Shown here piece by piece: positions 1 through 61,148 of a stretch of DNA of 61,148 nt. The position numbers were made by a program, and so were the translations under genes. Positions within the stretch are counted from its first letter, which is position 1; the number at the start of each line of letters is the position of its first letter. The stretch spans positions 1 to 61,148 of the IMG/VR virus record IMGVR_UViG_3300037408_000144; one strand, written 5' to 3'. Source of the stretch: a virus (lineage: Duplodnaviria; Caudoviricetes). Under the pieces are notes generated by a model. It was not told where the DNA came from. It ran no database searches and saw only the letters and a list, made by a program, of their open reading frames with translations.

Positions 1-138
1 CAGCGCCGACACCCCGACCAGCGGCGTCATTCGTGTGGGGGACACGCGTTTCACCTACTCGGGCCGCAGTGGGTCGACCTTCAGCGGTGTGAGCCCGTCG
101 CCGAGCGGACAGACCGGCGCTTGCTGGGTGCCGCTGAT
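1..138. repeat. Terminal direct repeat / circular assembly overlap, left copy
   Basis: 1-138 matches 61011-61148 except C12 vs T61022. Confidence 0.95.
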
Positions 139-316
139 CGACGATGCTGCGAGTGGCACGAGCATTGCGTCCCCCGCCATGACCTTCGTCAGCGGCTTCG
201 ACGTGATCGCCCGGGTGCGCAAGAAGGGCATCCTGCCGTACGAGAACACGGCGACAATCACCTCTGCCGGCGCGTCCATCAGCGCAATTAGAACTACCGA
301 TTCGATAGTCCAGTAA
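1..316 (+). CDS. 3' end of the virion structural gene that starts at 59917 and crosses the join
   Basis: Same frame as the ORF from 59917; ends ...RTTDSIVQ with TAA at 314-316. Confidence 0.85.
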   Translation, partial: SADTPTSGVIRVGDTRFTYSGRSGSTFSGVSPSPSGQTGACWVPLIDDAASGTSIASPAMTFVSGFDVIARVRKKGILPYENTATITSAGASISAIRTTDSIVQ

Positions 317-318
317 GA

Positions 319-936
319 CTAGACGCCCGCCCATCGCTTCATCGTGACGATATCGTGCAAATACCTCGGGTTCAAGCCGTGACGCCTAGCGTATTCGGCC
401 AGATCACCTTTCTGCCACCCGGCAAGGTCGGCGCGGATGGTACGCACCTGATCTGCCGTGAAGCGCGTGCTGGAGCGGTTGCGCGCCTGTTCGGCCTTCG
501 TCGCAAAGCGGCAGTTCGCCGGCTCGTAGCCGCGGGCGTTGTCAATACGGTCGATGGTCAGGTCTTCGCGCCAGCCAGTCGCCCGCGCCCAGGTGGCGAA
601 CGCTTCGTAACTGTCCCATTCGCTGCACACGACGACGCCTCGGGCCACGTAGTAGGGGTCGTTGCCGCAGCGCCGACGCATGCTCAACCAAGCCCGGTGA
701 AGCGCGGTGCCAGTTTCTTTGTGGCGGGTGAGGTTGGCGCCATTGGTGACCGACCGCTCGCGCTTGAAGCAGCCGCAGGAAGTCGTGTTTCCGACGTGGA
801 GCGCAGCCGAGTCAACAGACAGTTCCTTTCCGCATTTGCAGACGCAAAACCAGTGGACGCGCCGCTTCGACGTGTCCCTGGAAAGCACGGTGAGTCGACC
901 GTATTGCTGGCCTGTGCGGTCTACAAAAGCGCCCAT
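319..936 (-). CDS. Free-standing HNH-type homing endonuclease (205 aa), antisense to the tail operon
   Basis: ATG at 936; motifs YGRLTVL, WFCVCKCG, TTSCGC, WLSMRRRC, TIDRIDNARGYEPANCRFATKAEQARNR; the track's extension to 1590 is a shadow frame. Confidence 0.85.
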   Translation of the reverse strand: MGAFVDRTGQQYGRLTVLSRDTSKRRVHWFCVCKCGKELSVDSAALHVGNTTSCGCFKRERSVTNGANLTRHKETGTALHRAWLSMRRRCGNDPYYVARGVVVCSEWDSYEAFATWARATGWREDLTIDRIDNARGYEPANCRFATKAEQARNRSSTRFTADQVRTIRADLAGWQKGDLAEYARRHGLNPRYLHDIVTMKRWAGV

Positions 937-972
937 GTGAGAAACAATGTTGTCGTGGGTGGAGTGTAGCCG

Positions 973-1680
973 ATGGCCCTGACGTTCAGCCACGACATCA
1001 AGCGCATCGCCGTCCCTCAGACCGATGCGCAGCCGCTGCTCATCCAGTCCTTGATCAACGCGATCCGGGACGAGGAGGCCAGCGAGCGCGGGATCTGCTA
1101 CGACCAGATCGCCGACGCGGCCGGCAAGGACACGCTGGCCTCCGGGGTGCAGGTCGGTATCACGCTGTCGCTGCGCTCGTCCTGGGCCCTGGAGTTCGAC
1201 CCCGGGGCCTACCAAGCCACGATCACTGGCGGGAACCTCGCAGACGCGCTTGCGCGCATCTACAACACCGGCAACCCGCAGGTGCTGATCAACTCCTCGG
1301 CTGCTGCGACGTTGGTCGAGGGAGGAGTCGGTGGTGGCGGTGGCTTGACGGCAGCTCAGGTGTGGTCGTACTCCACTCGGGAGCTGACCAGCGCGGCACC
1401 GCCGACGGCCGCCCAGGTGTGGGCGCACCCGACACGCGAACTGACGAGCGCCGCGCCTCCCACAGCCGCCCAGAACGCTTCGGCGGTGTGGGGCATGACC
1501 TTGGAGTCGGCGCTGAGTGCGGCGGAGATTGTCCGGCTCATGAACGCTGCGCTTACCGGTGACGCTACTGGGCTGGAAGGCACCAACCAAGCGTTCAAGA
1601 GCGTCGACGGGACCAAGACGCGCGTGGCGGGTACGGTCAACGCCGGGACTAGGACGGTCACAACGCGCGACGGGAGCTGA
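973..1680 (+). CDS. Virion structural protein with 19-aa TAAQVW..TRELTSAAPP repeats
   Basis: GGAG SD; typical codon use; tail-module context. Confidence 0.75.
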   Translation: MALTFSHDIKRIAVPQTDAQPLLIQSLINAIRDEEASERGICYDQIADAAGKDTLASGVQVGITLSLRSSWALEFDPGAYQATITGGNLADALARIYNTGNPQVLINSSAAATLVEGGVGGGGGLTAAQVWSYSTRELTSAAPPTAAQVWAHPTRELTSAAPPTAAQNASAVWGMTLESALSAAEIVRLMNAALTGDATGLEGTNQAFKSVDGTKTRVAGTVNAGTRTVTTRDGS

Positions 1681-1682
1681 CC

Positions 1683-2153
1683 GTGTGGCTCGGTAGCTGG
1701 CTCAAAAGCTGGCTGGGTCGCTGGTTCGGGACCGCGGACGTAGAGCCGCCGGTCATACCCGATGATTCCAGTCGGTACACCGTCGAGGTGCCCGCCGAGT
1801 ACCTGGAGATGACAGCCGCCCCGGACGGCGTGCTGCTGACCGTCGCCGCCGATCTGCCGGAGCAACCCCAGGCGCAGGACAGTCTTGGCGTCACCAGTGA
1901 CGTACGCACCCTGGACCCGGAAGCGCTCTACGCGGCGCTAGCCGCCTCTGACACGACCACGCTGTCCCCGGAGATCTCGACCCCCGCAGGGGTGACTACG
2001 GCAGACCAGACCGTGTTCGTGGCAGCAGACCAGACCGTACACCCCGTGCCGGCTGACGAACCGGCCGAAGTGGAGACGAGCGACGACTTGCGGGTGCTGG
2101 AGGATTCGACGAGCGACAGTCCTCCTCCCGACGAGCCCGGGCCGGCTGTATGA
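1683..2153 (+). CDS. Hypothetical acidic protein
   Basis: Fills the gap in a tightly packed operon; Trp-rich N-terminus. Confidence 0.55.
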   Translation: MWLGSWLKSWLGRWFGTADVEPPVIPDDSSRYTVEVPAEYLEMTAAPDGVLLTVAADLPEQPQAQDSLGVTSDVRTLDPEALYAALAASDTTTLSPEISTPAGVTTADQTVFVAADQTVHPVPADEPAEVETSDDLRVLEDSTSDSPPPDEPGPAV

Positions 2154-2161
2154 GCGATAAT

Positions 2162-2173
2162 CTTACACGTTAG
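2162..2173. promoter_or_regulatory. CTAAC-NN-GTTAG palindrome, 1 mismatch (CTTACACGTTAG)
   Basis: Intergenic copy of the recurrent motif. Confidence 0.6.
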
Positions 2174-2186
2174 ATGGAGCGTCCGT

Positions 2187-2477
2187 ATGGCAACCGTCCT
2201 TGGTAAGTTCACCAAACAGTCCGGCGAGACGCTGGACTACTACGTCGATTTCACCGACTGGTTCTCCAATCGGTCGGATGCCCCTGCGTCCCACACCGCG
2301 ACCGCAGACGCCGGCATCACGGTGACCACGAGTTCGCTGTCCGGCAACAAGGTCAAGGTGGTCCTGTCGGGCGGCACCAACGGCACGAAGTACAAGGTCA
2401 CGGTCAAGCTGACGACCAACTCGACACCGGCCATCGTCAAGGAAGCCGACTTCCTGGTCACGGTGAAGGACGTCTGA
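2187..2477 (+). CDS. Small fibre-tail adaptor-like protein
   Basis: KQSGETLDYYVDFTDW...LSGGTNGTKYKVTVKLTT, a common small beta-rich phage tail family. Confidence 0.7.
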   Translation: MATVLGKFTKQSGETLDYYVDFTDWFSNRSDAPASHTATADAGITVTTSSLSGNKVKVVLSGGTNGTKYKVTVKLTTNSTPAIVKEADFLVTVKDV

Positions 2478-2478
2478 C

Positions 2479-4134
2479 GTGAAGCTGCAGCTGCGCACGT
2501 TCACCGGGATGCGGCCGGCGTCGGCCGTCGACCTGCTCAAGCCGGGCGAGGCAGCTTCGGCCATCAACACCTCGTTCTCCGGCGGCGACCTGGAGCCCCT
2601 GAATGCCCTGTCCGCAGCTGTCGTCACGCTGACGTCAGTCCTGGAGCTGAAGACCATCTACCGTTTCGGGCAGTCCAACACCAACGAGGCGCAGTACTGG
2701 TTCCAGGCAGACACCGACGCCAACTTTGTCAAGGGCCCGCTGGACGGCGACACTGAGGAGACGACGTACTTCACAGGCACGTCGGCCGGGCCCTCCAAGA
2801 CACGCGCCAGCGTCGCAACTACAGGATCTCCGTACCCGTCCACGGTCTACAAGATGGGTCTGCCCAAGCCCAACACGCCCACCGTGGTGCTGTCCGGCAC
2901 GGCGACTGACCCGCAGTCGACTCCTGAGACCGTGGCCTACGTGGTGACCCTGGTGTCGCAGTGGGGTGAGGAGAGCGAGCCGTCGGCGCCGTCGGCGCTC
3001 GTGACGTGGCGCGCAGGACAGACCATCACCGTGACGTCGCAGACCTCTGGCTCGGGTAGCTACCTTCTGTCTACTGGGGCGAAGAAGCGCATCTACCGCT
3101 CGGCCACCGGCACCTCCGGCTCGGCCAAGTACCTGCTGGTGAACACGGATGACGCCTTGGCCATCACCACGGCGGACTACGCCGACACCAAGGCCACCAG
3201 CGCGCTGGGCGAGGCGCTGCGGAGCAAGAACTGGACGGAACCGCGCAGCGACATGTTCGGCCTCGTGCAGATGGCCAACGGCATCATGGCCGGGTTCAGC
3301 GGCAACACGGTGTGCTTCTCCGAGCCGTTCGTGCCCCACGCGTGGCCGCGCAAGTACGAGCAGTCGGTGGACGCCACCATCGTTGGCGGCGCCGTGTTCG
3401 ATCAGTCGCTGCTGGTGGCCACCAAGCGCAGCCTGTACCTGTTCACGGGCTCCGACCCGGCGCAGCTGACGTCCGAGCGGCTGGCCATTACGCAGACCTG
3501 CGTGTCCAAGCGTTCGATGGTGGAGATGAACGGCGGCGTGGTGTTCGCGTGCCCGGACGGCCTGGCCTACATCGGCCCGGGCGGATTCAAGCTGCTGTCC
3601 GACGGCCTGCTGACGCGCTCGCAGTGGCAGGCGTACAAGCCGGACTCAATGCACGCGTACAACACTGACACTGACTATGTGGTGTTCTACGACACCGGCA
3701 CGGTCAAGAAGGGCCTGCTGTTCAGCTTCGGCACGGAGATGAGTTTCTGCGAGCTGGACTTCTACGCCACCGCAGGGTTCCGCGACCGCGGGCGCGATGC
3801 GCTGTACCTGTGCGTCAACGGCACCGGGTCGAACCGAGAGATCAGGAAGTGGGACGCCGGCTCGGCGCTGTCGATGACCTGGGAGTCCGGCGAGTTCCGT
3901 CTGGAGGCCCCGGTGAACATGAGCGTGGCCCGAGTCGAGACGGTGGGGGCGGTGAACTTCGAGCTGCTGGCTGATGGGTCTGTGGTGTACGGCCCGACCT
4001 CGATCTCTGGCCGGCAGGCATTCAAGCTGCCAGCGGACTACCGAGCCACGCGGTTCCGCGTGCGGGTCAGCGGTACAGGCCGCGTGCGGTCCATCGAGCT
4101 GGCGGATTCCATGAGGAGCTTGGCCGATGGCTGA
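2479..4134 (+). CDS. Tail tubular / head-closure (nozzle-like) protein
   Basis: 551 aa, beta-rich; FSEPFVPHAWP and VFACPDGL motifs; directly precedes the fibre. Confidence 0.7.
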   Translation: MKLQLRTFTGMRPASAVDLLKPGEAASAINTSFSGGDLEPLNALSAAVVTLTSVLELKTIYRFGQSNTNEAQYWFQADTDANFVKGPLDGDTEETTYFTGTSAGPSKTRASVATTGSPYPSTVYKMGLPKPNTPTVVLSGTATDPQSTPETVAYVVTLVSQWGEESEPSAPSALVTWRAGQTITVTSQTSGSGSYLLSTGAKKRIYRSATGTSGSAKYLLVNTDDALAITTADYADTKATSALGEALRSKNWTEPRSDMFGLVQMANGIMAGFSGNTVCFSEPFVPHAWPRKYEQSVDATIVGGAVFDQSLLVATKRSLYLFTGSDPAQLTSERLAITQTCVSKRSMVEMNGGVVFACPDGLAYIGPGGFKLLSDGLLTRSQWQAYKPDSMHAYNTDTDYVVFYDTGTVKKGLLFSFGTEMSFCELDFYATAGFRDRGRDALYLCVNGTGSNREIRKWDAGSALSMTWESGEFRLEAPVNMSVARVETVGAVNFELLADGSVVYGPTSISGRQAFKLPADYRATRFRVRVSGTGRVRSIELADSMRSLADG

Positions 4135-7100
4135 CGAGATCGTCAAGCTGTCCGACCGACTGGCGGACGAGTTCGCCACGGGCGAGGCTGACCTTTCGCG
4201 CACCGCCGTCCTTCCCGGCGTCCCACCACCAACCGAGGACATCGCTGCCGTCGTGCGCAGCGTGCGGGCCCTCAAGACGGTCGTCGACACCCTGACGGGT
4301 ACAGCCGGGTCGGTGCTGGACAAGGCGGTCACGACGCGCGACCTGCTGGCGGACAACGTGATGGTCTACACCCCCTCGACGGGGTTGTCCGCTGGCGAGA
4401 CTACGAACGTGGTCGTTGGCGGAGGCGGCGGAGGCGGCGGAGGCGGTGATACGGGGTACGAAGACCCGCGCCCGGTACTGACAGTCCCGCCCACCCCGAC
4501 GAATCTCACGGCGATGGGGGCGTTCGCCAACATCATCCTAGACTGGGACTTGCTGGACTACCGCAACCACGCGTTCGTGGAAGTCCTGCGCCATACGGCG
4601 GACAACGTAGCCCTGGCCACGGTGATCGGCACGGCCTTGGCCAACCAGTACACAGACGCGACAGCTGTCGTGGGTGTTACGTACTACTACTGGGTTCGCG
4701 CCGTCAATCTGGAGGCTGTCACAGGGTCGGTCAACGCTGCTGCGGGCACGCCCGCAACGCTGGCTATCCCCGTGGGGCCTCTGCTCGACGCCTTGACGGA
4801 CCAGATCACCGAGTCGCAGCTGTACGCCACGCTTGAGTCTCGGATCAACCTGATCGACGGTAGTGGCGCGGGATCGGTCAACGCGCGTATCTCGGCGCTG
4901 TCGGCAGTCAAGGCGCGAACGTTCTATTCGGCCTCGGCCCCTGTGTCGGACGGTACGTACACGCTGCAGACCAACGACCTGTGGTACGACAGCGACGACG
5001 GCAACAAGCCCTACCGCTGGAACGGCAGTTCGTGGGTGGTTATCACCGACTCGCGCCTGACCACGGCTATCAACGACATCTCCAGCGAGACGACCAACCG
5101 CATCACGGCGGACACCGCCGAGGTCAGCGCGCGGGAAAGCCTGTATGCCGCGTTGTCCGGCACGGGGGCCAGCGGCTACAAGGTCTACAACCAGTCGGTG
5201 TCTCCTACCGGACTGACATCAACCGACATCGGTGCGATCTGGACGTGGAAGACCGGGGCCGGCGTCGAGACCTTCCAGCGATGGAACGGCACCGCCTGGG
5301 TTGACTCCCTGTCGAACAAGCGCGCGGCGACCTACCGCGGCGCGTCAGCGTCCCCCACGACCACAGGCAACGTCATCGGCGATGTGGCGCTGCGCACGAC
5401 GGACAACGTCGTTCTGATCTGGAACGGAAGCGCCTGGGTAACCCGCACGAACGTCGACCCTGTGGCGGCTTTGGTGTACCAGGAGCAGGCGGCGCGCATA
5501 ACGGACACGACTGCCGTGGCGCAGTCCGTCAGCAACGTCAACGCGCGACTGAACTCTGGGGGGGACACCTACACCTCCATCGTCAACGTAGACACAAAGG
5601 CATCGGCCAAGAGCGCGAACTTCGTCCAGGCTACAGCCCCTGCCAACCCGAGCAACGGGCTGGCGCTTCGCACGGGCGACCTGTGGGTGGACACGACCAA
5701 CGGCAACCTGCTCAAGCGGTGGAATGGCAGCGCCTGGGTGACGGCGGATGACACGCGCATTGGTGCGAGCGCCTCGTCTATTACGACACTGCAGAGCCAG
5801 ATGGACACGACCACGGGGTCGACGCTCTACTCTGCGGTTCAGACAGAAGCCAACACTCGTGCTACCCAGACGGGCGAGCTGTATGCGCAGTACACCGTCA
5901 AGCTGGACGTCAACGGATACGTTGCAGGCTACGGTTTGGCCAGCACTCCAGTGAACGGTGTTCCGTTCAGCGACTTCCAGGTACGGGCGGATCGGTTCTC
6001 CATCACGAACCCGAACGCCACGCAGGTAGCGATCAGCTCGCTCACCCGCACCACCACTACGGCGACGCTGAACACGTCAGTGGCTCACGGCCTAGTCGTC
6101 GGGGACACGTTCGCCATTCGCGGCGTGACCAACGACAACAACTGGAACCGCGGATGGAAGGTGCTGACGCGGCCGAGCACGACGCAGATCACCTTCACGG
6201 TCCCCAGCACGCTGACGACCCCGGCCACAGTCACTACGGCGAAGCTGTCGTCCGCTCGCATCCCGTTCATCGTCGATACAGGCGTGGTGTACATCGACAC
6301 CGTGGCCATCAAGGACGCGTCCATCGTCAACGCGAAGATTGCTAACGGGGCAATCGACAACCTCAAGATCGCCGACGGCACGATCCAGAACGGCAAGATC
6401 GCCGACGCCACGATCCAGAGCGCGAAGATCGCCAGCCTGGAAGCCTCCAAGATCTCAGCCGGCTCGATGTCGGTGGGCAACTACATCCAGTCGACGGGGT
6501 ACAACGCCAACGTCACGGGGTGGATCATCCACGGCAACGGCGCTGCTGAGTTCGGTGCCACCTCGATCCGCGGGCAGCTGACTGCGAACCAGATCGACAC
6601 CCGCAACCTAACGATCAAGGACAACGCCGGAAACATCATCCTGTCTTCTGGCGGTGCGAATGTTGTCGATGGATACCGTGGAACAAACCCGCTTCCACAG
6701 GACTTCACTACTGGGGAGAGTTTCTACTTCAAGGGCGTCCCCGATGGGTTTAACGGCCCGGTAGGGCAGGGCTACGGTTCTTTGAGAACCCTGCGCCCCT
6801 ACGGGGCGTCAACGGATTTCTCTGGTGGGGCAATAACCCAGTGGTTTGAAGCCAACGGACTTGTGTGGTCGCGGAAGTCAACCTCTGCAACTACGTGGGG
6901 GGCGTGGGAGGCCGTGCCCAACGGCACCATCACCAGTGGGAACGTCAGCACCTATATCGCCGACCTCGCAGTCAACACCCTGCAGATCGCCGGCAATGCG
7001 GTGACGATACCCATGTTGACTTATACCGCGGCGTCCACCAGCTACTATGGACCGGTATCGCACCCCGGCCCATACCCGTGGGACACTGTGCAAACCGTGA

Positions 7101-7405
7101 CGTTCAATTCGTCTGGAGCGCCGTGTCTCATTCAGGGTTCTGCGTATGTTACCCACTATCTTTCTGGCGGGACACCCGCCCTCGGCTACCGTATTCGTCG
7201 CGGATCAACAGAGTTGTGCATTGGGTGGCTGACGTCGGTTCCAGGGATAGCAACTCTTATAACTACCGGCGCCATTCAGGATACGCCCGGAGCGGGATCG
7301 CAAACATACTACCTCGATTTCATGATCAGCTACGGCGCGTCGAATATGTACGCGTTTCCAGCGTGCTCTAACCGTTCGCTGCTAGTGCTGGAGACCAAGC
7401 GGTGA
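4127..7405 (+). CDS. Tail fibre / host-specificity protein (DUF1983, tip-attachment-J-like)
   Basis: Fn3-like YYYWVRAVN; four WNGxxWV repeats; AQYTVKLDVNGYVAGYGL..FQVRADRFSI; IxxAKI repeats. Confidence 0.85.
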   Translation: MADEIVKLSDRLADEFATGEADLSRTAVLPGVPPPTEDIAAVVRSVRALKTVVDTLTGTAGSVLDKAVTTRDLLADNVMVYTPSTGLSAGETTNVVVGGGGGGGGGGDTGYEDPRPVLTVPPTPTNLTAMGAFANIILDWDLLDYRNHAFVEVLRHTADNVALATVIGTALANQYTDATAVVGVTYYYWVRAVNLEAVTGSVNAAAGTPATLAIPVGPLLDALTDQITESQLYATLESRINLIDGSGAGSVNARISALSAVKARTFYSASAPVSDGTYTLQTNDLWYDSDDGNKPYRWNGSSWVVITDSRLTTAINDISSETTNRITADTAEVSARESLYAALSGTGASGYKVYNQSVSPTGLTSTDIGAIWTWKTGAGVETFQRWNGTAWVDSLSNKRAATYRGASASPTTTGNVIGDVALRTTDNVVLIWNGSAWVTRTNVDPVAALVYQEQAARITDTTAVAQSVSNVNARLNSGGDTYTSIVNVDTKASAKSANFVQATAPANPSNGLALRTGDLWVDTTNGNLLKRWNGSAWVTADDTRIGASASSITTLQSQMDTTTGSTLYSAVQTEANTRATQTGELYAQYTVKLDVNGYVAGYGLASTPVNGVPFSDFQVRADRFSITNPNATQVAISSLTRTTTTATLNTSVAHGLVVGDTFAIRGVTNDNNWNRGWKVLTRPSTTQITFTVPSTLTTPATVTTAKLSSARIPFIVDTGVVYIDTVAIKDASIVNAKIANGAIDNLKIADGTIQNGKIADATIQSAKIASLEASKISAGSMSVGNYIQSTGYNANVTGWIIHGNGAAEFGATSIRGQLTANQIDTRNLTIKDNAGNIILSSGGANVVDGYRGTNPLPQDFTTGESFYFKGVPDGFNGPVGQGYGSLRTLRPYGASTDFSGGAITQWFEANGLVWSRKSTSATTWGAWEAVPNGTITSGNVSTYIADLAVNTLQIAGNAVTIPMLTYTAASTSYYGPVSHPGPYPWDTVQTVTFNSSGAPCLIQGSAYVTHYLSGGTPALGYRIRRGSTELCIGWLTSVPGIATLITTGAIQDTPGAGSQTYYLDFMISYGASNMYAFPACSNRSLLVLETKR

Positions 7406-7974
7406 AGTTCGCCATATGTACTGCGGCCGGGCAGATATTGCGCACTCTGTCATGTCCGCAGGATCAAGTCGCACCCAACGTAGGGACTGGCGAACAGGCC
7501 ATAGAGATCCCGGATGGCGTCGGCGACGACACGCACTACTTCGACGGCACGGACTTCGTTCCGATGCCCGCCAAGGCGCACGACTACCAACGGTTCGACT
7601 TCGCCACCAAAACGTGGGTGGACCCCCGCACTCTGCTGCAGGTTAAATCGACCAAGCGAAACGAACTCAAGTCCGCCGCGCTTGCTGCAGCCACCGCTGA
7701 CCTGACCGTCAGCACAGTGACCTTCAGCGTGTCTCTGGACATCAAGGCAGAACTGGCGCAGGAACTTGCCCTGGCGCAGGCCGAGGGGGCTTCGTACTCG
7801 CTGGAGTGGGAGCGTGCGGACGGAACCCCGATCACACTGACCGGTGCGCAAGTGCGCGGCCTGCTGCGGGCCATGAGTACCCGCGCCGCCAACATCAGAT
7901 CCACCCTGCGGACCAAGATTGCCGCAGTCAACGCCGCGACCACGATTGCCGAGGTTGAGGCCATCGAGTGGTAG
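7402..7974 (+). CDS. Tail fibre assembly / DUF4376-like protein
   Basis: GTGA overlap with the fibre; C-terminal AATTIAEVEAIEW. Confidence 0.75.
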   Translation: MKFAICTAAGQILRTLSCPQDQVAPNVGTGEQAIEIPDGVGDDTHYFDGTDFVPMPAKAHDYQRFDFATKTWVDPRTLLQVKSTKRNELKSAALAAATADLTVSTVTFSVSLDIKAELAQELALAQAEGASYSLEWERADGTPITLTGAQVRGLLRAMSTRAANIRSTLRTKIAAVNAATTIAEVEAIEW

Positions 7975-7980
7975 TGCTCG

Positions 7981-7992
7981 CTAACACGTTAG
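7981..7992. promoter_or_regulatory. CTAACACGTTAG palindrome next to extended -10 (TGcTATCAT)
   Basis: Perfect intergenic copy. Confidence 0.75.
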
Positions 7993-8025
7993 TGCTATCA
8001 TTCACACCCTGAACGGAGTAGACGT

Positions 8026-8316
8026 ATGATTGAAAAACTGCTTGCTGCCGGCGCGTACACCATCGGCAACCAGATCGACTACCGCACGATGCCGAGCGGT
8101 CGCTGCATCAACCTGGGGTACGTCGACGCCCAGGGGAACGTCACCATCGTTCAAGGGCAGCAGGACTTCGTCAACGAACTGCTGTACCCCGTCGCAGCCC
8201 CCCAAGCCGACCCGGTCGAGGTCGAGGACGTCCAGCCGCGCAAGCGTCGCAAGTCAAAGTCCGATACCACGGAAGACGTGCTGGATGACCCGAGCCTGGG
8301 ATCGCTGGTCGAATAA
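8026..8316 (+). CDS. Hypothetical protein
   Basis: GGAG SD; typical codon use. Confidence 0.75.
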   Translation: MIEKLLAAGAYTIGNQIDYRTMPSGRCINLGYVDAQGNVTIVQGQQDFVNELLYPVAAPQADPVEVEDVQPRKRRKSKSDTTEDVLDDPSLGSLVE

Positions 8317-8340
8317 CGTCGACGTACGGGGGACGCGCTC

Positions 8341-9771
8341 ATGACCCTAGACGAGTACTACCAACTGCTCTCCGCTGGGCAGCAGTACGTGCGGAATGCA
8401 CAGGCCGCCGACCCCGAGTGGCAGGAGTGGCAGCGTATCGCGGACACGTACACGCCCGACATGGGCGGTGCTCCGGCGTCCCCCACGACGGACTACTGGG
8501 GCAAGTACATGGCGACGCTGTCGCCCCAGCAGCAGGCTGAGTTCGCCCAGACGATGGCGCAGTTGAAGGATGACCGCTGGCAGACCTCGGTCGGCAACGT
8601 CATGCAGTACATCCCCGCCGCCGTGGGGGCAGTGGGCTTGGCTGGGATGGGTGGGTTGCTCGGCCCCAGTGCGGGTTTCCCTGGTACGTCGATCTTTGCC
8701 GGTCTTGGTGAAGCAGGTGCTGCTGCGGGCGCGGCGGAAGCCGCCACTGGCGCAGGGTTCGTCGGAGAGGGGGCGCTATCTGGGGTGCCTCTGTGGGATG
8801 GGGCGCTTGCTGGTGCTGGTGCGGCGGGGGCGGGTAGCTCTCTTCTCACTGGTGCCGGCAAAGCCCTAGCCGGCGCGGCGAGTTCCGTGCTCACGGGTGG
8901 GTCCGGTGGGTCCGGCGGCTCTGCCTTCCGCAACACGCTGACCGGCGAAGTCACCGGCGACCAGGAGAACCTGAACTCGCAGATGTACAAGGCGATGGGC
9001 GACCAGCTTGCCTTCAACCGCGAGCAGTTCGACTACTACAAGGGCCTGTCGGATCGTCAGTACCAGCTCGGACAGAACGTGTTCGACTGGAACCAGCAGA
9101 TGGCCAACGACGCCAAGGCACGGGCGGACAGGTTCGACAACCTGTACTTCGACACGACCGGCCGGCAGCTCCGCCAGTTCAGCGCTGATGTCGACAAGTA
9201 TGACTCCCCCGCGGAGGGGCTGCGCATGTCGGGCCGGGCGATGGCGGACGTCGAGGGTCAGCTCGACAACGCTCGCGGCGCACAGATCCGTGGGCTGACC
9301 TCGCGCGGGTGGAACCCGAACGCCGCAGCGCTGCAGTCGTCGATGGGCGACATGGAGCTGCAAGGGGCCCTGGCCAAGGCCAGCGCGTCCACGATGGCTT
9401 TCGAGGCGGCGAAGCGCGAGGGGCTGAACCTGCGTGCGATGGCGGCGGGCCTGGGCCAACCGAACGCCAACGTGGCGACCGCCAACACAGGACTCTCGGG
9501 CCAGCTGAGTTCGTCGGGATTGGATTCGTCCGTGAAGTCCATGCAGCCGGGTTTCACCAACCTCGGCCTGTACAACCAGGGCCAGGGCGTCGGCGTCAAC
9601 TGGGGCAATGCTGCCAACAGCGGTTACAACGCCATGCGCACCGGCAACAGCAGCTGGTCGGACAACCTGAACTACGGTGGCGCGCTGCTTGGCGGGCTGC
9701 GCGGGTATGCCACTGGCGGAACGTGGGGTGGTCTGGCCGGGGCTATCGGCGGTCTTACGGGGTGGGGTTGA
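8341..9771 (+). CDS. Internal virion / DNA ejection protein
   Basis: Gly/Ala/Gln-rich, coiled-coil-like; first of three genes of increasing size, as in podoviral ejectosomes. Confidence 0.7.
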   Translation: MTLDEYYQLLSAGQQYVRNAQAADPEWQEWQRIADTYTPDMGGAPASPTTDYWGKYMATLSPQQQAEFAQTMAQLKDDRWQTSVGNVMQYIPAAVGAVGLAGMGGLLGPSAGFPGTSIFAGLGEAGAAAGAAEAATGAGFVGEGALSGVPLWDGALAGAGAAGAGSSLLTGAGKALAGAASSVLTGGSGGSGGSAFRNTLTGEVTGDQENLNSQMYKAMGDQLAFNREQFDYYKGLSDRQYQLGQNVFDWNQQMANDAKARADRFDNLYFDTTGRQLRQFSADVDKYDSPAEGLRMSGRAMADVEGQLDNARGAQIRGLTSRGWNPNAAALQSSMGDMELQGALAKASASTMAFEAAKREGLNLRAMAAGLGQPNANVATANTGLSGQLSSSGLDSSVKSMQPGFTNLGLYNQGQGVGVNWGNAANSGYNAMRTGNSSWSDNLNYGGALLGGLRGYATGGTWGGLAGAIGGLTGWG

Positions 9772-9772
9772 T

Positions 9773-11098
9773 ATGGCCTGGGACGAAGCAGCAGCGCGGC
9801 AGTTCGCTGGGGGTCTGGCGAACTCGTTCTTCATGGGGCGAGACCCGCGGGGCTATCAGAACGCCCAGCTCGCCGAGGAAGAAATGGCGCTGCGTCGCGC
9901 GCAGGACGCCCGTCTTGCTGCCCAGAACGCCCGTGAGCAGGCAGTCCACGACGCCAGGATGCGGGAAGTCAACCGCACCTACGGGCTGACCGACGAGATC
10001 ATCAACGCCTCCAGCGGCGCGGGACTCCCCATCCCCGAAGGGCAGATGGGCGGCGACGGCTTCGGCCCCCCGACTCCTGCCGGCCTGAAAACCCCCGAAC
10101 TCAGTCCTGCGTGGCTTCGCCAGAAGTCCATGCAGCTCGCCGCCGCCAAAGGCGACCTCGACGGCATCACGAAGCTGCGCCAGGAAGACGAGAACACCCG
10201 GCTCGACCAGGGTTTGGCGCGACACATGGCCGACTGGCGCAAGCTGACGCTGGAGCAGAAACTGGCCTTGCCGTGGGTGCGCCAGCAGTTCAACGAGAAC
10301 CCGAACGTGCCCGGCGAGCTAGCCATCGACAAGAAAGGCAAGCTGGTCCTGACCAACGCCGATGGCCGCGGGACTACCAAGTTCATCGACCCCGACCTGC
10401 TGGATCGCGCCGCTGCGGCGTACTTCCTGGAGCAGAACGGTCGTGGGGGCGCCGCCCTCAAGGGCATGGCGGATGCCGGTGCGGACTACTACACCCGCGG
10501 CCGGGAGCGCACAAAGGACAACAACCTGACGATGACGCAGCTCCACCGGGCCCGGATCGACGAGGGGAACCTCGACGTCAACCGCGCTCAACTCGGCCTG
10601 CAGCAGACCCGCGCCAACAAGCCCGTGTGGCAGCAGTTCATCGGGGCGGACAACAAGCCCGTTCTCGTGGACATGAACGCAGTGGACAAGGACCCCGCGA
10701 CCGGCATGGCCAAGCTGCCGCCGGGAGTGCAGTTCCCGAAGCAGACCATCGACGCGGCTACGCAGCTGCGCTACAGGAGCGAACTCATCAAGCAGGGCAT
10801 GCCGCCCGAGGAAGTCGACCGCGAAATGGCGCGTGTCATGGGCGCACCAGACCCGCTGGAAAAGCTCGTCGGCGCGCTCAAGGAAGCAGACAAGGGGGCC
10901 GGGAAGGCAGCCAGCGGTGCTCCGCGGCAGGAGACCACCAAGAACCCAGCCTCGGCGGCGAACATGGGGTTGCGCATCCCTGAGTCGATGCCCGGCAAGG
11001 CTGATGTACCTCGCACTTCGGGGGCTGGCGCTCTGAAGCAGTGGTGGAGTGGCGGTCAGCCGCAGAAACCGCTCCTCGACTACATGATCGGTCGGTAG
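9773..11098 (+). CDS. Internal virion / DNA ejection protein (441 aa)
   Basis: ATG at 9773 just after the upstream stop; helical composition. Confidence 0.7.
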   Translation: MAWDEAAARQFAGGLANSFFMGRDPRGYQNAQLAEEEMALRRAQDARLAAQNAREQAVHDARMREVNRTYGLTDEIINASSGAGLPIPEGQMGGDGFGPPTPAGLKTPELSPAWLRQKSMQLAAAKGDLDGITKLRQEDENTRLDQGLARHMADWRKLTLEQKLALPWVRQQFNENPNVPGELAIDKKGKLVLTNADGRGTTKFIDPDLLDRAAAAYFLEQNGRGGAALKGMADAGADYYTRGRERTKDNNLTMTQLHRARIDEGNLDVNRAQLGLQQTRANKPVWQQFIGADNKPVLVDMNAVDKDPATGMAKLPPGVQFPKQTIDAATQLRYRSELIKQGMPPEEVDREMARVMGAPDPLEKLVGALKEADKGAGKAASGAPRQETTKNPASAANMGLRIPESMPGKADVPRTSGAGALKQWWSGGQPQKPLLDYMIGR

Positions 11099-11116
11099 CA
11101 ACCGCAAGGGGCACGC

Positions 11117-14100
11117 GTGCTCGACATCCAGAAGCTACGGGAACTTGGCGGGGGCCTGAGCAACCTCACGGACGAGCAGATTGCGCGTTCCGCACACGAG
11201 GCGTACAGGGGCTACTACCCGGACTTCAACGACTTCGCCAAGCGGATCGGCTACGCGCCGGAGGACGACTTCGTCCGCGGGCTGAAGATGGGCGGCCGGC
11301 AGACCCTGGCTGCTGGTGCTGGTGCCCTGGCGATGGGCGCAGACGCCATCGGTGCCACGGGTGCGCGCGACTACATGCTTGACGCAGCCCGCAACCAGTC
11401 CAACAAGGCGTTCCAGCTCAGTCGTCGGTCGGACGACGTCGACAACTTCCGCGAAGACCCGCTGTCGTTCCTGAGCGCCGGGGCGGGCCAGGTGGCCGCG
11501 TTCGCCATCCCGTCCCTGGTGTCTGGCGGCCTGGGTGCCGGCGTTGCGGCTGCGCGTGGAGGCAGCATGCTGCTCGGTGCCGCTGCGGGTTCCTACGGCG
11601 CGAACTTCGCCCAGGAGGCGGGCGGCATCTACAACGAGCTGGCGGATCAGGGTCGCTACGAGCCGGGCCGCGCGGCGGCATACGGCGCAGGTGCTGCTGT
11701 TCTGGACACTGCGACCGAGGCGATTCCGTTCGCCCGGGGGGCGTTTCGCGGCGGCCTGCCGACCCGCATGCTCAAGGGTGCCGCGCTTCAGGCTCCGATC
11801 GAGGCAGGTACCGAGACGATCCAGACGGGCATCGAGCGCGCGGGCGCCTACAAGGATCTGAACAGCGACGAGGCGTGGAGCGATTACCGCAACGCTGCGG
11901 CACTGGGTGCCATCGGCGGCGCGGGCTTCGGCGGCGCCACTGGGGCGTTCTCCCGGGCTCCCGTGGACCTGCTGCGCAACACGAACCCGCAGGTCGAGCC
12001 TCCCGCACCTGAAGCGCCCCCCGCGCCCCCCGCCCCGCTGGGCCTGCAGTGGAACCAGCGCTACGAGCCTGACGGCGGCTTCTTCGGGCAGCAGAACCCG
12101 TTCGTGGTGTTCCCCGACGGCTCGACCGCGACGCAGTCCGACGCCGAGCTGATGCAGCGCTACGAGATGACCCCCGACACGCTGGGCGGTCTGCGCCAGG
12201 GCGGGGTGCGCGTCGATCCGTCGATGGACACGGGCAACGTCGCTCCGTATCTGCCGGGCAAGATGGTCGCCGACCAGGGCGGCCAGGTGGCACTCGACGC
12301 CCCCGCTGCGGACTCGCTGTACGGTCGGGATGACGGTGACATGGGGCTCGTCGTGGCGCGCGAGCGCTACCTGGCCCAGAAGCAGGCGGCAGAGCAGGCC
12401 GCGGCCCAGAAGGAGGCCATCGCTGCCGAGGCCGCGAAGCGCGAGCAGCTGGCTGCGCGCACCCTGGATGCCACGGGGGTCAAGGGCACGACCGCTGTCG
12501 ACTTGTTCGGCCAGCTGGAAGACCTGAAGAACCGGGGTGCGATCGACGAGACGGATTTCATCAGCGCCGCGGCGCTGATCTCCGTGCGCGAGAACGGCAA
12601 GGTACGCAAGGTCATCGCTCAGGCCCAGGCCAAGCTGGCGCAAGCCACCCCCACTGCGGCACCCGTGCAGGCCCCGGCCGCACCCACTGTACCCGCGGAG
12701 GCGCCGCCGGCCGTGCTGGCCCAGGAGCAGACCCCCGCCCTGCCGGACGCGGTTGCCCGGCGGCGCATGTCCACCGAGCAGCTGGCGCCCCACGTCACCG
12801 AGATCCTGGCTCGCATGGGGGTCGATCCGGCCAAACCCGTGGAGGTCAAGCGCAAGAAGGTCAAGACCACCATCACTGCGCAGCAGCTCGTCACCGACAT
12901 GCTTCGCGCCGACGACATCGACGTCGCCGCGGTCGAGGGTGCCACAGGCATCGACTTCACCAGTGGTAGTGTGCGTGAGCCGTTGACCCTGGATCAGACC
13001 GCCCTGCTGGTGGCCAAGCGCACCGGCAAGAAGATGACCAAGCAGTCCATCCAGGCGCGGCTGGCCAAGTACGGCGTGGACAAGGACACCGCCAGCCTGA
13101 TCGGCTACGCATCGGTGGAACCCGTGGCCCCGGCCGAACTGGGTGTGCAGGGCGGCAGCGTCGTCGAAGGTGAGGAGAGCCCGGCCTTCGGTGCCGGCAT
13201 GCGCGTGGAGAACTCGGCCTCCGACGCAGCTGCGTCGGGTGTACTCGAAGACGGCCGGTCTACCGAGGATCCGAAGATCGCTGCGGCGCTCCTGGCGCTG
13301 GCACGCAAGGCGGAGTCCGCCGCCGAAGGGTGGGTGGGTGCCGACCAGGCCAACATGACCAAGGAGCGGGCCGACGCAGCCGCCGTGGCGGACTTCGATG
13401 CCGACCCCACTGCCGGCGAAGATCCGATCTTCGTGGAAAAGCGCAAGGCTGCGGCACTGGCGCGTGCCCAACTGGCGAATAAGCGAGACGAGGTAACCCG
13501 CGCCGCGCGCTGGGAAGAAGCCACGGGCAGCAGGTGGCTGCCTGGCACCGTGCAGTGGGAACTGCGCCGTGCGCTGGACTCCGGGAACATCGTCGAGGGC
13601 GACATCGCCGAGGCCCGCGACTCCTACAATGAAGACCTGCGGGGCGACGATCCGACGTGGGACGACCTCACCCCCGAAGAACAGGCTGACTGGGTCGGCA
13701 CTAACCTGAAGGACGCAGATGGACGAATCACTGCCCAAGAGTACGCCCGAGAGTGGGGCGCCCTCGTCGACCGCGCCCGCCAGCGATTCCAAGGCGCCAA
13801 TCAGCCCCGAGCACTTGGCGGACCTGAAGCTACTGAAAGCGTTCAACCTGTCGCCCCAGCAGTACAAGCGAGCGATGATCGAGCTGCACAAAAAGCACCG
13901 CGGACCTTCCGCGTAGAGAAGCCCGGTGCGGGCAAGCTGAAGGCAGTGCGGCCCAGCACGGTCCCGGGGGAGCCGGAAGATACCAGGCTGTCCACGTTCA
14001 GCGCCGTCAAGACGATGCCCGGTGCATCGCACGCACTGGACACGATGGGCAAGTTCGGTATCGCGCATGTGGTGGACTGGGTGGACACGTGGTTCACCAC

Positions 14101-17100
14101 GAACCCCCGACACAACGGCGACGGTGGCACGTATTACGCGATCGGCGACAAGCAGGTCGTCGAGTGGCGCCCGACAGCCGACCCAACCAAGTACGGCAAC
14201 GCGCTGGTAGACTTCGTGCACGAGGTCGGGCATGCTGTGGACATGGCGTCCTACGGCGGCGGGGTGTACTCCACCCAGCCTGAGCTGGCGTTCCGCTGGC
14301 AGGGCGAGCCTGTGGCTGCGGGTTCCGTGGCGCGCGAGCTGGCGACCATCTACATGTTCCAGCCGGAGAGCCCGCTGGCCGCGCTGTTCGAGTACCCGCT
14401 GGACCCGGAGAAGCACGGCGGTACCATCAAGACTGCGGCCCGCGCGTCCCAGGAAGTGTTCGCCAACCTGCTGGCCGCGTACCATCATCCGGCACTGCAG
14501 CGCGAGCTGAAGAAGAACGCTCCACTGGCGACCAAGTTCATCGAGGAGGTCATCCGTGACATCGGTCAAACAACCCGTGAAAAAGCCCACAGCCTCGAAG
14601 CTGCTCAACGACGCCGTGCCGCCTTCCAAGGCCGTGCCGATGGCGCCGCTCAAGCGCAGCAACAACCCGGCACCCAGCCCCGAGTTCCAGGACTGGCTCA
14701 ACCAAGGGCTGAATCAGGAAATCGAGCTGCCCAAGGCCCGCTGAAGTCCAAGAACGCGAACCTCGACAGCAAGGCCCTGAGCGAGCTGGAGCTGCCGGGT
14801 AAGGTCAAGGGCGTCAAGGGGTTCATCGAGGGCGTCTTCAAGGACGGCCTGTGGCGTGCCCACCCCAGCCTGCTGGGCTGGCTGTCGGCCGAGCAGCTTG
14901 GCGCACGGTTCAAGACTCTGCCGGGTGTACGCCAGTTCGCGGAACTGACGGCCCGCATGTCGGGCCGGGCGAACCAGATCATGCACGCCGCCGACGTGAT
15001 CAAGCGGCGCTGGGAAGCCTTGGCCGAACCCGACGCGCAGGCCCTGGGCGATCTGCTGCTGGACAGCACTGGCGCCAGCATGTGGCCGAACCTGGACTTC
15101 CGTGACGAGAAGAACCTGCACATCGAGGACACGCCGGAGAACCGGGCGCAGCACGCCAAGCTGAAGGAGCGCTTCCGCACCGCCAAGCCGGCCGTCAAGC
15201 AGCTGTACCTGGACGTCGTGGCGGACTTCGAGACGCGCCGCCAGGCCAAGATCGAGGGCGTGCGCAGGGGTATCGTCGCCACTTACTACCCGGACGAGAC
15301 CTCGGACACCAAGGGGCTGTCGCGCCAGGAGGTCGATCGCATCGCCGACGCCAAGGGCAAGGCCCGCGACGAACTGGTGCAGTCCCTGGGCACCACGGTG
15401 CGCCGCCAGCGCGAGATCAAGAGCCTGGTCAGCGACCTGACCCAGCATGCCGACACGTTCCGCACCAACCCAGGGCCGTACTTCCCGCTGATGCGCTTCG
15501 GCAACAACGTGGTGTCGGTGAAGTCCAAGGCGTACGTCACGGCCGAGCAGGAACTGGTCTCTGCCCAGAAGGCCCTGGCCGCAGCCGAGAACGACTCTGC
15601 CGCCGGCACCGACCTAAAGGCCGAGCGCGACGAGGTCAAGCGGGCCACCACGGTGCTGAACAAGATGAAGCGCAGTGGCAACGACTACCGGGTCGAGTTC
15701 TTCGAGACCTACGGCGAAGCGCGCCAGTTCAAGGAGCAGGCGGACGCCAAGTTGGGTGCCGGCTACGAGGTCAACCAGTCCGTCAAGGACCAGTACCTGA
15801 AGTCGGTGGACGCCACCAGCCCGACGTTCATGAAGCGCATCGAGCAGAAGCTCGGCCAATACTTCCAGGGCGAGAAGGGCGAGCCGATCAAGCAGGCCGT
15901 GCGTGAGATGTACGTGCAGATGCTGCCCGAGAACAGCATGCTGAAGTCGCAGCTGAAGCGGCAGAACGTGCTGGGTGCCAGCCGGGACGCCATGCGGTCC
16001 TACGCTGCCAGCTCGGTGCGCGACGCGCACGGCATCAGCCGCCTGGAGTACCAGGCCCCGCTGCGCGAGGCACTGGACACGCTGCGTTTCGACCGCAAGG
16101 AGATCGACGCCAAGATCGTGGGCCAGGAACTGGCCGCACGGCTGCAGCAGAACTTCGAGTTCAAGGACCACCCGCTGCTGGGCGCAATGGGCAACATGAC
16201 GTACCTGACGCGCCTGGGCCTGTCCCCGTCGTTCCTGGTGACGCAGCTGACGCAGCCCTGGTTCATCTCGGCCCCGATCCTGGCCAGCCGGCACCACATG
16301 AAGTCCTTCGGCGCGCTGCGCGAGGCGACAGCCGCTGCCGGCAAGATGCTCCACGCCGACGCCAAGAAGCAGGGCACCGCGCACTTCAGTCTGGACCCCG
16401 ACCGCGCCCTGAAGGCCGGACAGATCACCCAGGACGAGTCCCTGATGCTCAAGGACATGCTCGACCGGGGCCGCATCGACATCACGATCACCCAGGACCT
16501 GGGCGCCACGGCGCAGGGGCGCGACGACTCCTGGCTGACCAAGGCCACCCGGATCAGCGCACTGCCGGCGCAGCAGCTGGAGGTCATGAACCGCGTGGCG
16601 ACGGCACTGGCAGCCTACCGGCTGCAGAAGCAGCTGGAACTCAGCCGCGGTGTGGACAACCCCGTGGCGCTGGAGCGCGCGGCGAAGTACGCCGACGAGA
16701 TCGTCTCGGAGACGCACCTGAACTACGCGGCGGAGAACCGGGCGCGGCACATGCACCCGAACACCTGGGGCGGCTGGGGCCGCATCATGTGGCAGTTCCG
16801 CAGCTACCAGCAGGGCATGATCTACCTGGTCATGAAGAACATGATCGACGCCATGCGCGGCGACAAGGAAGCGCGCCGGGCCTCGGCCTGGCTGGCGGGC
16901 ATGATGATGGCCTCCGCGGGCACCACGGGCCTGCCTGGGGCCGCTGTGGTCGGCACGACGATCAAGCTGATCTACGACGCGTTCAAGGAAGAAGACGACG
17001 AGCGCGACCTGCGCCAGATGATGTACGCCGGCCTGGAAGCCGCCGTGGGCAAGACGGTGGCCGACGCCCTGGTCAAGGGCCTGCCTGCTGCTGCCGGGGT

Positions 17101-17734
17101 GGACATCTCTGGCCGTGTGGGCCTGGGCAACATCTTCTCGCCGGCACCGTACGCGGACGACCGGGCCGAGGGCAGGGACATGGTGGCTGCGTACTGGCTT
17201 GCGGCCGGTGGCGCGGCGATGGGCGTGGCGGCTGACTGGGCCGAGGCCATGAAGCTGGCTGACGAGGGCAAGTACGCCCAGGCCGCGCAGCGTGCGCTGC
17301 CGAAGGTCGTGTCGGATCAGATCCGCTGGGCCCGCGAGAGCGTGGAGGGCCGCACGGACACGCGGGGACGCGTGCTGGTACCGGCCGAAGAACGGGGGTT
17401 GGGGGATGCCCTGACTCGGGCGATGGGGTTCTCGACCACCGATGATGCCCGCATGGGCGAACGCCGGGCGGCGTTCTTCGACGCGCGTGAGAAGCGCGAT
17501 TCGGTGCGTCAGAGTCTGCTGACGAAATTCGCCAGGGCCCGGATCGGGGGTGAACCCGTCACCGAGATCCTGGACGAAATCGCCGCGTTCAACGGGCGTC
17601 ATCCCGACGCCAAGATCACCCCGGCGAACCGGGAGGCTGCGGTACGCAGCACCCGCAGCCGCGCGAAGGAGATGCGCGGCGGGGTGCCGGTACGGGAACG
17701 CGATCAGGAGTTGGCGGAAGACTTCGGGATCTGA
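11117..17734 (+). CDS. PLxRFG-domain large polyvalent internal virion protein with HExxH zincin motif
   Basis: 2205 aa; YFPLMRFG; FVHEVGHAVD (HEVGH at 14219-14233). Confidence 0.85.
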   Translation: MLDIQKLRELGGGLSNLTDEQIARSAHEAYRGYYPDFNDFAKRIGYAPEDDFVRGLKMGGRQTLAAGAGALAMGADAIGATGARDYMLDAARNQSNKAFQLSRRSDDVDNFREDPLSFLSAGAGQVAAFAIPSLVSGGLGAGVAAARGGSMLLGAAAGSYGANFAQEAGGIYNELADQGRYEPGRAAAYGAGAAVLDTATEAIPFARGAFRGGLPTRMLKGAALQAPIEAGTETIQTGIERAGAYKDLNSDEAWSDYRNAAALGAIGGAGFGGATGAFSRAPVDLLRNTNPQVEPPAPEAPPAPPAPLGLQWNQRYEPDGGFFGQQNPFVVFPDGSTATQSDAELMQRYEMTPDTLGGLRQGGVRVDPSMDTGNVAPYLPGKMVADQGGQVALDAPAADSLYGRDDGDMGLVVARERYLAQKQAAEQAAAQKEAIAAEAAKREQLAARTLDATGVKGTTAVDLFGQLEDLKNRGAIDETDFISAAALISVRENGKVRKVIAQAQAKLAQATPTAAPVQAPAAPTVPAEAPPAVLAQEQTPALPDAVARRRMSTEQLAPHVTEILARMGVDPAKPVEVKRKKVKTTITAQQLVTDMLRADDIDVAAVEGATGIDFTSGSVREPLTLDQTALLVAKRTGKKMTKQSIQARLAKYGVDKDTASLIGYASVEPVAPAELGVQGGSVVEGEESPAFGAGMRVENSASDAAASGVLEDGRSTEDPKIAAALLALARKAESAAEGWVGADQANMTKERADAAAVADFDADPTAGEDPIFVEKRKAAALARAQLANKRDEVTRAARWEEATGSRWLPGTVQWELRRALDSGNIVEGDIAEARDSYNEDLRGDDPTWDDLTPEEQADWVGTNLKDADGRITAQEYAREWGALVDRARQRFQGANQPRALGGPEATESVQPVAPAVQASDDRAAQKAPRTFRVEKPGAGKLKAVRPSTVPGEPEDTRLSTFSAVKTMPGASHALDTMGKFGIAHVVDWVDTWFTTNPRHNGDGGTYYAIGDKQVVEWRPTADPTKYGNALVDFVHEVGHAVDMASYGGGVYSTQPELAFRWQGEPVAAGSVARELATIYMFQPESPLAALFEYPLDPEKHGGTIKTAARASQEVFANLLAAYHHPALQRELKKNAPLATKFIEEVIRDIGQTTREKAHSLEAAQRRRAAFQGRADGAAQAQQQPGTQPRVPGLAQPRAESGNRAAQGPLKSKNANLDSKALSELELPGKVKGVKGFIEGVFKDGLWRAHPSLLGWLSAEQLGARFKTLPGVRQFAELTARMSGRANQIMHAADVIKRRWEALAEPDAQALGDLLLDSTGASMWPNLDFRDEKNLHIEDTPENRAQHAKLKERFRTAKPAVKQLYLDVVADFETRRQAKIEGVRRGIVATYYPDETSDTKGLSRQEVDRIADAKGKARDELVQSLGTTVRRQREIKSLVSDLTQHADTFRTNPGPYFPLMRFGNNVVSVKSKAYVTAEQELVSAQKALAAAENDSAAGTDLKAERDEVKRATTVLNKMKRSGNDYRVEFFETYGEARQFKEQADAKLGAGYEVNQSVKDQYLKSVDATSPTFMKRIEQKLGQYFQGEKGEPIKQAVREMYVQMLPENSMLKSQLKRQNVLGASRDAMRSYAASSVRDAHGISRLEYQAPLREALDTLRFDRKEIDAKIVGQELAARLQQNFEFKDHPLLGAMGNMTYLTRLGLSPSFLVTQLTQPWFISAPILASRHHMKSFGALREATAAAGKMLHADAKKQGTAHFSLDPDRALKAGQITQDESLMLKDMLDRGRIDITITQDLGATAQGRDDSWLTKATRISALPAQQLEVMNRVATALAAYRLQKQLELSRGVDNPVALERAAKYADEIVSETHLNYAAENRARHMHPNTWGGWGRIMWQFRSYQQGMIYLVMKNMIDAMRGDKEARRASAWLAGMMMASAGTTGLPGAAVVGTTIKLIYDAFKEEDDERDLRQMMYAGLEAAVGKTVADALVKGLPAAAGVDISGRVGLGNIFSPAPYADDRAEGRDMVAAYWLAAGGAAMGVAADWAEAMKLADEGKYAQAAQRALPKVVSDQIRWARESVEGRTDTRGRVLVPAEERGLGDALTRAMGFSTTDDARMGERRAAFFDAREKRDSVRQSLLTKFARARIGGEPVTEILDEIAAFNGRHPDAKITPANREAAVRSTRSRAKEMRGGVPVRERDQELAEDFGI
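13719..13916 (+). CDS. Nested +1-frame small protein (65 aa) inside the PLxRFG gene
   Basis: GAAGGA SD 5 nt before ATG; G/C-ending codons switch to this frame while the host frame turns A/T-ending. Confidence 0.6.
   Translation: MDESLPKSTPESGAPSSTAPASDSKAPISPEHLADLKLLKAFNLSPQQYKRAMIELHKKHRGPSA
14556..14744 (+). CDS. Nested +1-frame small protein (62 aa) inside the PLxRFG gene
   Basis: GAGGAGGT SD 5 nt before GTG; same codon-bias switch. Confidence 0.6.
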   Translation: MTSVKQPVKKPTASKLLNDAVPPSKAVPMAPLKRSNNPAPSPEFQDWLNQGLNQEIELPKAR

Positions 17735-20700
17735 TCCTCGACGACGGCGTCTGGTTGCCGAAGCACCCGGACGTTGTCTCCCAAAGCCCTGGTGTAGTCC
17801 ACGTCGCGGCCCAGTCGGGCCACGATGACTTTCATGGCGGACACGCGAAGGTTCTGCGCCATCTTGGTGTTGCGGTACAGGTCGATGGCGTGCGCCAGGC
17901 GGGACGGGCGGTCAAGCTCGGGCGGCTCCAGGATGTTCATGTCCCGGCAGGCGTTGAGCAGTGTGTGGTGGCTGACCTTGCGTCTGTGGCACCAGTCCCG
18001 CAGGGCGTCGGACTTGAAGTAGATGCACCCCTCGTCCAGTACGCTGCGCGCCAGCACGTTCTCTGGCACCCGGTCGTTCAGCGGTACGTCGACCGGGGTG
18101 TTCTTGCCGGGCATCTTCATGCTGCGGGTGATCAGCGTGCTGCCCGCGATGTCGCTCAGGAACAGGGCCATCTGCGCATCCGGTTCCGTCGGGACGATGC
18201 CCTCGACCGCGAACTCGTAGCTGGCGTCGTGCCAGCGCTTGAACTCCCTGACCAGTTCGTCGAGGTTGAAGAACTTCAGGCCCCACGGCTTGAGCAGGCG
18301 GCGCATCAGCAGCAGCGCACCCAGGGCACGCCACATGAATCGGCCGTCCTGGCCCCCGTCGAGCATGGCGCGGGCCTTGTCCGCGCACTCGATGCCGGCC
18401 TTGTTCAGCATCTCACCACCCTGCCGGCACATCTCGTAGTGCAGGACGGCACCCAGGGCGCCGGCACAGTCCGCCAGGGCACTGCGCGCCTCGGTCTCCT
18501 GCAGCGAACGCTCCCGGCTGACTGCCGTGACGCCGGAACACTCGATCTCAAGCAGCCGGAACTGAACTGCCATCGACTCGCTGCGGTCCACTGCGGCGAT
18601 CTCGCGGTGCGACTTGTTCGTCGACATCACGTTGATGAGCGTCATCTTCTCGCCGCCCGTGACCGACAGGTCCTTCTTCAGCCGGGTCTTCGACACGCCG
18701 TTGCCGATCGCGCTGATCAGACTTGCCAGTTCCGCAGGGGGCACGTCCTCCATCTCGTCCATGAACGAGGGCATGGTGCCGGCCTGCAGTGCCAGTTCGC
18801 CACGGGCGTTGCCGGTGCTGTTGTTGCGGTCCAGCTGCGACACGATGTTGTTCGGCACGCCGTAGGCCAGGGCGGCTGCGGCCATCGCCGAGGTCTTGCC
18901 GATACCCGACTTCGGACTGAACAACGACACCGTGAGCCCCATGCCGGGGAGTTCCGAGCCGGGGTAGTAGCTGCCCTGGACGAACGTGAGCAGCGGGCTG
19001 GAGATGGCCAGCGAGATGGCCAGCTGGTACGGCAGGAAGTTCGAGTCCGAGTAGAACTCGTTCAGGTAGTCCACGTGCCTGCGGGCCCGCGGCAGAATGT
19101 GCTCCTGCCAGACCTCGGGGCCCCAGCGCCCGCTGGCGTTGTGGGGTAGCGGCACTGTGTAGGCCGTGCCGCGCGAGCGCAGTTTCTCCTGCACGACGCC
19201 CTCGTAGACGTCGCCGGTTCGGGTGATCAGGTGCGGTCCCTGGGCTACCGTCAACTCACCCTTCTGGTTGTAGAACGATCCGAAGCGGGCCATGATCTTC
19301 GGCCGCTGGCCTGCGGCCCTGATCCGCTCCATCGACGCGCGGATGTACTGTTCCATCGAGTTGTATGTGCGTGTGGTTGCGGGGAAGACCTGGACGTTCT
19401 GTCCTGCGAGGTGGGCGATGAAGTCCTGCCGCTTGGCCAGCAGTCGGGTCGGCAGCGTGTAGCGCGTCGCCTTCTTCTGCGCGTTGTCGTAGACCGTGTA
19501 CACGGACATCGCCTGGTCGTTCTCGCTGGTCCCGGGGGCCCAGGATTCGAGCCAGTACGGCTGCGGACAGAACTGCTCCTTGGTGCTGATGACGGACTCT
19601 TCCCCCGTGGGGGTCTTGATCGGGATCTGCACCTCGGCCGTCAGGACGTAGTCTCCGTTCCCGCTCTTGATGATGTGGAACCCGTGGGGCAGGTAGCCAT
19701 CCCAGGGCATCGGGGCGGCATGTGTGGCTGGTGCGGCCAGTTCTTCCCCCTCGTCGCTGAACGGCATGTACGAATCGGCCGCGGCCTCGGGCTGCTCGAC
19801 GGTGAGTGCTGGCTGCTGCGCCGTCATCTCCTGGATCGACAGCATGCCCAGCTGGATGGGGGACTTGATGGTCCCGCGGTGCGCGCAGCCGGAACAGGCC
19901 GACGGGTTCTCCGCCTCGAACGTGGCGCACGTGGTGGGCCCAGCGGTCCAGCGGTCGAGCTTTGACTGGGTGACGTCGTAGTCGTACTCCGGGTGCCCCT
20001 GGCTGTAGGTGTGTGCCGCATCGGAGCCTTCCTGCGTGAACTTGATCACGCCCAGCATCGCTCGCCAGTACGGCTCGGCGACGTCCCCGCGCAGACCCAT
20101 CGCGTGCTGCATGGCGGCGCAGTTCTGCCGGATCTTCTCCGCGCTCTTGGGCGGACCCACCGGGGCCTCCAGCACCTCGGCGTTCAGGCTGCGCTTGCGT
20201 GCAGGTGCCTCTTGAGGCACAAAGGCAGCCACTCGGGCTGCCATGTCGTTCAGGTTGTACTTCGCACCAGACCGTGTCAGGACGGCCACTCTGGCGCCAC
20301 TGCTGTGCAGCGTGCCCGGGGGCCTGAGCACCCGTGCCGCGTCCGATGTGACTGTGGGGTCGATGCGCAGCCCCTGCGCCAGCGCCATCGCCTTGAGGGC
20401 CTTGGCCAGCGGCAACCACTGGGCCAGCTCGACGTCGGCGTCGAGACAGAAGTACACGTGCAGCCCCGCGCCGCTGGAGACAACGTAGCTGGGCTTGAGA
20501 CTGTTGGCCTGCACCCACTGCGCCACAGCCAGGAGGGCTTCGCGCTGCGTCGGGTACACGGCGTCGCCGTGCTTGGCGAATTTCTCCTCCCCGGCGTCGA
20601 TGTCGAACGCCAGCGAGCGACGGAAGGCCACGTTGTCCCCCGTGCGGGCGGCACTGGTCTGGAATGACGCGGTGGCGAAGTAGATGCCCTGGGAATCCTC

Positions 20701-20826
20701 ACGCTCCTGCGTACCCGCATCGAGTGCATCCAGGCTGTCGAACCAGACGTGGCGCTTCTGCGTAGCCACGAACAGGCAGTACCGTCCCTGAGACGGCAGA
20801 ACGTCTTGGTAGAACTGCAGGGGCAC
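17704..20826 (-). CDS. Primase-helicase (primase N-terminus, Cys cluster, DUF927-like P-loop helicase)
   Basis: FDIDAG, VSSGAGLHVY, DAARVLRPPGT, CSGCAHRG, Walker A SPKSGIGKT, Walker B FMDE. Confidence 0.85.
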   Translation of the reverse strand: MPLQFYQDVLPSQGRYCLFVATQKRHVWFDSLDALDAGTQEREDSQGIYFATASFQTSAARTGDNVAFRRSLAFDIDAGEEKFAKHGDAVYPTQREALLAVAQWVQANSLKPSYVVSSGAGLHVYFCLDADVELAQWLPLAKALKAMALAQGLRIDPTVTSDAARVLRPPGTLHSSGARVAVLTRSGAKYNLNDMAARVAAFVPQEAPARKRSLNAEVLEAPVGPPKSAEKIRQNCAAMQHAMGLRGDVAEPYWRAMLGVIKFTQEGSDAAHTYSQGHPEYDYDVTQSKLDRWTAGPTTCATFEAENPSACSGCAHRGTIKSPIQLGMLSIQEMTAQQPALTVEQPEAAADSYMPFSDEGEELAAPATHAAPMPWDGYLPHGFHIIKSGNGDYVLTAEVQIPIKTPTGEESVISTKEQFCPQPYWLESWAPGTSENDQAMSVYTVYDNAQKKATRYTLPTRLLAKRQDFIAHLAGQNVQVFPATTRTYNSMEQYIRASMERIRAAGQRPKIMARFGSFYNQKGELTVAQGPHLITRTGDVYEGVVQEKLRSRGTAYTVPLPHNASGRWGPEVWQEHILPRARRHVDYLNEFYSDSNFLPYQLAISLAISSPLLTFVQGSYYPGSELPGMGLTVSLFSPKSGIGKTSAMAAAALAYGVPNNIVSQLDRNNSTGNARGELALQAGTMPSFMDEMEDVPPAELASLISAIGNGVSKTRLKKDLSVTGGEKMTLINVMSTNKSHREIAAVDRSESMAVQFRLLEIECSGVTAVSRERSLQETEARSALADCAGALGAVLHYEMCRQGGEMLNKAGIECADKARAMLDGGQDGRFMWRALGALLLMRRLLKPWGLKFFNLDELVREFKRWHDASYEFAVEGIVPTEPDAQMALFLSDIAGSTLITRSMKMPGKNTPVDVPLNDRVPENVLARSVLDEGCIYFKSDALRDWCHRRKVSHHTLLNACRDMNILEPPELDRPSRLAHAIDLYRNTKMAQNLRVSAMKVIVARLGRDVDYTRALGDNVRVLRQPDAVVEDQIPKSSANS

Positions 20827-20827
20827 G

Positions 20828-21094
20828 TTAGACCTCCTCGCGGATGGCCTTGCGGATTTCCTGCAACTTGGCTTCGACGTGCTCCTTGTAGTTGACGCGC
20901 TGCACTGGCAGACGGCCGTCGGTTGTGGCTTGTTGGAGTAGGTGGATGGCCCGCTCTATGCGCTTGCGCATCGCTGGGCGCGGCTTGAATCGCTCGTGCA
21001 GCCACGTGTAGACCGTGACCCGGCTAACACCGACCAGGTCGGCGAACTGCTGCTGCGTGATGCCGGCGCGTTCGAGAACTGCGAAGTCGAACAT
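20828..21094 (-). CDS. HTH (XRE/Cro-like) DNA-binding protein (88 aa)
   Basis: GITQQQFADLVGVSRVTVYTW; ATG at 21094 with GGAG SD. Confidence 0.8.
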   Translation of the reverse strand: MFDFAVLERAGITQQQFADLVGVSRVTVYTWLHERFKPRPAMRKRIERAIHLLQQATTDGRLPVQRVNYKEHVEAKLQEIRKAIREEV

Positions 21095-21105
21095 GAAATC
21101 TCCAT

Positions 21106-21136
21106 GAGAAAGCCCCCCGGGACTCCGGGGGGGCTT
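21106..21136 (-). terminator. Putative intrinsic terminator after the SSB-like gene
   Basis: AAGCCCCCC...GGGGGGCTT stem followed by a short T run. Confidence 0.55.
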
Positions 21137-21146
21137 CGTAGTCAGG

Positions 21147-22229
21147 TCAGTCGTCCGTGGCGCCCAGGATCGACGACAGCTCGCCCAGCAGGGACGACGC
21201 CGCTTCAGCGGTGTCCGCCGGGGGCGTCTCGGCCTTCGGCTTGGTGGGCTTCGCAGCGGCCTTGGGGGCCGGCTTGGCGGGCTCTGCGCCCAGGATGGCA
21301 TCCTCCACTTCCTGCGCGGCCACAGCGGGCTTGGCGGGCTTCGCAGCGGGCTTGGCGGGCTCTGCGCCCAGGATGGCATCCTCCACCTCCTGCGCGGCCA
21401 CAGCGGGCTTCGCAGGGGGCTTCGCAGCGGGCAGTGCAGCGGGTTTTGCCGGGGCCGCCAGTGCGGGGGCACCGACTTCCTGTGCCATACGTACCGACGG
21501 GACACCGACGATGTCCTTGACCACCGGGTCCTCGAACAGCGCACTGATCTTCTCGTAGGTTTCGTCGGACACCAGGCCCGCAGGCTTGAACGTCAACTTC
21601 GGCGTCGGCGCTTCCATGTCGAAGGCGATCTTCATGACGACTTCGTTGTAGTCCTTGCCGTGCGAGTCCGCGAGCTTGACTGCATCGGAGAACGCCGCCC
21701 GCGAGCCGGCAGGGACGCTGAGCAGGTACGTGGTCAGCTTCGGGTCCTTGGCGTCGGTGACGGCCAGGCGGGTACGCACGGTGCACGCCGTGCCCTTGGC
21801 GGCATGCCCGTCGGCGGAGGTCTTCGTACCCCACTGCGCGTGCGGGCACAGTTGGCAGTTGGCATGCTGCGGTTCCTCGACCGATGCGTCCGGGCGCTGA
21901 CCATCGTGACTGAAGCAGGTCGGCTTGCCAGCCTCGTCGCCCTCGGTGTAGCTCTTGGCGTAGAACACGCGGGCCTTGGAGTTGGCGCGCACGACGGTAA
22001 GCTGCAGGGCAGCGACGGGCACTTCGACGGAGTTGCCATCCTCGTCGGTCATGGTGCGCACCAGGGGCTTGCGCTCGTTGTCACGGACGATGGCGAACAC
22101 CTTGCCCTTGATCGACAGAACCGGGAAACCGGCGCTGCCCATCATGACGTCGGCATTCAGACTGCGTTCACGGCGGCGCGAAGTAACGGTGGCGGGGGTG
22201 GAGAAATCAAAGGGGATGACTGCGGACAT
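21147..22229 (-). CDS. Probable single-stranded DNA-binding / annealing protein
   Basis: KPTCFSHDG..PD..CQLCP..WG..AC pattern seen in such replication modules; P/A/K-rich tail with acidic end. Confidence 0.6.
   Translation of the reverse strand: MSAVIPFDFSTPATVTSRRRERSLNADVMMGSAGFPVLSIKGKVFAIVRDNERKPLVRTMTDEDGNSVEVPVAALQLTVVRANSKARVFYAKSYTEGDEAGKPTCFSHDGQRPDASVEEPQHANCQLCPHAQWGTKTSADGHAAKGTACTVRTRLAVTDAKDPKLTTYLLSVPAGSRAAFSDAVKLADSHGKDYNEVVMKIAFDMEAPTPKLTFKPAGLVSDETYEKISALFEDPVVKDIVGVPSVRMAQEVGAPALAAPAKPAALPAAKPPAKPAVAAQEVEDAILGAEPAKPAAKPAKPAVAAQEVEDAILGAEPAKPAPKAAAKPTKPKAETPPADTAEAASSLLGELSSILGATDD
21271..21410. repeat. Near-perfect 62-bp repeat at 78-bp period within the SSB-like gene
   Basis: 21271-21332 vs 21349-21410, one mismatch. 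Confidence 0.9.
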
Positions 22230-22244
22230 GTGGTTCCTCGGGGG

Positions 22245-22472
22245 TCAGAAAGTGGTGGGCTTGGCAATGCCGCGGATGACGGCCATGAAGCCCTGTTGGA
22301 GTTGGGTGGCGCCGATGCTGATCCAGCGCTGGTCAGCACCGGGTTCGCGCTGCAGCTTGGCAATGTATTGCCCGCACTGTTCGGCGAGTGCCTTGCCTTC
22401 GTTCATGAGGTCGGCTTCCGCTTCAGTTAGCTGGCGATAGCCGGTGATTTTCGGCTGGGTAAAGGTGTCCAT
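22245..22472 (-). CDS. acb2: Anti-CBASS Acb2-family cyclic-oligonucleotide sponge
   Basis: KITGYRQLTEAEADLMNEGK...RWISIGATQLQQGFMAVIRGIAKPTTF matches the recalled Acb2 pattern KIxGYRxL..K..RW..IG.T..Q.G.M...R.IA.P..F. Confidence 0.85.
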   Translation of the reverse strand: MDTFTQPKITGYRQLTEAEADLMNEGKALAEQCGQYIAKLQREPGADQRWISIGATQLQQGFMAVIRGIAKPTTF

Positions 22473-22495
22473 GCTTCCTTTCAGTGTGCGCCGGC

Positions 22496-22876
22496 TTAGG
22501 CTCGGCGGATGTTGACGGTACGCTCCACGCGCCAGTTGACTCCAGGCGGCAGATCGTTGCGCTCTTTCGTGTACTCCTCCACGGCGTTCTTGTTGACGCG
22601 CCGATCGAGGTACATGAACGGGTCTTCCTGTGCGCTCAGGAATTCCTTGAACAGATCCCAGTCTGCCAGGGATGCGGCAGTGCGGGTGCTGGTGTACGCA
22701 GTGCCGGCCGACGTCTTGAACGCCTCGGCCCCAGTGCGGTCCAGTTCGCTAAGGATGAAGGCTTCGGCCTTGTCCATCGCCGCCTGCACGGGGGCGACCT
22801 TGGCTTCGTATTCGACCTTCATCTGCGCCTTCAGGTCACGCAGAGCGATGTACTTTTCGACCACTTGGTCTATCAT
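22496..22876 (-). CDS. Conserved phage hypothetical protein (coiled-coil N-terminus)
   Basis: AAGGAG SD; YIALRD..FKTSAGTAY..DW..LPPGV. Confidence 0.75.
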   Translation of the reverse strand: MIDQVVEKYIALRDLKAQMKVEYEAKVAPVQAAMDKAEAFILSELDRTGAEAFKTSAGTAYTSTRTAASLADWDLFKEFLSAQEDPFMYLDRRVNKNAVEEYTKERNDLPPGVNWRVERTVNIRRA

Positions 22877-22910
22877 TTTGTGCTCCTTCGGTGGGGGTGT
22901 CAATCATACA

Positions 22911-22922
22911 CTAACGTGTTAG
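22911..22922. promoter_or_regulatory. CTAACGTGTTAG palindrome next to a minus-strand -10 (TATGAT)
   Basis: Perfect copy at a gene junction. Confidence 0.75.
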
Positions 22923-23039
22923 CTTAGGCGGGTACACGACAGCGTGTGACGAGCGTTTTGCTCGGGCAATAGCTTGCAGCATCAGGTACCGCGCCCAGGT
23001 AGGGTTGACGGGTTTGGAGGGTGGAGTGGGTGGCTTCAT
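22911..23039 (-). CDS. Small ORF, 42 aa (MKPPTPPSKPVNPTWARYLMLQAIARAKRSS...)
   Basis: ATGA overlap with the helicase stop; AAAGGAG SD; below the track cut-off. Confidence 0.5.
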   Translation of the reverse strand: MKPPTPPSKPVNPTWARYLMLQAIARAKRSSHAVVYPPKLTR

Positions 23040-24589
23040 GCTGCTCCTTTCAGTAGATCCAGCAGTGTGTTCTGCATGCTCTCACGCTTGCGGAGTCGGT
23101 CGTACATCACGCGCTCGATCGGTGTCGACTCGACGCACACGATGTGGGTGTTGAGTTTCTGCCCGGGACGGGGGATGCGTTCGTTGGCCTGCAGGAACGT
23201 CTCAGTCGATGTGGTCGGCCCGTACCACACGATGGTGTTGGCGGCAGTCAGATTCAGGCCGTGACTCATGGTACGTGCATCGGCCACCAGCACCCGGGGG
23301 TCTGCGCGTTTCTGGAAGTCGCTGAAAATCCTGTCGCGCTCGTTCTTCGACACTTCGCCGTACACGCACTCGACGCTGAAGTCCTTGCGCAGGTACTCGG
23401 CCAATGCCAGCAGTGCCTTGGTGTACGGCACGAACACGATGACCTTGGCCTCGGCCTCCTCGATGATCTCGCGTACCAGTTCCATGCGGGGTGCGGAGGG
23501 TATCACCACGTCTCCGCTGGTTCCGTAGGCCACGCCCGTGCATATCTGCACAAGCTTGCCCAGCTTCACGGCTTCATTCACAGCCAGCACCTGACCGCCC
23601 TCGTACTCGGCCTTCAGGTTGCGCAGCATGTCGTCGTACGCCTTCTTCTGCTCCTTGGTCAGCTCGACGGTGCGCGTGGTGTACGTGGTGGGCGGCAGGT
23701 CGATGCACTCCTCGCGGCTGAACCGGATGGCCGGCTGCATGGCGCTGCGCACGACGTCTAACGCGTTTGCCCGTGGCAGCCACTTGTAGGGGCTGATCTG
23801 CTTCATCACCTCGTCGCGGAACTTGCCGAAGTACTTCGGCACCGTGTGGGGCGTGATCAGCCGGCACTGGGCCCAGGCATCGGTGGGGGCGTTGGGGGTA
23901 GGGGTGCCGGTGAAGCCCCAGACGAACTTGCGGTTCTGGGTCAGCTTGACTGCGGCCTTGTAGCGCTCTGTGCCTGACGTGCGGCACACCGCCAGCTCGT
24001 CGATCAACACCACGTCGATGTCGTTCCGGGCGCACAGAGCATCCAGCAGTGGAGCGCTTTTGATGCCGTCGTGGTTGACGATGTAGATGTCGTGCTCGAC
24101 GGCCAGCATCTTGAGGCGCCGCTCCATCGACCCGTGCAGCACAGCGGCTGTCAGGTGCGGGAAGTGCGTGAATATCTCGTCTCCCCAGGTACGTTCCAGG
24201 GTGGACAGCGGTGCCACTACCAGCATGCGCTTGGCCAGGCCGCGCTGCGCCAGGTAGTCGAAGGCCCACAGACCCGACAGCGTCTTGCCGCTGCCCATGC
24301 CGTTGTTGCAGTACGCCCTTGGGTTGACGGTCAGGAATGCGGCTGTGGCTACTTGGTGCTTCATCGGCCCGTTGGGGTACCGGCACGGCCATTCGTAGTA
24401 GTGCTCGATCGGCGCCGGGGCGTCGAACTTCAGGTTGCGCAGCACGCGCACTTCGTCCTCACGGTGGGGCACCACCACCAGACTGCTGCCGTTGTGCGGC
24501 AGCACCTTGGCCGACGGGATGACATCGGCGACCCGTGCCGGGTTCTTCAGGTTCAGCACGAGCTTGCGGGATTCCTTATGGACCAGCAT
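23036..24589 (-). CDS. SNF2-family helicase
   Basis: GMGSGKT, LIDE, TGTPTPN, HGLNLTAA, QANERIPRPGQ. Confidence 0.9.
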   Translation of the reverse strand: MLVHKESRKLVLNLKNPARVADVIPSAKVLPHNGSSLVVVPHREDEVRVLRNLKFDAPAPIEHYYEWPCRYPNGPMKHQVATAAFLTVNPRAYCNNGMGSGKTLSGLWAFDYLAQRGLAKRMLVVAPLSTLERTWGDEIFTHFPHLTAAVLHGSMERRLKMLAVEHDIYIVNHDGIKSAPLLDALCARNDIDVVLIDELAVCRTSGTERYKAAVKLTQNRKFVWGFTGTPTPNAPTDAWAQCRLITPHTVPKYFGKFRDEVMKQISPYKWLPRANALDVVRSAMQPAIRFSREECIDLPPTTYTTRTVELTKEQKKAYDDMLRNLKAEYEGGQVLAVNEAVKLGKLVQICTGVAYGTSGDVVIPSAPRMELVREIIEEAEAKVIVFVPYTKALLALAEYLRKDFSVECVYGEVSKNERDRIFSDFQKRADPRVLVADARTMSHGLNLTAANTIVWYGPTTSTETFLQANERIPRPGQKLNTHIVCVESTPIERVMYDRLRKRESMQNTLLDLLKGAA

Positions 24590-24983
24590 CCAGTTTCTCC
24601 AGCACGGCCTCAGGCCGCAGGTGTGTGTAGCGTTTCAGGTTCTGCCAGGACATGTGCCCCGACACCAGTGCGACTTCTGGGATGTTCAGCCCGGCCTCGA
24701 ACGGCCGGCAGATCCCCTCGTGCCGCAGGTCATGAAACCGCAGGTCGTCGATGCCCAGGCGCTTGCAGGCCCGCTCGAACGATGCCGATACGGACTCCGA
24801 GTTGTAGGGCAGGATGCGCTCGTCGAACCGAGGCATGGCGTCGATGATCTTGCGGGCTCCAAGCGGTACTGGCACCGTCTCGGTTCTTGGTGTCCGAGGG
24901 TGCTTCGTGTCACGCAGCGTGACTGTGCGCCCATCATAATCCAACCACCGCATGTTGCACAGCTCTCCAAGTCGCCGTGGAAG
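24576..24983 (-). pseudogene. int: Tyrosine integrase, catalytic C-terminal fragment only
   Basis: LPRRLGELCNMRW...KHP...FHDLRHEG...VSGH...RYTH; in-frame TAA shortly upstream, no N-terminal domains. Confidence 0.85.
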
Positions 24984-25016
24984 CTGTGTACGGCCCCGAT
25001 GCTGGATTGGATGGAC
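24972..25016 (+). other. Putative attP: copy of the dusA 5' coding segment
   Basis: Reads SPWKLCTAPMLDWMD, resembling the DusA N-terminal motif (R)FSVAPMLDWTD. Confidence 0.7.
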
Positions 25017-25037
25017 TCCATAGGTAAAAATTTACGC

Positions 25038-25058
25038 GCTACACCGGTGCTACACCGG
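25038..25058. repeat. GCTACACCGG x2, candidate integrase arm sites
   Basis: 25038-25047 and 25049-25058, 11-bp period, beside the att-like core. Confidence 0.6.
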
Positions 25059-25072
25059 AGACGCGTTTTCTG

Positions 25073-25330
25073 TCACCCTTCGCTGCGCTTCGAGACCCAA
25101 GTCCGCCTGCGCCACCAGACTCGGTAGGAGCGTTCTTCCTTGGCCGCTGCCGCCTGCTCTACGAGCCACATGGGGTCTCCGCGGTACGCAGGAAGACTCC
25201 ACGAAACGCCGTCCCACCAGCGAATCGGCCCGAAGTTCCTGTTGATGGATGCCGGCCACCAACCGATGGCTGGCGGCGGGCCAGAGTGCCACACTGTGCG
25301 GCGCTTTGAGTTCGACACGAGTGCGGTCAC
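25073..25330 (-). CDS. Hypothetical Trp-rich protein (85 aa)
   Basis: GTGA overlap; WHSGPPPAIGWWPAS..RWWDG. Confidence 0.7.
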   Translation of the reverse strand: MTALVSNSKRRTVWHSGPPPAIGWWPASINRNFGPIRWWDGVSWSLPAYRGDPMWLVEQAAAAKEERSYRVWWRRRTWVSKRSEG

Positions 25331-25707
25331 TTGATCCTCCTTGTGAATTCCGCCATCAGCTCTTGCGATATGGCCTGGATGGCGTAAGCCTCCTGCTCGG
25401 TACCTGGTCGGGTCTCCCCGATTTCGTCGCACCACTGCTGCCATACATGCACGGCTTCATGGACAAGCATCCCGGCCACTTCGATGGGGCTGTGGTTCTC
25501 GTGTCCTTCGATGCAGACGATGCAGACGATCCCGTTCTCCTCGTGTGTGAACGTGTGCGTCGTCGCGTTAGCGCCTCGCCCTACCCATCTCGGTATCTCC
25601 GGCGACTTCAGGTGCTGAACGGCCTCTCGGTACTCCGCCTGACTCAGGCAGAGCGCCAGGTATGGGCCTGGCGGTCCTAGCCGACGGTCAAGCCAGCGCA
25701 CCTTCAT
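25327..25707 (-). CDS. Small HExxH metallopeptidase-like protein (126 aa)
   Basis: LVHEAVHVWQ...EQEAY; ATGA overlap. Confidence 0.7.
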   Translation of the reverse strand: MKVRWLDRRLGPPGPYLALCLSQAEYREAVQHLKSPEIPRWVGRGANATTHTFTHEENGIVCIVCIEGHENHSPIEVAGMLVHEAVHVWQQWCDEIGETRPGTEQEAYAIQAISQELMAEFTRRIK

Positions 25708-25976
25708 TCCTCGATCCTCTCCCGCAGCTTGTCCGGCAGCAGCTTGTGGTCGTCGGAGCGGATCAAGATGTCGCCCTCTGCGGGAGGAAGCAGGAAGTTG
25801 TTCTTCCACCAGTTCTGCAGGTCCGCCCACTGCTTCAGCCTGTTGTCGACGACGTCCATCGGGATCTCGTGCACCTTCTTGAGCATCGGCGTGTCCGGGT
25901 TCAACCGGTTGTGCCTGTCGATGGCGTAGCGCCACTGGGGGAAGGTCCACCCCAGGAACTTGAACATCTCGGTCAT
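25704..25976 (-). CDS. Hypothetical protein
   Basis: Coupled overlaps; GAGGAGG SD. Confidence 0.7.
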   Translation of the reverse strand: MTEMFKFLGWTFPQWRYAIDRHNRLNPDTPMLKKVHEIPMDVVDNRLKQWADLQNWWKNNFLLPPAEGDILIRSDDHKLLPDKLRERIEE

Positions 25977-26224
25977 TGCGTCACCTCCTCACAGCGCAGT
26001 TCGTCGTTAGGCCCGACGATCCAGCGGTACCTGGGAACAATCTCCCCGGGGGAGATCTCTCGAAACATCTCGCACACGGCCGTGTACTCGACAACGTCAG
26101 CCTCGAACATGCGCTCGGCCCGGCCGACGGCGCAGAGACCCATGACGCGCAGCACGCTCGGCTCGTACGCCTGCACATCTCCAGCCGGCAGCGTGAACTT
26201 GCCGACTCGCTTGTTGACGGTCAT
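25973..26224 (-). CDS. Hypothetical protein (83 aa)
   Basis: ATGA overlaps at both ends. Confidence 0.7.
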   Translation of the reverse strand: MTVNKRVGKFTLPAGDVQAYEPSVLRVMGLCAVGRAERMFEADVVEYTAVCEMFREISPGEIVPRYRWIVGPNDELRCEEVTQ

Positions 26225-26439
26225 CGCTTCTTCTCCGCGGGGTGGTCCAGCAACCACCCTCTCTTGGTTGATCTGACGACTGCGACGGCGCGCAGCCACT
26301 CTCGTTGCATGTACTCGTTGTCAGGGAACAGCCACTGGGCGCGGCGTTCGATAGCACTGGGTTCTGGTGCGGTGTGCTTACGCGACTCGTAGTGCAGCTG
26401 CACGACCGTGGCGCTCAGAGAAGCAGGCAGCATGCTCAT
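26221..26439 (-). CDS. Hypothetical protein (72 aa)
   Basis: ATGA overlaps at both ends. Confidence 0.65.
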   Translation of the reverse strand: MSMLPASLSATVVQLHYESRKHTAPEPSAIERRAQWLFPDNEYMQREWLRAVAVVRSTKRGWLLDHPAEKKR

Positions 26440-27011
26440 CCCGGCATCCCCTGCAGGTTCTGGCGCAGACTGTCCATCAGGTTGAACAGGTACTGCAGCT
26501 GCCACAGTGCGTCGTACCCGGCGTCGTGCGCCATCTCGTTGTCCGGCGGCTGCAGCTTGCCCTCGGGGTCGACCAGCTTGTACAGCGTCATCATGTCGCG
26601 CTCGGCGTTGTACTTCCACGCCCGAGACAGGCCGGCACGCATGAACAGACTGTTGATGATCGGCAGGTCGAACATCGCTGGCGAGGCCCAGACATCGCAG
26701 CCGTAGTGCTCGACCGCCAGGGACAGCTCGTGGCGCAGCTTGTGTACCGTGGTCCTACGGTCTTCGTCGGTCAGGAACACGCGTCGGATCACGGCGGGGT
26801 CCTGGGTCAGCCACCAGCGGGCGGTCTCCGGGTCGAAGCGGCCTCGCGGCTCGTCGGTCATCCAGCGGGTCTGTGGGTGCACCAGGATCTCCCGGGTGGC
26901 CCAGTTGCCCACGCACCAGCCGACCTGCACCACGTGGGCGTCAGGGGTCGTGGCGAGAGTTTCCACGTCGAGCATCAGCGCGACGGTGGACCTGTTAGTG
27001 TCAGGTGTCAT
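26436..27011 (-). CDS. DEDDh 3'-5' exonuclease / exoribonuclease
   Basis: LMLDVETL, FDLPII, ERDMMTL, HDAGYDA. Confidence 0.85.
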   Translation of the reverse strand: MTPDTNRSTVALMLDVETLATTPDAHVVQVGWCVGNWATREILVHPQTRWMTDEPRGRFDPETARWWLTQDPAVIRRVFLTDEDRRTTVHKLRHELSLAVEHYGCDVWASPAMFDLPIINSLFMRAGLSRAWKYNAERDMMTLYKLVDPEGKLQPPDNEMAHDAGYDALWQLQYLFNLMDSLRQNLQGMPG

Positions 27012-27043
27012 TGGTTTCCTTTCAGTGTCAGTGAATCCAGAAT

Positions 27044-27183
27044 GGCTCCGATTACCCGTACTTTGTTACCCGGCCGCAAGGTTTACCCATGCCGCCACGC
27101 CATGATTTTCGGGGGGGTGGCGGTTAGAGATCGGAGCCTAGCCGCGATACATCTGGTGGTATCGCTTTGGAGCGTGCCGCCCC
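27044..27183 (+). other. Structured intergenic element with three TTACCC repeats (candidate ncRNA or att-arm region)
   Basis: Stems GGCTCCGAT/ATCGGAGCC, CCGCCAC/GTGGCGG, GCGATAC/GTATCGC; GGCC-GCAA-GGTT hairpin. Confidence 0.35.
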
Positions 27184-27191
27184 TCACGTCT

Positions 27192-27449
27192 TCAGACTTG
27201 GGAGTGTTCCCAGTGTTCTTTCGCGCCGACGTGCGCGTCGTCGATGTGCTGTGCCAGGTCCCGCACGTGCACCATGAGTGGTGCCTTCTGCGACTCGCGC
27301 AGGCGGAAGGTGGGGACTGGCAGCTTGTTCAGTGCCGCGTGTTCCTGTGCTGCCTTCGGAGACAGCCCGAAATACTGCTCGCAGATGCTGGCCAGGGGGA
27401 CGACTGGTGCGCCGAGGTTAGACACCAGGGTCTTTTCCGTGTCGGTCAC
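27192..27449 (-). CDS. PrtN-family protein (probable excisionase-like)
   Basis: VPLASICEQYFGLS...LPVPTFRLRESQKAPLMVHVRDLAQHID. Confidence 0.8.
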   Translation of the reverse strand: MTDTEKTLVSNLGAPVVPLASICEQYFGLSPKAAQEHAALNKLPVPTFRLRESQKAPLMVHVRDLAQHIDDAHVGAKEHWEHSQV

Positions 27450-27718
27450 TTCTTCTTCCTCCCGTACATGTCGCCGTGCTCGTCGCGCCAGCTGCGGTTT
27501 TCACCGCGGTCGACGACGCGCAGGTTGCCCTTCGCGTTAGTGCCCCCCTTGTCCAGGGGCCGCTTGTGGTCTACATCCTTGCCGTCGCCGACACGCGCCC
27601 GGCCGTCCTTGATGGCTTCGCGGCGCGCGGCGTTGTTCTGCACGCGCTTGTCCACGTTCTCGGGGCGGGCGTTATATGCCTTCTGGTATTCCAGCTTGGC
27701 CTTGCTACTCTTTGGCAT
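27446..27718 (-). CDS. Small HNH endonuclease
   Basis: GDGKDVDHKRPLDKGGTNAKGNLRV..ENRS. Confidence 0.85.
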   Translation of the reverse strand: MPKSSKAKLEYQKAYNARPENVDKRVQNNAARREAIKDGRARVGDGKDVDHKRPLDKGGTNAKGNLRVVDRGENRSWRDEHGDMYGRKKK

Positions 27719-28073
27719 ACGACGACTCCTTGTCTAACACGCGGCGCTTCAGTTCGTCTATCACGCTAACATCGCGCACCCCAACGAAGGACACGCCTCC
27801 TGCGACACCCACAGCTTCGTGGAACTTGGCCTGGTGGGGTGTGGCATCGCTGGGTTCGTTGGGGGCTTTCGTCTCCAGCGAGAAGAATATCCCGTTCCAG
27901 CACCCGATGAAGTCGTGCACGCCATGCACAGCAAACGGCCCGGCTACGGGCATGAAGAAGAACCCCTCGTACTCCCGGGCCTTGCCGTTGACGATGTCGG
28001 AAAAAGGCACCAGCCCCTCGGCCATGAGGGCCTTCTTGACTGCGGTCTTGACCGCGCCTTCAGGCGTCGCCAT
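27705..28073 (-). CDS. VRR-NUC-type nuclease / Holliday junction resolvase (122 aa)
   Basis: TPEGAVK, GVHDFIGC, SLETKAP, TPHQ. Confidence 0.8.
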   Translation of the reverse strand: MATPEGAVKTAVKKALMAEGLVPFSDIVNGKAREYEGFFFMPVAGPFAVHGVHDFIGCWNGIFFSLETKAPNEPSDATPHQAKFHEAVGVAGGVSFVGVRDVSVIDELKRRVLDKESSYAKE

Positions 28074-28248
28074 GAATACTGGCCGCCAGTCGGCGGGCTT
28101 CAGACACGACTTCCTTGTGGAGGACGTCGATTTCTTCCAGGGCACCCATGAGGCGCGACACCAGGACGATCTCTCTGTCCGAGGCGTAGTTGTCCTGCAA
28201 GACCTGGTCGATAAGGTCGGTTGTCGTTTGTTGTTCGTAGCAGTTCAT
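28060..28248 (-). CDS. Hypothetical protein
   Basis: Overlaps both neighbours. Confidence 0.6.
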   Translation of the reverse strand: MNCYEQQTTTDLIDQVLQDNYASDREIVLVSRLMGALEEIDVLHKEVVSEARRLAASIHGDA

Positions 28249-28904
28249 GTTCTTCCGGAAAATTCACACTGAGTCTTCGTGACAGGGCACCACGCCCTGC
28301 ACAGTCCTGACGGTTTCGGGGGAAACTTCTCGTCCTCGATGGCAAGCTCCAAGCGCTGCACGCGAGACTTGAACCCGTCCCACAGGCGGGCGGCGTCGTC
28401 ACGTGTGTATTGTGCTGCATCGAGTCGGTCATGGCCAAGCCACGCATACGCTGTTCTGATTGTTTCGGCATGTGGGAACACCGAGAATGCCGTAGCTGCA
28501 AACAGTTCGAGTTGATCCGTATCAGATTTGGGCTTCCCAGTTTTCCAGTCGACGATCGTCACGCTCTTGGGTTTGACGACGGCCAAGTCGTACACCCCCC
28601 GCACCCACACGTCCTTGGCGAAGAACCCGGTAGGCCGCAGGGTCTTGGTCAGGCCGAACTTGTGCTCCACGTGCTTGATGCCGGGTGATGCCTTCACGGC
28701 CTCCACGATCGGGATGTAGCGCTTGTACTTCTCGGGCAGCCACTGCTCGCCCTTGATGTGCTGCTCGATGGCCTTGTGCACCTGGTTGCCGCTGATGGTC
28801 GCCTCGGTCTGCGGCTCGACAACGGTCTTGAGGATCTTTGTCAGATAAAAGCGCCTCGGGCACGTCTCGTACGCCCCGAGGTAGCTGTAAGACCAGGCGG
28901 TCAT
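28245..28904 (-). CDS. PD-(D/E)XK (Cas4/RecB-like) exonuclease
   Basis: WSYS..YETCPRR, GNQVH, RGVYDL..IVDWKTGK, QLELFA, LCRAWCP. Confidence 0.85.
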   Translation of the reverse strand: MTAWSYSYLGAYETCPRRFYLTKILKTVVEPQTEATISGNQVHKAIEQHIKGEQWLPEKYKRYIPIVEAVKASPGIKHVEHKFGLTKTLRPTGFFAKDVWVRGVYDLAVVKPKSVTIVDWKTGKPKSDTDQLELFAATAFSVFPHAETIRTAYAWLGHDRLDAAQYTRDDAARLWDGFKSRVQRLELAIEDEKFPPKPSGLCRAWCPVTKTQCEFSGRT

Positions 28905-29215
28905 CTCGGCTTACCTTGAAGGCGGTCCGCGACGAGCTGGGCGTACCCAGCAATATCGACCCAGGAGTCATCGTAGTCCGGGTCGCCGTTCACAATGCGC
29001 CCGATCTTATGGAAGATCATCTCCAGCGCTTCCATCTGGTCGTCGGCCAGGGTCTTCTGTCGCTCCGCCAGCGCCCCCTGCAGCGCGATCTTAAGTGTCT
29101 GCGTCACACGTGCGTGACCAGCGAACGGCCCGTACCGCTTCCCTCTGGCGTCTAAGGTCTCTGACAGGGTCGGCTTACTTTCTAACACGCCGTCAGGCAT
29201 GGCTGATCCTTTCAT
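28901..29215 (-). CDS. DUF6378-like protein (104 aa)
   Basis: RGKRYGPF..HKIGRIVNGDPDYDDSWVDIAGYAQL. Confidence 0.75.
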   Translation of the reverse strand: MKGSAMPDGVLESKPTLSETLDARGKRYGPFAGHARVTQTLKIALQGALAERQKTLADDQMEALEMIFHKIGRIVNGDPDYDDSWVDIAGYAQLVADRLQGKPR

Positions 29216-29270
29216 GGTATGCTTCTCGCGGTTTCCTTCGGTGTTAGTTGGTGTGGATCTACATATTACC

Positions 29271-32114
29271 TTATTTCGCGTCGCCGTAGCAGCCGGCGAA
29301 CGAACCTTCTGACCAGAGGACGATCTGAGGCCACCACGACGGCGGGGTGCGCATGATGCGCTGCAGTTCAGCCAGCAGGGGCTCGGCCTCTGACTGCGGG
29401 AACATGTAGACCAGTTCGTCGTGCAGCCGCATGACCGGACGCAGCCCAGTGGACTTGAAGAACCGCAAGGCACACTCGAACACGCTGTCGCGGGCTAGGG
29501 CTTGGACGATGTTCTCGTCGACCTTCGGGCCTGTCAGGAACGCCCTGTGCCGCCCTTCGGCGTACACCCAGGACATCTTGGCCCGGCCGTCCTCCCACTT
29601 CTCACCCGTGTCCATGAACCGCAGGTTCGGGTACCGGATCTTGCGCCCGCTGGGAAGCTGCAGTCCCTCGGCACAGGTGGTGACCAAACCCCACGGGTCG
29701 ATCTCGCGCTTGACGTTGCGCACCACGTCGTGCAGGGCAGCTCCGCAGGTCTTCCAGCCGTCAACGATTTCGGCGTAGCGAGTGCGCCAGCGCTCCACAC
29801 CGTCCTGGGACTCCTCGTTCGACAGAGTGATGCCGCCCATCGTGCGCGCCACTCGAATGAACGTCTTCCACCCGGAGCCGAACCCCAGGCCCAACTGGCA
29901 GTTGGAAACTAGCCGGTCACTGACAGTGAAACGATGTCGGGGTCCGGCGTTGAGAAGGTCCCATACACGCCTTTCGGCTTGTCGCTGGGGCGGACCCAGC
30001 GGGCTACTATCTGTTCGTCGGTCATCCCCATAGACAGCAGATTGCGCAGCGTGTTGTCCGCGTACCGGACCTCCGGGTAATTCTGGCGGAACATGTGGAA
30101 CCGCTTCACATTCGACCCCCGGCGATTGGCCATGTTCTGAGCCCGCGTCACCCACCGAAGGTTGCCCGGCGAATACCCGCTGTTGTTGTCCTTCCGGTCC
30201 AGCTCCTTGCTTCGTTCCAGTCCCAGGTTCTGCATAACCCATACTGCCGCCGCCGCTACGGACTCGAACTCGAACGTCACGCCCCGGCCACCGTACAGCG
30301 GATACGCTATGTCGTTCGGGTTCGTGCAGCGCTGTCGCGCTGCCTCCAAGCGCTTCAACAGCCACGTCGGGGCACCGCACTTCTGGCTGCAAGATTGGCA
30401 TGCGCGCGACTTCCCCGATCGCAAGCTGTCGTAGCTCACTGCACGCACTGTCGCGCACCCGGTGCACCGCACTGTGACGTACCGATACCCCTTGACGCGT
30501 GTCCATTGCCTCGACACCAGCTCCGCCAAACCCCAGCGGTGCCCCACCGGCTCCGGTGCGAGCGAGCCGGAGTGATTGCGAGGCTGCATCCCGCAGAAGA
30601 ACCTTCCGTCCGTCCTCGACCCAGACTTCGTGGTCTGGGGTCGCTGTGAGTCCGTCATACGTAACCACCTCCCTGACACCGTTGAAGATCGGGCCGTCGT
30701 GGTGAACCCACTCGATCCCGTCCCAAACTAAATCTAACACACTAACGGTTTCTATCGGTTTGGGACCGGAATCTGTCAACACCAACTCCCCCTCAGCGAT
30801 GCACACTTTGGCAAACTGGCGCTCCGGCTTGACGATCTCGTCGGGGGCCTTGTCGTAGTAGAACGCGGCGAAGTCCTTGTACAGGTCCGCCTTCGGGTCT
30901 TGCGCGTACAGCGCCATCGTGGACGGCACCTTCCACAGGGTGTGGTTGACCCGCAGCTCGATGCCGGACTGGTCGGCCACGCCGACCACGTAGCCCTTCG
31001 GGGCACGTAGACTCTTGCGCAGGGCGTCGCTGATCTTCGGCCGATCGGGGTCCACCCGGGGGAGGTTCTGCGGGTTGTACAGCCAGCCGCTGTCGCGTCC
31101 CGTGGTGTCGGCACCGCAGTATTTCAGGGGCACCGGCAGGAACCCGTTCAGCTTGGCCTGGGTCTGCAGGAACGCCTCGATGCGCGTCTCCAGCAGGGTG
31201 GACTTCACCGCCAGGCGGGTGCGGGCCGCCGCGGCTACGATCGGGTCGTCGTGCTCCTGCAGGGCCTGGAACTCCTCGTCGGTCTTGGCCAGGGCCGGCA
31301 CCCGGTTCTCCGGGTTGGTGGGCGAGGGTTTCATGGGCACCTCGACGCCGCGCTGCGTCAGCAGGGCGGAGAACTTCGGCGCGGACGCCAGTTGCTCGCG
31401 AACCCACTCGGCGATGCCTTCCTCACCCTGCTCCCAGAAGTCCTCCACGTCGGGCTGCAGCATCTTGGCCAGGTCCAGCAGGGCGCGGTGCTTGTTGGAC
31501 CGCTCGACCGACGCCGTCGTCTCCAGCAGCCCCGTGTCGATGGTGAACTTGGGCTCCACCAGCATGCGGATGTTGCAGTCCAGGTGCCACAGTTCCTCGG
31601 CCTTGAAATGCGGGGCCAGCTTGTAGAACAGGGCCGCGCACTGCTCGGTGTCCTCCCGGTTGTACTTCTCCATCGCGGCCAGTTCCTCGGGTGTGAACTC
31701 CTCCAGCCGCCGCCCCTTGGTGTTGATGAGTGCTGCCTGATCCTTGACGCCCAGCTCGTAGTGCGCCACCAGCTTGCCCAGGCCCAGGCCGACGTCCTTG
31801 GCGTGCAGAACCCGCGCCATTGCCAGCGTGCAGCCCCACATCTTGGGCTTGATGCCCAGGCGCCACGCCGAGATCATGGCGTCAAATTCGGAGTTGTTGT
31901 GGGCTACCAACAGACTGTCCGACCAGTCCAGGGCGTGCAGGTGCCGGCGGATCTCGGCTTCTCCGAAGAAGACGTCAGTCGGTGCGCCACCCACTTTCAC
32001 TGCGCACGAGATCAGCTGTGTGTCCGGATGCAGGACGTACTCGATCGGGGACATCTTGCTCAGGGAGTGAGTCGGGGACCAAAAGGTCTCGTAGTCCAGG
32101 AATACTGTCCGCAC
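29271..32114 (-). CDS. Family A DNA polymerase precursor with intein (947 aa; ~646 aa spliced)
   Basis: Exonuclease LDYET/AHN..FD; TTGRDSG..NPQNLP; motif A ADQSGIELR; motif B RQFAKV|CQLGLGFG split by the insert; motif C LHDELV; GTG start at 32114 inferred. Confidence 0.9.
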   Translation of the reverse strand: MRTVFLDYETFWSPTHSLSKMSPIEYVLHPDTQLISCAVKVGGAPTDVFFGEAEIRRHLHALDWSDSLLVAHNNSEFDAMISAWRLGIKPKMWGCTLAMARVLHAKDVGLGLGKLVAHYELGVKDQAALINTKGRRLEEFTPEELAAMEKYNREDTEQCAALFYKLAPHFKAEELWHLDCNIRMLVEPKFTIDTGLLETTASVERSNKHRALLDLAKMLQPDVEDFWEQGEEGIAEWVREQLASAPKFSALLTQRGVEVPMKPSPTNPENRVPALAKTDEEFQALQEHDDPIVAAAARTRLAVKSTLLETRIEAFLQTQAKLNGFLPVPLKYCGADTTGRDSGWLYNPQNLPRVDPDRPKISDALRKSLRAPKGYVVGVADQSGIELRVNHTLWKVPSTMALYAQDPKADLYKDFAAFYYDKAPDEIVKPERQFAKVCIAEGELVLTDSGPKPIETVSVLDLVWDGIEWVHHDGPIFNGVREVVTYDGLTATPDHEVWVEDGRKVLLRDAASQSLRLARTGAGGAPLGFGGAGVEAMDTRQGVSVRHSAVHRVRDSACSELRQLAIGEVARMPILQPEVRCPDVAVEALGGSATALHEPERHSVSAVRWPGRDVRVRVRSGGGSMGYAEPGTGTKQGAGPEGQQQRVFAGQPSVGDAGSEHGQSPGVECEAVPHVPPELPGGPVRGQHAAQSAVYGDDRRTDSSPLGPPQRQAERRVWDLLNAGPRHRFTVSDRLVSNCQLGLGFGSGWKTFIRVARTMGGITLSNEESQDGVERWRTRYAEIVDGWKTCGAALHDVVRNVKREIDPWGLVTTCAEGLQLPSGRKIRYPNLRFMDTGEKWEDGRAKMSWVYAEGRHRAFLTGPKVDENIVQALARDSVFECALRFFKSTGLRPVMRLHDELVYMFPQSEAEPLLAELQRIMRTPPSWWPQIVLWSEGSFAGCYGDAK
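29901..30803 (-). mobile_element. Intein (301 aa) in polymerase motif B
   Basis: Block A CIAEGELVLTDSG; block B TATPDH; blocks F/G VWDLLNAGPRHRFTVSDRLVSN followed by Cys+1. Confidence 0.92.
29909..30658 (-). CDS. HNH-type homing endonuclease (249 aa) nested in the +1 frame of the intein
   Basis: GGAGGT SD 8 nt before ATG; RCTGC..CQSC; RQRCTNPN..YPLYGGRG; LDRKDNNSGYSPGNLRWVTRAQNMANR. Confidence 0.88.
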   Translation of the reverse strand: MTDSQRPQTTKSGSRTDGRFFCGMQPRNHSGSLAPEPVGHRWGLAELVSRQWTRVKGYRYVTVRCTGCATVRAVSYDSLRSGKSRACQSCSQKCGAPTWLLKRLEAARQRCTNPNDIAYPLYGGRGVTFEFESVAAAAVWVMQNLGLERSKELDRKDNNSGYSPGNLRWVTRAQNMANRRGSNVKRFHMFRQNYPEVRYADNTLRNLLSMGMTDEQIVARWVRPSDKPKGVYGTFSTPDPDIVSLSVTG

Positions 32115-32256
32115 GTCGGTATCTTTCGATGATGGTTTGGATGGTGCCGAACGTGGCACCACATGAATCGCACTTGTGCCTGCGACGCATGACCCCGGAG
32201 ACCGGGGTGCGCGATGACGTCACGTGGGTGTGCGCGTTGCAGCTTGGGCAGCGCAT
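31975..32256 (-). CDS. NrdR-N-like zinc ribbon protein
   Basis: MRCPSC..T.V.SSR..RRRHKCDSCG.TF.T; AAGGA SD; 3' part overlaps pol. Confidence 0.65.
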   Translation of the reverse strand: MRCPSCNAHTHVTSSRTPVSGVMRRRHKCDSCGATFGTIQTIIERYRRADSIPGLRDLLVPDSLPEQDVPDRVRPASGHTADLVRSESGWRTD

Positions 32257-32274
32257 GGGTTTCCTTCCACGAAG

Positions 32275-32292
32275 CGGGCCCCGAAGGGCCCG
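32275..32292 (-). terminator. GC hairpin with TTCG loop (possible terminator)
   Basis: CGGGCCC-TTCG-GGGCCCG just after a stop codon; weak T tail. Confidence 0.4.
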
Positions 32293-32298
32293 GAAGTC

Positions 32299-32787
32299 TC
32301 AGTCGTCGGTGTCGGCCATCTCGGCCAGCATCGCCATAGCCTTGAACTGCGCGACGTTTTGATCGGCCGCCGTACCGTCGGTACGCACGGCGATGGGGGG
32401 CATCGGGGCCACCGGGATCATCCGCTGCTGCATGTCGGCATGCAGGGCGTGTTGCAGCGTCACAAGCTCGTCGAAGCGCTTGTTGATCAGGGCCTTCAGC
32501 GCGTCGAGCTGGCCCGGCAGAGCCGCTGCCGCGGCCTTGGCCGCCTTGGCTTCCTTCAGCCTGACCGAGGGGTTCGGAAGGTTCCTCTCCGCCCGCACGG
32601 CGTCGCGGCGTTCGCGCTCGGCCCTGGCCACGCCATATGCGTGGTCCCCGTACAGCTCGAAGCTGCGCTTGCCGACCTTCACCTGGCGGGCCGGCTTGAC
32701 TTCCTTGGCGTCGAACAGCTTGCGCAGGCTGGTGCCGTCGAAGTTGAACGCGCGGGCGATTTCGCTGAACGTGTAGGCTTTATCCAT
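32299..32787 (-). CDS. Hypothetical protein, possible N-terminal HTH (162 aa)
   Basis: AAAGGA SD; YTFSEIARAFNFDGTSLRKL. Confidence 0.7.
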   Translation of the reverse strand: MDKAYTFSEIARAFNFDGTSLRKLFDAKEVKPARQVKVGKRSFELYGDHAYGVARAERERRDAVRAERNLPNPSVRLKEAKAAKAAAAALPGQLDALKALINKRFDELVTLQHALHADMQQRMIPVAPMPPIAVRTDGTAADQNVAQFKAMAMLAEMADTDD

Positions 32788-33151
32788 TGTGGTTTCCTTT
32801 CGGGTCTTCAGATCGTGTCCACCAGGCATGGCGGAGCTTCACTGTGGTTCTGTGCGTGTCGGTGAATGGGCCCCCTTGTGCAAGGGGGTTCGATCCAAGC
32901 AGGTTCCTGCGGAACACGGCGGGGCTGCCGCCAATCAGCTCGATGTGGTCCTCGAACGGTGATCCCGGCTCGAAGAAGTACTGCAGCGCGCTACGCGCTT
33001 CGGAGTTCAGATTGCGCTGTATGCGCCGTTCCTCCTGGCTCGTGACGCGCGTCAGAGAGCGCAGGTGCACGGCTATCAAGGCGGCGATCATTCGCGCCAG
33101 GCTCTTGGTTTCCGGGTCTACGCCCTCTCGTGTTGAGACGAAGTCGATCAT
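32780..33151 (-). CDS. Hypothetical protein
   Basis: Fills the gap; start directly below a palindrome/-10 element. Confidence 0.65.
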   Translation of the reverse strand: MIDFVSTREGVDPETKSLARMIAALIAVHLRSLTRVTSQEERRIQRNLNSEARSALQYFFEPGSPFEDHIELIGGSPAVFRRNLLGSNPLAQGGPFTDTHRTTVKLRHAWWTRSEDPKGNHNG

Positions 33152-33161
33152 GGGATTGGAT

Positions 33162-33173
33162 CTAACATGTTAG
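33162..33173. promoter_or_regulatory. CTAACATGTTAG palindrome
   Basis: Perfect intergenic copy. Confidence 0.75.
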
Positions 33174-33175
33174 CG

Positions 33176-34264
33176 TTAAGCAGTGGCAAGGTCAAGTACC
33201 TTCCCGGCCTCGCGCTCGAAACCGACACGCACGTCCTGGTGCTCCACACCCCGGGCGAAGGCCGTGATGCCCGTCGCGGCATCCCACAGTGTCTCGATGG
33301 GGCGCCCTTCCTCCAGCTGGTGCGTGGTCATGATCGCGCGGGCCTGGGAGGCGGTGAAGCGGTTCTTCAGGAAGTCCTCGACGCGGTCGATCTTCTTGCT
33401 GCGTGCGTCTTCCAGGGCGCGCGTGATGCTGGCCGTGGACGAGTTCGCGTAGCGCTCCAGGGCAGGGGCGACTTCCTCGATGAACCGGTGCGGTGCCGAC
33501 GCCGTGTGGCGGATGCGGATCTCCTGGTAGTCCTCGGCACCCCAGACGATGCGGTTGGAGCAGATGTAGTCGAACAGGAACGTGGCCAGGCCGAACGTGC
33601 TGCTGCCGTGCTCGGAGTTCCACACGAAGAAGCCCCGGGCCAGCGAGCCGGGCTCGCCACCGCGCCGGTTAGGCACCTCGATGCGGTGGTCCTCGTCGGC
33701 CAGGAACACGAACATGTCCCGGTCGCTGGAGTACAGCGTGGTGTTGGTCTTGTCGACAACAACCTGGCGGCCGAACTCGCCGGGCACGCGGAAGGTGCCG
33801 CTGACGCCGTCGCCGAAGCGGTTGATGAGTGCTGACGTGATGTCCTGGTTCCACACCCGCCCGTACTGCGGGCCGGTGACCGCACGCAACTCCTCGCCGT
33901 CGTACGCCAGGGTGCCGATGTCCTCGGCGTCTCGCACGATCTGCAGCCCGTAGTTCACGTTGTCCGCCGCCAGGGGGCCGGGGAGTGTGCGCAGATACCC
34001 GGCGGGTGCGCCTGCACGTTGGCACAGCTGGCCGAAGGCCCAGTTCGTGACCTGGAGCTTGCGGTCGTCACTGCGGTCCAGGACCTGGATGCCGTCGTAG
34101 TCACCCTCCACGGGGATAGCCACGAGGCTGCGGGTGGACACGACACGGGCGCGGGACTTGGCGCGGTCGATGGTCTGCTTGGCGAGCATCTCGGTCAGGC
34201 TGGTGAAGCGCTGATCGGACGGACGGGTGCGCCACTGGTTGGATGCGGTCATGACGGTGCTCAT
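33176..34264 (-). CDS. DUF932-family protein
   Basis: WAFGQLCQRAGAPAGYL, YGRVWN, LYSSDRDMF, NSEHGS, YICSNRIVW, IRHT. Confidence 0.75.
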   Translation of the reverse strand: MSTVMTASNQWRTRPSDQRFTSLTEMLAKQTIDRAKSRARVVSTRSLVAIPVEGDYDGIQVLDRSDDRKLQVTNWAFGQLCQRAGAPAGYLRTLPGPLAADNVNYGLQIVRDAEDIGTLAYDGEELRAVTGPQYGRVWNQDITSALINRFGDGVSGTFRVPGEFGRQVVVDKTNTTLYSSDRDMFVFLADEDHRIEVPNRRGGEPGSLARGFFVWNSEHGSSTFGLATFLFDYICSNRIVWGAEDYQEIRIRHTASAPHRFIEEVAPALERYANSSTASITRALEDARSKKIDRVEDFLKNRFTASQARAIMTTHQLEEGRPIETLWDAATGITAFARGVEHQDVRVGFEREAGKVLDLATA

Positions 34265-34641
34265 ACTGGGTTCCTTTCGGGTTGAAGCGGGACGTGCCCG
34301 CGGAAGTCGAATACGCTGGTCACCTTGACCTTGGCGCGTTGTCGGACGCGGCGCTGCCGTTCGGCGTTAGACATCGGCGTGCGTCTTGCATCAGGTCTGT
34401 TACCCCACATGAACGCGGGGCGGGTTGGATACCCTCTCGGGTCGGGGTGCCACGCGGCGATGTACACCAGGCGTGGTGCTTTTCGGAATGGGACGAGGAA
34501 CGCGCGGATCGTGCGGTCGTGCAGTCCAGACGCATCCATAAGTTCGTGGTAGGTGTGCGGCGCGGTCATCAGCGCCTCGATCAAGTTGCGGATGGCCAGG
34601 GCGTTCGTGGTCGCTCGCTTGCCGGGGATCTCCCACTTCAT
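34261..34641 (-). CDS. Hypothetical protein, possible winged helix (126 aa)
   Basis: TYHELMDASGLHDRTIR..VYIAAW..PMSNAERQRR. Confidence 0.65.
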   Translation of the reverse strand: MKWEIPGKRATTNALAIRNLIEALMTAPHTYHELMDASGLHDRTIRAFLVPFRKAPRLVYIAAWHPDPRGYPTRPAFMWGNRPDARRTPMSNAERQRRVRQRAKVKVTSVFDFRGHVPLQPERNPV

Positions 34642-35258
34642 CTGTCCTCCCACATCCATGCGTTGTACGGGTTGTCCCGCTCCAGTTCTTCGGCGGTGTA
34701 TGGCGCTGGTGGCTTAGGTTCACCACGCGCTGCTGCGAGTACGGCACGGGCAAACAGAAGTGGACTGAAGCACGAGGGCCAGCCTGGGCGCGTTGGTGGG
34801 TTGCACTGTTCGCTGTTGGCTATGGCGTTGATCTCCTCATCGGTCAGCGTCAGCGCTGCTGCAGCCGAAGCATTGAAATCCTCTTCGATCCTTCTCTGCG
34901 CTGCGAGCAGCATGGACGCGCCGGATGTCGGTGTTGGATTCGGTGCTTGTGGGGCGGTGTATAGCGGGCGCCAGTCGTCAAACGGTGGCTCGCCTTGCCC
35001 TTCATCAATGCGCAGCGATTCGTCTGGGGCGATCCACGCCACCGGCCCACCCCGCACTGCTAGTGCTGCGCGGGCATAGTTGCGCATCTGATCGGCGGTG
35101 AACACTGGCATGTCGCCTTGAGTGAATCGAAAATCAGGGTGCATGCCTGTTGGGCTAAGGTATCCAAAGGGATCAGGCAGAGGCGGCAGGTCGTCGTTGG
35201 TCATTGCTTCCTTCTTTGGGAACCATGTGTCCCAGTTATCGCTTTGGTTGTCGCTCAT
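34638..35258 (-). CDS. Mosaic hypothetical protein
   Basis: LPPLP, FTADQMRNYARAAL, PVAW..PLY and LTDEEI..FARAV modules. Confidence 0.65.
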   Translation of the reverse strand: MSDNQSDNWDTWFPKKEAMTNDDLPPLPDPFGYLSPTGMHPDFRFTQGDMPVFTADQMRNYARAALAVRGGPVAWIAPDESLRIDEGQGEPPFDDWRPLYTAPQAPNPTPTSGASMLLAAQRRIEEDFNASAAAALTLTDEEINAIANSEQCNPPTRPGWPSCFSPLLFARAVLAAARGEPKPPAPYTAEELERDNPYNAWMWEDR

Positions 35259-35593
35259 TGCTTCCCCTTCAGCGCGGAAAGTCTCTTTTGGTTTTCAGTC
35301 CACGCCTCGCTCAGTTCAAGTCCGTTCAGGTGCTCGCTGATTTCCACAGACAGCGTGTAGCGACTCTCTGAGTTCGATGGTGTATCGACCCACCCGGGCG
35401 GCTGAGACAGCAGGTTCCTTGCCCTGCGCAGAAGATCAACGGAGTCCCGCTGCCCTTGCGCATAGGCGGCACGAATCTGCTGCACCGTGTACAGCTTGCG
35501 CCCGGTTGCGGTTTCGTACCCTGGCTCTGGAAGCACCTGACCTGGACGGTAGACATCACCCTTGTGCGGCTTGAATCGCTCTAGCCATTTCAT
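35255..35593 (-). CDS. Hypothetical protein
   Basis: ATGA overlaps. Confidence 0.65.
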   Translation of the reverse strand: MKWLERFKPHKGDVYRPGQVLPEPGYETATGRKLYTVQQIRAAYAQGQRDSVDLLRRARNLLSQPPGWVDTPSNSESRYTLSVEISEHLNGLELSEAWTENQKRLSALKGKQ

Positions 35594-36198
35594 GGTTGCT
35601 TCTCCTTCAGTGCGGCGCGGGCTTTGTCTACGGCATCGTCTAGCGTGATCTGCCCGCAGTAATCAGCCCATGACACCAACACCGGCAAGTCATACCGCAA
35701 ACGTGTGTCGGGCACGATTTCGCTGGCGTATGCGCGTTGATTCATTGGTCGTTCTTTGATGTTGTCGCGTAGCCACCGATAGCGCCGCGCGTCCGCCTCA
35801 AGCTCCTGAACGCGCGCATACAACGCAGAGTGCGAGCACTGGAGCCTAAACACCTCGTCCTTCTCGGATTGCAGTGCCTTCTCCAGTTCCTCGATGCGCG
35901 CCTTCTGCCGTGTGAACAGGCCTGCGGTGTATCCGTACTCTACGGAGATGCCTTCTTCAAGCCTCCGCATTAGGTTCTGTGGGCCGTAGCCTTCGGCGTC
36001 GCAGTGCGCGGCCCAGTGCTTGTCAATTTCCTCGGCTGCTGCCGCCATGACCGTTCTCAGCCTGACGGCTTCGGCCTCAAGCTCGGCAATGCGCTTCGCC
36101 TGAGCCTCAAGTGCTTCGGCGGCCTCTTGGCACTCTGTTCGCTCGGGTTCGTTTGCAGACCACCAGCGCAGCCGCTTGATAAGGTCGTCACTGGTCAT
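35590..36198 (-). CDS. Ead/Ea22-like mosaic protein (202 aa)
   Basis: RIAELEAE, HCDAEGYGPQNLMRRLE, DARRYRWLRD. Confidence 0.65.
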   Translation of the reverse strand: MTSDDLIKRLRWWSANEPERTECQEAAEALEAQAKRIAELEAEAVRLRTVMAAAAEEIDKHWAAHCDAEGYGPQNLMRRLEEGISVEYGYTAGLFTRQKARIEELEKALQSEKDEVFRLQCSHSALYARVQELEADARRYRWLRDNIKERPMNQRAYASEIVPDTRLRYDLPVLVSWADYCGQITLDDAVDKARAALKEKQP

Positions 36199-36713
36199 TG
36201 CTTCTCCTTCAGTGCGTCTGCGGCTAGTGCATACATCCGTTTTGCGAGCCCGATTGCATAGGCTTCTTGTGCGTACACAGGCTCGCCGCATTCAGCGCCA
36301 GCCCACTCCTCAGCAATGTCGCGCAACGCGCGCTCAAGCTCGGCAATGCGCGCGGTTTGTGCCCGCACCTGTTCAACGACAGCGGACTCATCGCAATGAA
36401 CGTCATACGGGCTGCACTCCATATCGTTCGGCGGGCCGCACAGGTAGCTGATCTGCGAGAGCGCTGCTGACTGGGCTTGTAGCGCGCATATCAGGCAGAC
36501 CGCGCGTTTGCCGCCGCTCGGCTTGTGCTTGTCGCACAGTGGCGCAGCGTCCTCTAGTTCCTCGATGCGCATCTGGTCGGCGGTGTAAAAGGCTGGTGTC
36601 TTGAGATAACCACCCATTTCATAACCCTTGCGCACACTTTCCGTGTTCGCTGCAGTAGCGTAGGTATCGGGTTGATGTGGTCGCGGCAGCGGCGGCAGGT
36701 CGTCTTTGGTCAT
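36195..36713 (-). CDS. Mosaic hypothetical protein
   Basis: ATGA overlaps; shares modules with neighbours. Confidence 0.6.
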   Translation of the reverse strand: MTKDDLPPLPRPHQPDTYATAANTESVRKGYEMGGYLKTPAFYTADQMRIEELEDAAPLCDKHKPSGGKRAVCLICALQAQSAALSQISYLCGPPNDMECSPYDVHCDESAVVEQVRAQTARIAELERALRDIAEEWAGAECGEPVYAQEAYAIGLAKRMYALAADALKEKQ

Positions 36714-36807
36714 TGCTTCTCCTTCAGTGGGGCCGCGTTCTTGGGTGTTGTCATGTTGTCTGCTAACAGGCTGTGGCGGTGTTATGCGTCAGGATCGATC
36801 CCTAACA

Positions 36808-37023
36808 CTAGTTGGGCGTCTTGCTGCGCTCCACGGCTTGGCTGGCCTGCAACGCAGCTTGCTTCTTCAGGTGTCGGCGGGCCGCCGCAAAGGCGCGCTT
36901 GTAGCCGGCGGCAATCTGCTCGTCGGTCTTGCCTCGGTAGCACTTCGGGTGCCATGTGCCGTCCAGCACCGCGCACACGCATGGCGTGTAGCCCAAGGCG
37001 CGCTCTACTTCGCGGTCTGTCAC
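36808..37023 (-). CDS. Hypothetical protein (71 aa)
   Basis: GTGA overlap; CVC..WHPKC. Confidence 0.55.
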   Translation of the reverse strand: MTDREVERALGYTPCVCAVLDGTWHPKCYRGKTDEQIAAGYKRAFAAARRHLKKQAALQASQAVERSKTPN

Positions 37024-37265
37024 GGCAGGTAATCCCCGCCGCACTCAGGGCAAGGCAGCGCGTAGTCGGTCATCGGGTCCATGCCGTCGCCGCCGCAGCA
37101 AGGGCACTGCGGCTCGTCGCTGAAGTCTTCGTCGCGGTCGTCCCAGTAGTGCCCGCTACCGTCTGCGCGCTCTGGCACCGGCCGCCCAACCCCTCGCTCA
37201 ACCTGAGAGCCAACGGCGCCCGGGTTCTCGTGGCGCTCGCTCGCGCCGGTTGCTTTGTCTGTCAT
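37020..37265 (-). CDS. Small zinc-finger-like protein
   Basis: CPCCGGDG..CPECGG. Confidence 0.6.
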   Translation of the reverse strand: MTDKATGASERHENPGAVGSQVERGVGRPVPERADGSGHYWDDRDEDFSDEPQCPCCGGDGMDPMTDYALPCPECGGDYLP

Positions 37266-37669
37266 CGCGTTGGCTCCAGGTTAGCTCGAACGTTAGGCGT
37301 CAAGACCGACAGGTCCACCCAGCGTGGGTCGGCGAATCCTGGAAAGATCAGCGTCCACGTCTTGCGGCCGTGCGGCCTGATGCTCGGCGGGTGGCCGCTC
37401 ACCTTCAGTCCCGCCGCGTCTGCGATGCGCGGGGCGAAGTAGTCCACGTCGTCAGCCTGCGCCGCTTCGGTCCACGGCACCAGCAATAGGTCCAGGTCGC
37501 GCGTGAAGCTGCCGTGCGCCAAGCAGGCATAGCCGTAACTCCACGCGATGATGCGGGCCTGGGTGAACACCCGCGCGTAGTCAGGATCAATGATTCCAAA
37601 CGACTGCGCCGCAGGCGCGCCGCCAGCGCCGTCCTGCTCCCATCGGAATGATGTGAACGCTTCGTTCAT
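37262..37669 (-). CDS. Hypothetical protein, possible nucleotidyltransferase-like fold
   Basis: AHGSFTRDLDLL (GS..DxD) and WVDLSV. Confidence 0.6.
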   Translation of the reverse strand: MNEAFTSFRWEQDGAGGAPAAQSFGIIDPDYARVFTQARIIAWSYGYACLAHGSFTRDLDLLLVPWTEAAQADDVDYFAPRIADAAGLKVSGHPPSIRPHGRKTWTLIFPGFADPRWVDLSVLTPNVRANLEPTR

Positions 37670-37776
37670 TTCTTCCCCCAGTGCCGTTTAATCACCCACC
37701 AGACAATGCACCGCAGCACAAGCGTCGCGGCGACGATGGCTGCGGACGAGAGTGCGAAGAATGCGCCGTCATTCAT
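37666..37776 (-). CDS. Small membrane peptide (36 aa)
   Basis: MNDGAFFALSSAAIVAATLVLRCIVWWVIKRHWGKK; ATGA overlap. Confidence 0.55.
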   Translation of the reverse strand: MNDGAFFALSSAAIVAATLVLRCIVWWVIKRHWGKK

Positions 37777-37777
37777 T

Positions 37778-37969
37778 TCAGTCGCACTCCTCTAACGAAG
37801 CACGCTCATAAGACTGGCGGGCCAATGCTTTCTTCTGCGCGTCAGTGAAGGTGCTCCAGAGTTTTTGCACTTCTTCGCTGACGTAGTTTTTCCATTCATG
37901 CACAAGGCCAGAGCAGTCCCAGGCTGGGTCTTTCCAGTCACGTGGCGTAAAAGCCTTCATTGCCGTCAC
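37778..37969 (-). CDS. Hypothetical protein
   Basis: P.W...VHEWKNYVSEEVQKLW. Confidence 0.65.
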   Translation of the reverse strand: MTAMKAFTPRDWKDPAWDCSGLVHEWKNYVSEEVQKLWSTFTDAQKKALARQSYERASLEECD

Positions 37970-38122
37970 TCATACGCACGTCGTGGTGCAGTTACCTCCA
38001 CCGTAGCAGCAGGTCGTGCAGATCACCATCTTCCCGTTGATGAAGTACGTGTGCGTGGAGCAGTACGCCAGGGCTGCCGTCGAGGCAAGCGCCAGGGCAA
38101 GGGTGATGACGAAACGTTTCAT
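37970..38122 (-). CDS. Secreted Cys-rich peptide (50 aa)
   Basis: GGAGG SD; MKRFVITLALALASTAALA/YCSTHTYFINGKMVICTTCCYGGGNCTTTCV. Confidence 0.8.
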   Translation of the reverse strand: MKRFVITLALALASTAALAYCSTHTYFINGKMVICTTCCYGGGNCTTTCV

Positions 38123-38307
38123 GGGGTTTCCTCCAGTGGTGTGGTTGAGTCGAGTTGGTGCGCCAGGTCGATGGCGGCGTTCTGCATCTCGAACAGGCAG
38201 TTCTCAAGGCGGGCGATCTTGGCATCCAGCCTGGCGATCTCGTCGGCCGCCGCACGCTGCAGCACCAGGCTGGGATGTTGGTTGATGAGTGCTTCGCGCA
38301 GGTTCAC
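38119..38307 (-). CDS. Hypothetical coiled-coil protein (62 aa)
   Basis: GGAGGT SD; GTGA/ATGA overlaps. Confidence 0.65.
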   Translation of the reverse strand: MNLREALINQHPSLVLQRAAADEIARLDAKIARLENCLFEMQNAAIDLAHQLDSTTPLEETP

Positions 38308-38498
38308 GTTACCTCCTGGAAAAACTCTGCGTCGGTGTCGAACAGCTTGGTCAACTCCACGATGCGATAGTCCCGTTCGAGCCAGTCCTCCAGCACGACC
38401 TTCCTGGCGCGGGCCTCGTCGGGTGCTGTTAGACAGACCCTGGCTGTCTCGTTGCGCTGGTGGCTGTAAGCCCGTATGTAGTAAGCGGTGCCGATCAC
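38304..38498 (-). CDS. Hypothetical protein
   Basis: GGAGG SD; overlaps. Confidence 0.65.
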   Translation of the reverse strand: MIGTAYYIRAYSHQRNETARVCLTAPDEARARKVVLEDWLERDYRIVELTKLFDTDAEFFQEVT

Positions 38499-39757
38499 AC
38501 CTCCTCCGTCGCATACTGGTCGATCCAGCGGATCGCATCACGCCGGGCGAGCTCGGCGCTGCCGTATCCCACCCCGGCGTAGGCGATGACTTCCTCGACG
38601 TCCTCGATGGTGTACCCCCAGCTCCCCGGCTCGTCCTCGCTCACGGTGATGCAGTGGCGCTTGTACCAGGTGGTCGACGCGCCGGTGTCGTCCTGCACTT
38701 CGCGGTACAGGTAGTCCGGATCCTCCGGCTCCTCCTCCTGCGGCACCAGGTCCACCAGGTCGGCGTAGTAGCACAGCACCTCGGCGACGGCCTCGGGGCG
38801 TTGCTTGCAGTGCCCCTTGAGCGTGGGCATGCTTTGCGTGACGAACGCATCCATGATGGCCTTCATGTTGCCCACCAGGTCGTCGGTGTACTTGTTCTCC
38901 GTCACGATGAACCGGCTGAACAGCGCATCCAGCGCCTCGGCACCGAAGTCGTCCAGCATGTCGGACACATCCTCGACGTCGCCCATCATCACGGCTTCGA
39001 TGAACTCCGCCTCGCGGGCCTGGTTCCACTGCGGGCCCTGGTTGCGATCGACCTTCCAGGACTCGTAGGCGTCGTTGTCGAACCCCTCCCAGGTGGCCTC
39101 GTAATCCCGCCGCGCTGTGTGCGCAGTGAGTGCTGTCGACCCGTGGCTCCAGTAGCTCGACCGGGACTTGTACCCCTTGATGAGCAGCGCGGGGTCCCAG
39201 GCATAGGTGTTGGCGAACCACAGTGCGCCGTGCTTGATGCCCTGGTCCTCGTTGATGACCGACAGCACGCCATCGCTGTCCATGAAGACGAAGCGGTTGT
39301 TGCCGATGAACTCGGCCAGCATGCGGCGGAACCCCTCGTCGTGGATCAGCTCGGGGTACTTCGACACCGGGCCTTCGAGGAAGTCCTTGCAAAAATGCCA
39401 GGTGTCGCTCTTGGTCTTGTCCGCGTCGTTGCCGGTATCGAGGATGCCGTTGTGCATGAGCGCCACCTGCCCGGGGACCACCACGTATGGGTGGCAGTTG
39501 GTCGTGTCGGTGTCGCCGTGCGTGGTAAGTCGGGCATGCAGCGCCATCGAGCGGTTGTCATCGGGCATCTGCTCCACCACGCGGCGGAAATCCTCGACGC
39601 TGCGCGGCAGGGTCTTGACGATCTTCATGCCGCGCTTGTTGCGGTACATCAGGCCGAGGCCGTCGGAGTTGTACTTGTAGATGCTCTCGATGAGCCCGGC
39701 GGTGCCGAGCAGGGTGGAGCGCATCTCGTTGCTGGGTCCGGTGAGAATAATGCACAT
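38495..39757 (-). CDS. Class II (Ntn) glutamine amidotransferase
   Basis: N-terminal MCII, NSDGLG, HARLTTHG, NCHPY, MHNG, SDT. Confidence 0.9.
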   Translation of the reverse strand: MCIILTGPSNEMRSTLLGTAGLIESIYKYNSDGLGLMYRNKRGMKIVKTLPRSVEDFRRVVEQMPDDNRSMALHARLTTHGDTDTTNCHPYVVVPGQVALMHNGILDTGNDADKTKSDTWHFCKDFLEGPVSKYPELIHDEGFRRMLAEFIGNNRFVFMDSDGVLSVINEDQGIKHGALWFANTYAWDPALLIKGYKSRSSYWSHGSTALTAHTARRDYEATWEGFDNDAYESWKVDRNQGPQWNQAREAEFIEAVMMGDVEDVSDMLDDFGAEALDALFSRFIVTENKYTDDLVGNMKAIMDAFVTQSMPTLKGHCKQRPEAVAEVLCYYADLVDLVPQEEEPEDPDYLYREVQDDTGASTTWYKRHCITVSEDEPGSWGYTIEDVEEVIAYAGVGYGSAELARRDAIRWIDQYATEEV

Positions 39758-39781
39758 GGTATGGATTCCTTTCAGTGTGGG

Positions 39782-41509
39782 TCAGGCGGCAACTGCGTAG
39801 TCGGCTTCGTCGGCGGGCTCGATGGCAACCGGTGGTGCCGTGTTCCTCGGGGTGCCGTGCTTGGGGTGGATGGCGTACCACTTCGCCAGGTGGGCGTACT
39901 GCCCGGAGTGCCTGCGAAGCCACGACAGGAACGCCCCGCCGTTGAGATTCTTGTAGCTCTCCGAGCGGCAGAACATGAGCAGGGCGTGCGTGAACTCCAG
40001 CTGTGCCAGCAGCCGCTCCTTGCGCAGCGACGCCCGGAAGATCCGCACCTCGATCGTGTTGTACGAGCCACCCCCAGCGTCAGGGTCCAGGCCCAGTCGG
40101 TCGACCTCCGACTGGCGAAGGTTCGACGTGTTCACCATCACATACCGGCTGGACGATTTCCCCTTGAGCACCTTGGCCGGGGAACTTATCGTAGATGAGT
40201 CCACGTCGAACCCGGCGTACGTCTGTGCCTGGTGATCCTGCGCCGGGTGACGTCCTGCGATCTGACGGATGAACGTGGCGTTCTTCGTGTCGTTGAAGAA
40301 CGTGATGAATTTCCCCAGCGTGAGTGCTGAGAACGCCCGGCTGTCGATGTGGACGTGCATCCCGCACCGCCCGGTGTCCCACGCCCGCAGGGAGGGCGCA
40401 GGGGTCCAGGTGGAGAACTTCTCGACGTGCCTGCCGAGGCTGGTGGGCTGGGTGACGATCTCGATGCCACTCGCGCTGAGCGACCCGTCCGACTTGTATA
40501 TGGCGTACGACGACCTGAAGTGATCCCGCATGTCCTCGATGGCGTCGCGGACCCCGTCGCGGTACTTCGTCTCGACCTCCAGCTCGATGCCCATGTGGAA
40601 GTCACCATCGACGCGGGTCTCGAACGACCTGTCGATGGACAGGTGATCCAGCGCATCGGTGCCGTAGGACAACCGCCCGTCGTCCTCGTCCTCGTCGAAG
40701 TCCGGCTCCTCGCTCAGGTGGTAGCAGTCGTCGCTCTCCCAGTAGAACACGTCGTCTCGCCGGGCGTATCCGCCGTGCGGCTCGACACACACCACCTCGT
40801 CGTCCCAACACCCCTGACAGACAGTCTGCTCGTCCAGACCCCCGAACCCTCCGATGGTCTGCATGTCGCAGCGCAGCTCCACGTGCCCGCAGTCGGCCTC
40901 GACGGGGATGTAATCGTCCCATCCCCTGGCTTCCAGCGCGAGCGCCACGCGCTCTGCCGTTCCGCTGCTGTACGTGGCCAGGTTATCCAGTGCGTCCCGG
41001 ATCGAATCGCCCAACTCGCGCGACTCGGTGTCGTCGTCGCGCATGGCCTCGCGCATCAGGTCCGTCAGCCGGGCACGCCGCACGCGCGCCGCCATGAACG
41101 TATCCACCCTGCCCATGTAACGCGACCTCGGGAACCGATGAGCCACTTCTCTCGCGGTGCGCGAGGCGGTGGCGCTGTTCCGCTCCAACAGCAGCATGCG
41201 CAGGTAAGTCTGCTTCAGGTCGTCGGGCCAGTATTCCTTCGGCAGGTCGACGCCGTAGGCGTCCAACTGCGGGCGTTCGCTGGTCGACCAACTCTGGTGG
41301 CAAACCGAGTTAGACCATTCCGTCGGATCGCTAAGAACGACCGTGACCTGCATGTACCCATGCCTGCCGTAGACTTCCAGCCATGCCGTGGTGAAACCGT
41401 GGCGGTTGATGACGACACGCAGGCCGGTCTGCGGGTCGATGGTCGGCACGGGGGGCTGTTCGCACAGCGCCTTCAGTGCTTCGTACGTCAAGGGGAGGTG
41501 GGTTTGCAT
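39782..41509 (-). CDS. Amidoligase (COOH-NH2 ligase fold, 575 aa)
   Basis: GIELEVE, KSDGSL, GIEIVTQP, CGMHVHI, RY..VN, TIEVRIFR. Confidence 0.85.
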   Translation of the reverse strand: MQTHLPLTYEALKALCEQPPVPTIDPQTGLRVVINRHGFTTAWLEVYGRHGYMQVTVVLSDPTEWSNSVCHQSWSTSERPQLDAYGVDLPKEYWPDDLKQTYLRMLLLERNSATASRTAREVAHRFPRSRYMGRVDTFMAARVRRARLTDLMREAMRDDDTESRELGDSIRDALDNLATYSSGTAERVALALEARGWDDYIPVEADCGHVELRCDMQTIGGFGGLDEQTVCQGCWDDEVVCVEPHGGYARRDDVFYWESDDCYHLSEEPDFDEDEDDGRLSYGTDALDHLSIDRSFETRVDGDFHMGIELEVETKYRDGVRDAIEDMRDHFRSSYAIYKSDGSLSASGIEIVTQPTSLGRHVEKFSTWTPAPSLRAWDTGRCGMHVHIDSRAFSALTLGKFITFFNDTKNATFIRQIAGRHPAQDHQAQTYAGFDVDSSTISSPAKVLKGKSSSRYVMVNTSNLRQSEVDRLGLDPDAGGGSYNTIEVRIFRASLRKERLLAQLEFTHALLMFCRSESYKNLNGGAFLSWLRRHSGQYAHLAKWYAIHPKHGTPRNTAPPVAIEPADEADYAVAA

Positions 41510-41621
41510 AGGTTTCCTTCGGTGTAGGCGCACGCGAGCCACCTGCTCTGCCGTGCGGGTCGATGTATGCCGGGCACTCAAGCCCGGCCCTCGGTGTCGC
41601 GCCGTATGCTCGGCGTTCCAT

Positions 41622-41633
41622 CTAACTCGTTAG
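41622..41633. promoter_or_regulatory. CTAACTCGTTAG palindrome
   Basis: Perfect copy at a gene end, upstream of the amidoligase. Confidence 0.7.
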
Positions 41634-41836
41634 TGCTTGGTACTGGCCAAGCCGAACTCCTGCAGCATGGACAGCCGCATACCCACGGTCATGAGCAGCA
41701 GCCCCACGTTCACCATGTGCTGCGGGGTGCACAGGTCGGTCATGTCGCTATCCCTGATCCAATCCTCCACGGCCTCCAGCAGGTCGCAGAAATCCATCTC
41801 CTGCTCGTCTGATGAGTGCTGCGCGTCGGGGGTCAC
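41630..41836 (-). CDS. Hypothetical protein
   Basis: GTGA overlap. Confidence 0.55.
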   Translation of the reverse strand: MTPDAQHSSDEQEMDFCDLLEAVEDWIRDSDMTDLCTPQHMVNVGLLLMTVGMRLSMLQEFGLASTKH

Positions 41837-42084
41837 GGCCTGCCCCGGTCATCCACCCAGCACATGCTGCTGGGGCTGTCGTCATCGAACCAAGGGTCGG
41901 CCTGGTCCGCGGCTTCGCTCAACGCCTCGAACGCGCGCTCGACGTTCATCTGCTCGCTCGTCGTGCCCAGGCGTTTCAGGCTGCGCTGCGCGCTGATGTA
42001 CCGGTGCGCGGCCCGCACGAGGGCGTGCATGTCGTCGGTGAACAGCTCCTGCATGCTGGGTGGAGGGTAGTTGTCTTCGTTCAC
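41833..42084 (-). CDS. Hypothetical protein
   Basis: GGAG SD; overlaps. Confidence 0.65.
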   Translation of the reverse strand: MNEDNYPPPSMQELFTDDMHALVRAAHRYISAQRSLKRLGTTSEQMNVERAFEALSEAADQADPWFDDDSPSSMCWVDDRGRP

Positions 42085-42212
42085 AGGTACTCCCGGTGGA
42101 TGTGCTTGGGCCGGCGGTGCTTGGCCGGGGTGAACCGCACGACGGGCTTGATGGGCGTGCGGGGCTTGGTACGCAGACGCGGCACCAGCAGTGTGGGCGG
42201 CGGGCGATTCAT
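42081..42212 (-). CDS. Small basic Pro/Arg-rich protein (43 aa)
   Basis: AAGGAG SD; MNRPPPTLLVPRLRTKPRTPIKPVVRFTPAKHRRPKHIHREYL. Confidence 0.55.
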   Translation of the reverse strand: MNRPPPTLLVPRLRTKPRTPIKPVVRFTPAKHRRPKHIHREYL

Positions 42213-42233
42213 GTGGCTCCTTCGGTGGGGTGA

Positions 42234-42262
42234 AATCTAACGTGTTAGTGCGAGGGTGTCAA
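42234..42262 (-). promoter_or_regulatory. sigma70 promoter TTGACA-N17-TAGATT containing the palindrome (42237-42248)
   Basis: Consensus -35, 17-nt spacer; the palindrome supplies the TAG of the -10. Confidence 0.8.
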
Positions 42263-42360
42263 CGCGCCATCGTGGCGACATCCAGTGCGGCCAGGAAAAA
42301 CCACGTCCAGCATGCGGCAGTGGCGGCGATGAACAGCAGGGCTCTCCAGTTCGGTGTCAT
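42259..42360 (-). CDS. Small membrane peptide (33 aa)
   Basis: MTPNWRALLFIAATAACWTWFFLAALDVATMAR. Confidence 0.5.
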   Translation of the reverse strand: MTPNWRALLFIAATAACWTWFFLAALDVATMAR

Positions 42361-42460
42361 GGCTTGGGTTTCCTGTGGGTGACGAGGGCGAGGAACAGCC
42401 GGGGGTGCCGGCGGGCGATCGACAGCACGGAGTACGTGCGTCGCTTGTGGGGGTGGGGGG

Positions 42461-43321
42461 TCATGCGTTGGTGGGCTGGGACTGGGTGGCCAGCTGCAGG
42501 TCGTTACCTCCCCGCAGTTCGCGTTTGAGCTGGGTCAGGAGTGCGTGGCGCATCAGGCGGCTGCGTGCGCGCGGCCCGATGAGTGCTGCGATGGCGTCGT
42601 ACCGCTTGAGCAGATCGACGGGCATGCTGACTGAGATCCCGTCGGTGACGTCGCCGCGCTTTTCGTCGAGCAGCGGAGTCTCCGCGCTGACCAGGGCCAG
42701 GTGCGGCAGTGCGTCGGTCAGCAGCTTGCGGCACGCGTTGGATACGCTACCGAAGGCCAGCTTGATGGACGCAGCCCGCACGATCGCCGTCGCACGGGGC
42801 GACATGGGTAGCCGCACGATAGTGGTCTCGCCGGCCAGCGAGTTGCTGCGCAGTCGCATGGGTTTTCGCGGCATCCCGTACAGCGGCGGGGCGGGGTCGC
42901 CCATCACTATGCGGATGTTGTCGTTGGAGATCGAGGACATGGCGGCACGCACCGCCTCGTCGAACTTGGCCTGTCCACCCATACGCACCCGCAGTGCGCC
43001 GATCACCAGGGATCGCCAGAACGGAATGTCTGCCGGCACCTTGTAGTTCCACGCCAGGTCGACGACGCGGCCCAGGAGGATTCTGTTCAGGTACGTGGCT
43101 CCCATCGTCGGCCGGTTGGCTTCGATGGGATCGTTGGGGTGCAGTTGCACCGGGGGTGGTATGCGGTTGCCAAGCCCGCCGTCCTGCACCAGCAGGTCGG
43201 TGCCTTCGAGCACCAGCTGGGCGATAAGTTGACTAACAGACACCGAATCGGGCGAGTCTCGCACAATTCGCTGCAGCAGCTTGGACACGCCGACGGGTAG
43301 GGTGATGCGGTGACGGGGCAT
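42461..43321 (-). CDS. Probable multi-ribbon-helix-helix DNA-binding protein
   Basis: Repeated beta-alpha-alpha patterns: HRITLP..SVSQLIAQLV; IVRLPM..SVSNACRKLL; GISVSMP..RSRLMRHAL. Confidence 0.55.
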   Translation of the reverse strand: MPRHRITLPVGVSKLLQRIVRDSPDSVSVSQLIAQLVLEGTDLLVQDGGLGNRIPPPVQLHPNDPIEANRPTMGATYLNRILLGRVVDLAWNYKVPADIPFWRSLVIGALRVRMGGQAKFDEAVRAAMSSISNDNIRIVMGDPAPPLYGMPRKPMRLRSNSLAGETTIVRLPMSPRATAIVRAASIKLAFGSVSNACRKLLTDALPHLALVSAETPLLDEKRGDVTDGISVSMPVDLLKRYDAIAALIGPRARSRLMRHALLTQLKRELRGGNDLQLATQSQPTNA

Positions 43322-43351
43322 CTAGGGCTCCAGAGTGATCGTGTTTGGAAT

Positions 43352-43363
43352 CTAACACGTTAG
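43352..43363. promoter_or_regulatory. CTAACACGTTAG palindrome / extended -10 (TGtTAGATT on minus) upstream of the RHH-like gene
   Basis: Perfect copy 31 nt upstream of the ATG. Confidence 0.75.
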
Positions 43364-43489
43364 TCAAGATAGCAGCACAAGACCCTGCAGTGCGTAGGGG
43401 TACTGCGTGGAATAGCGGCAGTGGAGGGGCGATTGCCGCGTGCTAAAGTGACAAGGAACACAGAGGAACTGTGTTGGGAACAGCTTTCA

Positions 43490-43830
43490 AAGCTAGCATC
43501 TGGATCCAAAAAACGCCCCGAATTTGTACAGCAGCTGTATCAACTGCCATTCTTATAAGTTAGCGGGACGCCAGGAACAGCAGGAAAAAAATCAATACCC
43601 TGCCCCCACAGAAATTATCATGTACCTTATGCTCTTAATTAGTACATGCTAAAAACGGTGGTAATAGGGTATTGATTTTTTTTCGATTGGATCCTTGGTT
43701 CCTGATAAAATGTTCGTAAGTAGAAATAGAAATCGACTTGCTGCTGTACACATTTGCAGCAGAAGTGTGGTTCGATGCGAATTTATGAACACGTGTACCT
43801 ATGTATTCCTATCATACATAGTAGCAAACA
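43490..43830. other. AT-rich non-coding region with nested inverted repeats (candidate replication origin)
   Basis: 17-bp IR 43585-43601/43666-43682; 11-bp IR 43525-43535/43740-43750. Confidence 0.5.
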
Positions 43831-43903
43831 GCCGCACGAGTGTCGCAACCCGCACGCACGTGCCGAAAATGAGTGCTGACGCAAGGCGCTTGCGCGCCTG
43901 CCG

Positions 43904-44161
43904 CTACTTGCGCTTCCTCCACGCGCCGCCATCCGCAGGCGCTTCGCCGCGAGGAACCCCGCCGATCCGCGACCCGATGCCGTACACCCGCGCGTACTGG
44001 CACGCAGCCAGCGTAGGGTTGCCGATTCTGCCGAGTGCCGCATAGGCCGCGCCGATCGGCGGCGAGTTATCGACCTTGCCGTGATACTCGGCATCGCTCA
44101 TGATGCAAAGGCCGTCGCCGCGCGGCATCGAGCCTGCGGGAAGTCTGAAAGTGCGGGACAT
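43904..44161 (-). CDS. Hypothetical early protein
   Basis: Directly follows the upstream stop. Confidence 0.5.
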   Translation of the reverse strand: MSRTFRLPAGSMPRGDGLCIMSDAEYHGKVDNSPPIGAAYAALGRIGNPTLAACQYARVYGIGSRIGGVPRGEAPADGGAWRKRK

Positions 44162-44162
44162 G

Positions 44163-44405
44163 TCAGGCCCCCAGTTCTGCGCAGGTCAGCGCGTCGCTGC
44201 ACACCGTGCCGTAGCCCGCCATGTCGCCGCCGCACACTTCCCACATGGCGTCCTGCCAGTCCTGGCGCATCTCGCTTTCGCGCAGCACGCTCCACGCGTT
44301 GCCGACGGGGCCGATATACGTCCACGGCACGCATTGGGCCTGCGGCTCCACGCCGAAGATGGTCTGTGGCACGTAGAGGTGCCCGCGGTGAAATGCAGTG
44401 TTCAT
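44163..44405 (-). CDS. Hypothetical early protein
   Basis: GGAG SD. Confidence 0.65.
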   Translation of the reverse strand: MNTAFHRGHLYVPQTIFGVEPQAQCVPWTYIGPVGNAWSVLRESEMRQDWQDAMWEVCGGDMAGYGTVCSDALTCAELGA

Positions 44406-44466
44406 GCTAACTCCGTTGTCTGCGCACCATTGCGCATTGCCTAACCCGCTAACACAGGCTAGGCAA

Positions 44467-44487
44467 TGCGGCCCCGTCGGGGCCGCA
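44467..44487 (-). terminator. GC hairpin after the first early gene
   Basis: TGCGGCCCC-N3-GGGGCCGCA; weak T tail. Confidence 0.4.
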
Positions 44488-44494
44488 CTGGGGC

Positions 44495-44968
44495 TTACTC
44501 GGCCGTCGCGGGCTGCTCGGCGCCGTTTTCCACCACGTCACCCTCGGCCACCTCGGGCTTGAAGGCGGGCAGCTGCTGCAACGCGTTGCACAGCATGCGG
44601 GCTTCGGCTTGCTTGGTCAGCTTGCCGGCACTGGTGCGCTCCTTGTACTCGGCGCGCAGAACCGCGTTGATGAGCGTGCCCATCGTGGACTTGTTCGCCC
44701 AGGGAGTGCCGATCAACTTCTCGGCGGCCTTGCCGATCGCGGGAAACGCGGCGCACAGGATGTCCGACGCGGGACGATAACGGCCATTGGCGGCCTTGAG
44801 CAGCGCAGCTTCGAGCGCGGCATCCTTCAGCGCAGCGAGCGCAGCGCCGCCCTTGAACAGCGCGCCCTCAGCGGTCATGGTATGCCCGTTGCCCTTCTTG
44901 TCGAAGTAGGCGACGGCACCCGTGTCGGCGTTGGAAAAGATGGCAATGGCGGTTTCGATCTTGGTCAT
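44495..44968 (-). CDS. Hypothetical early protein (first gene of the minus arm)
   Basis: GGAG SD; strongly biased codons. Confidence 0.8.
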   Translation of the reverse strand: MTKIETAIAIFSNADTGAVAYFDKKGNGHTMTAEGALFKGGAALAALKDAALEAALLKAANGRYRPASDILCAAFPAIGKAAEKLIGTPWANKSTMGTLINAVLRAEYKERTSAGKLTKQAEARMLCNALQQLPAFKPEVAEGDVVENGAEQPATAE

Positions 44969-45326
44969 GGTGAACTCCAGTAGGGGTTAGGACACTGCAC
45001 CCGGAATGGGCACAGTGGATAGCCCCCTAGGGGCTTGCCTACGGGTTAGCGTAGGCCGTGCGCTACATTGCCGCGACTACGGATAACGTCGGACTTCCAC
45101 CCCAAACCATGCGGATCTATGCCATGCAGGGAGATGCTATTCACTAAACCCGGCCCATGTTTTTCTCGGGTTAGCCCTTCGCGTGCTGCGCATGATTCAA
45201 GGGATGCCGACGCGCCGCGAACACTTCGCACACGTTGGCGCAATATCTCACCCCTATTGCGAAGGGTCGGGCAATAGTGGACGGCCTAGCTTGCGCCGCA
45301 AGTCAACACCGATCCCGAAGTCAAAT

Positions 45327-45338
45327 TGTGAAAGAGCG
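45327..45338 (-). promoter_or_regulatory. boxA-like antitermination element CGCTCTTTCACA
   Basis: 11/12 match to the boxA consensus (C/T)GCTCTTTAACA. Confidence 0.6.
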
Positions 45339-45423
45339 GGCTCCAAGTCAGTCTGAGCGGTTCATGCGAGCGTCGCGGGGCCACGAGGGCGAGCGGCGCG
45401 AAGGCACGAGGCATCGACTAACT

Positions 45424-45435
45424 TGTTAAAGAGCG
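45424..45435 (-). promoter_or_regulatory. boxA antitermination element CGCTCTTTAACA
   Basis: Exact consensus, oriented into the early arm. Confidence 0.7.
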
Positions 45436-45652
45436 GTACTACACCTAGGGGGCCGCGTCAGGCAGGGGGCGGCGGGGGAGGGGGTACCGGGTGGGGCCGC
45501 GGGCACGCGAGGGGGTACCCCCCGCCTAGGACCCGCTCAGACATCCCAGCCCATTTTTGAACTACTTAGCACCACCATGTAAAGCTCCGCCTACGCTCAG
45601 TCCCCCCCCCAACCCCTGCCGTCCCGCTACCTTTGATACACTTCGCACTAAC

Positions 45653-46048
45653 ATGTCAGCGAACGCTCACGCCGAAACCCTGGCCCAGATCAAGCAGGAC
45701 AACCTGCACAGTGCCGCCCTGGCCGCGAAAGCCTCGCCGGAGCTGATCGAGCAGCTGGCGATCGACGCGATGACCACGACGGATGCCGACCTTCGGCGCA
45801 AGATCCTGGAAACCCTCCACAAGGTCGGCTGGAGTGCCGAGCCCAAGGCGGTGGCCACGCCCTACCAGGTGGCCAATTTCCAGATCGTCCTGGACGGGAG
45901 CGTCATGCAGACACGGCCCCAGCTGCCCACCGTGGAGGAAGTGCCGCCCCCACCGCTGCCGGCCCCCGAGCCGGTCCAGTCCCCCGCGTACAAGTTCGCC
46001 GTCCTGGACGACGAGGAATACTCGCTGCTCGACGCGGTCGACGACTGA
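45653..46048 (+). CDS. terS: Probable terminase small subunit (131 aa)
   Basis: Position before terL with TGATG overlap; ATG lies inside a 1-mismatch palindrome (45648-45659). Confidence 0.6.
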   Translation: MSANAHAETLAQIKQDNLHSAALAAKASPELIEQLAIDAMTTTDADLRRKILETLHKVGWSAEPKAVATPYQVANFQIVLDGSVMQTRPQLPTVEEVPPPPLPAPEPVQSPAYKFAVLDDEEYSLLDAVDD

Positions 46049-47490
46049 TGAAGTACATCCCCTCCCAGACCGGTGTCGAGTTCATCAAGGACCGCAGCTT
46101 CATCAAGCTGATCTGGGGCCCCGTGGGCAGCGGGAAATCCACCGTGTGCCTGATGGACCTGCTGGCCAGGGCGTATGACCAGACCCCGTTCAACGGGCTG
46201 CGGCGCACCAAGTTCGGGATCATGCGGAACACCGCCGCGCAGCTGAAATCGACGGTCAAGCCGATGATCGACGAGTGGCTGGTCACCATGCCGATGGAGT
46301 CCGACGGGGCCGCCCTCGGCCAGTGGCGTCTGACCGACAATACATTCGAAATACAGCTACTTCTGCCGGACGGCACCCGCATGCACACGGAGCTGATCCT
46401 GCTGGCCGCGGATACCCCGGACGACGTCCGGCGACTGCTGTCCCTGCAGCTGTCCGCTGCCTGGGTGGAGGAGGCCCGCGAGATCGACGAGGAGGTGTTC
46501 AAGGGCCTGCTGGGCCGCGTGGACCGGTTCCCCAGCCGCGTGGCTGGCGGGGTGAAGTACCCCGGCGTGATCTGCTCGACGAACGCCCCGGCGCTGAATT
46601 CGTACTGGCACAAGCTGATCGTCTCGCCCCCGTCGAACATGCAGGTGTTCGAGCAGCCCGCGGCCGTCCTGGAAGACCTGACGGTGAACCCCGAGGCGGA
46701 TAACCTGATGTACCTCGGCGAGGACTATTACCCGAACCTGATGTCCGCGAACAACGAGGACTGGGTGGACGTGTACCTGCGGAACAAGTTCGGCATGGGT
46801 AACGCCGGGCAGGCTGTGTACCGCTCGACGTTCAAGAAGTCGTTCCACGTCAGCAAGACGGAACTGCGGGCGGTGCCGGGCACGGCGCATCCGATCATCG
46901 TGGGCATGGACAACGGGTTGCAGGCCGCGGCAGCGATCATGCAGCAGGACGCCCGGGGGATCGTCAACGTGCTGTCGGAGTGCTACGTCTCCGAGGACCA
47001 GACGATGGGCGTGGAGACGTTCCTGGACAGGCTGCTGGTGCCGCACCTGACGGCGAAGTACCCGATACGCAAGGACGGGTTCCTGTTCGTCCTGGACCCG
47101 GCGTGTTTCCAGCGCAGCCAGGTCAACGAGGCCACGATCGCCCAGGCGGTGCAGGCCCGGGGGTTCAAGGTGGTGCGCGCCTCGACGAACGACCCGGACA
47201 AGCGCCAGCTGGCCCTGGAGGGCCTGCTCAACCGCGCCTACGACGGCGGGCCGGGGCTACGGTTCGACCCGGGGTGCCAGCACCTGATTGCCGCGATGGA
47301 GTGGGGGTACCGGTACAAGAAGATGGCCAACGGGCAGCAGACCACCACCAGGGACAAGACCCACCACAGCCACATCGCCGAGGCGGCGGAGTACGCCGCG
47401 GGGCACTACAACGCCCAGGTCAGCCAGACCCACACGGCGTTCCAGACCAAGGCGCGCACGGTCAAGCCGGTGGCGTATGCTTACGTCTGA
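46048..47490 (+). CDS. terL: Terminase large subunit
   Basis: GPVGSGKS, AWVEEARE, STNAP, VGMDNG, DPAC, HIAEAAEY. Confidence 0.92.
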   Translation: MKYIPSQTGVEFIKDRSFIKLIWGPVGSGKSTVCLMDLLARAYDQTPFNGLRRTKFGIMRNTAAQLKSTVKPMIDEWLVTMPMESDGAALGQWRLTDNTFEIQLLLPDGTRMHTELILLAADTPDDVRRLLSLQLSAAWVEEAREIDEEVFKGLLGRVDRFPSRVAGGVKYPGVICSTNAPALNSYWHKLIVSPPSNMQVFEQPAAVLEDLTVNPEADNLMYLGEDYYPNLMSANNEDWVDVYLRNKFGMGNAGQAVYRSTFKKSFHVSKTELRAVPGTAHPIIVGMDNGLQAAAAIMQQDARGIVNVLSECYVSEDQTMGVETFLDRLLVPHLTAKYPIRKDGFLFVLDPACFQRSQVNEATIAQAVQARGFKVVRASTNDPDKRQLALEGLLNRAYDGGPGLRFDPGCQHLIAAMEWGYRYKKMANGQQTTTRDKTHHSHIAEAAEYAAGHYNAQVSQTHTAFQTKARTVKPVAYAYV

Positions 47491-47692
47491 CATCTTCACG
47501 ATCAAGCTGCGCAGTGTCAGCGAGCCGTTCGATGCCGGCTTGCACGTCGAGTTGAAGTTCGACGTCAGTTCGTCCAGCGGCGAGGAGGGCGAGCTGTATC
47601 TGCGGGTCAGGCCGGCGGAGGCGTACAAGTACCAGACCTCGGAGGTCCTGGCAGGGCAGTTCGTGCGTGTTTCGTGCCCGGTTACCACCTGA
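47477..47692 (+). CDS. Hypothetical protein (71 aa)
   Basis: Fills the terL-portal gap; typical codons. Confidence 0.55.
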   Translation: MLTSDIFTIKLRSVSEPFDAGLHVELKFDVSSSSGEEGELYLRVRPAEAYKYQTSEVLAGQFVRVSCPVTT

Positions 47693-47696
47693 CCCC

Positions 47697-47711
47697 CTAA
47701 CGTGTTAGACT
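47697..47711 (+). promoter_or_regulatory. CTAACGTGTTAG palindrome with extended -10 (TGtTAGACT) before the portal gene
   Basis: Perfect copy; 6 nt between the -10 and the ATG. Confidence 0.75.
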
Positions 47712-47717
47712 AGCCCC

Positions 47718-49844
47718 ATGCAGACACTGGGGTTGCCTATGCCTGGACCCATGCCCGTCGCGGCAGGTGCCCCCGTTGCTGCCCCAGCAGGATCGCTGCT
47801 GCCCCAGACCGTGAACCTGGGCGGGCTGCTCACCGCGCGTAACCAGGCCGCCGTGCTGCAGATGGAGCGCCAGGAGGCGTTCGCCAGCCAGTACCGCGAG
47901 GAGCAGGCGCAGCCCGTGATCACCGGGCTGGCCGGGCACGTGAAGGGGTTCTGGACCAAGGCGTCCCAGGCGCGCACCACCGTCGAGACCGAGATGGTCG
48001 AGGCCATGCTGGCGCGGCGTGGCGAGTACACCGCGGCGAAACTGCAGCAGATACGGGACGCCAAGCAGCCGGCCATCTACATGATGGTCGCGTCGTCCAA
48101 GATGCGCCAGGTCGAAGCCCTGCTGCGCGACGTGCTGCTCGGCACGGGGTCGGACAAGCCCTGGACCCTGGCCCCAACGCCGGAGCCTGAGCTGCCCCCG
48201 CAGCTCGTGGCGGCCGTCACCCAGCAGCTGGCTGGGGAGATCCAGCAGGCCATGATGGGCGGGTTCATGCCCACGATGCAGGCCGCGCAGGCGAGGTTGC
48301 GCGAGATGCGCGACGAGCTGCAGCCGCTGCTCATGGAGCAGGCGAAGAAGCACGCCGAGCGCATGGAGACGAAGATGGAGGACCAGCTCGTCGAGGGCGG
48401 GATACTCCAGGCGCTGGATTCGCTGGTCACGGACATCGGGACGTTCAAGTCGGCGTTCCTGGGCGGGCCGTTCGTGCGGCGCAAGCCCGTGATGTCCTGG
48501 TCCCCGGACGGCGAGCTGGTTGTCACGGACGACCTGGTGCTGGAGTGGGAGCGGGTAGACCCGTTCGACATGTACCCGGCGCCCTGGGCGAAGAACATCC
48601 AGAAGGACGACCTGATCCGCCGCTGGCGCCTGAGCCGGGGCCAGCTCAACGAGCTGATCGGCGTCGAGGGGTTCAGCGAGGCGGCGATACGCCAGGTCCT
48701 GACGGATTACCCCAGCGGGCACCGCGAGTGGCAGTCGATCGACTCCCAGGTTGCTGCCGCGGAGGGGAAGGACCAGTCAGACATCCTGGAGTCCGGGCTG
48801 TACGACACGCTGCAGTACTGGGGCTCGGCCAGCGGCCAGATGCTGCTCGACTGGGGCATGGACGCCTCCCAGGTGCCCGACGCCCAGAAGGAGTACCAGG
48901 TCGAAGCCTGGATGGTCGGCACGCACGTCATCAAGGCGGTGCTCAACGCCGACCCGCTGGGTCGCCGGCCGTACTACTCGACCAGTTACCAGATCGTCCC
49001 CGGCTCGGTGTGGGGCAACAGCCCCTACGACCTGTGCCGCGACTGCCAGGACATGTGCAACGCCTCGGCTCGCTCGCTGGCGGCGAACATGGGCATCAGC
49101 TCCGGGCCCCAGGTGGCCGTGATCTCCAACCGCATCCCGGCGGGCGAGGAGATCACCGAGATGTACCCGTGGAAGATCTGGCAGTTCGAGACCGACCCGA
49201 TGGGGTCGACGGCCAAGCCCATCGAGTTCTTCCAGCCCGGGAGCAACGCCAACGAGCTGATGGCCGTGTTCGAGCGGTTCAGCCTGCTGGCTGACGAGTA
49301 TGTCGGGGTGCCGCGCTACATGGCCGGGTTCAATGGCGGCGAGGGCGGCGCAGGGCGCACTGCCAGCGGCATCGCGTTGATGGTGGGCAACGCGAGCAAG
49401 GCGATCAAGCAGGTAGTCGGCTCGATCGACGTTTACGTCATCACCCCACTGCTGGAGAGATTATATTACTATAACATGCGTTATAGTGACGATCCAGCGC
49501 TGAAAGGGGACGTTAAGATAGTCGCCAGAGGGGCCACGTCACTGATTGCAAAGGAATCTGCCCAGGTCCGGCTGAACGAGTTCTTGGCGGCTACGACTAA
49601 CCCAGTCGATATGCAGATCGTCGGGCTAGATGGCCGGGCGGAGCTGTTGCGCCACGCTGCTAGGCGTCTTGACGTAAACGCGGATAAGGTGGTACCGCCG
49701 GCCGGTGTTTTGGCGATGCGCGGGGCGCAGGCCATGCAACAGCAGGCATTGCAACAAGGCACCCCAGCAAGCCCCACAGGCAGCAAAGAGCAGTTGCAGA
49801 ACGGCGAGCCTGTCACGGACAATTTTAGCCCCCGCGCCAAGTAG
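47718..49844 (+). CDS. Portal protein
   Basis: 708 aa after terL; RVDPFDMYP, PGSVWG, AGRTASG. Confidence 0.85.
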   Translation: MQTLGLPMPGPMPVAAGAPVAAPAGSLLPQTVNLGGLLTARNQAAVLQMERQEAFASQYREEQAQPVITGLAGHVKGFWTKASQARTTVETEMVEAMLARRGEYTAAKLQQIRDAKQPAIYMMVASSKMRQVEALLRDVLLGTGSDKPWTLAPTPEPELPPQLVAAVTQQLAGEIQQAMMGGFMPTMQAAQARLREMRDELQPLLMEQAKKHAERMETKMEDQLVEGGILQALDSLVTDIGTFKSAFLGGPFVRRKPVMSWSPDGELVVTDDLVLEWERVDPFDMYPAPWAKNIQKDDLIRRWRLSRGQLNELIGVEGFSEAAIRQVLTDYPSGHREWQSIDSQVAAAEGKDQSDILESGLYDTLQYWGSASGQMLLDWGMDASQVPDAQKEYQVEAWMVGTHVIKAVLNADPLGRRPYYSTSYQIVPGSVWGNSPYDLCRDCQDMCNASARSLAANMGISSGPQVAVISNRIPAGEEITEMYPWKIWQFETDPMGSTAKPIEFFQPGSNANELMAVFERFSLLADEYVGVPRYMAGFNGGEGGAGRTASGIALMVGNASKAIKQVVGSIDVYVITPLLERLYYYNMRYSDDPALKGDVKIVARGATSLIAKESAQVRLNEFLAATTNPVDMQIVGLDGRAELLRHAARRLDVNADKVVPPAGVLAMRGAQAMQQQALQQGTPASPTGSKEQLQNGEPVTDNFSPRAK

Positions 49845-49850
49845 GTCACC

Positions 49851-50396
49851 GTGCCGTACCATCCCTCCGTCCGTAAGCAGAAGCAGGCTGAGTACGTTGC
49901 TAGGAACAAGGAGCGCCTGCGCGAGAAGCAGAAAGCGTGGTACCAGACCAACCGCGACGCGCAGCTCGAACTGATGCGTAGACGCTACTCCGAAAAACGC
50001 GACGAGGTTCGCGCAGAACAACGGGCGTACTACCAGGAAAACGTAGGTTCAATACGGGCGAAGCAGGCGGAATGGAAAGCCGCGAACCCAAACTACGACA
50101 GAGATCGGTACGCGTTCAACCCCGCACCGTTCATCGCCAAGTCTTCAAGCCGCAGAGCGGCGGAACTGCAACGACGCCCCCGGTGGGATAACGAGTTAGA
50201 CGAGATGGTCATGCTGGAGGCCGCCGACTTGGCGGTGCGTAGGCGTCAGGCAACCGGCATCGACTGGCATGTAGATCACATTGTCCCGCTTCGCGGCGAC
50301 ACGGTGTGTGGGCTCCACGTCTGGAACAACTTACAGGTTATCCCGGCGGTGGAGAACGTCCGTAAGGGCAACCGTTTCCAGCAAGGAGCCGCGTGA
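49851..50396 (+). CDS. HNH homing endonuclease
   Basis: Basic helical repeats; WHVDHIVPLRGDTVCGLHVWNNLQVIPAVENVRKGN. Confidence 0.9.
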   Translation: MPYHPSVRKQKQAEYVARNKERLREKQKAWYQTNRDAQLELMRRRYSEKRDEVRAEQRAYYQENVGSIRAKQAEWKAANPNYDRDRYAFNPAPFIAKSSSRRAAELQRRPRWDNELDEMVMLEAADLAVRRRQATGIDWHVDHIVPLRGDTVCGLHVWNNLQVIPAVENVRKGNRFQQGAA

Positions 50397-50545
50397 TGGC
50401 AACCAAGAAGCCCAACCCATTCGCCAAGTACCGCGAAGGCAAAGAGTCCAAGGCCCACGAGAAGGGCGAGTCGAAGGGCTTGCAGCGCTACGAGGCCAAG
50501 AAGGGCATGGAGCGTCACGGCAAGAAAGCCGGCAGGAAGTGCTGA
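50396..50545 (+). CDS. Small Lys-rich protein (49 aa)
   Basis: AAGGAG SD; TGATG overlap; MATKKPNPFAKYREGKESKAHEKGE... Confidence 0.7.
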   Translation: MATKKPNPFAKYREGKESKAHEKGESKGLQRYEAKKGMERHGKKAGRKC

Positions 50546-50546
50546 C

Positions 50547-50834
50547 GTGGAGCAGGAAGCCCACCGGGATGACCGTGAGGATCACTGGCACCTAGACAAA
50601 AAGGTACCGGTTGCGTTCATCGTCGTCTTGCTGGGATACGGTCTGGCGGGCATGTGGTTCATCGCCGACATCAAGAAGGACGTCGAGATCCTGAAGGCGG
50701 CCAACGTGTCTCAGTCCCAGCGCGACAGCCTGCAGGACAAGCTCTTGGCCGACGGAGTGGCGCTCATCCGCGCCGACATGGCCTACATCCGGCAGCAGCT
50801 GGACTTGCTGATCCGCGACGGGGCGAAGAGGTGA
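50547..50834 (+). CDS. Single-TM + coiled-coil protein (holin/antiholin-like)
   Basis: WHLDKKVPVAFIVVLL.. Confidence 0.6.
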   Translation: MEQEAHRDDREDHWHLDKKVPVAFIVVLLGYGLAGMWFIADIKKDVEILKAANVSQSQRDSLQDKLLADGVALIRADMAYIRQQLDLLIRDGAKR

Positions 50835-51001
50835 AGCCCTACGGCCCGCTTCCCGTCCGCGGGTACGAGCCAGTGTCTAACGACGTGTACAAGAAGCGGC
50901 AGGATGAAACAGTTGAAAGGCTGTTAGAATCACTTGGCCAACAGGTGTTAGAGCGACGCAAGTCGACGCCACGGCCCGCCAAGGGCGAACACGAGGACTA
51001 A
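50831..51001 (+). CDS. Hypothetical protein (56 aa)
   Basis: GTGA overlap; atypical codons. Confidence 0.35.
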   Translation: MKPYGPLPVRGYEPVSNDVYKKRQDETVERLLESLGQQVLERRKSTPRPAKGEHED

Positions 51002-51002
51002 C

Positions 51003-51281
51003 ATGAACCTGCCGATCATCCCGCACGACAAGGCGCTGCACTTCATCTACGGCCTGGCCGTGGGTGTGGTGTCCTACAACGCGGCGATCAAGGCCGGCTT
51101 TGCCGGCTACGCCGTGGTCATCGGCTTCCTGGCCGCTGCCGTGGTTGGTGCGGCGAAGGAAGGGCTCGACTGGCTGCTGAACAAGCGGGCCGTCAAGGCT
51201 GGCCTGCCGGCCCCGCACACCGTGTCGCTCCCCGACGCCATCGCAACCGCAGCAGGCGGGGCTGTGCTCTGGTTTGTCTGA
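51003..51281 (+). CDS. Multi-pass membrane protein
   Basis: DKALHF..G, KE..D, DAIATAAGG; GAGGA SD. Confidence 0.7.
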   Translation: MNLPIIPHDKALHFIYGLAVGVVSYNAAIKAGFAGYAVVIGFLAAAVVGAAKEGLDWLLNKRAVKAGLPAPHTVSLPDAIATAAGGAVLWFV

Positions 51282-51282
51282 C

Positions 51283-51789
51283 ATGGCGAACTTCCTGCCG
51301 GCCTACGAGCGCGTGATCGTCCTGGAGGGCGGGTACACGCTGCACGATGTTAAGGATGACAGGGGCGGGCAGACCTACGCCGGCATCGCGCGCAAGCACT
51401 GGCCTGCGTGGCCGGGTTGGCAGCACATCGACCATGACGAGACGCCCCCGACGCCGCTGGTGCGCGAGTTCTATCGGAAGTATTTCTGGGACGCCGTCAA
51501 GGGCGACGAAATTGCCGACCAGGACATCGCCACCTCGGTCTATTCCTGCGCCGTGAATATGGGCGTGAAGGTGGCGACGCGACTTGTCCAGGTGGTTGTT
51601 GGCACCACGCCGGATGGTGACTTCGGGCCTCGTACTCTGTCGGCGCTGAACGCATTCAACCCGGCGCTGTTCCTGGCGCGCTTCAGCATCGCCAAGATGG
51701 CGCGCTATGCCGAGATCGTGCGCCGCGACAGGTCGCAGGCCAAGTTCCTGTTGGGCTGGGTGAGCCGCGTGCTGAAGGAGTCGCCATGA
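51283..51789 (+). CDS. Endolysin, glycosyl hydrolase 108 family with peptidoglycan-binding C-terminus
   Basis: EGGY..DDRGGQTYAGI; PDGDFGPRT; KFLLGWVSR. Confidence 0.9.
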   Translation: MANFLPAYERVIVLEGGYTLHDVKDDRGGQTYAGIARKHWPAWPGWQHIDHDETPPTPLVREFYRKYFWDAVKGDEIADQDIATSVYSCAVNMGVKVATRLVQVVVGTTPDGDFGPRTLSALNAFNPALFLARFSIAKMARYAEIVRRDRSQAKFLLGWVSRVLKESP

Positions 51790-52241
51790 TCCCCGCCGCC
51801 ATCCTGGCCCCGGCCATCGGCAGCATCGCCGAGACAATCGCCGGCATCATTGACAGCGTCCACACCTCCGACGAGGAGCGTCTGCAGGCCGCGCTCGAGG
51901 CGCAGAAGCTCGGCATCGAGGAGGCCAAGATCAGCGCCGGCCTGCTGCAAGGCCAGATGGCCGTCAACGTCGAGGAGGCCAAGCACTCCTCGGTGTTCGT
52001 CGCCGGCTGGCGCCCGGCGGTGGGCTGGGTCGGCGTGCTCGGCCTGCTTTACCAATTCGTGCTCTACCCCCTGATGATCTGGGGCTGGGCCATGTTTCAG
52101 GCGTGGGGCTGGGTGCCGGGTGACATGCGGCCTCCGCCCCTGCTTGATGTCGATGCGCTAATCGTGCTGCTCGGGGCCATCCTGGGCATCGGAGCAGCGC
52201 GCACCGTGGAAAAGGTCAAGGGCGTCGCCCAGACCAGGTAG
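51786..52241 (+). CDS. Holin (3TM, GTA-type)
   Basis: HTSDEE, EAKHSSVFVAGWRPAVGW, LGIGAARTVEKVKG. Confidence 0.85.
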   Translation: MIPAAILAPAIGSIAETIAGIIDSVHTSDEERLQAALEAQKLGIEEAKISAGLLQGQMAVNVEEAKHSSVFVAGWRPAVGWVGVLGLLYQFVLYPLMIWGWAMFQAWGWVPGDMRPPPLLDVDALIVLLGAILGIGAARTVEKVKGVAQTR

Positions 52242-52273
52242 CAATCCGCCGCAAGGCGCAATTTGAAGGAGCC

Positions 52274-52783
52274 ATGATGGCAACCGAAATCGCTCAGAAC
52301 AGCACCCGCAACATCGACGCGCTCGGCATCGTCCTGCGCATGGACAAGATCGTCAAGGAACTGATCGGCTCGCAGTCGCACGGCGTGTCCGTCGTCCGTG
52401 AAGCCGACTTCGAGCGCGCGAATGCGTATCTCGATGAGTTGGAGTCGTTCGTGGCCCACTGCTCGCGCCGTCCGCAGCAGGACTACCCGAAGACCTACGA
52501 CATGGAAATCAAGCTCCCCGAGCCCACCGTCGTTCCGATGATGGACAACCTCGCCGTGCTGCACCTCGCGCAGATGGTGGACACGTGGCGCTACGAAATC
52601 GCCAACAGCGAAACCAGCCGCTGGTCGTCGGGCATCCACGGCCCGGATGCGAAGCGCCTGGCGAACTACTTCGGCGACTACCGCGCGTTCTTCCAGGAGC
52701 ACATCGCCACGCAGCTTCCGCAGGACTACCCGGAGACGGTGCCGTCCTTCCCTTTGACGGGCAAGGGCGCGCTGGGCGTCTGA
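52274..52783 (+). CDS. Hypothetical helical protein
   Basis: AAGGAG SD; internal QDYP repeat. Confidence 0.75.
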   Translation: MMATEIAQNSTRNIDALGIVLRMDKIVKELIGSQSHGVSVVREADFERANAYLDELESFVAHCSRRPQQDYPKTYDMEIKLPEPTVVPMMDNLAVLHLAQMVDTWRYEIANSETSRWSSGIHGPDAKRLANYFGDYRAFFQEHIATQLPQDYPETVPSFPLTGKGALGV

Positions 52784-52865
52784 CGCCATGCGACCGCAGC
52801 AGCTACTTGATGCGAAGGCGGCTGCTGCCGCCGCGCCCGCTCCTTCACCGAAAGGGAACAAGCCT

Positions 52866-53225
52866 ATGGCAACCGACAAGACCGTCAACGCCACCGTCAT
52901 CGTTGTACGCGATGGCAGCGCAACGACACAGAACTTCCCGGCTCTCGGGTATGCCACCTTCGTGGCGCTTCAGTCCGCATGTGCCGGCGTTCTGTCCATG
53001 CTTCAGTCGTGGGGCTCGATCCGAGTGGCAGAAATGGCTGAAGGCCGCGATGGAGACCGCCCGGGCGGCGAGTGCGAACTTCGCCTGTCGCTGATGGCCG
53101 ATCACGGTGGCGGCGGCACCTCCGAAGTCACGTTGTCCTACACCGGCATCTCGGCCAAGGACGCCGATGAAATCACCGGGGCGATGATGGGCGCGGTTGC
53201 CTCGGTGGTGAAGCCGAAGGCGTAG
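52866..53225 (+). CDS. Hypothetical protein (119 aa)
   Basis: ATG at 52866 with purine-rich leader. Confidence 0.65.
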   Translation: MATDKTVNATVIVVRDGSATTQNFPALGYATFVALQSACAGVLSMLQSWGSIRVAEMAEGRDGDRPGGECELRLSLMADHGGGGTSEVTLSYTGISAKDADEITGAMMGAVASVVKPKA

Positions 53226-53228
53226 TTC

Positions 53229-53333
53229 GTGGAGTACGTTTCTACGGCGCTGTCCGGCCCGGTCATGTTCTGGGTCGGGCTCGCCGTGGGCGTGCTGCTG
53301 ACGCTTCTAGCCGTTTCTGAATGCGGTAAGTGA
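53229..53333 (+). CDS. Small membrane peptide (34 aa)
   Basis: ..PVMFWVGLAVGVLLTLLAV..; GTGA overlap with the next gene. Confidence 0.45.
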   Translation: MEYVSTALSGPVMFWVGLAVGVLLTLLAVSECGK

Positions 53334-53521
53334 AAGATACTGACGTATTCCAGCGCATCCCTGCCAACGTCCTTCGCCCCTGGCTAGAAAAGGAACAAGC
53401 CGAGGCCCTTCGCCTGCTGACACATGGCGTGGACACCGTAGCCATATACCGGGCACAGGGTCGTGCGCTGTTCATCGAACATTTACTGAAGCTGTTGACC
53501 GCAGCCCAATCCACCCGTTGA
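53330..53521 (+). CDS. Hypothetical protein preceding the scaffold
   Basis: IYRAQGRA pattern typical of this position. Confidence 0.65.
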   Translation: MKDTDVFQRIPANVLRPWLEKEQAEALRLLTHGVDTVAIYRAQGRALFIEHLLKLLTAAQSTR

Positions 53522-53546
53522 CAACGGTCATCTAACGTGTTAGAGT
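53518..53546 (+). promoter_or_regulatory. sigma70 promoter TTGACA-N17-TAGAGT containing the palindrome (53532-53543)
   Basis: Same geometry as the promoter at 42234-42262. Confidence 0.8.
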
Positions 53547-53602
53547 TGTCAGTAGGTACTTACCAACGCTAGTCCACAGTGGCAGCGTGAGGAGATAAGA
53601 CT

Positions 53603-54556
53603 ATGGCTGTTCCGAAGAATGTGCAGCGTCAGCTCGACGCGGCCGAGGCGACTCAGCAGGCAATTGCTGCGGAAGCTGTCACCCAGGACCCGAACCTCGT
53701 CACTGACGTTCGCCAACTGGAGCAGCCGGCCCCAACCCCCGCTGTAGCACCCGAGCCGACTCCGGCACCCGCACCAGCCCCACAGTCCCAGGACTCGCTT
53801 GACCACAAGTTCCGCACGCTCCAGGGCATGTGGAATGCGGAGAGGGCGCAGAACAAGGCGCTGGAAAGTCAACTGAGCCAGCTTTCGCAGCAGGTTCAGG
53901 TTCTGGTCGCAGCGGCATCGAAACCCGCAGCGCCGGTACAGACTCCGGCCCCCCAGGCGGACCCGCGAGATGCGGCGCAGTTCGGCGAGGACATGGTGGA
54001 GATGGTGCAGCGGTATACGACCCGTGCACTGGAAGCGATGCGCAGCGACGTAGCTGCCGTTGCTGCTGATCTGGACAAGCGGCTGAAGTCGCTGGAAGGT
54101 CAGATCGGCGGAGTGAGCCAGAAGACCGAGATGACCTTGGAGCAAGCGTTCTACGGCGCGTTGGATCAGGCAGTGCCCGAGTGGCGCCAGATCAACGTGG
54201 ACGAGCGCTGGCTGGCGTGGCTGGGCGAAGTGGACGAGGTCTACGGTGCCCCACGGCAAGCCGCACTCGAATCCGCACATCAGCGGATGGACGCCAAGCG
54301 GGTCATTGCGATCTTCAACCAGTTCAAGGCGGCCACGCCTGCGAAGCCGAAGCTGGAATCCCAGCAGACGCCGAGCGGATCGGGGCAGCCGGCACCGGTC
54401 CCGCAGGCCGAGCCAGTGAAGCGAATGGTTTCGACGAAGCTGGTGAAGCAGTTCTACGACGACCTGGCCAAAGGACGTTATCGCGGGCGTGAAGCGGAAG
54501 CGGATCGCCTACAGGCTGAAATTGATCGGGCCGCTATGGAAGGCCGCATCGTGTAG
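53603..54556 (+). CDS. Capsid scaffolding protein
   Basis: KFRTLQGMWNAE, VPEWRQIN, EIDRAAMEGRI; precedes the capsid gene. Confidence 0.8.
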   Translation: MAVPKNVQRQLDAAEATQQAIAAEAVTQDPNLVTDVRQLEQPAPTPAVAPEPTPAPAPAPQSQDSLDHKFRTLQGMWNAERAQNKALESQLSQLSQQVQVLVAAASKPAAPVQTPAPQADPRDAAQFGEDMVEMVQRYTTRALEAMRSDVAAVAADLDKRLKSLEGQIGGVSQKTEMTLEQAFYGALDQAVPEWRQINVDERWLAWLGEVDEVYGAPRQAALESAHQRMDAKRVIAIFNQFKAATPAKPKLESQQTPSGSGQPAPVPQAEPVKRMVSTKLVKQFYDDLAKGRYRGREAEADRLQAEIDRAAMEGRIV

Positions 54557-54592
54557 AGCACGGCGGTTGGTGGCCCCTAAAGGAGAGCAGAG

Positions 54593-55618
54593 ATGGCTGG
54601 AATTACCCCCGCAGCAGTTACCGCGGTAACTGGCTCATTCGCCACCAACCCGTCGTACTCGGGTACCTTCATCCCGACCCTGTGGTCGGCCAAGCTGAAC
54701 GCGAAGTTCTACACGGCTTCGACGTTCGCCGACATCTGCAACCGCGACTGGGAAGGCGACGTCTCGAACCTTGGCGACAAGGTCGTGATCAACAACATCC
54801 CGAACATCACGATCAGCAACTACTCGGCTGGCTCGACCCTGACTTACCAGGTGCCGACGCCGAACACGGTTGAGCTGGCGCTGGACAAGGCGAAGTACTT
54901 CGGCTTCCAGGTCAACGATGTGCTGGAGTTCCAGGCCAAGCCGGATCTGATGAACACCTTCTCCGACGACGCTTCGGAGCAGATGCGCATTGCGATCGAC
55001 TCGACCTGCATCTACGGCTCGTTCATGCAGGGCGACGCGGACAACCGCGGCACCGCCGCGGGCGTGGGCAACTACGGCATGGGTACGGACGCGACTCCCA
55101 TCGCGTTGAACGCGACCGCCGGCAACGCCAACAACGTGCTGACCAAGATCCTGGAAATGGCTTCGGTGTTGGACGAGCGCAACGTGCCGGAGAGCAACCG
55201 CTGGATCGTGATCGACCCGGCAGCCCGCGTCCTGCTGATGCAGACCAACCTGGCCCAGGCCAACCTGATGGGTGACGCCAAGTCCCCGGTGCGCAACGGC
55301 ATGATCGGCATGATCGACCGCTTCAAGGTCTACGTGTCGAACAACCTGCCGCGCGGCGCCGCCGGCACGGCCCCCACCGGCAACTGGGTCTCCGGCGACG
55401 GCACGGAAACCTCGGTCGCAGTCGTTGGCACGGGCGTGGCGCGTAAGGCGATCATCGCTGGCCACACCAGCGCCGTCGCGTTCGCGTCGCAAATCTCGAA
55501 GGTCGAGACGCTGCGCAACCCGACGGACTTCGGCGACTACATCCGCGGCCTGCAGATTTTCGGTCACAAGGTGGTCGTTCCGACCGCGCTGGTCACGATG
55601 GTCGCTACCGCCGCTTGA
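54593..55618 (+). CDS. Major capsid protein
   Basis: FIPTLWS, WEGDV..GDKV, DKAKYF, DFGDYIRGLQIFG; followed by a terminator. Confidence 0.9.
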   Translation: MAGITPAAVTAVTGSFATNPSYSGTFIPTLWSAKLNAKFYTASTFADICNRDWEGDVSNLGDKVVINNIPNITISNYSAGSTLTYQVPTPNTVELALDKAKYFGFQVNDVLEFQAKPDLMNTFSDDASEQMRIAIDSTCIYGSFMQGDADNRGTAAGVGNYGMGTDATPIALNATAGNANNVLTKILEMASVLDERNVPESNRWIVIDPAARVLLMQTNLAQANLMGDAKSPVRNGMIGMIDRFKVYVSNNLPRGAAGTAPTGNWVSGDGTETSVAVVGTGVARKAIIAGHTSAVAFASQISKVETLRNPTDFGDYIRGLQIFGHKVVVPTALVTMVATAA

Positions 55619-55629
55619 TGCACTAGCAT

Positions 55630-55641
55630 CTAACGTGTAAG
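55630..55641. promoter_or_regulatory. Palindrome, 1 mismatch (CTAACGTGTAAG), followed by TACAAT
   Basis: Intergenic. Confidence 0.6.
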
Positions 55642-55650
55642 AGCGTACAA

Positions 55651-55683
55651 TACGCCCGGGTTCGTCCCGGGCGTAGTTTTTCT
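55651..55683 (+). terminator. Intrinsic terminator after the capsid gene
   Basis: TACGCCCGGG-TTCGT-CCCGGGCGTA-GTTTTTCT. Confidence 0.85.
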
Positions 55684-55693
55684 GGAGACCGAA

Positions 55694-56353
55694 TTGGGTA
55701 CCATCACTGCACAAGCGATCATCGACAAGGCGCAGACGATCCTCCAGGACACCACCGAGGTTCGGTGGACTGAGACGGAGCTGCTGGGCTGGTTGAACGA
55801 CGGGCAGCGCGAGATTGCGATCATGCGCCCCGACCTGTTCTCGGTGCTTGCCAACGTCACATGTGTCGCCGGCACTAAACAGTCCATACCCGCCAACGGT
55901 ACCGCGCTGTTGCGGGTGATCCGCAACATGGGGGTAGGCGGCGCTACACCGGGCCGAGCGATCCGCCAAGTTCCTATGGATCTGCTCGACGCCAACGTGC
56001 CGGACTGGCACACCAAGGCGTCGGCGACGGAGATCCTGCACGTCGCCACCGACCCGAAGATGCCGAAGGTGTTCTACACGTACCCACCGGCCACGGTTTC
56101 GACCCAGTTGGAGGTTCTGTACGGCGCCTCGCCGACTGACGTTGCTGCCAAGGGCAATGCAATCGGTGTGGACGACGTGTTCGCCACCCCGCTGATCGAC
56201 TACCTGTGCTTCCGCGCCTACAGCAAGGACCAGGACTTGACTGGCAACACCGAGCGTGCGACCAGCCACCTCCAGAAGTTCACCAGCACGGTCAACGCCA
56301 AGACCGCTGCCGACAGCGCCGTCGTGGCCAACAACCTGAACGTCAAGGGCTGA
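55694..56353 (+). CDS. Head-tail adaptor (DUF6682-like)
   Basis: RWTETELLGWLNDGQREI..RPD; FYTYPP; FRAYSKD; TTG start with GGAG SD. Confidence 0.8.
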   Translation: MGTITAQAIIDKAQTILQDTTEVRWTETELLGWLNDGQREIAIMRPDLFSVLANVTCVAGTKQSIPANGTALLRVIRNMGVGGATPGRAIRQVPMDLLDANVPDWHTKASATEILHVATDPKMPKVFYTYPPATVSTQLEVLYGASPTDVAAKGNAIGVDDVFATPLIDYLCFRAYSKDQDLTGNTERATSHLQKFTSTVNAKTAADSAVVANNLNVKG

Positions 56354-56354
56354 C

Positions 56355-57014
56355 GTGAAGCGTCTCAGTTCGTTCCTTCCCTGGGTGGTCCCCCACGCGA
56401 TGGGGGTGACGGACATGTACGCCGAGCAGGCGGTACGTGACGCGTGCATCGAGTTCTGCGAGCGCACGGAGATCATTCAGGGCGTCGACGCGTACTCGAC
56501 GGTGTCCGGTACGGCGGAATACGACATCCAGGCTCCTACCCAGCAGCGCTTGGTGCGGGTGGTTCGCGTCACGTACAACGCTGTCGAGCTAGCCCCTGTG
56601 GCCATCGACGAAGTCAAGCACGGCGCCGCCATGCGGGCCGGAGTCGACACCACGGTGGCTTCGGACAGCGGCACACCGTACTGCTTCTACCAGCGCACCC
56701 CGAGCGACACGGCGATCTACTTGTGGCCCGTGCCTAACACCTCGGTGACCGGCGCCCTGGGCGTTCGCGCGGCGTTCGCGCCTACACGCACCTGCAACCA
56801 GGTCGAGGACGACCTGTACGACGTATGGATCACCGAGATCGTCAGTGGCGCTCTGGCGAAGCTGTTGATCACCCCAGGTCAGCCGTTCACGAACTCGTCG
56901 CTGGCGGAGCACCACCGCAAGCAGTTCGAGTCCGGGATGGCCAAGGCCATCGGCGACGCCAAGCGCGGGGCAACGCGCGGGGCGCTGCGGGTTCAGCCTA
57001 GGGCGTTCGCCTAG
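56355..57014 (+). CDS. Second adaptor / tail tubular A-like protein
   Basis: AVRDACIEFCERT, LWPVP, GALAKL..PGQPF. Confidence 0.75.
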   Translation: MKRLSSFLPWVVPHAMGVTDMYAEQAVRDACIEFCERTEIIQGVDAYSTVSGTAEYDIQAPTQQRLVRVVRVTYNAVELAPVAIDEVKHGAAMRAGVDTTVASDSGTPYCFYQRTPSDTAIYLWPVPNTSVTGALGVRAAFAPTRTCNQVEDDLYDVWITEIVSGALAKLLITPGQPFTNSSLAEHHRKQFESGMAKAIGDAKRGATRGALRVQPRAFA

Positions 57015-57022
57015 GAGGCGGC

Positions 57023-57262
57023 GTGAAAGAATACTTCTGGAACATCTTCATTGCCTTGACGCAGCTTCTCAACACGTTGACGGGCGGCTGGCCGGACGAG
57101 TCCACATCGAGCCGCGTGTACCGGCTGTCTCAGGCGGGGATGCCGCGAGCGAAGGTGATCCACGCCGCCATCGACAAGCTGTTCTTCTGGCAGCGGAACC
57201 ACTGCAAGAGCGCATACGACGAAGAGCGCAAGCGCTACCAGTTCCCACCGACGTTGAGGTAA
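57023..57262 (+). CDS. Hypothetical protein
   Basis: GGAGG SD; QLLNTLTGGWPDESTSSR..IDKLFFWQRNHC. Confidence 0.75.
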   Translation: MKEYFWNIFIALTQLLNTLTGGWPDESTSSRVYRLSQAGMPRAKVIHAAIDKLFFWQRNHCKSAYDEERKRYQFPPTLR

Positions 57263-57265
57263 GTC

Positions 57266-57595
57266 ATGCCCATTCAGATCAGTCAGTACGAGACGAAGCC
57301 TGCGGTCGCCATCAACGAGGTTCACGTCAGCGAGCTTCGCATCATCATCACCGAGGAAGACGCCGCCAAGGCGCAGGTTCGCATCGTCTACAAGCTGTTC
57401 GGGCGCGACGCAGAGGGGCGCAAGCACTTCCAGCCGCAGCAGAAGGTGCTGCAGATCGAGGACGCCTTCACAGAGGCTATGAGTCGTGCCATGCAGGGCG
57501 ACATGGTGCTGGCGCAAGCCCTCGGGGCCATCGAGGCTGCGGTGGCGGGGCTGATCCAGCAGACCGGCGAGGTCGGTGAGGCCACGGTGGTCTGA
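57266..57595 (+). CDS. Hypothetical protein
   Basis: GAGGT SD. Confidence 0.75.
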   Translation: MPIQISQYETKPAVAINEVHVSELRIIITEEDAAKAQVRIVYKLFGRDAEGRKHFQPQQKVLQIEDAFTEAMSRAMQGDMVLAQALGAIEAAVAGLIQQTGEVGEATVV

Positions 57596-57603
57596 GGTAG
57601 CCA

Positions 57604-59907
57604 ATGGCCTTTCTAGTCGCCGCTGAGAGTGCGTCGTCGGCTGCGGCTGCGACCTACACTCAGCCCATCCCTGCGGGGCACCAGCAGAACGATCTTCTGC
57701 TGGCCGCGATCTATCAGGACGGCGGGGCCACGGCTTTCAGCGCGTTGCCGTCCGGGTGGGCGTTTCTGTCGTCACCAGCGCAGGCCGCAGAGAACGCGCA
57801 GCGCACGCACTTCGCTTGGAAGATCGCCGCCAATAGCAGCGAGGCAGATTTTTCCGTCACTGGCGCCACGGAAGAATGGGGCGTCACCATCATGGTCTGG
57901 CGCGGGGTCAATACCTCTACACCCTTCCACGGCACGGCGATCCGCACCAGCATCGCTGCATCTGCCGCGCCAGCATCCAGCGGTTCATACACCACTTCGA
58001 CATCGAACGTCACCGTTCTGTACGTGCTGGGCTACGACGGTACAGATCGTCGCGGCATGCCGGCAACCCCGTCTGATCTGACCTTCGTGTCCAAGCTGGA
58101 CTGCGAGGCGGCGGGCTTCTTGGGCATCGGCTACCGCAACCAGATTTCGGCTGGCACCGCGCCTGCCGTGACATTCCGCGTCAACAACTCCGACGGCGGC
58201 TCGTTTTGGGTTCTCGGCATCGCGGATGATGGCAACGGGAACATGGGGCCTGACTCTCGTCAGACCTATGAAGTCGTCGCCTACCACGGCGAGTACGCCT
58301 CGGCGCACGACACCGGCATCACATGGAACGCGCTGACCGGCATCACGGGATTGGTTGGACAGACCATCGACGGCATTGGAATAGACACCACTGCGCCAAC
58401 CACGCTATCTATAACCAGTACCGTAAGCTCCGAGTGGAACAGGAACGAGTCCTCCAGCGTCGAAGCGCTGTCCAACCTGTCTTTCTCCAACAGCCTTGGA
58501 AGCGATGCTTGGGTAGGCGGGTCGTATCTGCTGCCCTCGACCACCGATATGTCGAACCGGCTGCTGCACGTTCGCATCACGTACAGCAACTTCGCCAGCC
58601 CTCTAGGCGACAAGGGTTTCATCGTTGTCCTTGAGGACACTGGCGGGGGTTGGGCCGCGTTCCGCGTGTCCGTCAAGAGCGGGCTATCTTCCATTGCCAA
58701 CTCCAGCACTGCGGCCATCATCGACCTGCAGAACTGGACCCCGCTGGCATCAGCCGGGACAATGAACTGGAACTCGATCCGGCGCATCGGATACGGCATG
58801 CATCGCGTCGCCGGATCGACCGGCACCCGCACCATAGGCCCGAAGGACATCTTCCTTCTTCCGAAGGCCATCATGGTGGGTGGTAGCGCCAACTCTCCGT
58901 GCAGCGCGGCCGCACTGGAGCCCATGTTGCGCGGCTGGTCAGACGAGCCGCTGATGTTCGCTCTGCAGGGGGCAGGTCAGGGCCTTTCTCGCGGCTCAGT
59001 GCAGTTCGGTGACGGCAGCGCCAAGACCTACGTCGATGCCAAGGCCACCAGTTTCGAGTACCCGCGCCCGTTCAACGCGAGTGTGGCGCGCCGCAGTTGG
59101 CAAGTCGCCGAAGGCACCAACGAGCTTCGTATCAGGGCCGCTTCCACCGACACGGTACGGTACTCGACTGCCGTCGCAGCTACATCGTCCCGTCAGCGGT
59201 TCATCATCGACTCCACCAGCAGCGCCAGCGCGACATACGACTTCTCGGGCCTTGCGCTTGTCGGCTGGTCCGTGGAGAACAACGTCTCCGGCGTAGCCTT
59301 CAATGAGGTCACTTTCAGCGGTTGCTACACCATCACCCTGAACGGCGGGTCGATGTCGGGATGCACGGTGGGCGGCTCGCTGGCAACTTCGGCGGTCGTC
59401 ACAAACAATCCTGCGAACATCAGTAACTGCCACTTCGATCAAGGCAGCGCCGGTCACGCCATCGAAATCACGTCCCCGGGCACCTACACATTCGCCGGCA
59501 ACGTGTTCGACGGGTACGGCACCGCAGGTTCTACCGATGCGGCGATCTACAACAACAGCGGCGGCACGGTCACGCTGAACATCACGGGTGGCGGCAGCAC
59601 ACCGACCGTGCGCAACGGCGCGAGCGCATCAACCACGATCAACAACAACATCACCCTGACGCTCAACAACGTTGTGGTCGGGTCGGCCATCCGCATCGAG
59701 AAAGTGTCGGATGGGTCACTGGTTGAGTTCCGCGTGGCCGATGCGACAACCGAAGCCTTCGCGGTTGCGGCGAGCAACAACTACCGAGTGAAGGTGCGCA
59801 AGGGCACAGCCGCGCAGAAGTACCTGCCGTTCGAGACACAGACTGGCACCGTTACGTTGGACACACCCATCTTCGTGTCCCAAATTCCAGACACCATTGC
59901 AGCGTAG
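57604..59907 (+). CDS. Large beta-rich virion / tail-associated protein
   Basis: 767 aa, S/T/G-rich; beta-helix-like C-terminal part. Confidence 0.7.
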   Translation: MAFLVAAESASSAAAATYTQPIPAGHQQNDLLLAAIYQDGGATAFSALPSGWAFLSSPAQAAENAQRTHFAWKIAANSSEADFSVTGATEEWGVTIMVWRGVNTSTPFHGTAIRTSIAASAAPASSGSYTTSTSNVTVLYVLGYDGTDRRGMPATPSDLTFVSKLDCEAAGFLGIGYRNQISAGTAPAVTFRVNNSDGGSFWVLGIADDGNGNMGPDSRQTYEVVAYHGEYASAHDTGITWNALTGITGLVGQTIDGIGIDTTAPTTLSITSTVSSEWNRNESSSVEALSNLSFSNSLGSDAWVGGSYLLPSTTDMSNRLLHVRITYSNFASPLGDKGFIVVLEDTGGGWAAFRVSVKSGLSSIANSSTAAIIDLQNWTPLASAGTMNWNSIRRIGYGMHRVAGSTGTRTIGPKDIFLLPKAIMVGGSANSPCSAAALEPMLRGWSDEPLMFALQGAGQGLSRGSVQFGDGSAKTYVDAKATSFEYPRPFNASVARRSWQVAEGTNELRIRAASTDTVRYSTAVAATSSRQRFIIDSTSSASATYDFSGLALVGWSVENNVSGVAFNEVTFSGCYTITLNGGSMSGCTVGGSLATSAVVTNNPANISNCHFDQGSAGHAIEITSPGTYTFAGNVFDGYGTAGSTDAAIYNNSGGTVTLNITGGGSTPTVRNGASASTTINNNITLTLNNVVVGSAIRIEKVSDGSLVEFRVADATTEAFAVAASNNYRVKVRKGTAAQKYLPFETQTGTVTLDTPIFVSQIPDTIAA

Positions 59908-59916
59908 GAGTAGGCC

Positions 59917-61148
59917 GTGGCTTACGTCAACATCCCCACCCTGACCGACTGGCAGTACGACGAGTCGATCAAGAAGCTCAAGCACAACACGGGCACGGTC
60001 CGCGTGACGGTCAACACGCTGTACACGGCGTTGATGGACCTGATCGACGACGAGGTGTTCATCGACTCGACGGTGCCGATGTCGGCGCAGACGCCGACCG
60101 AGTACACGCTGATCAACGGCTGGGAATTCTCGGCGGATTCCGACCTGGGTTACCTGTACGGCGGCTCCATCGTGGTCGAGAAGGCCACGACCAACAAGGA
60201 CGTCTGGGCCAACTTCTATACCCTGGGCACCATCGAGCCCGATGCGGTGATGTACATCTACCAGAACGGCGCCCTGGTGTCGTCGCATCCTGGGTACGCG
60301 CAAGGTCACATCGACCAGTTGGTGAAGGTAATCTCTGGCGGCGCAGCGGTGGCCACCGATGCAGAAGACCGCGCGGTCGTGATCTTCGCGCGGAACAACG
60401 CGGCAAGTAACGCCGACCTGTACGACCACTTCCGCTCGCAAGCCACGCTGACCGGCGGTCGCAACCCGGTGCCTATCGCCACCTCGCCGGATACGAACGA
60501 TGACGGCGGCGGAAGCTCCGTCGTTGGGGTCACGGTGGCCTTCGGCGCGACCAGCCAGGACATCGGAGACGGCAACGGAGCGCAGGATTACGCCGTAACT
60601 ATCAACGGTGGCGGCAACACGGTTGCTAACGTCTACAAGTACCTGAAGTACATCACTCGGCGTGAGAATACTTCCGCGGTTGGCACAGGCACATCGGTGC
60701 AGGGCCGGTTCTACCGCGCAGCGGGTTCATGGCCCGAAGTCAAGGCGGCGCCGTTCGGCACCTTCGCTGGCGGCAAGTTCTTCGGTGCCCGGGGCGTGTG
60801 GGTCACCAACGTACAGGACCCCAACAACCGCTCACTGGTCGACTCCAACGGCGTACCCCGCATCCCGCCGACACAGTTCACCGTCACGGTGACGGGCGTG
60901 GTGTCCGGCGACCGCGTGCTGGTGGCGCGCTCCTCGGCCGGCGCAGTCAACAAGAGCCAGTTCACGATCTCCTCGACCACGGCCAGCACCATCGTCGTCA
61001 CGACCTCTCCCAGCGCCGACATCCCGACCAGCGGCGTCATTCGTGTGGGGGACACGCGTTTCACCTACTCGGGCCGCAGTGGGTCGACCTTCAGCGGTGT
61101 GAGCCCGTCGCCGAGCGGACAGACCGGCGCTTGCTGGGTGCCGCTGAT
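59917..61148 (+). CDS. Virion structural protein (469 aa when joined through to 316); absent from the ORF track
   Basis: AGGAG SD, GTG at 59917; open to the window end and in frame across the overlap. Confidence 0.85.
   Translation, partial: MAYVNIPTLTDWQYDESIKKLKHNTGTVRVTVNTLYTALMDLIDDEVFIDSTVPMSAQTPTEYTLINGWEFSADSDLGYLYGGSIVVEKATTNKDVWANFYTLGTIEPDAVMYIYQNGALVSSHPGYAQGHIDQLVKVISGGAAVATDAEDRAVVIFARNNAASNADLYDHFRSQATLTGGRNPVPIATSPDTNDDGGGSSVVGVTVAFGATSQDIGDGNGAQDYAVTINGGGNTVANVYKYLKYITRRENTSAVGTGTSVQGRFYRAAGSWPEVKAAPFGTFAGGKFFGARGVWVTNVQDPNNRSLVDSNGVPRIPPTQFTVTVTGVVSGDRVLVARSSAGAVNKSQFTISSTTASTIVVTTSPSADIPTSGVIRVGDTRFTYSGRSGSTFSGVSPSPSGQTGACWVPL
61011..61148. repeat. Terminal direct repeat / circular assembly overlap, right copy
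   Basis: Matches 1-138 with one mismatch. Confidence 0.95.

Follow-up and report, generated by a model that had tools for sequence, protein, structure and literature searches.

The largest gene of the phage studied here probably holds a second, small gene: within the window (the whole stretch of DNA that was analyzed, 61,148 nt), we assign a probability of about 0.6 to 13719-13916 being a real nested gene with an internal start of its own. A first-pass annotation had called this a real 65-aa gene; a switch in codon usage together with a plausible Shine-Dalgarno (SD) sequence and ATG makes that likely, and likely only, as no relative holding the stretch was found. If the gene is real, one stretch encodes two proteins of which gene callers report one. 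The features on which the argument draws are as follows.

11117-17734, plus strand: host gene, encoding a 2205-aa polyvalent virion protein (N-terminal region, ATLF-like zincin, LPD39, PLxRFG C-terminal region), from the ORF list, Pfam and homologues
13708-13713, plus strand: SD-like GAAGGA, 5 nt (CGCAG) ahead of the nested ATG at 13719, from the sequence
13719-13916, plus strand: nested +1-frame ORF with ATG start, 65 aa and TAG, from the ORF list and sequence
13784-13903, plus strand: collapse of host-frame codon usage with a gene-like +1 frame (nested codons about 22-62), from a change-point scan (47.4 bits)
13806-13898, plus strand: part encoding a predicted helix-turn-helix hairpin (nested residues 30-60), from AlphaFold2 with a single sequence
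13964-14554, plus strand: host-protein HExxH zincin domain, flanked by the two nested ORFs, from alignment A3 and a profile match
14543-14744, plus strand: second nested +1 ORF, 62 aa, with GAGGAGG, six nucleotides, GTG at 14556 and a stop at 14744
about 30000-30660, minus strand: overprinted HNH nuclease gene in a polymerase intein, from codon-usage collapse and the HNH motif

The nested reading frame and its host gene

The 65-codon ORF lies wholly inside the 2205-codon host ORF, on the same strand and in the +1 frame. A +1-frame TGA at 13707-13709 closes the frame just upstream, and a +1 TAG at 13914 ends it. The codons quoted in the first-pass annotation and the start of the form GAAGGA-N5-ATG are present in the sequence as described. 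The mRNA window from -30 to +19 around the nested ATG falls within the least structured 7% of 1314 windows of the host gene, and judging by the SD, the ATG and this weakly folded window a translation start of its own is plausible. Between 13200 and 15000, Rfam gave a single chance row (E 0.7) and no family, and neither a promoter-like site nor a structured element turned up. A proline codon followed by the rare arginine codon CGA (CCC-CGA) is situated at 13805-13810.

Two indels introduced by sequencing or assembly, displacing a stretch of the true host frame, might produce such a picture, and there are short homopolymers near the borders (CCCC at 13805-13808, AAAAA near 13888). However, all of the 166 sampled words of the stretch were found in each of three sequencing runs, and contigs of three other metagenome runs (X4, X7 and X10) span 13681-13969 with zero gaps. 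We regard such an error as excluded, with a chance close to nil, because the contigs from the three other runs cover the ORF without indels. The single listed variant inside the ORF, C to T at 13830, is silent in the +1 frame (CTA to TTA) and alters the host residue (GCT to GTT). RNA runs X6 and X8 contain small shares of the words, and the contigs of X6 reach 13936-14242, outside the nested ORF.

In tblastn searches the host protein matches genes annotated as "DarB-like antirestriction" or "PLxRFG protein" in cultured phages of about 60 kb, and its homologues are 2081-2656 aa long. Pfam places LPD39 at host residues 1247-1372, while the DarB core is not present in the host gene within the window. 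The zincin domain carries H86, E87, H90 and E164, invariant in alignment A3, and its profile matches the ATLF-like domains of anthrax lethal factor (E 3e-8) and, weakly, Pro-Pro endopeptidases; the match corresponds to the ATLF/M34 fold. The nested ORF is located between the host motif "W..L..EEQ..W" and the zincin, a place where homologues have no conserved nested ORF, and the host peptide over 13784-13903 is an unconserved, disordered Ala/Pro/Gln linker. Prediction of a complex between the zincin alignment and the 65-aa peptide gave a score of 0.01, which is neither support nor counter-evidence.

Codon usage of the two frames

Over the ORF, the host frame has GC contents of 0.82/0.58/0.48 at the three codon positions and the +1 frame 0.58/0.48/0.82, compared with 0.70/0.48/0.85 for the whole host gene. 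Host third-position GC (GC3) is 0.485 over the whole ORF and 0.325 in the 40-codon window from 13784, against 0.85 gene-wide. When all 2205 host codons were scanned for change points, two segments stood out, 14564-14737 with 57.5 bits and 13784-13903 with 47.4 bits; the third best, with 9.6 bits, lies at the nested start (13715-13726) and the remaining ones do not exceed 8.6 bits. The coding-versus-off-frame score of the nested ORF is +0.67 bits/codon, 5 SD above the -1.24 +/- 0.40 of 1042 background +1 windows. Within 13784-13903 it rises to +0.93 bits/codon, equal to the 0.74-1.13 obtained for the core of this genome's overprinted HNH gene. The switch claimed at first sight, from genome-typical to A/T-ending codons in the main frame with genome-typical codons in the +1 frame, is therefore real when computed by GC3, change-point scan and resampling. 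The signal is confined to nested codons of about 22-62, so that the first third of the ORF is not covered; the first 21 codons are almost without coding signal (+0.18 bits/codon).

When the host protein was resampled synonymously 20,000 times from the codon usage of the phage, the lowest GC3 was 0.667 (0.485 observed) and none of the resampled sequences attained the observed +1 coding score. The open +1 frame itself is unremarkable (P = 0.81 by resampling and 0.39 at matched GC3). One could attribute the switch to composition, the linker being rich in Ala, Pro, Gln and Gly, with G/C-rich first and second positions and, for mutational or mRNA-structure reasons, an A/T-rich third, which would leave the +1 frame merely gene-like. 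A Gly/Ala-rich patch in another gene (8647-8830) does behave partly in this way: its GC3 falls to 0.5-0.57 and its +1 frame is open. That frame is, however, implausible (Trp/Cys/Arg-rich) and scores merely +0.1 to +0.22 bits/codon, in comparison with +0.93 in 13784-13903. Linker composition alone is no explanation because 275 other linker-like windows of the phage have a mean GC3 of 0.80; the lowest genuine host-frame ones among them reach 0.475-0.55, all above the 0.325 found here, and other Ala/Pro linkers in the host gene hold 0.77-0.87. Among resamplings matched to low GC3, 0.26% attain the observed +1 score, and the +1 peptide has a predicted amphipathic helical hairpin that a matched control does not have. 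Nine higher-GC homologues show 26 GC3 dips, of which 15 coincide with a +1 ORF that is conserved across at least three lineages and 11 are without a conserved +1 ORF. Some of these dips may be by-products, which speaks for a compositional origin here too, although we consider such an origin unlikely for 13719-13916.

It is known that a Pro codon followed by the rare CGA is a shift-prone site. Some ribosomes reading the host frame could shift to +1 near 13784-13810, for instance at the CCC-CGA described above, and end at the TAG at 13914; the product would be an N-terminal isoform cut short at about 930 aa and ending in the hairpin. Coding signal sets in only from about 13784, and a frameshift entry fits the codon data equally well. 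On the other hand, coding character is already visible in the +1 codons ahead of CCC-CGA (13785-13804), no stimulatory element turned up, nor any promoter-like site or Rfam match, and all conserved nested ORFs in the homologues start with their own SD and ATG, which indicates initiation and not shifting. Such recoding is in our opinion very unlikely.

Predicted product and search for relatives

AlphaFold2 run on the single sequence places helices at residues 30-42 and 46-60, in a block with pLDDT 82-87, and leaves residues 1-29 unstructured. The model suggests a product that is disordered in its N-terminal part and forms a helical hairpin towards its C-terminus. The predicted hairpin is amphipathic, unlike the peptide of the one control ORF that was matched in length, frame and gene (12330-12527, n=1), for which no secondary structure was predicted and the mean pLDDT was 58. 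The 65-aa protein has no signal sequence. A Foldseek search of the PDB with the predicted protein gave nothing below E = 4.7. Pfam held no family for the peptide at E up to 1, including the SHOCT/SHOCT-like model (PF22746 and relatives) and the TnpV model (PF14198); there was no PHROG match, and the ESM Atlas gave no usable match.

No relative of the stretch was found by blastn among GenBank phages, and none holding it was found either with the host protein in viral contigs or with an alignment of our protein and its relative P0002 in metagenome, viral and genome contigs. The residues around the ORF had no match in metagenomes, both nested peptides had none in viral contigs, and shorter fragments of host residues 560-960 retrieved nothing in protein searches. 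P0002 is the only close relative found, with 65% identity across the region that was searched and 76% across the C-terminal 1249 aa, and it starts at the residue matching host M957, downstream of the nested ORF. Blastp of both nested peptides against P0002-P0006 gave no match, and of all off-frame ORFs of the window against those of 23 homologous loci no likeness. The two nested ORFs of the window are not recognizable as paralogs (p = 0.19).

An exhaustive search of 1.84 billion representatives yielded two repeat proteins as sole matches, and summing over repeats inflates their E-values. The top match, P0007, is a tandem concatemer whose score is summed from seven weak repeats and was set aside. 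The other, P0008, has five PF22746 stretches and matches the nested peptide at E 6.3e-4 over six stretches, a score likewise inflated by repeats; its Smith-Waterman score of 67 compares with 33 +/- 4.4 for shuffles, for a protein picked as the best of 1.84 billion. We take a SHOCT-like resemblance of the nested peptide as a lead only.

These searches bear on the possibility that the segment is a compensated double-frameshift relic, i.e. that the host once read the present +1 frame over about 13784-13903 and two indels in a tolerant linker left fossil codons behind and no separate protein. The codon signal begins in the middle of the ORF (13784) and not at its ATG, and its end falls some 10 nt short of the +1 stop; the unconserved host linker would tolerate such a change, and a host frame open over 40 codons comes easily at 64% GC. 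This account nevertheless needs three coincidences: an SD and ATG lying 65 nt ahead of the segment, a +1 stop directly behind it, and a local dip at the ATG. Apart from the two repeat proteins, no long protein among the 1.84 billion representatives has a like main-frame segment, a profile built from the repeat of the best match has no hit to the host frame of any of the 23 homologues, and a visual match to a host-frame segment of P0003 failed the shuffle test, 84% of shuffles scoring as high. Furthermore, at 14556-14744 (segment 14564-14737), where the codon signature is identical, a frameshift relic is excluded by the conservation of the host frame in distant homologues; A1163, R1166 and F1170 are invariant and the host frame is demonstrably ancestral. 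A relic is as improbable, in our estimate, as a compositional origin.

Nested frames in related genes and in known systems

The 23 distant homologous loci (16 lineages below 70% host identity, the window counted) hold three conserved, unannotated families of +1 ORFs, which occur in 19, 20 and 12 of them; these families A, B and C were found in loci L001-L023 and L025. Their products are 51-116 aa long, and an SD-like core precedes the ATG or GTG in all 24 nested ORFs listed from eight homologous loci. Family B, with the motif M[ST]S.LQ.RF..., starts at an aligned host codon right after the zincin, and inside the nested part the identity of host third positions increases from 0.53 to 0.76, as measured in 11 loci of which three belong to a single lineage. 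One nested family matches the free-standing phrog_1375. In the alignment, the GTG at 14556 and the +1 ATG of 22 of the 23 homologous loci occupy one and the same host codon, and ORF 14556-14744 is thereby the positional counterpart of this conserved post-zincin family.

In host gene family, +1 frame, SD and start design and approximate size, 13719-13916 resembles families A, B and C, which also lie in linkers and show GC3 dips in their high-GC members. Unlike their members, it matches none of the three profiles (hmmsearch and hhalign), and unlike family B it precedes the zincin domain, the sister ORF 14556-14744 having the family B start position. Smith-Waterman comparison with 14 members of family B gave low-complexity Ser/Thr/Pro matches only, and with the two L025 copies p = 0.13 and 0.011; an apparent match to L018 was discarded as low-complexity Ser/Thr. 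It had been proposed earlier that the two nested genes bracket the HExxH domain. They do flank it here, but this is not a conserved design: distant homologues keep only the post-zincin ORF in place and have none directly before the domain.

Within the same genome the closest parallel in codon usage is the overprinted HNH gene, which has the same +1 relation, collapse of host GC3 and gene-like +1 codons; it has a recognizable HNH motif whereas 13719-13916 has none such. According to the part of PMC5295617 consulted, Rz1 of the phage lambda spanins is embedded in the +1 frame of Rz, with the sensitive parts of one protein lying over silent parts of its partner. Our ORF would likewise be a complete small same-strand +1 gene inside a larger phage gene, with a predicted hairpin over a host linker and a disordered leader over a well-coded host helix. 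Rz and Rz1 differ in being two subunits of one complex with a shown function, Rz1 having a lipoprotein signal; the present host is a 2205-aa multidomain virion protein and the small protein lacks a signal sequence. Another example, from the consulted part of PMC12915044, is comS in srfAB of Bacillus subtilis, whose small regulatory product is read from a distinct frame within a giant multidomain gene, both being expressed together from one operon. It differs in being bacterial and in its competence function, and it has no sequence relation to the nested ORF. A literature search found no paper on nested genes in polyvalent genes, and in the consulted text of PMC5512222, supplementary tables aside, the words "overlapping" and "frameshift" do not occur.

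For the nested gene that we favor, we infer translation, start site, fold and any function as follows. On the late mRNA of the polyvalent virion gene, ribosomes would initiate at ATG 13719, downstream of GAAGGA, and by reading the +1 frame would make a cytoplasmic protein of 65 residues. About the first 29 of these would form a disordered Ser/Pro/Thr-rich leader over a well-coded, probably helical host part and about the last 35 a basic helical hairpin over the disordered Ala/Pro/Gln host linker, so that each stretch of DNA would mainly serve one of the two proteins, as in Rz/Rz1. As a weakly held guess, the protein may be a producer-cell partner of the giant protein (a chaperone, assembly or silencing factor) that is itself not injected.

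More broadly, and quite tentatively since we think it rather doubtful in this general form, the polyvalent genes of a wide group of phages of about 45-65 kb may be small two-frame operons, with SD-led +1 genes as a regular feature of their inter-domain linkers (families A, B and C together with lineage-specific replacements, two of them here), each small protein serving the neighboring domain in the producer cell. In the present phage the two would flank the ATLF-like zincin and perhaps hold it inactive or help it fold until it is packaged and injected; the effector-inhibitor unit put forward in the first-pass annotation is a purely hypothetical reading. The nested design recurs, with conserved sequences, in all sampled lineages of the host gene family but one. 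The codon-position signature is able to find nested genes in high-GC phages without any relatives, and nested pairs are clean material for the study of overprinting, one frame being ordered where the other is disordered. If these genes are real, a layer of small phage proteins beside injected anti-defence and effector domains is missing from annotation, PHROG and Pfam, and these proteins would be natural candidates for chaperones, inhibitors and timers of the injected enzymes.

The host gene and a codon switch in its linker

The window is a 61-kb virus record with a GC content of 64%. In Pfam the 2205-residue protein matches LPD39 alone, which is found in phage "polyvalent" proteins, and its C-terminal 900 residues are 22-26% identical to genes annotated as "DarB-like antirestriction" or "PLxRFG protein" in cultured phages of about 60 kb. 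The features discussed here are the following:

11117-17734, plus strand: host ORF, 2205 residues
13719-13916, plus strand: focal ORF, 65 aa, +1 frame of 11117-17734
about 13964-14554, plus strand: HExxH zincin domain, host residues about 950-1150
14556-14744 (from 14543 with its SD), plus strand: sister ORF, GAGGAGG, N6, GTG, 62 aa

Within the window protein, Pfam does not recognise the HExxH domain. A profile of 17 homologues matches anthrax lethal factor ATLF-like (M34) domains (E 3e-8) and, weakly, Pro-Pro endopeptidases, so the "peptidase-like" label of the first-pass annotation is fair. A protein search (E up to 0.001, 8000 candidates) returned the protein itself and five more, the close relative P0002 and four distant ones. 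P0002 (1252 aa) is called from a Met aligned with host residue 957; either its contig ends there or its gene is interrupted upstream.

The focal ORF ends 69 nt upstream of the HExxH domain. The codons quoted in the first-pass annotation are all present in the sequence, its start signal (GAAGGA, five bases, ATG) is found ahead of the ORF, and the codon-bias switch that it described is seen when frame-specific GC3 is computed, the host frame having 0.485 over the focal ORF as opposed to 0.85 gene-wide. Between 13757 and 13847, windows of 30 codons have a GC3 of 0.30-0.53 in the host frame and 0.80-0.87 in the +1 frame. Using codon tables from 34 ORFs of the window phage (11,835 codons, suspect patches masked), we scored "coding" against "+1 frame of a gene" in bits per codon. 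The focal ORF scores +0.67, its last two thirds +0.93, and background +1 windows (n=1042) -1.24 +/- 0.40; background windows rise above the focal ORF only where a true upstream gene overlaps a stop-to-stop extension. In a change-point scan of all 2205 host codons two segments stand out, one at 14564-14737 with 57.5 bits and the other at 13784-13903 with 47.4 bits; next comes one of 9.6 bits on the focal nested start codon, and the rest reach at most 8.6 bits. The sole variant listed in the focal ORF, 13830 C>T in the metagenome run X10, is silent in the +1 frame and alters a host residue.

The same genome provides a calibration in its polymerase intein:

29271-32219, minus strand: DNA polymerase gene with intein
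about 30000-30660, minus strand: intein HNH nuclease motif, +1 frame, inside 29271-32219

Host GC3 drops to 0.33-0.6 over the HNH region, and the nuclease core scores 0.74-1.13 in the +1 frame. Both patches of the polyvalent gene match this region in signature and strength.

An open +1 frame by itself carries no meaning, because it stays open in 81% of synonymous resamplings of the host protein. Across 20,000 resamplings GC3 never fell below 0.667, and the observed +1 score was never reached. It is improbable that the switch is a by-product of composition, since even resampling tilted to low GC3 matches the observed score in only 0.26% of cases. Linker-like windows elsewhere in the window phage (n=275; at least 60% Ala/Pro/Gln/Gly/Glu/Ser/Thr) have a mean GC3 of 0.80, their lowest genuine host-frame values being 0.475-0.55 versus 0.325 at the focal segment, and further Ala/Pro linkers of the host gene keep 0.77-0.87; linker composition therefore does not explain the dip. 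What speaks for a compositional origin is a milder dip in another gene:

8647-8830, plus strand, inside 8317-9771: Gly/Ala low-complexity patch, host GC3 0.5-0.57

Its +1 frame is open and Trp/Cys/Arg-rich, with a weak coding score (+0.1 to +0.22); composition is the probable cause of this dip, with no second gene behind it. A patch of A/T-ending codons is also present at 28496-28574 (minus strand, inside 28245-28910), with a +1 frame that is not open and a score of +0.13. We treat an assembly or sequencing error as excluded: contigs from three further runs span 13681-13969 with zero gaps, and 166 of 166 sampled words are present in three runs, which may be the source samples.

Nested +1 families in homologues and the sister ORF

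Alignment of homologous proteins gave 23 loci in viral contigs from 343 pattern matches (23-30% identity, GC 44-67%), in each of which the host gene is a single ORF of 1872-3393 codons; with the window they make up 16 lineages at below 70% host identity. All-against-all comparison of their 1090 off-frame ORFs of at least 30 codons yielded three +1 families spread over many lineages:

Family A: M-E-N-C-x-C-K-x-L-P-G-W-E..., 19 loci, 78-86 aa (8334-8591 in locus L007)
Family B: directly 3' of the zincin domain, 14 + 6 loci (two blast clusters), 51-116 aa (10509-10682 in L007)
Family C: M-P-F-K-S-Q-A-Q-R-K-F..., 12 loci, 51-54 aa (9633-9791 in L007)

The families are unannotated, in L007 and likewise across L001-L022. 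They also occur in phages with a GC of 44-48%, at which chance alone is not expected to yield long off-frame ORFs. A GGAG/GAGG/AGGA-type core was seen by eye a few bases before the start in 24 of 24 examples (8 loci, three families), the start codon being ATG, with GTG in one. By our own reading, 22 of the 23 loci (the exception is L023) have a +1 ATG within one codon of a single aligned post-zincin host position. The host codon that gives rise to this ATG ends in T (AAT, CAT or GAT); in the window the position has GTG, arising from CGT. For 11 family-B loci, of which three belong to a single lineage, identity averaged over alignment columns at codon positions 1/2/3 of the host frame is 0.75/0.83/0.53 immediately upstream of the nested part and 0.72/0.84/0.76 within it, and this third-position rise is synonymous-site constraint as dual coding predicts. 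Of 26 GC3 dips in nine higher-GC loci (near-duplicates L015 and L019 left out), 15 lie over a +1 ORF conserved in at least three lineages and the other 11 over lineage-specific +1 ORFs only. Family C matches phrog_1375, free-standing small phage proteins (E 2.8e-4); the remaining nested ORFs had no match in Pfam or PHROGs, nor did a family A member in a tblastn search of GenBank phages. In Pseudomonas phage Skulduggery, PP627_gp28 (3695 aa, DarB-like) contains a 150-codon +1 stretch at about 4500-4950 of locus L024 (host residue about 1401), whose translation looks protein-like; the record annotates no nested gene.

The sister ORF begins at family B's aligned host codon, its codon signal runs from 8 nt past the GTG to 7 nt short of the stop, and its segment is the strongest change-point of the host gene. 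Profiles and pairwise alignment detect no sequence likeness to family B, so by sequence comparison it is a positional counterpart only. The host frame over it is conserved in distant homologues (A1163, R1166 and F1170 are invariant), which indicates that this frame is ancestral and still coding, yet synonymous codon choice in the host is fitted to the +1 frame. A compensated-frameshift relic therefore fails at the sister ORF, and for the focal ORF we consider such a relic unlikely, on a par with a compositional by-product.

Relatives and predicted fold of the focal ORF

Between the zincin and the host motif "W..L..EEQ..W" (matched by eye) no conserved +1 ORF was found in the homologues; the focal ORF was undetected by all family profiles and has no Pfam match. 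When 1.84 billion representatives were searched exhaustively, two matches emerged. The top one, P0007 (906 aa), repeats a unit of about 113 aa eight times in tandem and looks like a concatemer artefact, its repeats inflating whole-sequence E-values. The other, P0008, is TrbI-like and contains five SHOCT-like repeats (Pfam PF22746), one of which is 35% identical to focal residues 14-60, with a Smith-Waterman score of 67 versus 33 +/- 4.4 for shuffles. A profile of the repeats matched the focal ORF alone, both when run against the window's 1340 six-frame pieces (E 0.003) and against the 1090 off-frame ORFs of the loci. As P0008 was singled out for its score from 1.84 billion proteins, and repeats sum scores, the possible SHOCT-like resemblance is a lead and not a test. 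An Undibacterium prophage (L025) carries two +1 ORFs of family-B type, at 6326-6586 and 7277-7570, with a spacing of about 950 nt. Their C-terminal halves share an "L-T-P-[ED]-Q" helix motif with a faint resemblance to the focal ORF (p = 0.13 and 0.011).

AlphaFold2 without alignment predicted helices at residues 30-42 and 46-60 (block pLDDT 82-87) and no structure for residues 1-29. The single control, ORF 12330-12527, lies in the host gene in the same frame, has the same length and start codon, and lacks the codon signal; it gave no secondary structure (pLDDT 58). The predicted structured part coincides exactly with the codon-signal segment and the host's unconserved Ala/Pro/Gln linker, and the unstructured leader overlies host codons of normal usage. 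The same division of labour between overlapping frames was established genetically for Rz/Rz1 (PMC5295617); here the fold is a predicted one.

Expression and place among embedded genes

We conclude that the focal ORF is probably a nested gene (probability roughly 0.6). A +1 frameshift isoform of the host protein seems less likely than either the relic or the by-product. No promoter-like site was found near the focal ORF, and its start lies in the 7% tail of least structured 50-nt mRNA windows of the host gene (9% for the sister start, 15% for the host gene's own); for these reasons we suggest that ribosomes would start internally at the nested ATG on the late virion-gene transcript. The product would be a small cytoplasmic protein, co-produced with the giant protein. 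That it might act as an inhibitor of the injected enzyme, as the first-pass annotation proposed, is a hypothesis.

Embedded same-strand genes as such are already known, for example Rz1 in Rz (PMC5295617) and comS in srfAB (PMC12915044). Our literature search found no description of SD-led +1 gene sets in linkers of giant polyvalent virion genes, nor did passages of the founding polyvalent-protein paper (PMC5512222) give one. What the present analysis adds is three nested +1 families in the zincin/PLxRFG branch, a post-zincin start conserved in position, and a codon test which is independent of relatives and calibrated inside one genome.

Follow-up and report, generated by a model that had tools for sequence, protein, structure and literature searches.

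Short genes embedded in the +1 frame of a larger phage gene are well known, lambda Rz1 inside Rz and phiX174 E inside D being examples. The locus described here lies in a 61,148-nucleotide stretch of DNA from a virus of the Caudoviricetes (IMG/VR record IMGVR_UViG_3300037408_000144), which was analysed at full length and is referred to below as the window. As with Rz1 and E, a short phage reading frame with a start of its own is enclosed entirely, in +1, by a larger one; the difference is that the encoded 62-residue product, P0002, falls in the linker of a giant polyvalent protein and is without homologues. A nested +1 gene in a phage is a known kind of gene, of which P0002 may be an orphan case. 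P0002 was also considered as an Rz1-type spanin or lysis protein and rejected as such; it has no Cys, hence no lipobox, and no membrane segment.

In a cyanobacterial dnaX intein, as set out in the available part of the report, a folded homing endonuclease is encoded out of frame, the host frame over it is a low-confidence disordered stretch and host-frame synonymous change drops over the overlap (bioRxiv 10.64898/2026.09.14.751524). A disordered host frame over a nested ORF is also what we find here, and the DNA polymerase gene of the window has such a case. Unlike the orphan P0002, the nested protein of the intein is recognizable and, according to the same part of that report, purifying selection on it has been demonstrated. 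Codon usage has served to detect de novo overprinted viral genes, the genome-like frame being taken as the older one (PMC3744397, available sections). Our locus has the same contrast in codon usage between two frames over one stretch, but in the reverse arrangement: instead of a young ORF that stands out from an old gene, here the small ORF is genome-like and the long host frame is not. For the host domain, the relevant family is the phage-type MPTase clade, which carries HExxH with an Asp three residues after it and for which, in polyvalent proteins, autoproteolytic processing has been proposed (Iyer et al., 2017; PMC5512222). The available sections of that paper describe no nested genes, and the comparison with it concerns the host domain only.

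The host protein and its putative peptidase domain

The host ORF (11117–17734, + strand; 2205 aa) has no stop throughout 11117–17731. From the ORF list, its translation and family profiles it is a giant phage polyvalent protein of the DarB-like/PLxRFG type. The profile matches cover its C-terminal part: PHROG 10089 ‘DarB-like antirestriction’ matches aa 1253–2189 (profile search, E 7.8e-51), Pfam LPD39 lies at aa 1247–1372 (E 2.6e-13) and a PLMRFG motif is found at aa 1457. By tblastn the host ORF matches 37 phage records, with DarB-like or PLxRFG among their annotations. The other member of the 90% cluster of the host protein (P0001) is identical to it at 2204 of 2205 residues and differs in the first residue only.

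A putative zincin-like metallopeptidase domain with an HExxH motif occupies aa 956–1146 (13982–14554, + strand), as indicated by the motif itself (HEVGHAVD, 14219–14242), tblastn, AF2 modelling and fold matching. The domain is matched by tblastn in 11 of the 38 relatives' loci that a metagenome scan yielded (all 25–35% identical). The block-mean pLDDT of the AF2 model is mostly 70–95, with the lowest blocks at 56 and 61. The best fold matches, which are weak, are M34 zincins of the lethal-factor and PPEP kinds (E 2.8e-3, probability 1.00, TM 0.32); no Pfam peptidase family matched the host ORF at E ≤ 0.01. As in the MPTase of polyvalent proteins, the motif is followed by an Asp three residues on and the domain sits mid-protein between linkers, and a lethal-factor-type zincin fold is indicated both by the profile search in the available part of that work (PMC5512222) and by the fold search here.

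Behind the domain the host frame reads aa 1147–1209 (14555–14743, + strand), hereafter the patch, which AF2 and GC3 describe as a helix followed by a disordered Q/A/R/P/G linker with A/T-ending codons. The helix is predicted at about aa 1160–1180 (residues 205–225 of the model) with pLDDT about 70–76; beyond it, pLDDT is below 50.

The +1 open reading frame and its codon usage

The preliminary description had reported an SD sequence 5 nt before a GTG that opens a 62-aa ORF over the patch, and this is confirmed. The ORF (14556–14744, + strand) runs from GTG at 14556–14558 to TGA at 14742–14744, is offset by +1 relative to the host ORF and encodes a basic protein (pI 9.9) with 10 Pro; it was taken from the ORF list and characterized by GC3, codon statistics and complex prediction. 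The SD-like GAGGAGGT lies at 14543–14550 (+ strand), separated from the GTG by the spacer CATCC (14551–14555). The same GAGGAGGT-N5-GTG arrangement stands ahead of a real 1040-aa gene (17704–20826, − strand). A 6-mer SD core with a start 3–9 nt downstream occurs at only 20 sites in the window, both strands counted, and start codons make up only 2.6% of +1 triplets inside genes. The ORF has initiation signals of its own. At the same time the SD-like motif is dictated by the host frame, where it reads Glu-Glu-Val at the end of the conserved domain, residues that recur in the relative P0003; the motif is a by-product of these conserved codons. No promoter-like site was found, and terminator-like sites are at chance level.

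The openness of the +1 frame carries less information. It is open in 18–29% of simulations that keep the host residues, and +1 open runs of 54–102 aa exist at the patch position in all nine distinct relatives. By sequence logic, +1 stops need a T at host codon position 2, which is rare in hydrophilic linkers, so that openness is not significant by itself.

Genome-typical codons in the +1 frame, A/T-ending codons in the host frame and a return of normal host bias at the nested stop had also been claimed, and the measurements bear this out. Over 14556–14744 the host, +1 and +2 frames have GC3 values of 0.44, 0.83 and 0.62, against 0.85, 0.70 and 0.48, respectively, over the whole host gene. Codon bias changes over within a few codons of the GTG and changes back at the +1 stop, host GC3 recovering to 0.97 over 14745–14834. 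In a background of 2018 62-codon windows drawn from 15 long ORFs, which includes the patch, its twin and the polymerase insert (see below), a host-frame synonymous-codon score as low as that of the patch is seen in 0.9% of windows and a +1 score as high in 0.5%. Sense +1 is the best of the six frames, with a synonymous score of −0.95 and a codon log-odds of +0.27 (true-gene windows, 0.45 ± 0.18). An antisense gene over the patch was rejected, the antisense frames scoring below sense +1.

Could this signature be a composition artefact? Third positions in the disordered hydrophilic linkers of these giant genes may be A/T-rich, and especially A-rich, without any second frame being involved (for instance through relaxed or pause-favouring codon choice, or strand bias), and the G/C-starting codons of Gln, Ala, Arg, Pro, Gly and Glu would then produce high +1 GC3 and no +1 stops. 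We consider this unlikely. Each recoding model was simulated 5000 times. When typical codons were drawn for unchanged host residues, 0 of 5000 recodings reached the observed +1 score, and none had a host-frame score as low as observed. When the +1 peptide was kept and recoded instead, the host-frame score was −1.65 ± 0.05, compared with the observed −1.72, and 26% of these recodings left the host frame open. In Model C, which sets host GC3 to 0.44, the observed +1 frame still exceeded the simulations (p = 0.002 for the synonymous score, 0.0004 for log-odds), and +1 stops appeared in 71% of runs; with the patch's own third-base composition (Model D) the log-odds p was 0.0012 and stops appeared in 82%. 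The observed +1 score exceeds what fixed residues and low GC3 together yield, and GC3 is 0.87 in further low-complexity linkers of the host protein (aa 285–315, 425–470 and 500–560). The strictest control, in which synonymous codons are permuted among identical residues, gives only p = 0.29 and 0.039 for the patch, and this weak result speaks for composition, as do the GC3 of 0.68 in a Gly/Ala-rich stretch at 8560–8950 and the general openness of hydrophilic linkers in +1. The +1 bias of the patch exceeds what the host amino-acid composition explains by the recodings and by Models C and D, and is weak under strict permutation.

A twin patch on the upstream side of the HExxH domain was recognized by codon statistics. 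Its +1 ORF (13719–13916, + strand; 65 aa from ATG, stop-to-stop peptide P0009) has the strongest +1 bias over 13785–13913 and passes the strict synonymous-codon permutation (p = 0.0004 and 0.0006), which argues against a purely compositional origin. P0002 and the twin peptide are related neither to each other nor to anything else in the window, and a search for longer proteins with the twin peptide found none. Inside the DNA polymerase ORF, a 256-aa +1 ORF (29909–30679, − strand) shows similarity to HNH endonuclease families (E 6.7e-24), with the polymerase frame remaining open across it. Sequence homology confirms this predicted HNH endonuclease as a +1 gene nested in the polymerase gene.

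In the prfB +1 frameshift, an SD-like element lies just upstream of the shift site, which holds a 0-frame stop or a hungry codon. By analogy, a programmed +1 frameshift near 14550–14556 in a fraction of passes would yield a truncated isoform made of the N-terminal part, the peptidase and a 62-aa tail ending at TGA 14744. Such a shift would account for selection acting in +1 even if nothing were initiated there independently, would make use of the SD-like element just upstream and, with two patches, would give two nested isoforms. We regard it as very improbable, because by eye the junction has no shift-prone codon, 0-frame stop or rare codon, the patch has no structured RNA (fold z-score +0.87, no Rfam match) and a correctly spaced start codon is present in the +1 frame itself. 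A prfB-type site (no 0-frame stop; junction codons judged by eye) and an RNA element at the patch (same Rfam and folding results) were both rejected as candidates.

Relatives of the host protein

P0002 has no homologue among 1.84 billion representatives, no match in Pfam or PHROGs and no lead in the atlas. The preliminary description had proposed looking by tblastn for a conserved nested ORF after the HExxH domain; none was found in the 38 relatives' loci, the best E-value of P0002 being 0.23. Close-relative DNA was sought by blastn against phages and plasmids, with no match, and by protein-guided scans with the window protein and P0003, with no match in viral contigs and none in genome contigs; a degenerate pattern for a conserved peptide was absent from genome and viral contigs alike. 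Of ten sequencing runs, two RNA runs (X6 and X8) contained small fractions of the sequence words; four DNA runs (X4, X7, X9 and X10; 80% likeness) gave short pieces, none of them real over 14556–14744, and no usable variants.

The relative P0003 (1252 aa, 75% identical overall), compared as protein only, has the same host-frame reading, so the host-frame arrangement predates the split from P0003. At residues identical in P0003, host codons end in G or C in 14 of 32 cases in the patch versus 783 of 876 elsewhere (binomial 3e-10), which suggests that something holds A/T at the host third positions of the patch. The +1 frame itself shows no excess of conservation in this relative. The highest +1 identity attainable in P0003 is 0.68–0.69 over 61 columns (amino acids, one relative), on a par with the 0.64 (n = 6) and 0.77 (n = 49) found for ordinary windows whose host identity is comparable. 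Where the GTG stands, P0003 has a Tyr, whose codon would give ATG in +1 if it is TAT and ACG if it is TAC. Host changes at codon position 1 are mostly silent in +1; in the comparison with P0003, host replacements at position 1 versus position 2 number 11:8 in the patch and 91:65 elsewhere, with no position-1 enrichment. In P0003, the counterpart of the P0002 segment with predicted docking on the peptidase must diverge at many residues, and two indels fall in this part of the alignment. The +1-frame conservation named in the preliminary description is thus not borne out at the amino-acid level in this one close relative, and P0002 stands without a homologue.

These comparisons bear on another reading, in which a past frame change or gene fusion left the +1 signature behind and the ORF survives as a fossil without translation of its own. 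In that case the +1 frame would originally have continued a separate HExxH protein as its C-terminal tail, or served as an in-frame linker, until an indel near 14556 let ribosomes pass the old stop at TGA 14742 in another frame and enter the downstream part. We think this possible, if somewhat unlikely. It fits the absence of +1 conservation, the end of the signal at the +1 stop and the recoding of the +1 peptide, by which the DNA looks like pure +1 coding with a non-coding host frame. P0003 begins at residue Met967 and the twin patch lies just upstream, suggesting that gene boundaries vary here; a search among shorter proteins with host aa 560–966 for an upstream gene of P0003 found none. Genome-like codon usage marks the older frame by the criterion given in the available sections of PMC3744397, and a former domain tail would also be expected to dock on the HExxH domain. 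However, the codon usage of the patch has not decayed towards that of the host frame despite P0003 sharing the reading (the 14 of 32 versus 783 of 876 above), and the distant relatives, at 25–35% identity, already have a single ORF across domain, linker and C-terminal part. A strong SD and a start exactly at the switch would have to be coincidence, and HMMs match neither frame significantly to the relatives' motifs. By eye, the C-terminus of P0002 resembles the relatives' in-frame motif after the linker, but an HMM of 20 relatives' segments gave E about 25 and ranked P0002 about 27th of 1524 six-frame peptides, which we took as chance; with an HMM of the host-frame helix (3 relatives), the host ORF was absent among the matches listed, to E about 5.5.

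The relatives lend the compositional explanation some support. In 8 of 9 distinct relatives the linker has a lower host GC3 than the gene average, and two high-GC distant relatives, L015 and L018 (GC 0.63), have equally low-GC3 patches in other linkers, where the +1 ORFs are statistically weak and not clearly coding-like (Model D, p = 0.08–0.28). Against Pfam and PHROG, these +1 ORFs gave only non-significant matches (E about 0.13–0.15).

Predicted docking and proposed dual coding

The preliminary description had suggested that the nested product is a cognate inhibitor or chaperone of the preceding domain. Complex prediction for P0002 and the HExxH domain gave 0.75, compared with 0.00 for the best control, and so passed the mark, which 58 of 80 solved complexes attain, as do 2 of 110 mismatched pairs; a chance peptide, as the compositional explanation would have it, rarely passes. 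At least 62% of contacts are shared between runs, and the partner has a pLDDT of at least 53. The predicted docking part is the C-terminal segment (residues 34–60), placed in the peptidase cleft with contacts that include the His and Glu of HExxH. The domain used for prediction ended just before the predicted host-frame helix, so the vacated groove could attract an amphipathic peptide. The suggested pairing has passed a structural prediction, while binding in the phage and a role as inhibitor or chaperone are what we infer from it.

We propose, with a probability of roughly 40%, that 14556–14744 is a lineage-specific overlapping gene. The giant polyvalent protein would be read through the patch in the host frame, as one helix and then a disordered linker, and a separate 62-aa basic, proline-rich protein would be initiated at GTG 14556 from GAGGAGGT and read in +1. 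As almost any hydrophilic sequence will do for the host-frame linker, it is mainly the small protein that would have shaped the DNA of the patch, which would result in genome-typical +1 codons and A/T-ending host codons up to the +1 stop. The amphipathic C-terminal segment would lie in the substrate cleft of the zincin-like domain and restrain or chaperone the peptidase in trans. Translation of the overlapping gene, as put forward in the preliminary description, is favoured by the codon statistics, the initiation site, the HNH precedent and the complex prediction; the lack of a homologue and of excess +1 conservation weighs against it.

A broader reading, which we hold to be decidedly unlikely, is that the phage systematically hides small +1 genes in tolerant, disordered linkers. 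These would be the HNH endonuclease in the polymerase insert together with the two orphans at 13719–13916 and 14556–14744. The products of both orphans would act in trans on the processing peptidase that they bracket in a giant ejected polyvalent protein, one possibility being an inhibitor that occupies the cleft and times autoprocessing. A regulator would then be encoded inside the gene that it regulates.

If the +1 ORF is a relic, it would document the assembly of giant multi-domain phage genes through frameshift fusion. In both cases, frame-specific codon bias can flag dual-coding stretches in high-GC phages, linker composition being a serious confounder of this signal. If P0002 is real, small functional genes concealed in linkers of giant phage polyvalent proteins escape gene callers, and the locus would supply a candidate regulator within the protein it regulates, and with it a handle on peptidase control in injected proteins.

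Codon usage around the peptidase domain

The giant host ORF (11117-17734, + strand; 2205 aa) in this virus record (61,148 bases, GC ∼ 64%) matches PHROG 10089 'DarB-like antirestriction' (aa 1253-2189, E 7.8e-51) and Pfam LPD39, and tblastn returned giant proteins of phages that are likewise roughly 60 kb (37 records, with labels including DarB-like and PLxRFG). It carries an HEVGHAVD motif at aa 1035, and the surrounding domain (aa 956-1146) is common to the host ORF and its distant relatives. The top fold matches of an AF2 model of this domain are weak (lethal-factor and PPEP-type zincins, E 2.8e-3); they agree with the 'MPTase' domains of polyvalent proteins, with a proposed role in autoprocessing, of Iyer et al. 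(PMC5512222).

Directly downstream, the preliminary description had placed a nested gene, and each of its elements is present: an SD-like GAGGAGGT (14543-14550, +), a 5-nt spacer (CATCC), GTG at 14556 and a 62-aa ORF in the +1 frame (14556-14744, +) that closes with TGA at 14742-14744. The switch in codon usage is also real and statistically unusual. GC3 over the patch is 0.44 in the host frame and 0.83 in the +1 frame, compared with 0.85 for the host frame of the whole gene, and directly past the +1 stop host GC3 is back at 0.97. A scan of the whole ORF found only one other patch of comparable strength (13727-13936), so that the HExxH domain is bracketed, one patch on each side. Here host GC3 is 0.27-0.37 in 90-nt windows and the +1 ORF (13719-13916, +) runs for 65 aa from an ATG with AAGGA 5 nt upstream. 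In both patches the sense +1 frame is the top-scoring of the six, with a score inside the range of true genes.

Opposite the giant gene lies a 1188-aa antisense 'shadow' ORF (11135-14701, −), kept free of stops by the host's avoidance of the codons TTA, CTA and TCA, up to the point at which the linker has a TCA (14711-14713). Elsewhere, a Gly/Ala-rich low-complexity stretch (8560-8950, +, in gene 8341-9771) has GC3 reduced to 0.68 and abundant GGT and GCT codons, and a clear alternative coding frame is absent there.

Compositional controls

No +1 stop can arise unless host codon position 2 is T, which leaves the +1 frame open in linkers with few Phe, Leu, Ile, Met and Val residues, and +1 GC3 is raised because Gln, Ala, Arg, Pro, Gly and Glu codons begin with G or C. 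Open +1 runs of 54-102 aa occur at the position of the patch in all nine of nine distinct relatives. Since both features come free in a hydrophilic linker, the host residues were held fixed in simulations. None of 5000 recodings with typical codons matched the observed +1 score or had a host-frame score as poor as that observed. With host GC3 forced to 0.44 the p values were 0.002 and 0.0004 (a +1 stop arose in 71%), and with the third-base composition of the patch itself the log-odds p was 0.0012 (a stop in 82%). The strictest control, shuffling synonymous codons among identical residues, gave only p = 0.29 and 0.039 for 14556-14744, and 0.0004 and 0.0006 for the upstream patch. When the +1 peptide was recoded with typical codons, the observed host-frame score was reproduced and the host frame was open in 26%. 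Other low-complexity linkers of the host protein have GC3 of 0.87; together with the recodings, the DNA of the patch therefore looks as if written for the +1 frame.

That the signature is a codon-composition quirk of disordered linkers is improbable; it is supported by milder GC3 dips in the linkers of eight of nine relatives and by statistically weak patches in two of the distant loci, L015 and L018. These lie in linkers of giant ORFs of high-GC relatives (∼ 59-kb contigs) with host GC3 of 0.34-0.50. GAGGAG stands 7 nt upstream of the ATG of the +1 ORF in L018 (8328-8480, 50 aa), whose log-odds (0.39) is gene-like; the +1 ORF in L015 (7623-7817, 64 aa) is without such an SD and, at 0.02, is not gene-like. 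Programmed +1 frameshifting at the patch is very improbable, and no RNA element explaining the patch was found.

Initiation, nesting and conservation

Across both strands of the window, only 20 sites have a start codon 3-9 nt past a 6-mer SD core, and an identical GAGGAGGT-N5-GTG opens a real 1040-aa gene (17704..20826, −). The SD-like motif of the nested ORF is dictated by the host codons for Glu-Glu-Val, with which the HExxH domain closes. The DNA polymerase A ORF (29271..32162, −) holds ∼ 256 codons of low-GC3, R/G/A/P-rich sequence in the middle of an insert. Nested in +1 within it is an ORF (29909-30679, −; own SD, ATG at 30658) that matches HNH endonucleases (phrog_374, E 6.7e-24), and the estimated probability that the polymerase frame is open by chance alone is ∼ 0.4% (+2-frame stop density ∼ 1 per 47 codons). 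This phage therefore does contain genuine +1 nesting within a tolerant stretch of a host gene. By eye, the insert ends resemble intein splicing blocks; the insert had no Pfam intein match at E ≤ 0.01. The nested arrangement has a counterpart in a cyanobacterial intein with an out-of-frame ORF, outlined in a recent preprint (bioRxiv 10.64898/2026.09.14.751524).

The sole close relative in protein collections, P0003 (1252 aa, 75% identical, compared as protein), uses the host frame for the linker (49% identity over the patch, 57% over its first 42 residues), so this arrangement is older than the P0003 split; P0003 had no match to the +1 peptide. P0003 begins at Met967, whose codon lies 99 nt downstream of the end of the upstream +1 ORF, which hints at a variable gene boundary there. 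At residues identical in P0003, host codons end in G/C in 14/32 cases in the patch versus 783/876 elsewhere, from which we infer that host third positions, the second positions of +1, are under a continuing force. Conservation of the +1 frame, by which the preliminary description proposed to judge its gene, did not emerge from the protein-level comparison with P0003. The residues of P0003 allow a +1 identity of at most 0.68-0.69, the level also given by ordinary windows of similar host identity, host position-1 replacements are not enriched (11:8 versus 91:65 elsewhere), and in the C-terminal part of the peptide many residues are necessarily different. P0003 has Tyr in place of the host Arg at the start codon, encoded by TAT (two changes, +1 ATG) or TAC (three changes, +1 ACG); TAT is rare in the window genome (28 versus 284 TAC). 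Searches with the +1 peptide gave no match among 1.84 billion representatives, in Pfam, PHROGs or the atlas, or across the 38 distant loci.

By-eye likeness to family motifs in either frame was rejected when HMM tests failed. In distant relatives a motif, Q-G-[LTV]-I-x-R-N-I-x-K-L-P-K and then Q-x-P-V-R, is strongly conserved beyond the variable linker that follows the HExxH domain (20 segments, including L001, L004, L012, L013, L016, L021, L030 and L031); this motif was undetected in any frame of the window.

Predicted binding and interpretation

Complex prediction with the domain (aa 956-1146, 7-row alignment) and the 62-aa peptide scored 0.75, against 0.00 for the best control, a mark reached by 58/80 solved complexes and 2/110 mismatched pairs; contact agreement between runs was at least 62% and partner pLDDT at least 53. 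The predicted interface joins peptide residues 34-60 to residues 47-52, 70-81 (where the His and Glu of HExxH lie), 131-138 and 168-174 of the domain. This prediction supports, short of proof, binding to the peptidase domain, in line with the proposed inhibitor or chaperone role; the construct excluded a host-frame helix predicted by AF2 (∼ aa 1160-1180, pLDDT ∼ 70-76), and the groove vacated by its removal may have helped docking. Docking would also be expected of a former covalent tail, as it would be if the +1 signature were left over from a change of frame or a frameshift fusion, which we consider rather unlikely.

The case for an overlapping gene thus stands in part: the codon simulations, the GAGGAGGT-N5-GTG start and the HNH precedent favour it, whereas the lack of a homologue and of excess +1 conservation does not. 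Tentatively, with a probability of about 0.4, we read the patch as a lineage-specific, independently initiated overlapping gene, the product of which may bind the peptidase.

What the first reader, a model, noticed from the sequence alone, without database searches (positions are those of the whole stretch)
29901..30803. Intein whose homing endonuclease is a separate gene overprinted in the +1 frame
Seen: a 903-bp in-frame insert splits polymerase motif B (RQFAKV|CQLGLGFG) and has all splicing blocks (Cys1, TxxH, terminal Ser-Asn, Cys+1). Its ~190-aa middle has no endonuclease motifs and reads like a shadow frame (CAA GGA GCT GGA CCG GAA GGA CAA CAA). The +1 frame on the same strand encodes an intact 249-aa HNH-type endonuclease (AAG GAG CTG GAC CGG AAG GAC AAC AAC). 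Its SD and start (GGAGGT-N8-ATG, 30658) are written into the intein's VREVVTYD codons, and its stop (29909) lies within block G. Established: homing inteins normally carry the endonuclease in frame. Inference: a dual-coding selfish element. Frame 0 must stay open for 750 nt so the polymerase can be made and spliced, while the nuclease is translated independently by internal initiation. I cannot check how often this architecture has been reported.
Basis: partly seen in the sequence, partly recalled or inferred. Interest (0 to 1): 0.93.

Follow-up and report, generated by a model that had tools for sequence, protein, structure and literature searches.

The report
Polymerase intein with overprinted HNH nuclease
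A phage DNA polymerase gene carries a self-splicing protein insert (intein) whose homing nuclease is a separate gene written in a shifted reading frame over the same DNA; over a hundred related phages and prophages share this layout, and similar layouts were first reported for other inteins in 2025-26.

Summary
A 903-nt (301-aa) insert at 29901..30803(-) splits motif B of a family-A DNA polymerase. It carries Cys1, TxxH, C-terminal Asn and Cys+1. A 249-aa HNH-type ORF (ATG 30658, TAG 29909) lies in the +1 frame.

It is not a sequencing artefact or a GC-rich chance ORF.
- The same +1 arrangement occurs in 51 of 51 viral contigs and in 76 of the 80 best bacterial-genome loci, at GC 0.35-0.67.
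- Given the HNH protein, 3.4-28.6 polymerase-frame stops are expected and none is seen.
- Nucleotide variability peaks at polymerase codon position 3 in the splicing blocks. It switches to HNH codon position 3 across the middle.
- The frame-0 middle is predicted disordered, while the +1 product folds.
- ATG plus a GAGG-type ribosome-binding site, written into block-B codons, is conserved.
- All 28 nearest polymerase relatives examined lack the insert.
- One pair of relatives shows a homing signature: intein 92-99% identical, exteins 55-75%.

Translation, splicing and cleavage are inferred, not shown. Out-of-frame intein nucleases were described in 2025-26 preprints: EndoVII-like in actinophage inteins and LAGLIDADG in cyanobacterial dnaX. 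So this is a new, very widespread member (HNH, +1 frame, PolA) of a recently recognised kind.

The parts
29271..32162 (-). Family-A DNA polymerase precursor ORF (963 aa from the first GTG; true start not determined)
   Evidence: ORF; Pfam DNA_pol_A, E 1.7e-09, 37.5 bits, above the 34.3 cutoff; tblastn to phage DNA polymerase I genes
30804..32162 (-). N-extein, ending ...RQFAKV (first half of motif B)
   Evidence: (48-64% aa identity to 29 viral-contig polymerases)
29901..30803 (-). Intein, 301 aa in frame 0 (Cys1 ... Ser-Asn)
   Evidence: absent from 28 of 28 nearest polymerase relatives examined
30555..30803 (-). N-terminal splicing domain (intein residues 1-83; block A Cys1, block B T55-x-x-H58)
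   Evidence: invariant C1, T55, H58; variability peaks at polymerase codon position 3 in residues 1-60; pLDDT 65-82 for much of residues 1-80; 16 of the 18 best structural matches are inteins or an intein-like domain, Z no higher than 3.9
29970..30554 (-). Frame-0 read-through 'linker' (intein residues 84-278): a shadow frame kept free of stops, with no conserved peptide
   Evidence: pLDDT about 28-40, no secondary structure; polymerase position 1 most variable, position 3 least; 0 stops seen, 3.4 expected
29901..29969 (-). C-terminal splicing domain (intein residues 279-301; blocks F and G, RVWDLLNAGPRHRFTVSDRLVSN)
   Evidence: alignment with 53 relatives; invariant D282, N285, F292, N301; variability back at polymerase position 3
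29898..29900 (-). Cys+1, first residue of the C-extein (intein-less relatives have Ala here)
29271..29900 (-). C-extein, starting CQLGLGFG (second half of motif B)
29909..30658 (-). HNH-type endonuclease ORF in the +1 frame (249 aa plus TAG)
   Evidence: PHROG 374 'HNH endonuclease', E 6.3e-24; PHROG 3377, E 3.2e-21; 36-39% identity, E 1e-39 to 5e-37, to the same place in Streptococcus and Gardnerella phage polymerase genes; selection in this frame
30668..30672 (-). Shine-Dalgarno-like GGAGG, 9 nt before the ATG, made from the Arg-Glu-Val codons of the intein
   Evidence: (SD-like motif in 81 of 91 unique relatives; GAG at the Glu codon in 70 of 84, against a background of 0.39)
30656..30658 (-). 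ATG start of the HNH ORF, made from TAT-GAC (Tyr49-Asp50 of the intein)
   Evidence: ATG in 81 of 91; 3 of the ORF's 20 Tyr codons are TAT, all inside the intein; this is one of them
29984..30559 (-). Folded core of the HNH protein (residues 34-225): N-terminal beta domain with CxxC...CxxC, nuclease core, C-terminal helical domain
   Evidence: pLDDT mostly 80-95; residues 1-33 and 226-247 below 50; residues 94-180 against PacI 3m7k_A: Z 5.4, rmsd 3.0, 73 aligned
319..936 (-). Free-standing paralogue of the same HNH family elsewhere in the phage (about 205 aa from an internal ATG). It is not part of the intein but bears on its origin.
   Evidence: E 2.0e-7, 39% identity over HNH residues 103-182

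Best explanation
The window is a complete, 61-kb, GC-rich phage genome. Its family-A DNA polymerase gene is interrupted in motif B by a class-1-type intein. The intein's homing endonuclease is not part of the intein polypeptide. It is a separate HNH-type gene overprinted in the +1 frame of the same strand.

Proposed mechanism:
1. Ribosomes reading frame 0 make a precursor consisting of N-extein, N-splicing domain, a disordered read-through peptide of about 195 aa, C-splicing domain and C-extein.
2. This precursor splices like a mini-intein with a long tether, giving an active polymerase. This step is inferred.
3. Other ribosomes start on the same mRNA at the internal GGAGG-N9-ATG, which is written into the block-B codons. 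They make a 249-aa nuclease whose folded core lies exactly between the splicing domains. This step is inferred from conserved signals.
4. The nuclease cuts intein-less polymerase alleles during co-infection, and repair copies the whole element in. This step is inferred from the sporadic distribution and from one homing signature in relatives.

Shown here: the arrangement, its conservation, stop avoidance in frame 0, and the switch of purifying selection between frames.
For: (1) Anatomy is exact.

(2) Conservation.
- The HNH homologue is +1 relative to the annotated polymerase CDS in Streptococcus phage PhiSdyV1524 and Gardnerella phage vB_Gva_AB1.
- It is +1 in 51 of 51 IMG/VR loci, GC 0.35-0.60.
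- It is +1 in 76 of the 80 best bacterial-genome loci retrieved with a pattern from the nuclease motif alone. Three of the other four are free-standing genes and one is a 527-bp contig.
- None has the nuclease in frame with an intein.

(3) Stop avoidance. In 37 of 37 unique sequences there are 0 polymerase-frame stops, against 3.4-28.6 expected. P is 0.029 for the window and 1.7e-3 to 4e-21 for the others. The third frame carries 8-27 stops.

(4) Frame-specific selection in 22 representatives below 90% nt identity. Diversity is highest at polymerase position 3 in intein residues 1-60 and 282-301. It is highest at polymerase position 1 (HNH position 3) and lowest at polymerase position 3 (HNH position 2) in residues 84-281.

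(5) Structure. The +1 product has an ordered core at residues 34-225, and its disordered tails coincide with the overlaps with blocks B and F/G. The frame-0 middle has pLDDT about 30 and no secondary structure.

(6) Start signals in 91 unique sequences.
- ATG is present in 81 of 91.
- TAT is used at the Tyr codon in 80 of 88, against a background of 0.55.
- GAG is used at the Glu codon in 70 of 84, against a background of 0.39.
- An SD-like motif is present in 81 of 91.
- In the window, 3 of the polymerase ORF's 20 Tyr codons are TAT. All three lie in the intein and one makes the ATG.
- An in-frame stop lies 1-2 codons before the ATG in 62 of 80 loci.

(7) Mobility. All 28 nearest polymerase relatives examined lack the insert and read ...KVA(H/Q)LGLGFG. 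Comparing L003 with L006, the intein is 92-99% identical at the nt level, the exteins are 55-75% identical, and the roughly 150-nt flanks are 87% identical.

(8) Identity of the nuclease: PHROG HNH families at E 6e-24 and 3e-21.
Against: - No expression, splicing or cleavage data exist.
- The window's own copy has no close relative: HNH identity to the others is 33-42%. Its current activity therefore rests on intactness alone.
- The window's penultimate intein residue is Ser, whereas most relatives have His.
- Curated intein and HNH models do not reach their thresholds.
  - Pfam finds no intein domain.
  - TIGR01445 hits two relatives at E 0.078 and 0.15, below its cutoff, and does not hit the window.
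  - Pfam HNH_3 scores 13.6-14.3 bits against a cutoff of 24.8, and matches 2 of 17 members.
- Structural matches are weak: Z 5.4 for PacI and Z no higher than 3.9 for inteins. Foldseek gave nothing at E of 0.001 or better.
- The position where I expect the first His of the HNH motif carries an invariant Arg (D-R-x-D). My placement of that position is by eye.
- 10 of 91 relatives lack the ATG at the conserved place.
- The counts are not phylogenetically independent.
- One of the two patterns used is the +1 reading of block B, which biases that retrieval. One search corrects for this.
Confidence: 0.8

Rival explanations
1. The arrangement is real, but the nuclease is made by programmed +1 (or -2) ribosomal frameshifting from the polymerase frame. 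The product would be a fusion of N-extein, the intein N-domain and HNH, not a protein started independently.
For: Both frames lie on one strand and probably on one mRNA: no sigma-70-like promoter was found inside the gene. The first 33 residues of the +1 product are predicted disordered, so the ATG is not needed for the fold. 10 of 91 relatives lack the ATG at the conserved place.
Against: The ATG and an SD-like motif are conserved against codon bias. In 62 of 80 loci an in-frame stop lies 1-2 codons before the ATG, so any shift would have to occur after it. I did not look for a slippery site.
Confidence: 0.06
2. In this particular phage the +1 ORF is an inactive relic. The family was once mobile, but here only frame 0 (polymerase and splicing) matters, and the HNH ORF is open because little time has passed or because GC-rich DNA has few stops.
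For: The window is 64% GC, and long shadow ORFs abound there. For the window alone the stop-avoidance P is only 0.029. There is no close relative in which to measure selection on this copy. Decayed relatives exist: L053 is a 168-aa mini-intein, and L001 has its HNH cut to 195 aa.
Against: Given the frame-0 peptide, about 3.3 stops are expected in the +1 frame and none is seen (P about 0.001). All 20 invariant family residues, the CxxC...CxxC pairs, the SD and the ATG are intact.
Confidence: 0.1
3. The insert does not splice. It stays in the polymerase as a tolerated loop, as proposed for the ShiLan out-of-frame HNH insertion in phage methylases.
For: Curated intein HMMs do not reach their thresholds. 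The window has Ser rather than His before the terminal Asn. No splicing data exist.
Against: Cys1, T55-x-x-H58, the block F/G residues, the terminal Asn and Cys+1 are invariant or nearly so, and are under frame-0 purifying selection. The best sequence and structure matches of the N-domain are inteins. The site is inside motif B, where a 301-aa loop would be expected to disable the enzyme; that expectation is from general knowledge of family-A polymerases and was not tested.
Confidence: 0.03
4. Assembly or sequencing error: two compensating indels displaced an in-frame nuclease.
Against: The same +1 relation holds in 2 GenBank phage records, 51 of 51 viral contigs and 76 of the 80 best bacterial-genome loci from unrelated projects. 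The overlap-specific codon choices (TAT, GAG) are conserved.
Confidence: 0.01

Closest known systems
[quoted passage not shown]
   Same: A bona fide intein whose nuclease is a same-strand ORF in another frame. The frame-0 middle has no recognisable structure. The authors propose origin by invasion of a mini-intein by a free-standing nuclease gene.
   Different: The nuclease class is EndoVII-like, not HNH; their HNH inteins are in frame. The frame is 3, not +1. The hosts are terminase, minor capsid, thymidylate synthase and Pol III alpha of actinophages, not PolA. [quoted passage not shown] Here the start signals sit in block B and the stop in block G. Their supplementary tables were not visible to me.
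Cyanobacterial dnaX intein with an out-of-frame LAGLIDADG nuclease (Phillips, DeSimone and Gogarten, bioRxiv 10.64898/2026.09.14.751524; passages read)
   Same: A widely distributed intein with the nuclease in an overlapping same-strand frame. Selection depends on the frame, frame 0 is disordered, and the distribution is sporadic.
   Different: LAGLIDADG rather than HNH. The +2 frame rather than +1. A cellular dnaX gene of one phylum rather than phage and prophage PolA across many phyla.
ShiLan out-of-frame HNH insertion in mycobacteriophage DNA methylases (Arsenault et al., Genes 2025, PMC11855218; passages read)
   Same: A hidden HNH ORF inside an insertion that stays open in the host gene's frame. 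The nuclease stop sits at the very end of the insert. The authors discuss translation by internal initiation.
   Different: ShiLan has no splicing blocks and no intein-like structure. Here the splicing blocks are present and conserved. The frame (third) and the host gene also differ.
[quoted passage not shown] 1997; not read by me)
   Same: The same two functions (protein splicing and an HNH nuclease) in one mobile insert.
   Different: There it is one polypeptide. Here there are two products from two frames, and none of the loci I examined has this HNH clade in frame.
Fractured genes: split inteins with a free-standing nuclease gene between the halves (Dassa et al. 2009, PMC2677866; search listing and abstract only)
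   Same: The nuclease is a separate gene associated with an intein. A free-standing nuclease gene invading an intein is the proposed origin.
   Different: There the host gene is broken into two ORFs and splicing is in trans. Here frame 0 is continuous and splicing would be in cis.
Salmonella Jerseyvirus 'intein-containing DNA polymerase precursor' (GenBank annotation; examined here as L054)
   Same: A 299-aa intein at the same motif-B site. It carries a homologous HNH of 247 aa (about 30% identity) that is out of frame, with frame 0 stop-free (0 stops seen, 6.1 expected, P 4.6e-4).
   Different: The nuclease is in the +2 frame, not +1. The splicing-domain sequence differs, and the start is 92 nt into the intein. 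I found no paper describing this.

Membership tests
Intein (class-1 type, HINT fold) | In-frame insertion at a conserved site of the host protein, absent from homologues | tested here: met
   28 of 28 nearest polymerase relatives examined read ...KVA(H/Q)LGLGFG without the 301 aa; frame 0 is continuous.
Intein (class-1 type, HINT fold) | Block A nucleophile (Cys/Ser1) and block B TxxH | tested here: met
   C1, T55 and H58 are invariant in 18 sequences. Cys1 is present in all 54 rows.
Intein (class-1 type, HINT fold) | C-terminal Asn followed by Cys/Ser/Thr +1 | tested here: met
   N301 is invariant and Cys+1 is present.
Intein (class-1 type, HINT fold) | Penultimate His of block G (usual but not universal; that some active inteins lack it is recalled, not tested) | tested here: not met
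   the window has Ser (LVSN), L049-L051 have Leu, and most relatives have His.
Intein (class-1 type, HINT fold) | Match to curated intein models or to the HINT fold | tested here: inconclusive
   no Pfam intein domain. TIGR01445 at E 0.078 and 0.15 in two relatives (below cutoff), none in the window. DnaE inteins are the best PDB sequence hits, at E 0.2-0.3; 16 of the 18 best structural matches are inteins or an intein-like domain, but Z is no higher than 3.9.
Intein (class-1 type, HINT fold) | Protein splicing activity | not testable with these tools
   Needs expression of the precursor.
HNH (beta-beta-alpha-metal) homing endonuclease | Match to HNH family profiles | tested here: inconclusive
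   PHROG 374, 3377 and 2081 ('HNH endonuclease') at E 6e-24, 3e-21 and 1e-12. Pfam HNH_3 scores only 13.6-14.3 bits (cutoff 24.8) and matches 2 of 17 members; no NCBIfam hit.
HNH (beta-beta-alpha-metal) homing endonuclease | Beta-beta-alpha-metal fold | tested here: inconclusive
   residues 94-180 against the HNH restriction enzyme PacI (3m7k_A) give Z 5.4, rmsd 3.0, 73 aligned and 20% identity. This ties with an unrelated chain. Foldseek found nothing at E of 0.001 or better.
HNH (beta-beta-alpha-metal) homing endonuclease | Catalytic His-Asn-His/Asn residues | tested here: inconclusive
   N166 and N178 are invariant. Where I place the first His there is an invariant Arg (E-x-D-R155-x-D). That placement is by eye and not from a structural alignment.
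HNH (beta-beta-alpha-metal) homing endonuclease | Site-specific cleavage of the empty allele | not testable with these tools
   The only indirect evidence is the homing signature in L003 against L006.
Inteins with an out-of-frame, same-strand homing endonuclease (2025-26 preprints) | Nuclease ORF in another frame of the same strand, between the splicing blocks, with frame 0 kept open | tested here: met
Inteins with an out-of-frame, same-strand homing endonuclease (2025-26 preprints) | Frame-0 middle without structure, and purifying selection in the nuclease frame | tested here: met
Fractured gene / split intein with free-standing nuclease | Host gene split into two ORFs | tested here: not met
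   a single 963-aa ORF.

The most novel reading that the evidence does not exclude
Overprinting may be a stable, ancient and repeatedly reached solution, not a brief accident on the way to an in-frame nuclease or to decay.
- One clade of free-standing phage HNH genes (a paralogue sits at 319..936 of this same phage) has entered PolA motif-B inteins at least twice, in different frames: +1 here and +2 in Salmonella Jerseyviruses.
- It has also moved with its intein to a second site in the polymerase (L052).
- It has spread through phages and prophages of many bacterial phyla.
- Its ribosome-binding site and start codon are kept inside block-B codons.

Uncoupling the two products would let the nuclease be made at its own low rate from the polymerase mRNA. 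It would also let the intein splice as a tethered mini-intein.
Probability: 0.45. Interest if true: 0.7.

Novelty: new member of a known kind. Interest (0 to 1): 0.6.

Why it matters
- The 'splicing first' model holds that intein-nuclease composites arise when a free-standing nuclease gene invades a mini-intein. It predicts intermediates in which the two are still separate genes. This family is a large natural example, spread across many phyla, with clean evidence of selection in both frames and a visible homing event.
- Hundreds of deposited phage and prophage polymerase genes probably contain an unannotated nuclease gene. In the GenBank records I opened, the feature under the match is only 'DNA polymerase'.
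- The overlap allows unusually clean genetics. Changes synonymous in one frame can abolish the other product.
- The frame-0 tether is a natural case of an intein splicing across about 195 disordered residues, if splicing is confirmed.

Tried and rejected
- Near-identity DNA search in phages found nothing.
- Foldseek of the whole HNH model against the PDB gave no match at E of 0.001 or better.
- The PDB sequence search with the HNH profile gave only a DnaD-like hit at E 0.67.
- NCBIfam gave nothing for the window's intein or HNH.
- The promoter scan found no sigma-70-like site in 29200..32400, and one terminator-like site on the other strand, fewer than in shuffles.
- The first resampling script timed out. 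I replaced it with an exact dynamic-programming calculation.
- The all-pairs comparison of intein and extein identity was unusable for divergent pairs, because free end gaps produced identities of 0, 0.5 or 1.0 over tiny spans. Only L003 against L006, L010 and L011 was interpretable, and I re-did L003 against L006 by windowed alignment.
- My block-B regular expression missed 28 of 134 loci. The counts from that call therefore cover 91 unique sequences only.
- Rows dropped:
  - One search left out L021, L023, L040, L048, L052, L053 and duplicates.
  - One search left out L021, L023, L052, L053 and duplicates.
  - One search left out L085, whose match covers residues 20-116 only.
- Considered and rejected:
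  - Sequencing error is contradicted by the homologues.
  - A chance GC-rich ORF is contradicted by low-GC relatives and by the third-frame control.
  - A split or fractured gene is contradicted by the continuous frame 0.
- Literature: searches found no paper describing an out-of-frame HNH in a PolA intein. The library lacks most subscription journals and supplements were closed, so Supplemental Table 1 of the 2025 preprint may list cases I could not see.
- Recalled rather than computed: the identification of RQFAKV|CQLGLGFG with family-A motif B (the O-helix), and the statement that some active inteins lack the penultimate His.
This call repeats it with that field added.

Full report
**1. What is there.**
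- On the minus strand a 963-aa ORF (29271..32162) matches Pfam DNA_pol_A at E 1.7e-09.
- It also matches phage DNA polymerase I genes by tblastn, for example Rhizobium and Pseudomonas siphoviruses at about 30% identity, in two pieces that skip the middle.
- The window is a whole IMG/VR virus record of 61,148 bases, rated 100% complete. Its GC content is 0.64.
- After ...RQFAKV the ORF continues with CIAEGELVLTD... and returns to the polymerase at ...RLVSN|CQLGLGFG.
- Reading the bases puts Cys1 at 30803-30801, the terminal Asn at 29903-29901 and Cys+1 at 29900-29898.
- In the +1 frame of the same strand an ORF runs from GTG 30679 (ATG 30658) to TAG 29911-29909. From the ATG it is 249 aa.
- GGAGG lies at 30672-30668, 9 nt before the ATG.
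- These signals are made of the intein's Arg-Glu-Val-Val-Thr-Tyr-Asp codons. The stop lies 8 nt before the intein's end.

**2. The insert is absent from the nearest polymerases.**
- I searched viral contigs with the N-extein and found 29 loci at 48-64% aa identity.
- I examined 28 of them. L085 was left out because its match was too short.
- All 28 read straight through the site as ...QRQ(V/L)(G/A)KVA(H/Q)LGLGFG, with 222-338 further residues and no insert.
- The window differs there only by the 301 aa and by Cys in place of Ala at +1.

**3. The same two-frame arrangement is found everywhere the nuclease clade is found.**
- tblastn with the +1 product hit 859 phage records. The seven records covering at least 80% of the query lie inside 'DNA polymerase I' genes of six Streptococcus phages and one Gardnerella phage, at 36-39% identity and E 1e-39 to 5e-37.
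- In the two I opened, the homologue is in frame +1 of the annotated polymerase CDS. That CDS stays open through it at 44% GC.
- A scan of IMG/VR with an alignment of the three nucleases returned 51 loci at GC 0.35-0.60.
  - In 51 of 51, the frame one base upstream of the nuclease frame is open across the whole match, within ORFs of 578-1209 aa.
  - The third frame is broken into stretches of 12-80 aa.
  - One of the two search patterns was the +1 reading of block B, so that retrieval leaned towards the arrangement.
- I therefore repeated the scan on one genome per prokaryote species with an alignment of the nuclease core only. The tool used the single pattern DRI[DN][NT][ND][GSK][NDH]Y.
  - 526 of the first 600 pattern matches were relatives, and the best 80 were kept.
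  - 76 of the 80 have the nuclease at +1 of a long ORF. 72 of those 76 also match a loose pattern for the intein blocks.
  - Of the other four, L095 is a 527-bp contig and L162, L164 and L165 are free-standing genes.
  - No locus has this nuclease in frame with an intein.
- The record titles name hosts from Bacillota, Actinomycetota, Pseudomonadota, Synergistota, Spirochaetota, Bacteroidota, Lentisphaerota and others.

**4. Frame 0 is kept open by selection.**
- For each of 37 unique sequences I held the nuclease protein fixed and drew synonymous codons from the same gene's extein usage. I then computed exactly the expected number of polymerase-frame stops and the probability of none.
- The sequences were the window and L001-L053, minus six atypical rows and duplicates.
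- Observed: 0 in 37 of 37.
- Expected: 3.4 for the window (P 0.029), and 5.9-28.6 for the others (P 1.7e-3 to 4e-21).
- The third frame, as a control, carries 8-27 stops against 6-18 expected.
- The reverse test holds the frame-0 peptide fixed and asks whether the nuclease frame is open. It expects 2.2-9.3 stops and sees none. P is 0.001 for the window.

**5. Purifying selection changes frame inside the intein.**
- I used a codon alignment of 22 representatives below 90% nt identity, drawn from 39 unique sequences.
- Mean pairwise diversity by polymerase codon position (1 / 2 / 3):

| Intein residues | Position 1 | Position 2 | Position 3 |
|---|---|---|---|
| 1-48 | 0.25-0.39 | 0.08-0.23 | 0.55-0.69 |
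| 49-60 (block B) | 0.11 | 0.10 | 0.42 |
| 282-301 | 0.18-0.19 | 0.15-0.18 | 0.35-0.52 |
| 96-277 | 0.51-0.72 | 0.27-0.48 | 0.18-0.38 |

- The first three rows show the usual pattern of a gene read in frame 0.
- In residues 96-277 the most variable position is the third position of the +1 frame, and the least variable is its second.
- Residues 61-95 are transitional.
- The sequences are related, so these are descriptive statistics, not independent tests.

**6. Structure predictions agree.**
- The +1 product, modelled with an 18-row alignment, has mean pLDDT 74. It has an ordered core at residues 34-225, with most 10-residue blocks at 80-95. Its tails (1-33 and 226-247) are disordered.
- The tails are exactly the parts that overlap the splicing blocks.
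- The frame-0 intein, modelled the same way, has pLDDT 65-82 over much of residues 1-80. From residue 83 onward pLDDT stays below about 41. No secondary structure is predicted between residues 83 and 290, and only short strands appear at 291-300.
- Aligned to 48,161 PDB representatives, the frame-0 model gave only weak matches (Z no higher than 3.9). However, 16 of the 18 best are inteins or an intein-like domain, all on residues 1 to about 45 or 1 to about 90.
- The best PDB sequence hits of the intein profile are DnaE inteins aligned over block B, at E 0.2-0.3.
- For the nuclease, residues 94-180 align to the HNH restriction enzyme PacI with Z 5.4, rmsd 3.0 and 73 residues. This ties with one unrelated chain.
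- PHROG families annotated 'HNH endonuclease' match at E 6e-24, 3e-21 and 1e-12.
- Pfam HNH_3 stays below its threshold.
- The clade has invariant Asn166 and Asn178. An invariant Arg sits where I would place the first His. I therefore call it HNH-type on profile evidence and leave its catalytic competence open.

**7. How the nuclease is probably made.**
- 91 unique sequences could be located by a block-B pattern. These came from 108 pattern matches; 28 of the 134 loci were missed by my pattern.

| Feature | Count | Background |
|---|---|---|
| +1 triplet at the conserved Tyr is ATG | 81 of 91 | n/a |
| Tyr codon is TAT | 80 of 88 | 0.55 at other Tyr codons of the same ORFs |
| Glu codon four codons upstream is GAG | 70 of 84 | 0.39 |
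| SD-like motif 5-18 nt upstream | 81 of 91 | n/a |

- In the window's polymerase ORF, 17 of 20 Tyr codons are TAC. The three TAT all lie in the intein, and one of them makes the ATG.
- In 62 of the 80 loci with the ATG, an in-frame stop lies 1-2 codons before it. The nuclease frame therefore cannot be entered from upstream.
- No sigma-70-like promoter lies inside the gene.
- Internal initiation on the polymerase mRNA is thus the best-supported route. It is inferred, not shown.
- The nuclease ORF ends at variable places: 8, 50 or 53 nt before the intein's end, or 22-31 nt beyond it. This fits a non-functional read-through tail.

**8. Mobility.**
- The insert is absent from all 28 nearest polymerases examined.
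- In addition, L003 and L006 have exteins 55-75% identical at the nt level but inteins 92-99% identical. The identity of the adjacent 150-nt windows is 87%.
- This is the pattern expected from recent homing with co-conversion of flanks.
- Decayed states also exist:
  - L053 is a 168-aa mini-intein.
  - L001 has its nuclease ORF cut to 195 aa.
  - In L021 and L023 the polymerase frame ends in block F.

**9. What is known.**
- Out-of-frame intein nucleases are no longer unheard of.
- Gosselin et al. (bioRxiv 2025; I read the abstract, passages and section 15) report actinophage inteins with an EndoVII-like nuclease in frame 3, and with antisense LAGLIDADG or VSR-like nucleases. Their HNH inteins are in frame.
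- Phillips et al. (bioRxiv 2026; passages) report a +2 LAGLIDADG ORF in the cyanobacterial dnaX intein, with frame-dependent dN/dS. They remark that few broadly distributed examples are documented.
- Arsenault et al. (Genes 2025; passages) describe an out-of-frame HNH in a methylase insertion that is not an intein.
- Six searches found no description of an out-of-frame HNH in a PolA intein. The one Jerseyvirus paper I opened mentions inteins only in passing.
- Supplements were closed.

**10. Verdict.**
- The element is best filed as a new and unusually widespread member of the recently recognised class of inteins with an overprinted homing-endonuclease gene. Its particulars are an HNH-type nuclease, the +1 frame, PolA motif B, start signals inside block B and a stop in block G.
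- Confidence in the architecture and its selection is high.
- Splicing, independent translation and cleavage remain to be shown.

Noticed in passing
L054 (Salmonella phage vB_SenS_S528, Jerseyvirus) 2352-3248; nuclease ORF 2444-3187: The annotated 'intein-containing DNA polymerase precursor' has a 299-aa intein at the same motif-B site. Its homologous HNH (247 aa, about 30% identity to the window's) is in the +2 frame, not +1. Frame 0 has 0 stops against 6.1 expected (P 4.6e-4), and the third frame has 27. One search lists 364 Salmonella phage records matching the polymerase. I checked one.
   Followed up: partly
window 319..936 (-): A free-standing paralogue of the same HNH family (about 205 aa...GRLTVL...CVCKCG...SCGC...IDRIDNARGYEP.NCRFAT...) lies near the left end of the phage. 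It sits inside a longer GC-rich open frame (E 2e-7). It is a possible donor type for the nuclease in the intein.
   Followed up: partly
L052 (IMG/VR contig), polymerase ORF 3-2333: This polymerase has a short (about 150-aa) intein at the motif-B site. It also has a second, related intein (CLAQGTLVLTDRGL...) at another site (...YGGKLAEN|C). The HNH match (1558-1905) lies in that second intein, which suggests the element has moved to a new target within the gene.
   Followed up: no
L053 2844-3347; L041; L001 2501-3088: Decayed forms occur. L053 is a 168-aa mini-intein with only 85 codons of the nuclease frame left. L041 is a 260-aa intein with a 193-aa nuclease ORF. In Streptococcus phage PhiSdyV1524 the nuclease ORF is cut to 195 aa while frame 0 stays open.
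   Followed up: partly
L021 and L023, polymerase frame ending at 3361 / 3731: The polymerase frame stops inside block F (...AGVYDIP*) and unrelated sequence follows. This may be a rearranged or defective element, or a chimeric assembly.
   Followed up: no
L040 about 2995-3003, and 9 further unique loci: The conserved Tyr codon is TAC (8 loci), TGG (2) or CAT (1). The CAT locus still reads ATG in the +1 frame, so 10 loci lack the internal ATG. In L040 the +1 frame is open further upstream and has other Met codons. Alternative starts were not examined.
   Followed up: no
L002, L013, L015-L020, L025-L028, L033-L036, L046 (nuclease ORF ends): In these relatives the nuclease ORF runs 22-31 nt past the intein's end into the C-extein, so its stop codon is supplied by host-gene sequence.
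   Followed up: no
window 27446..27718 (-) and 28245..28904 (-): Just downstream of the polymerase gene on the minus strand there is a 90-aa ORF with an HNH-like ...DVDHKRPL...GNLRVV...N motif. There is also a 219-aa ORF with Cys motifs reminiscent of Cas4/RecB-type exonucleases. I read both by eye and did not search with them.
   Followed up: no
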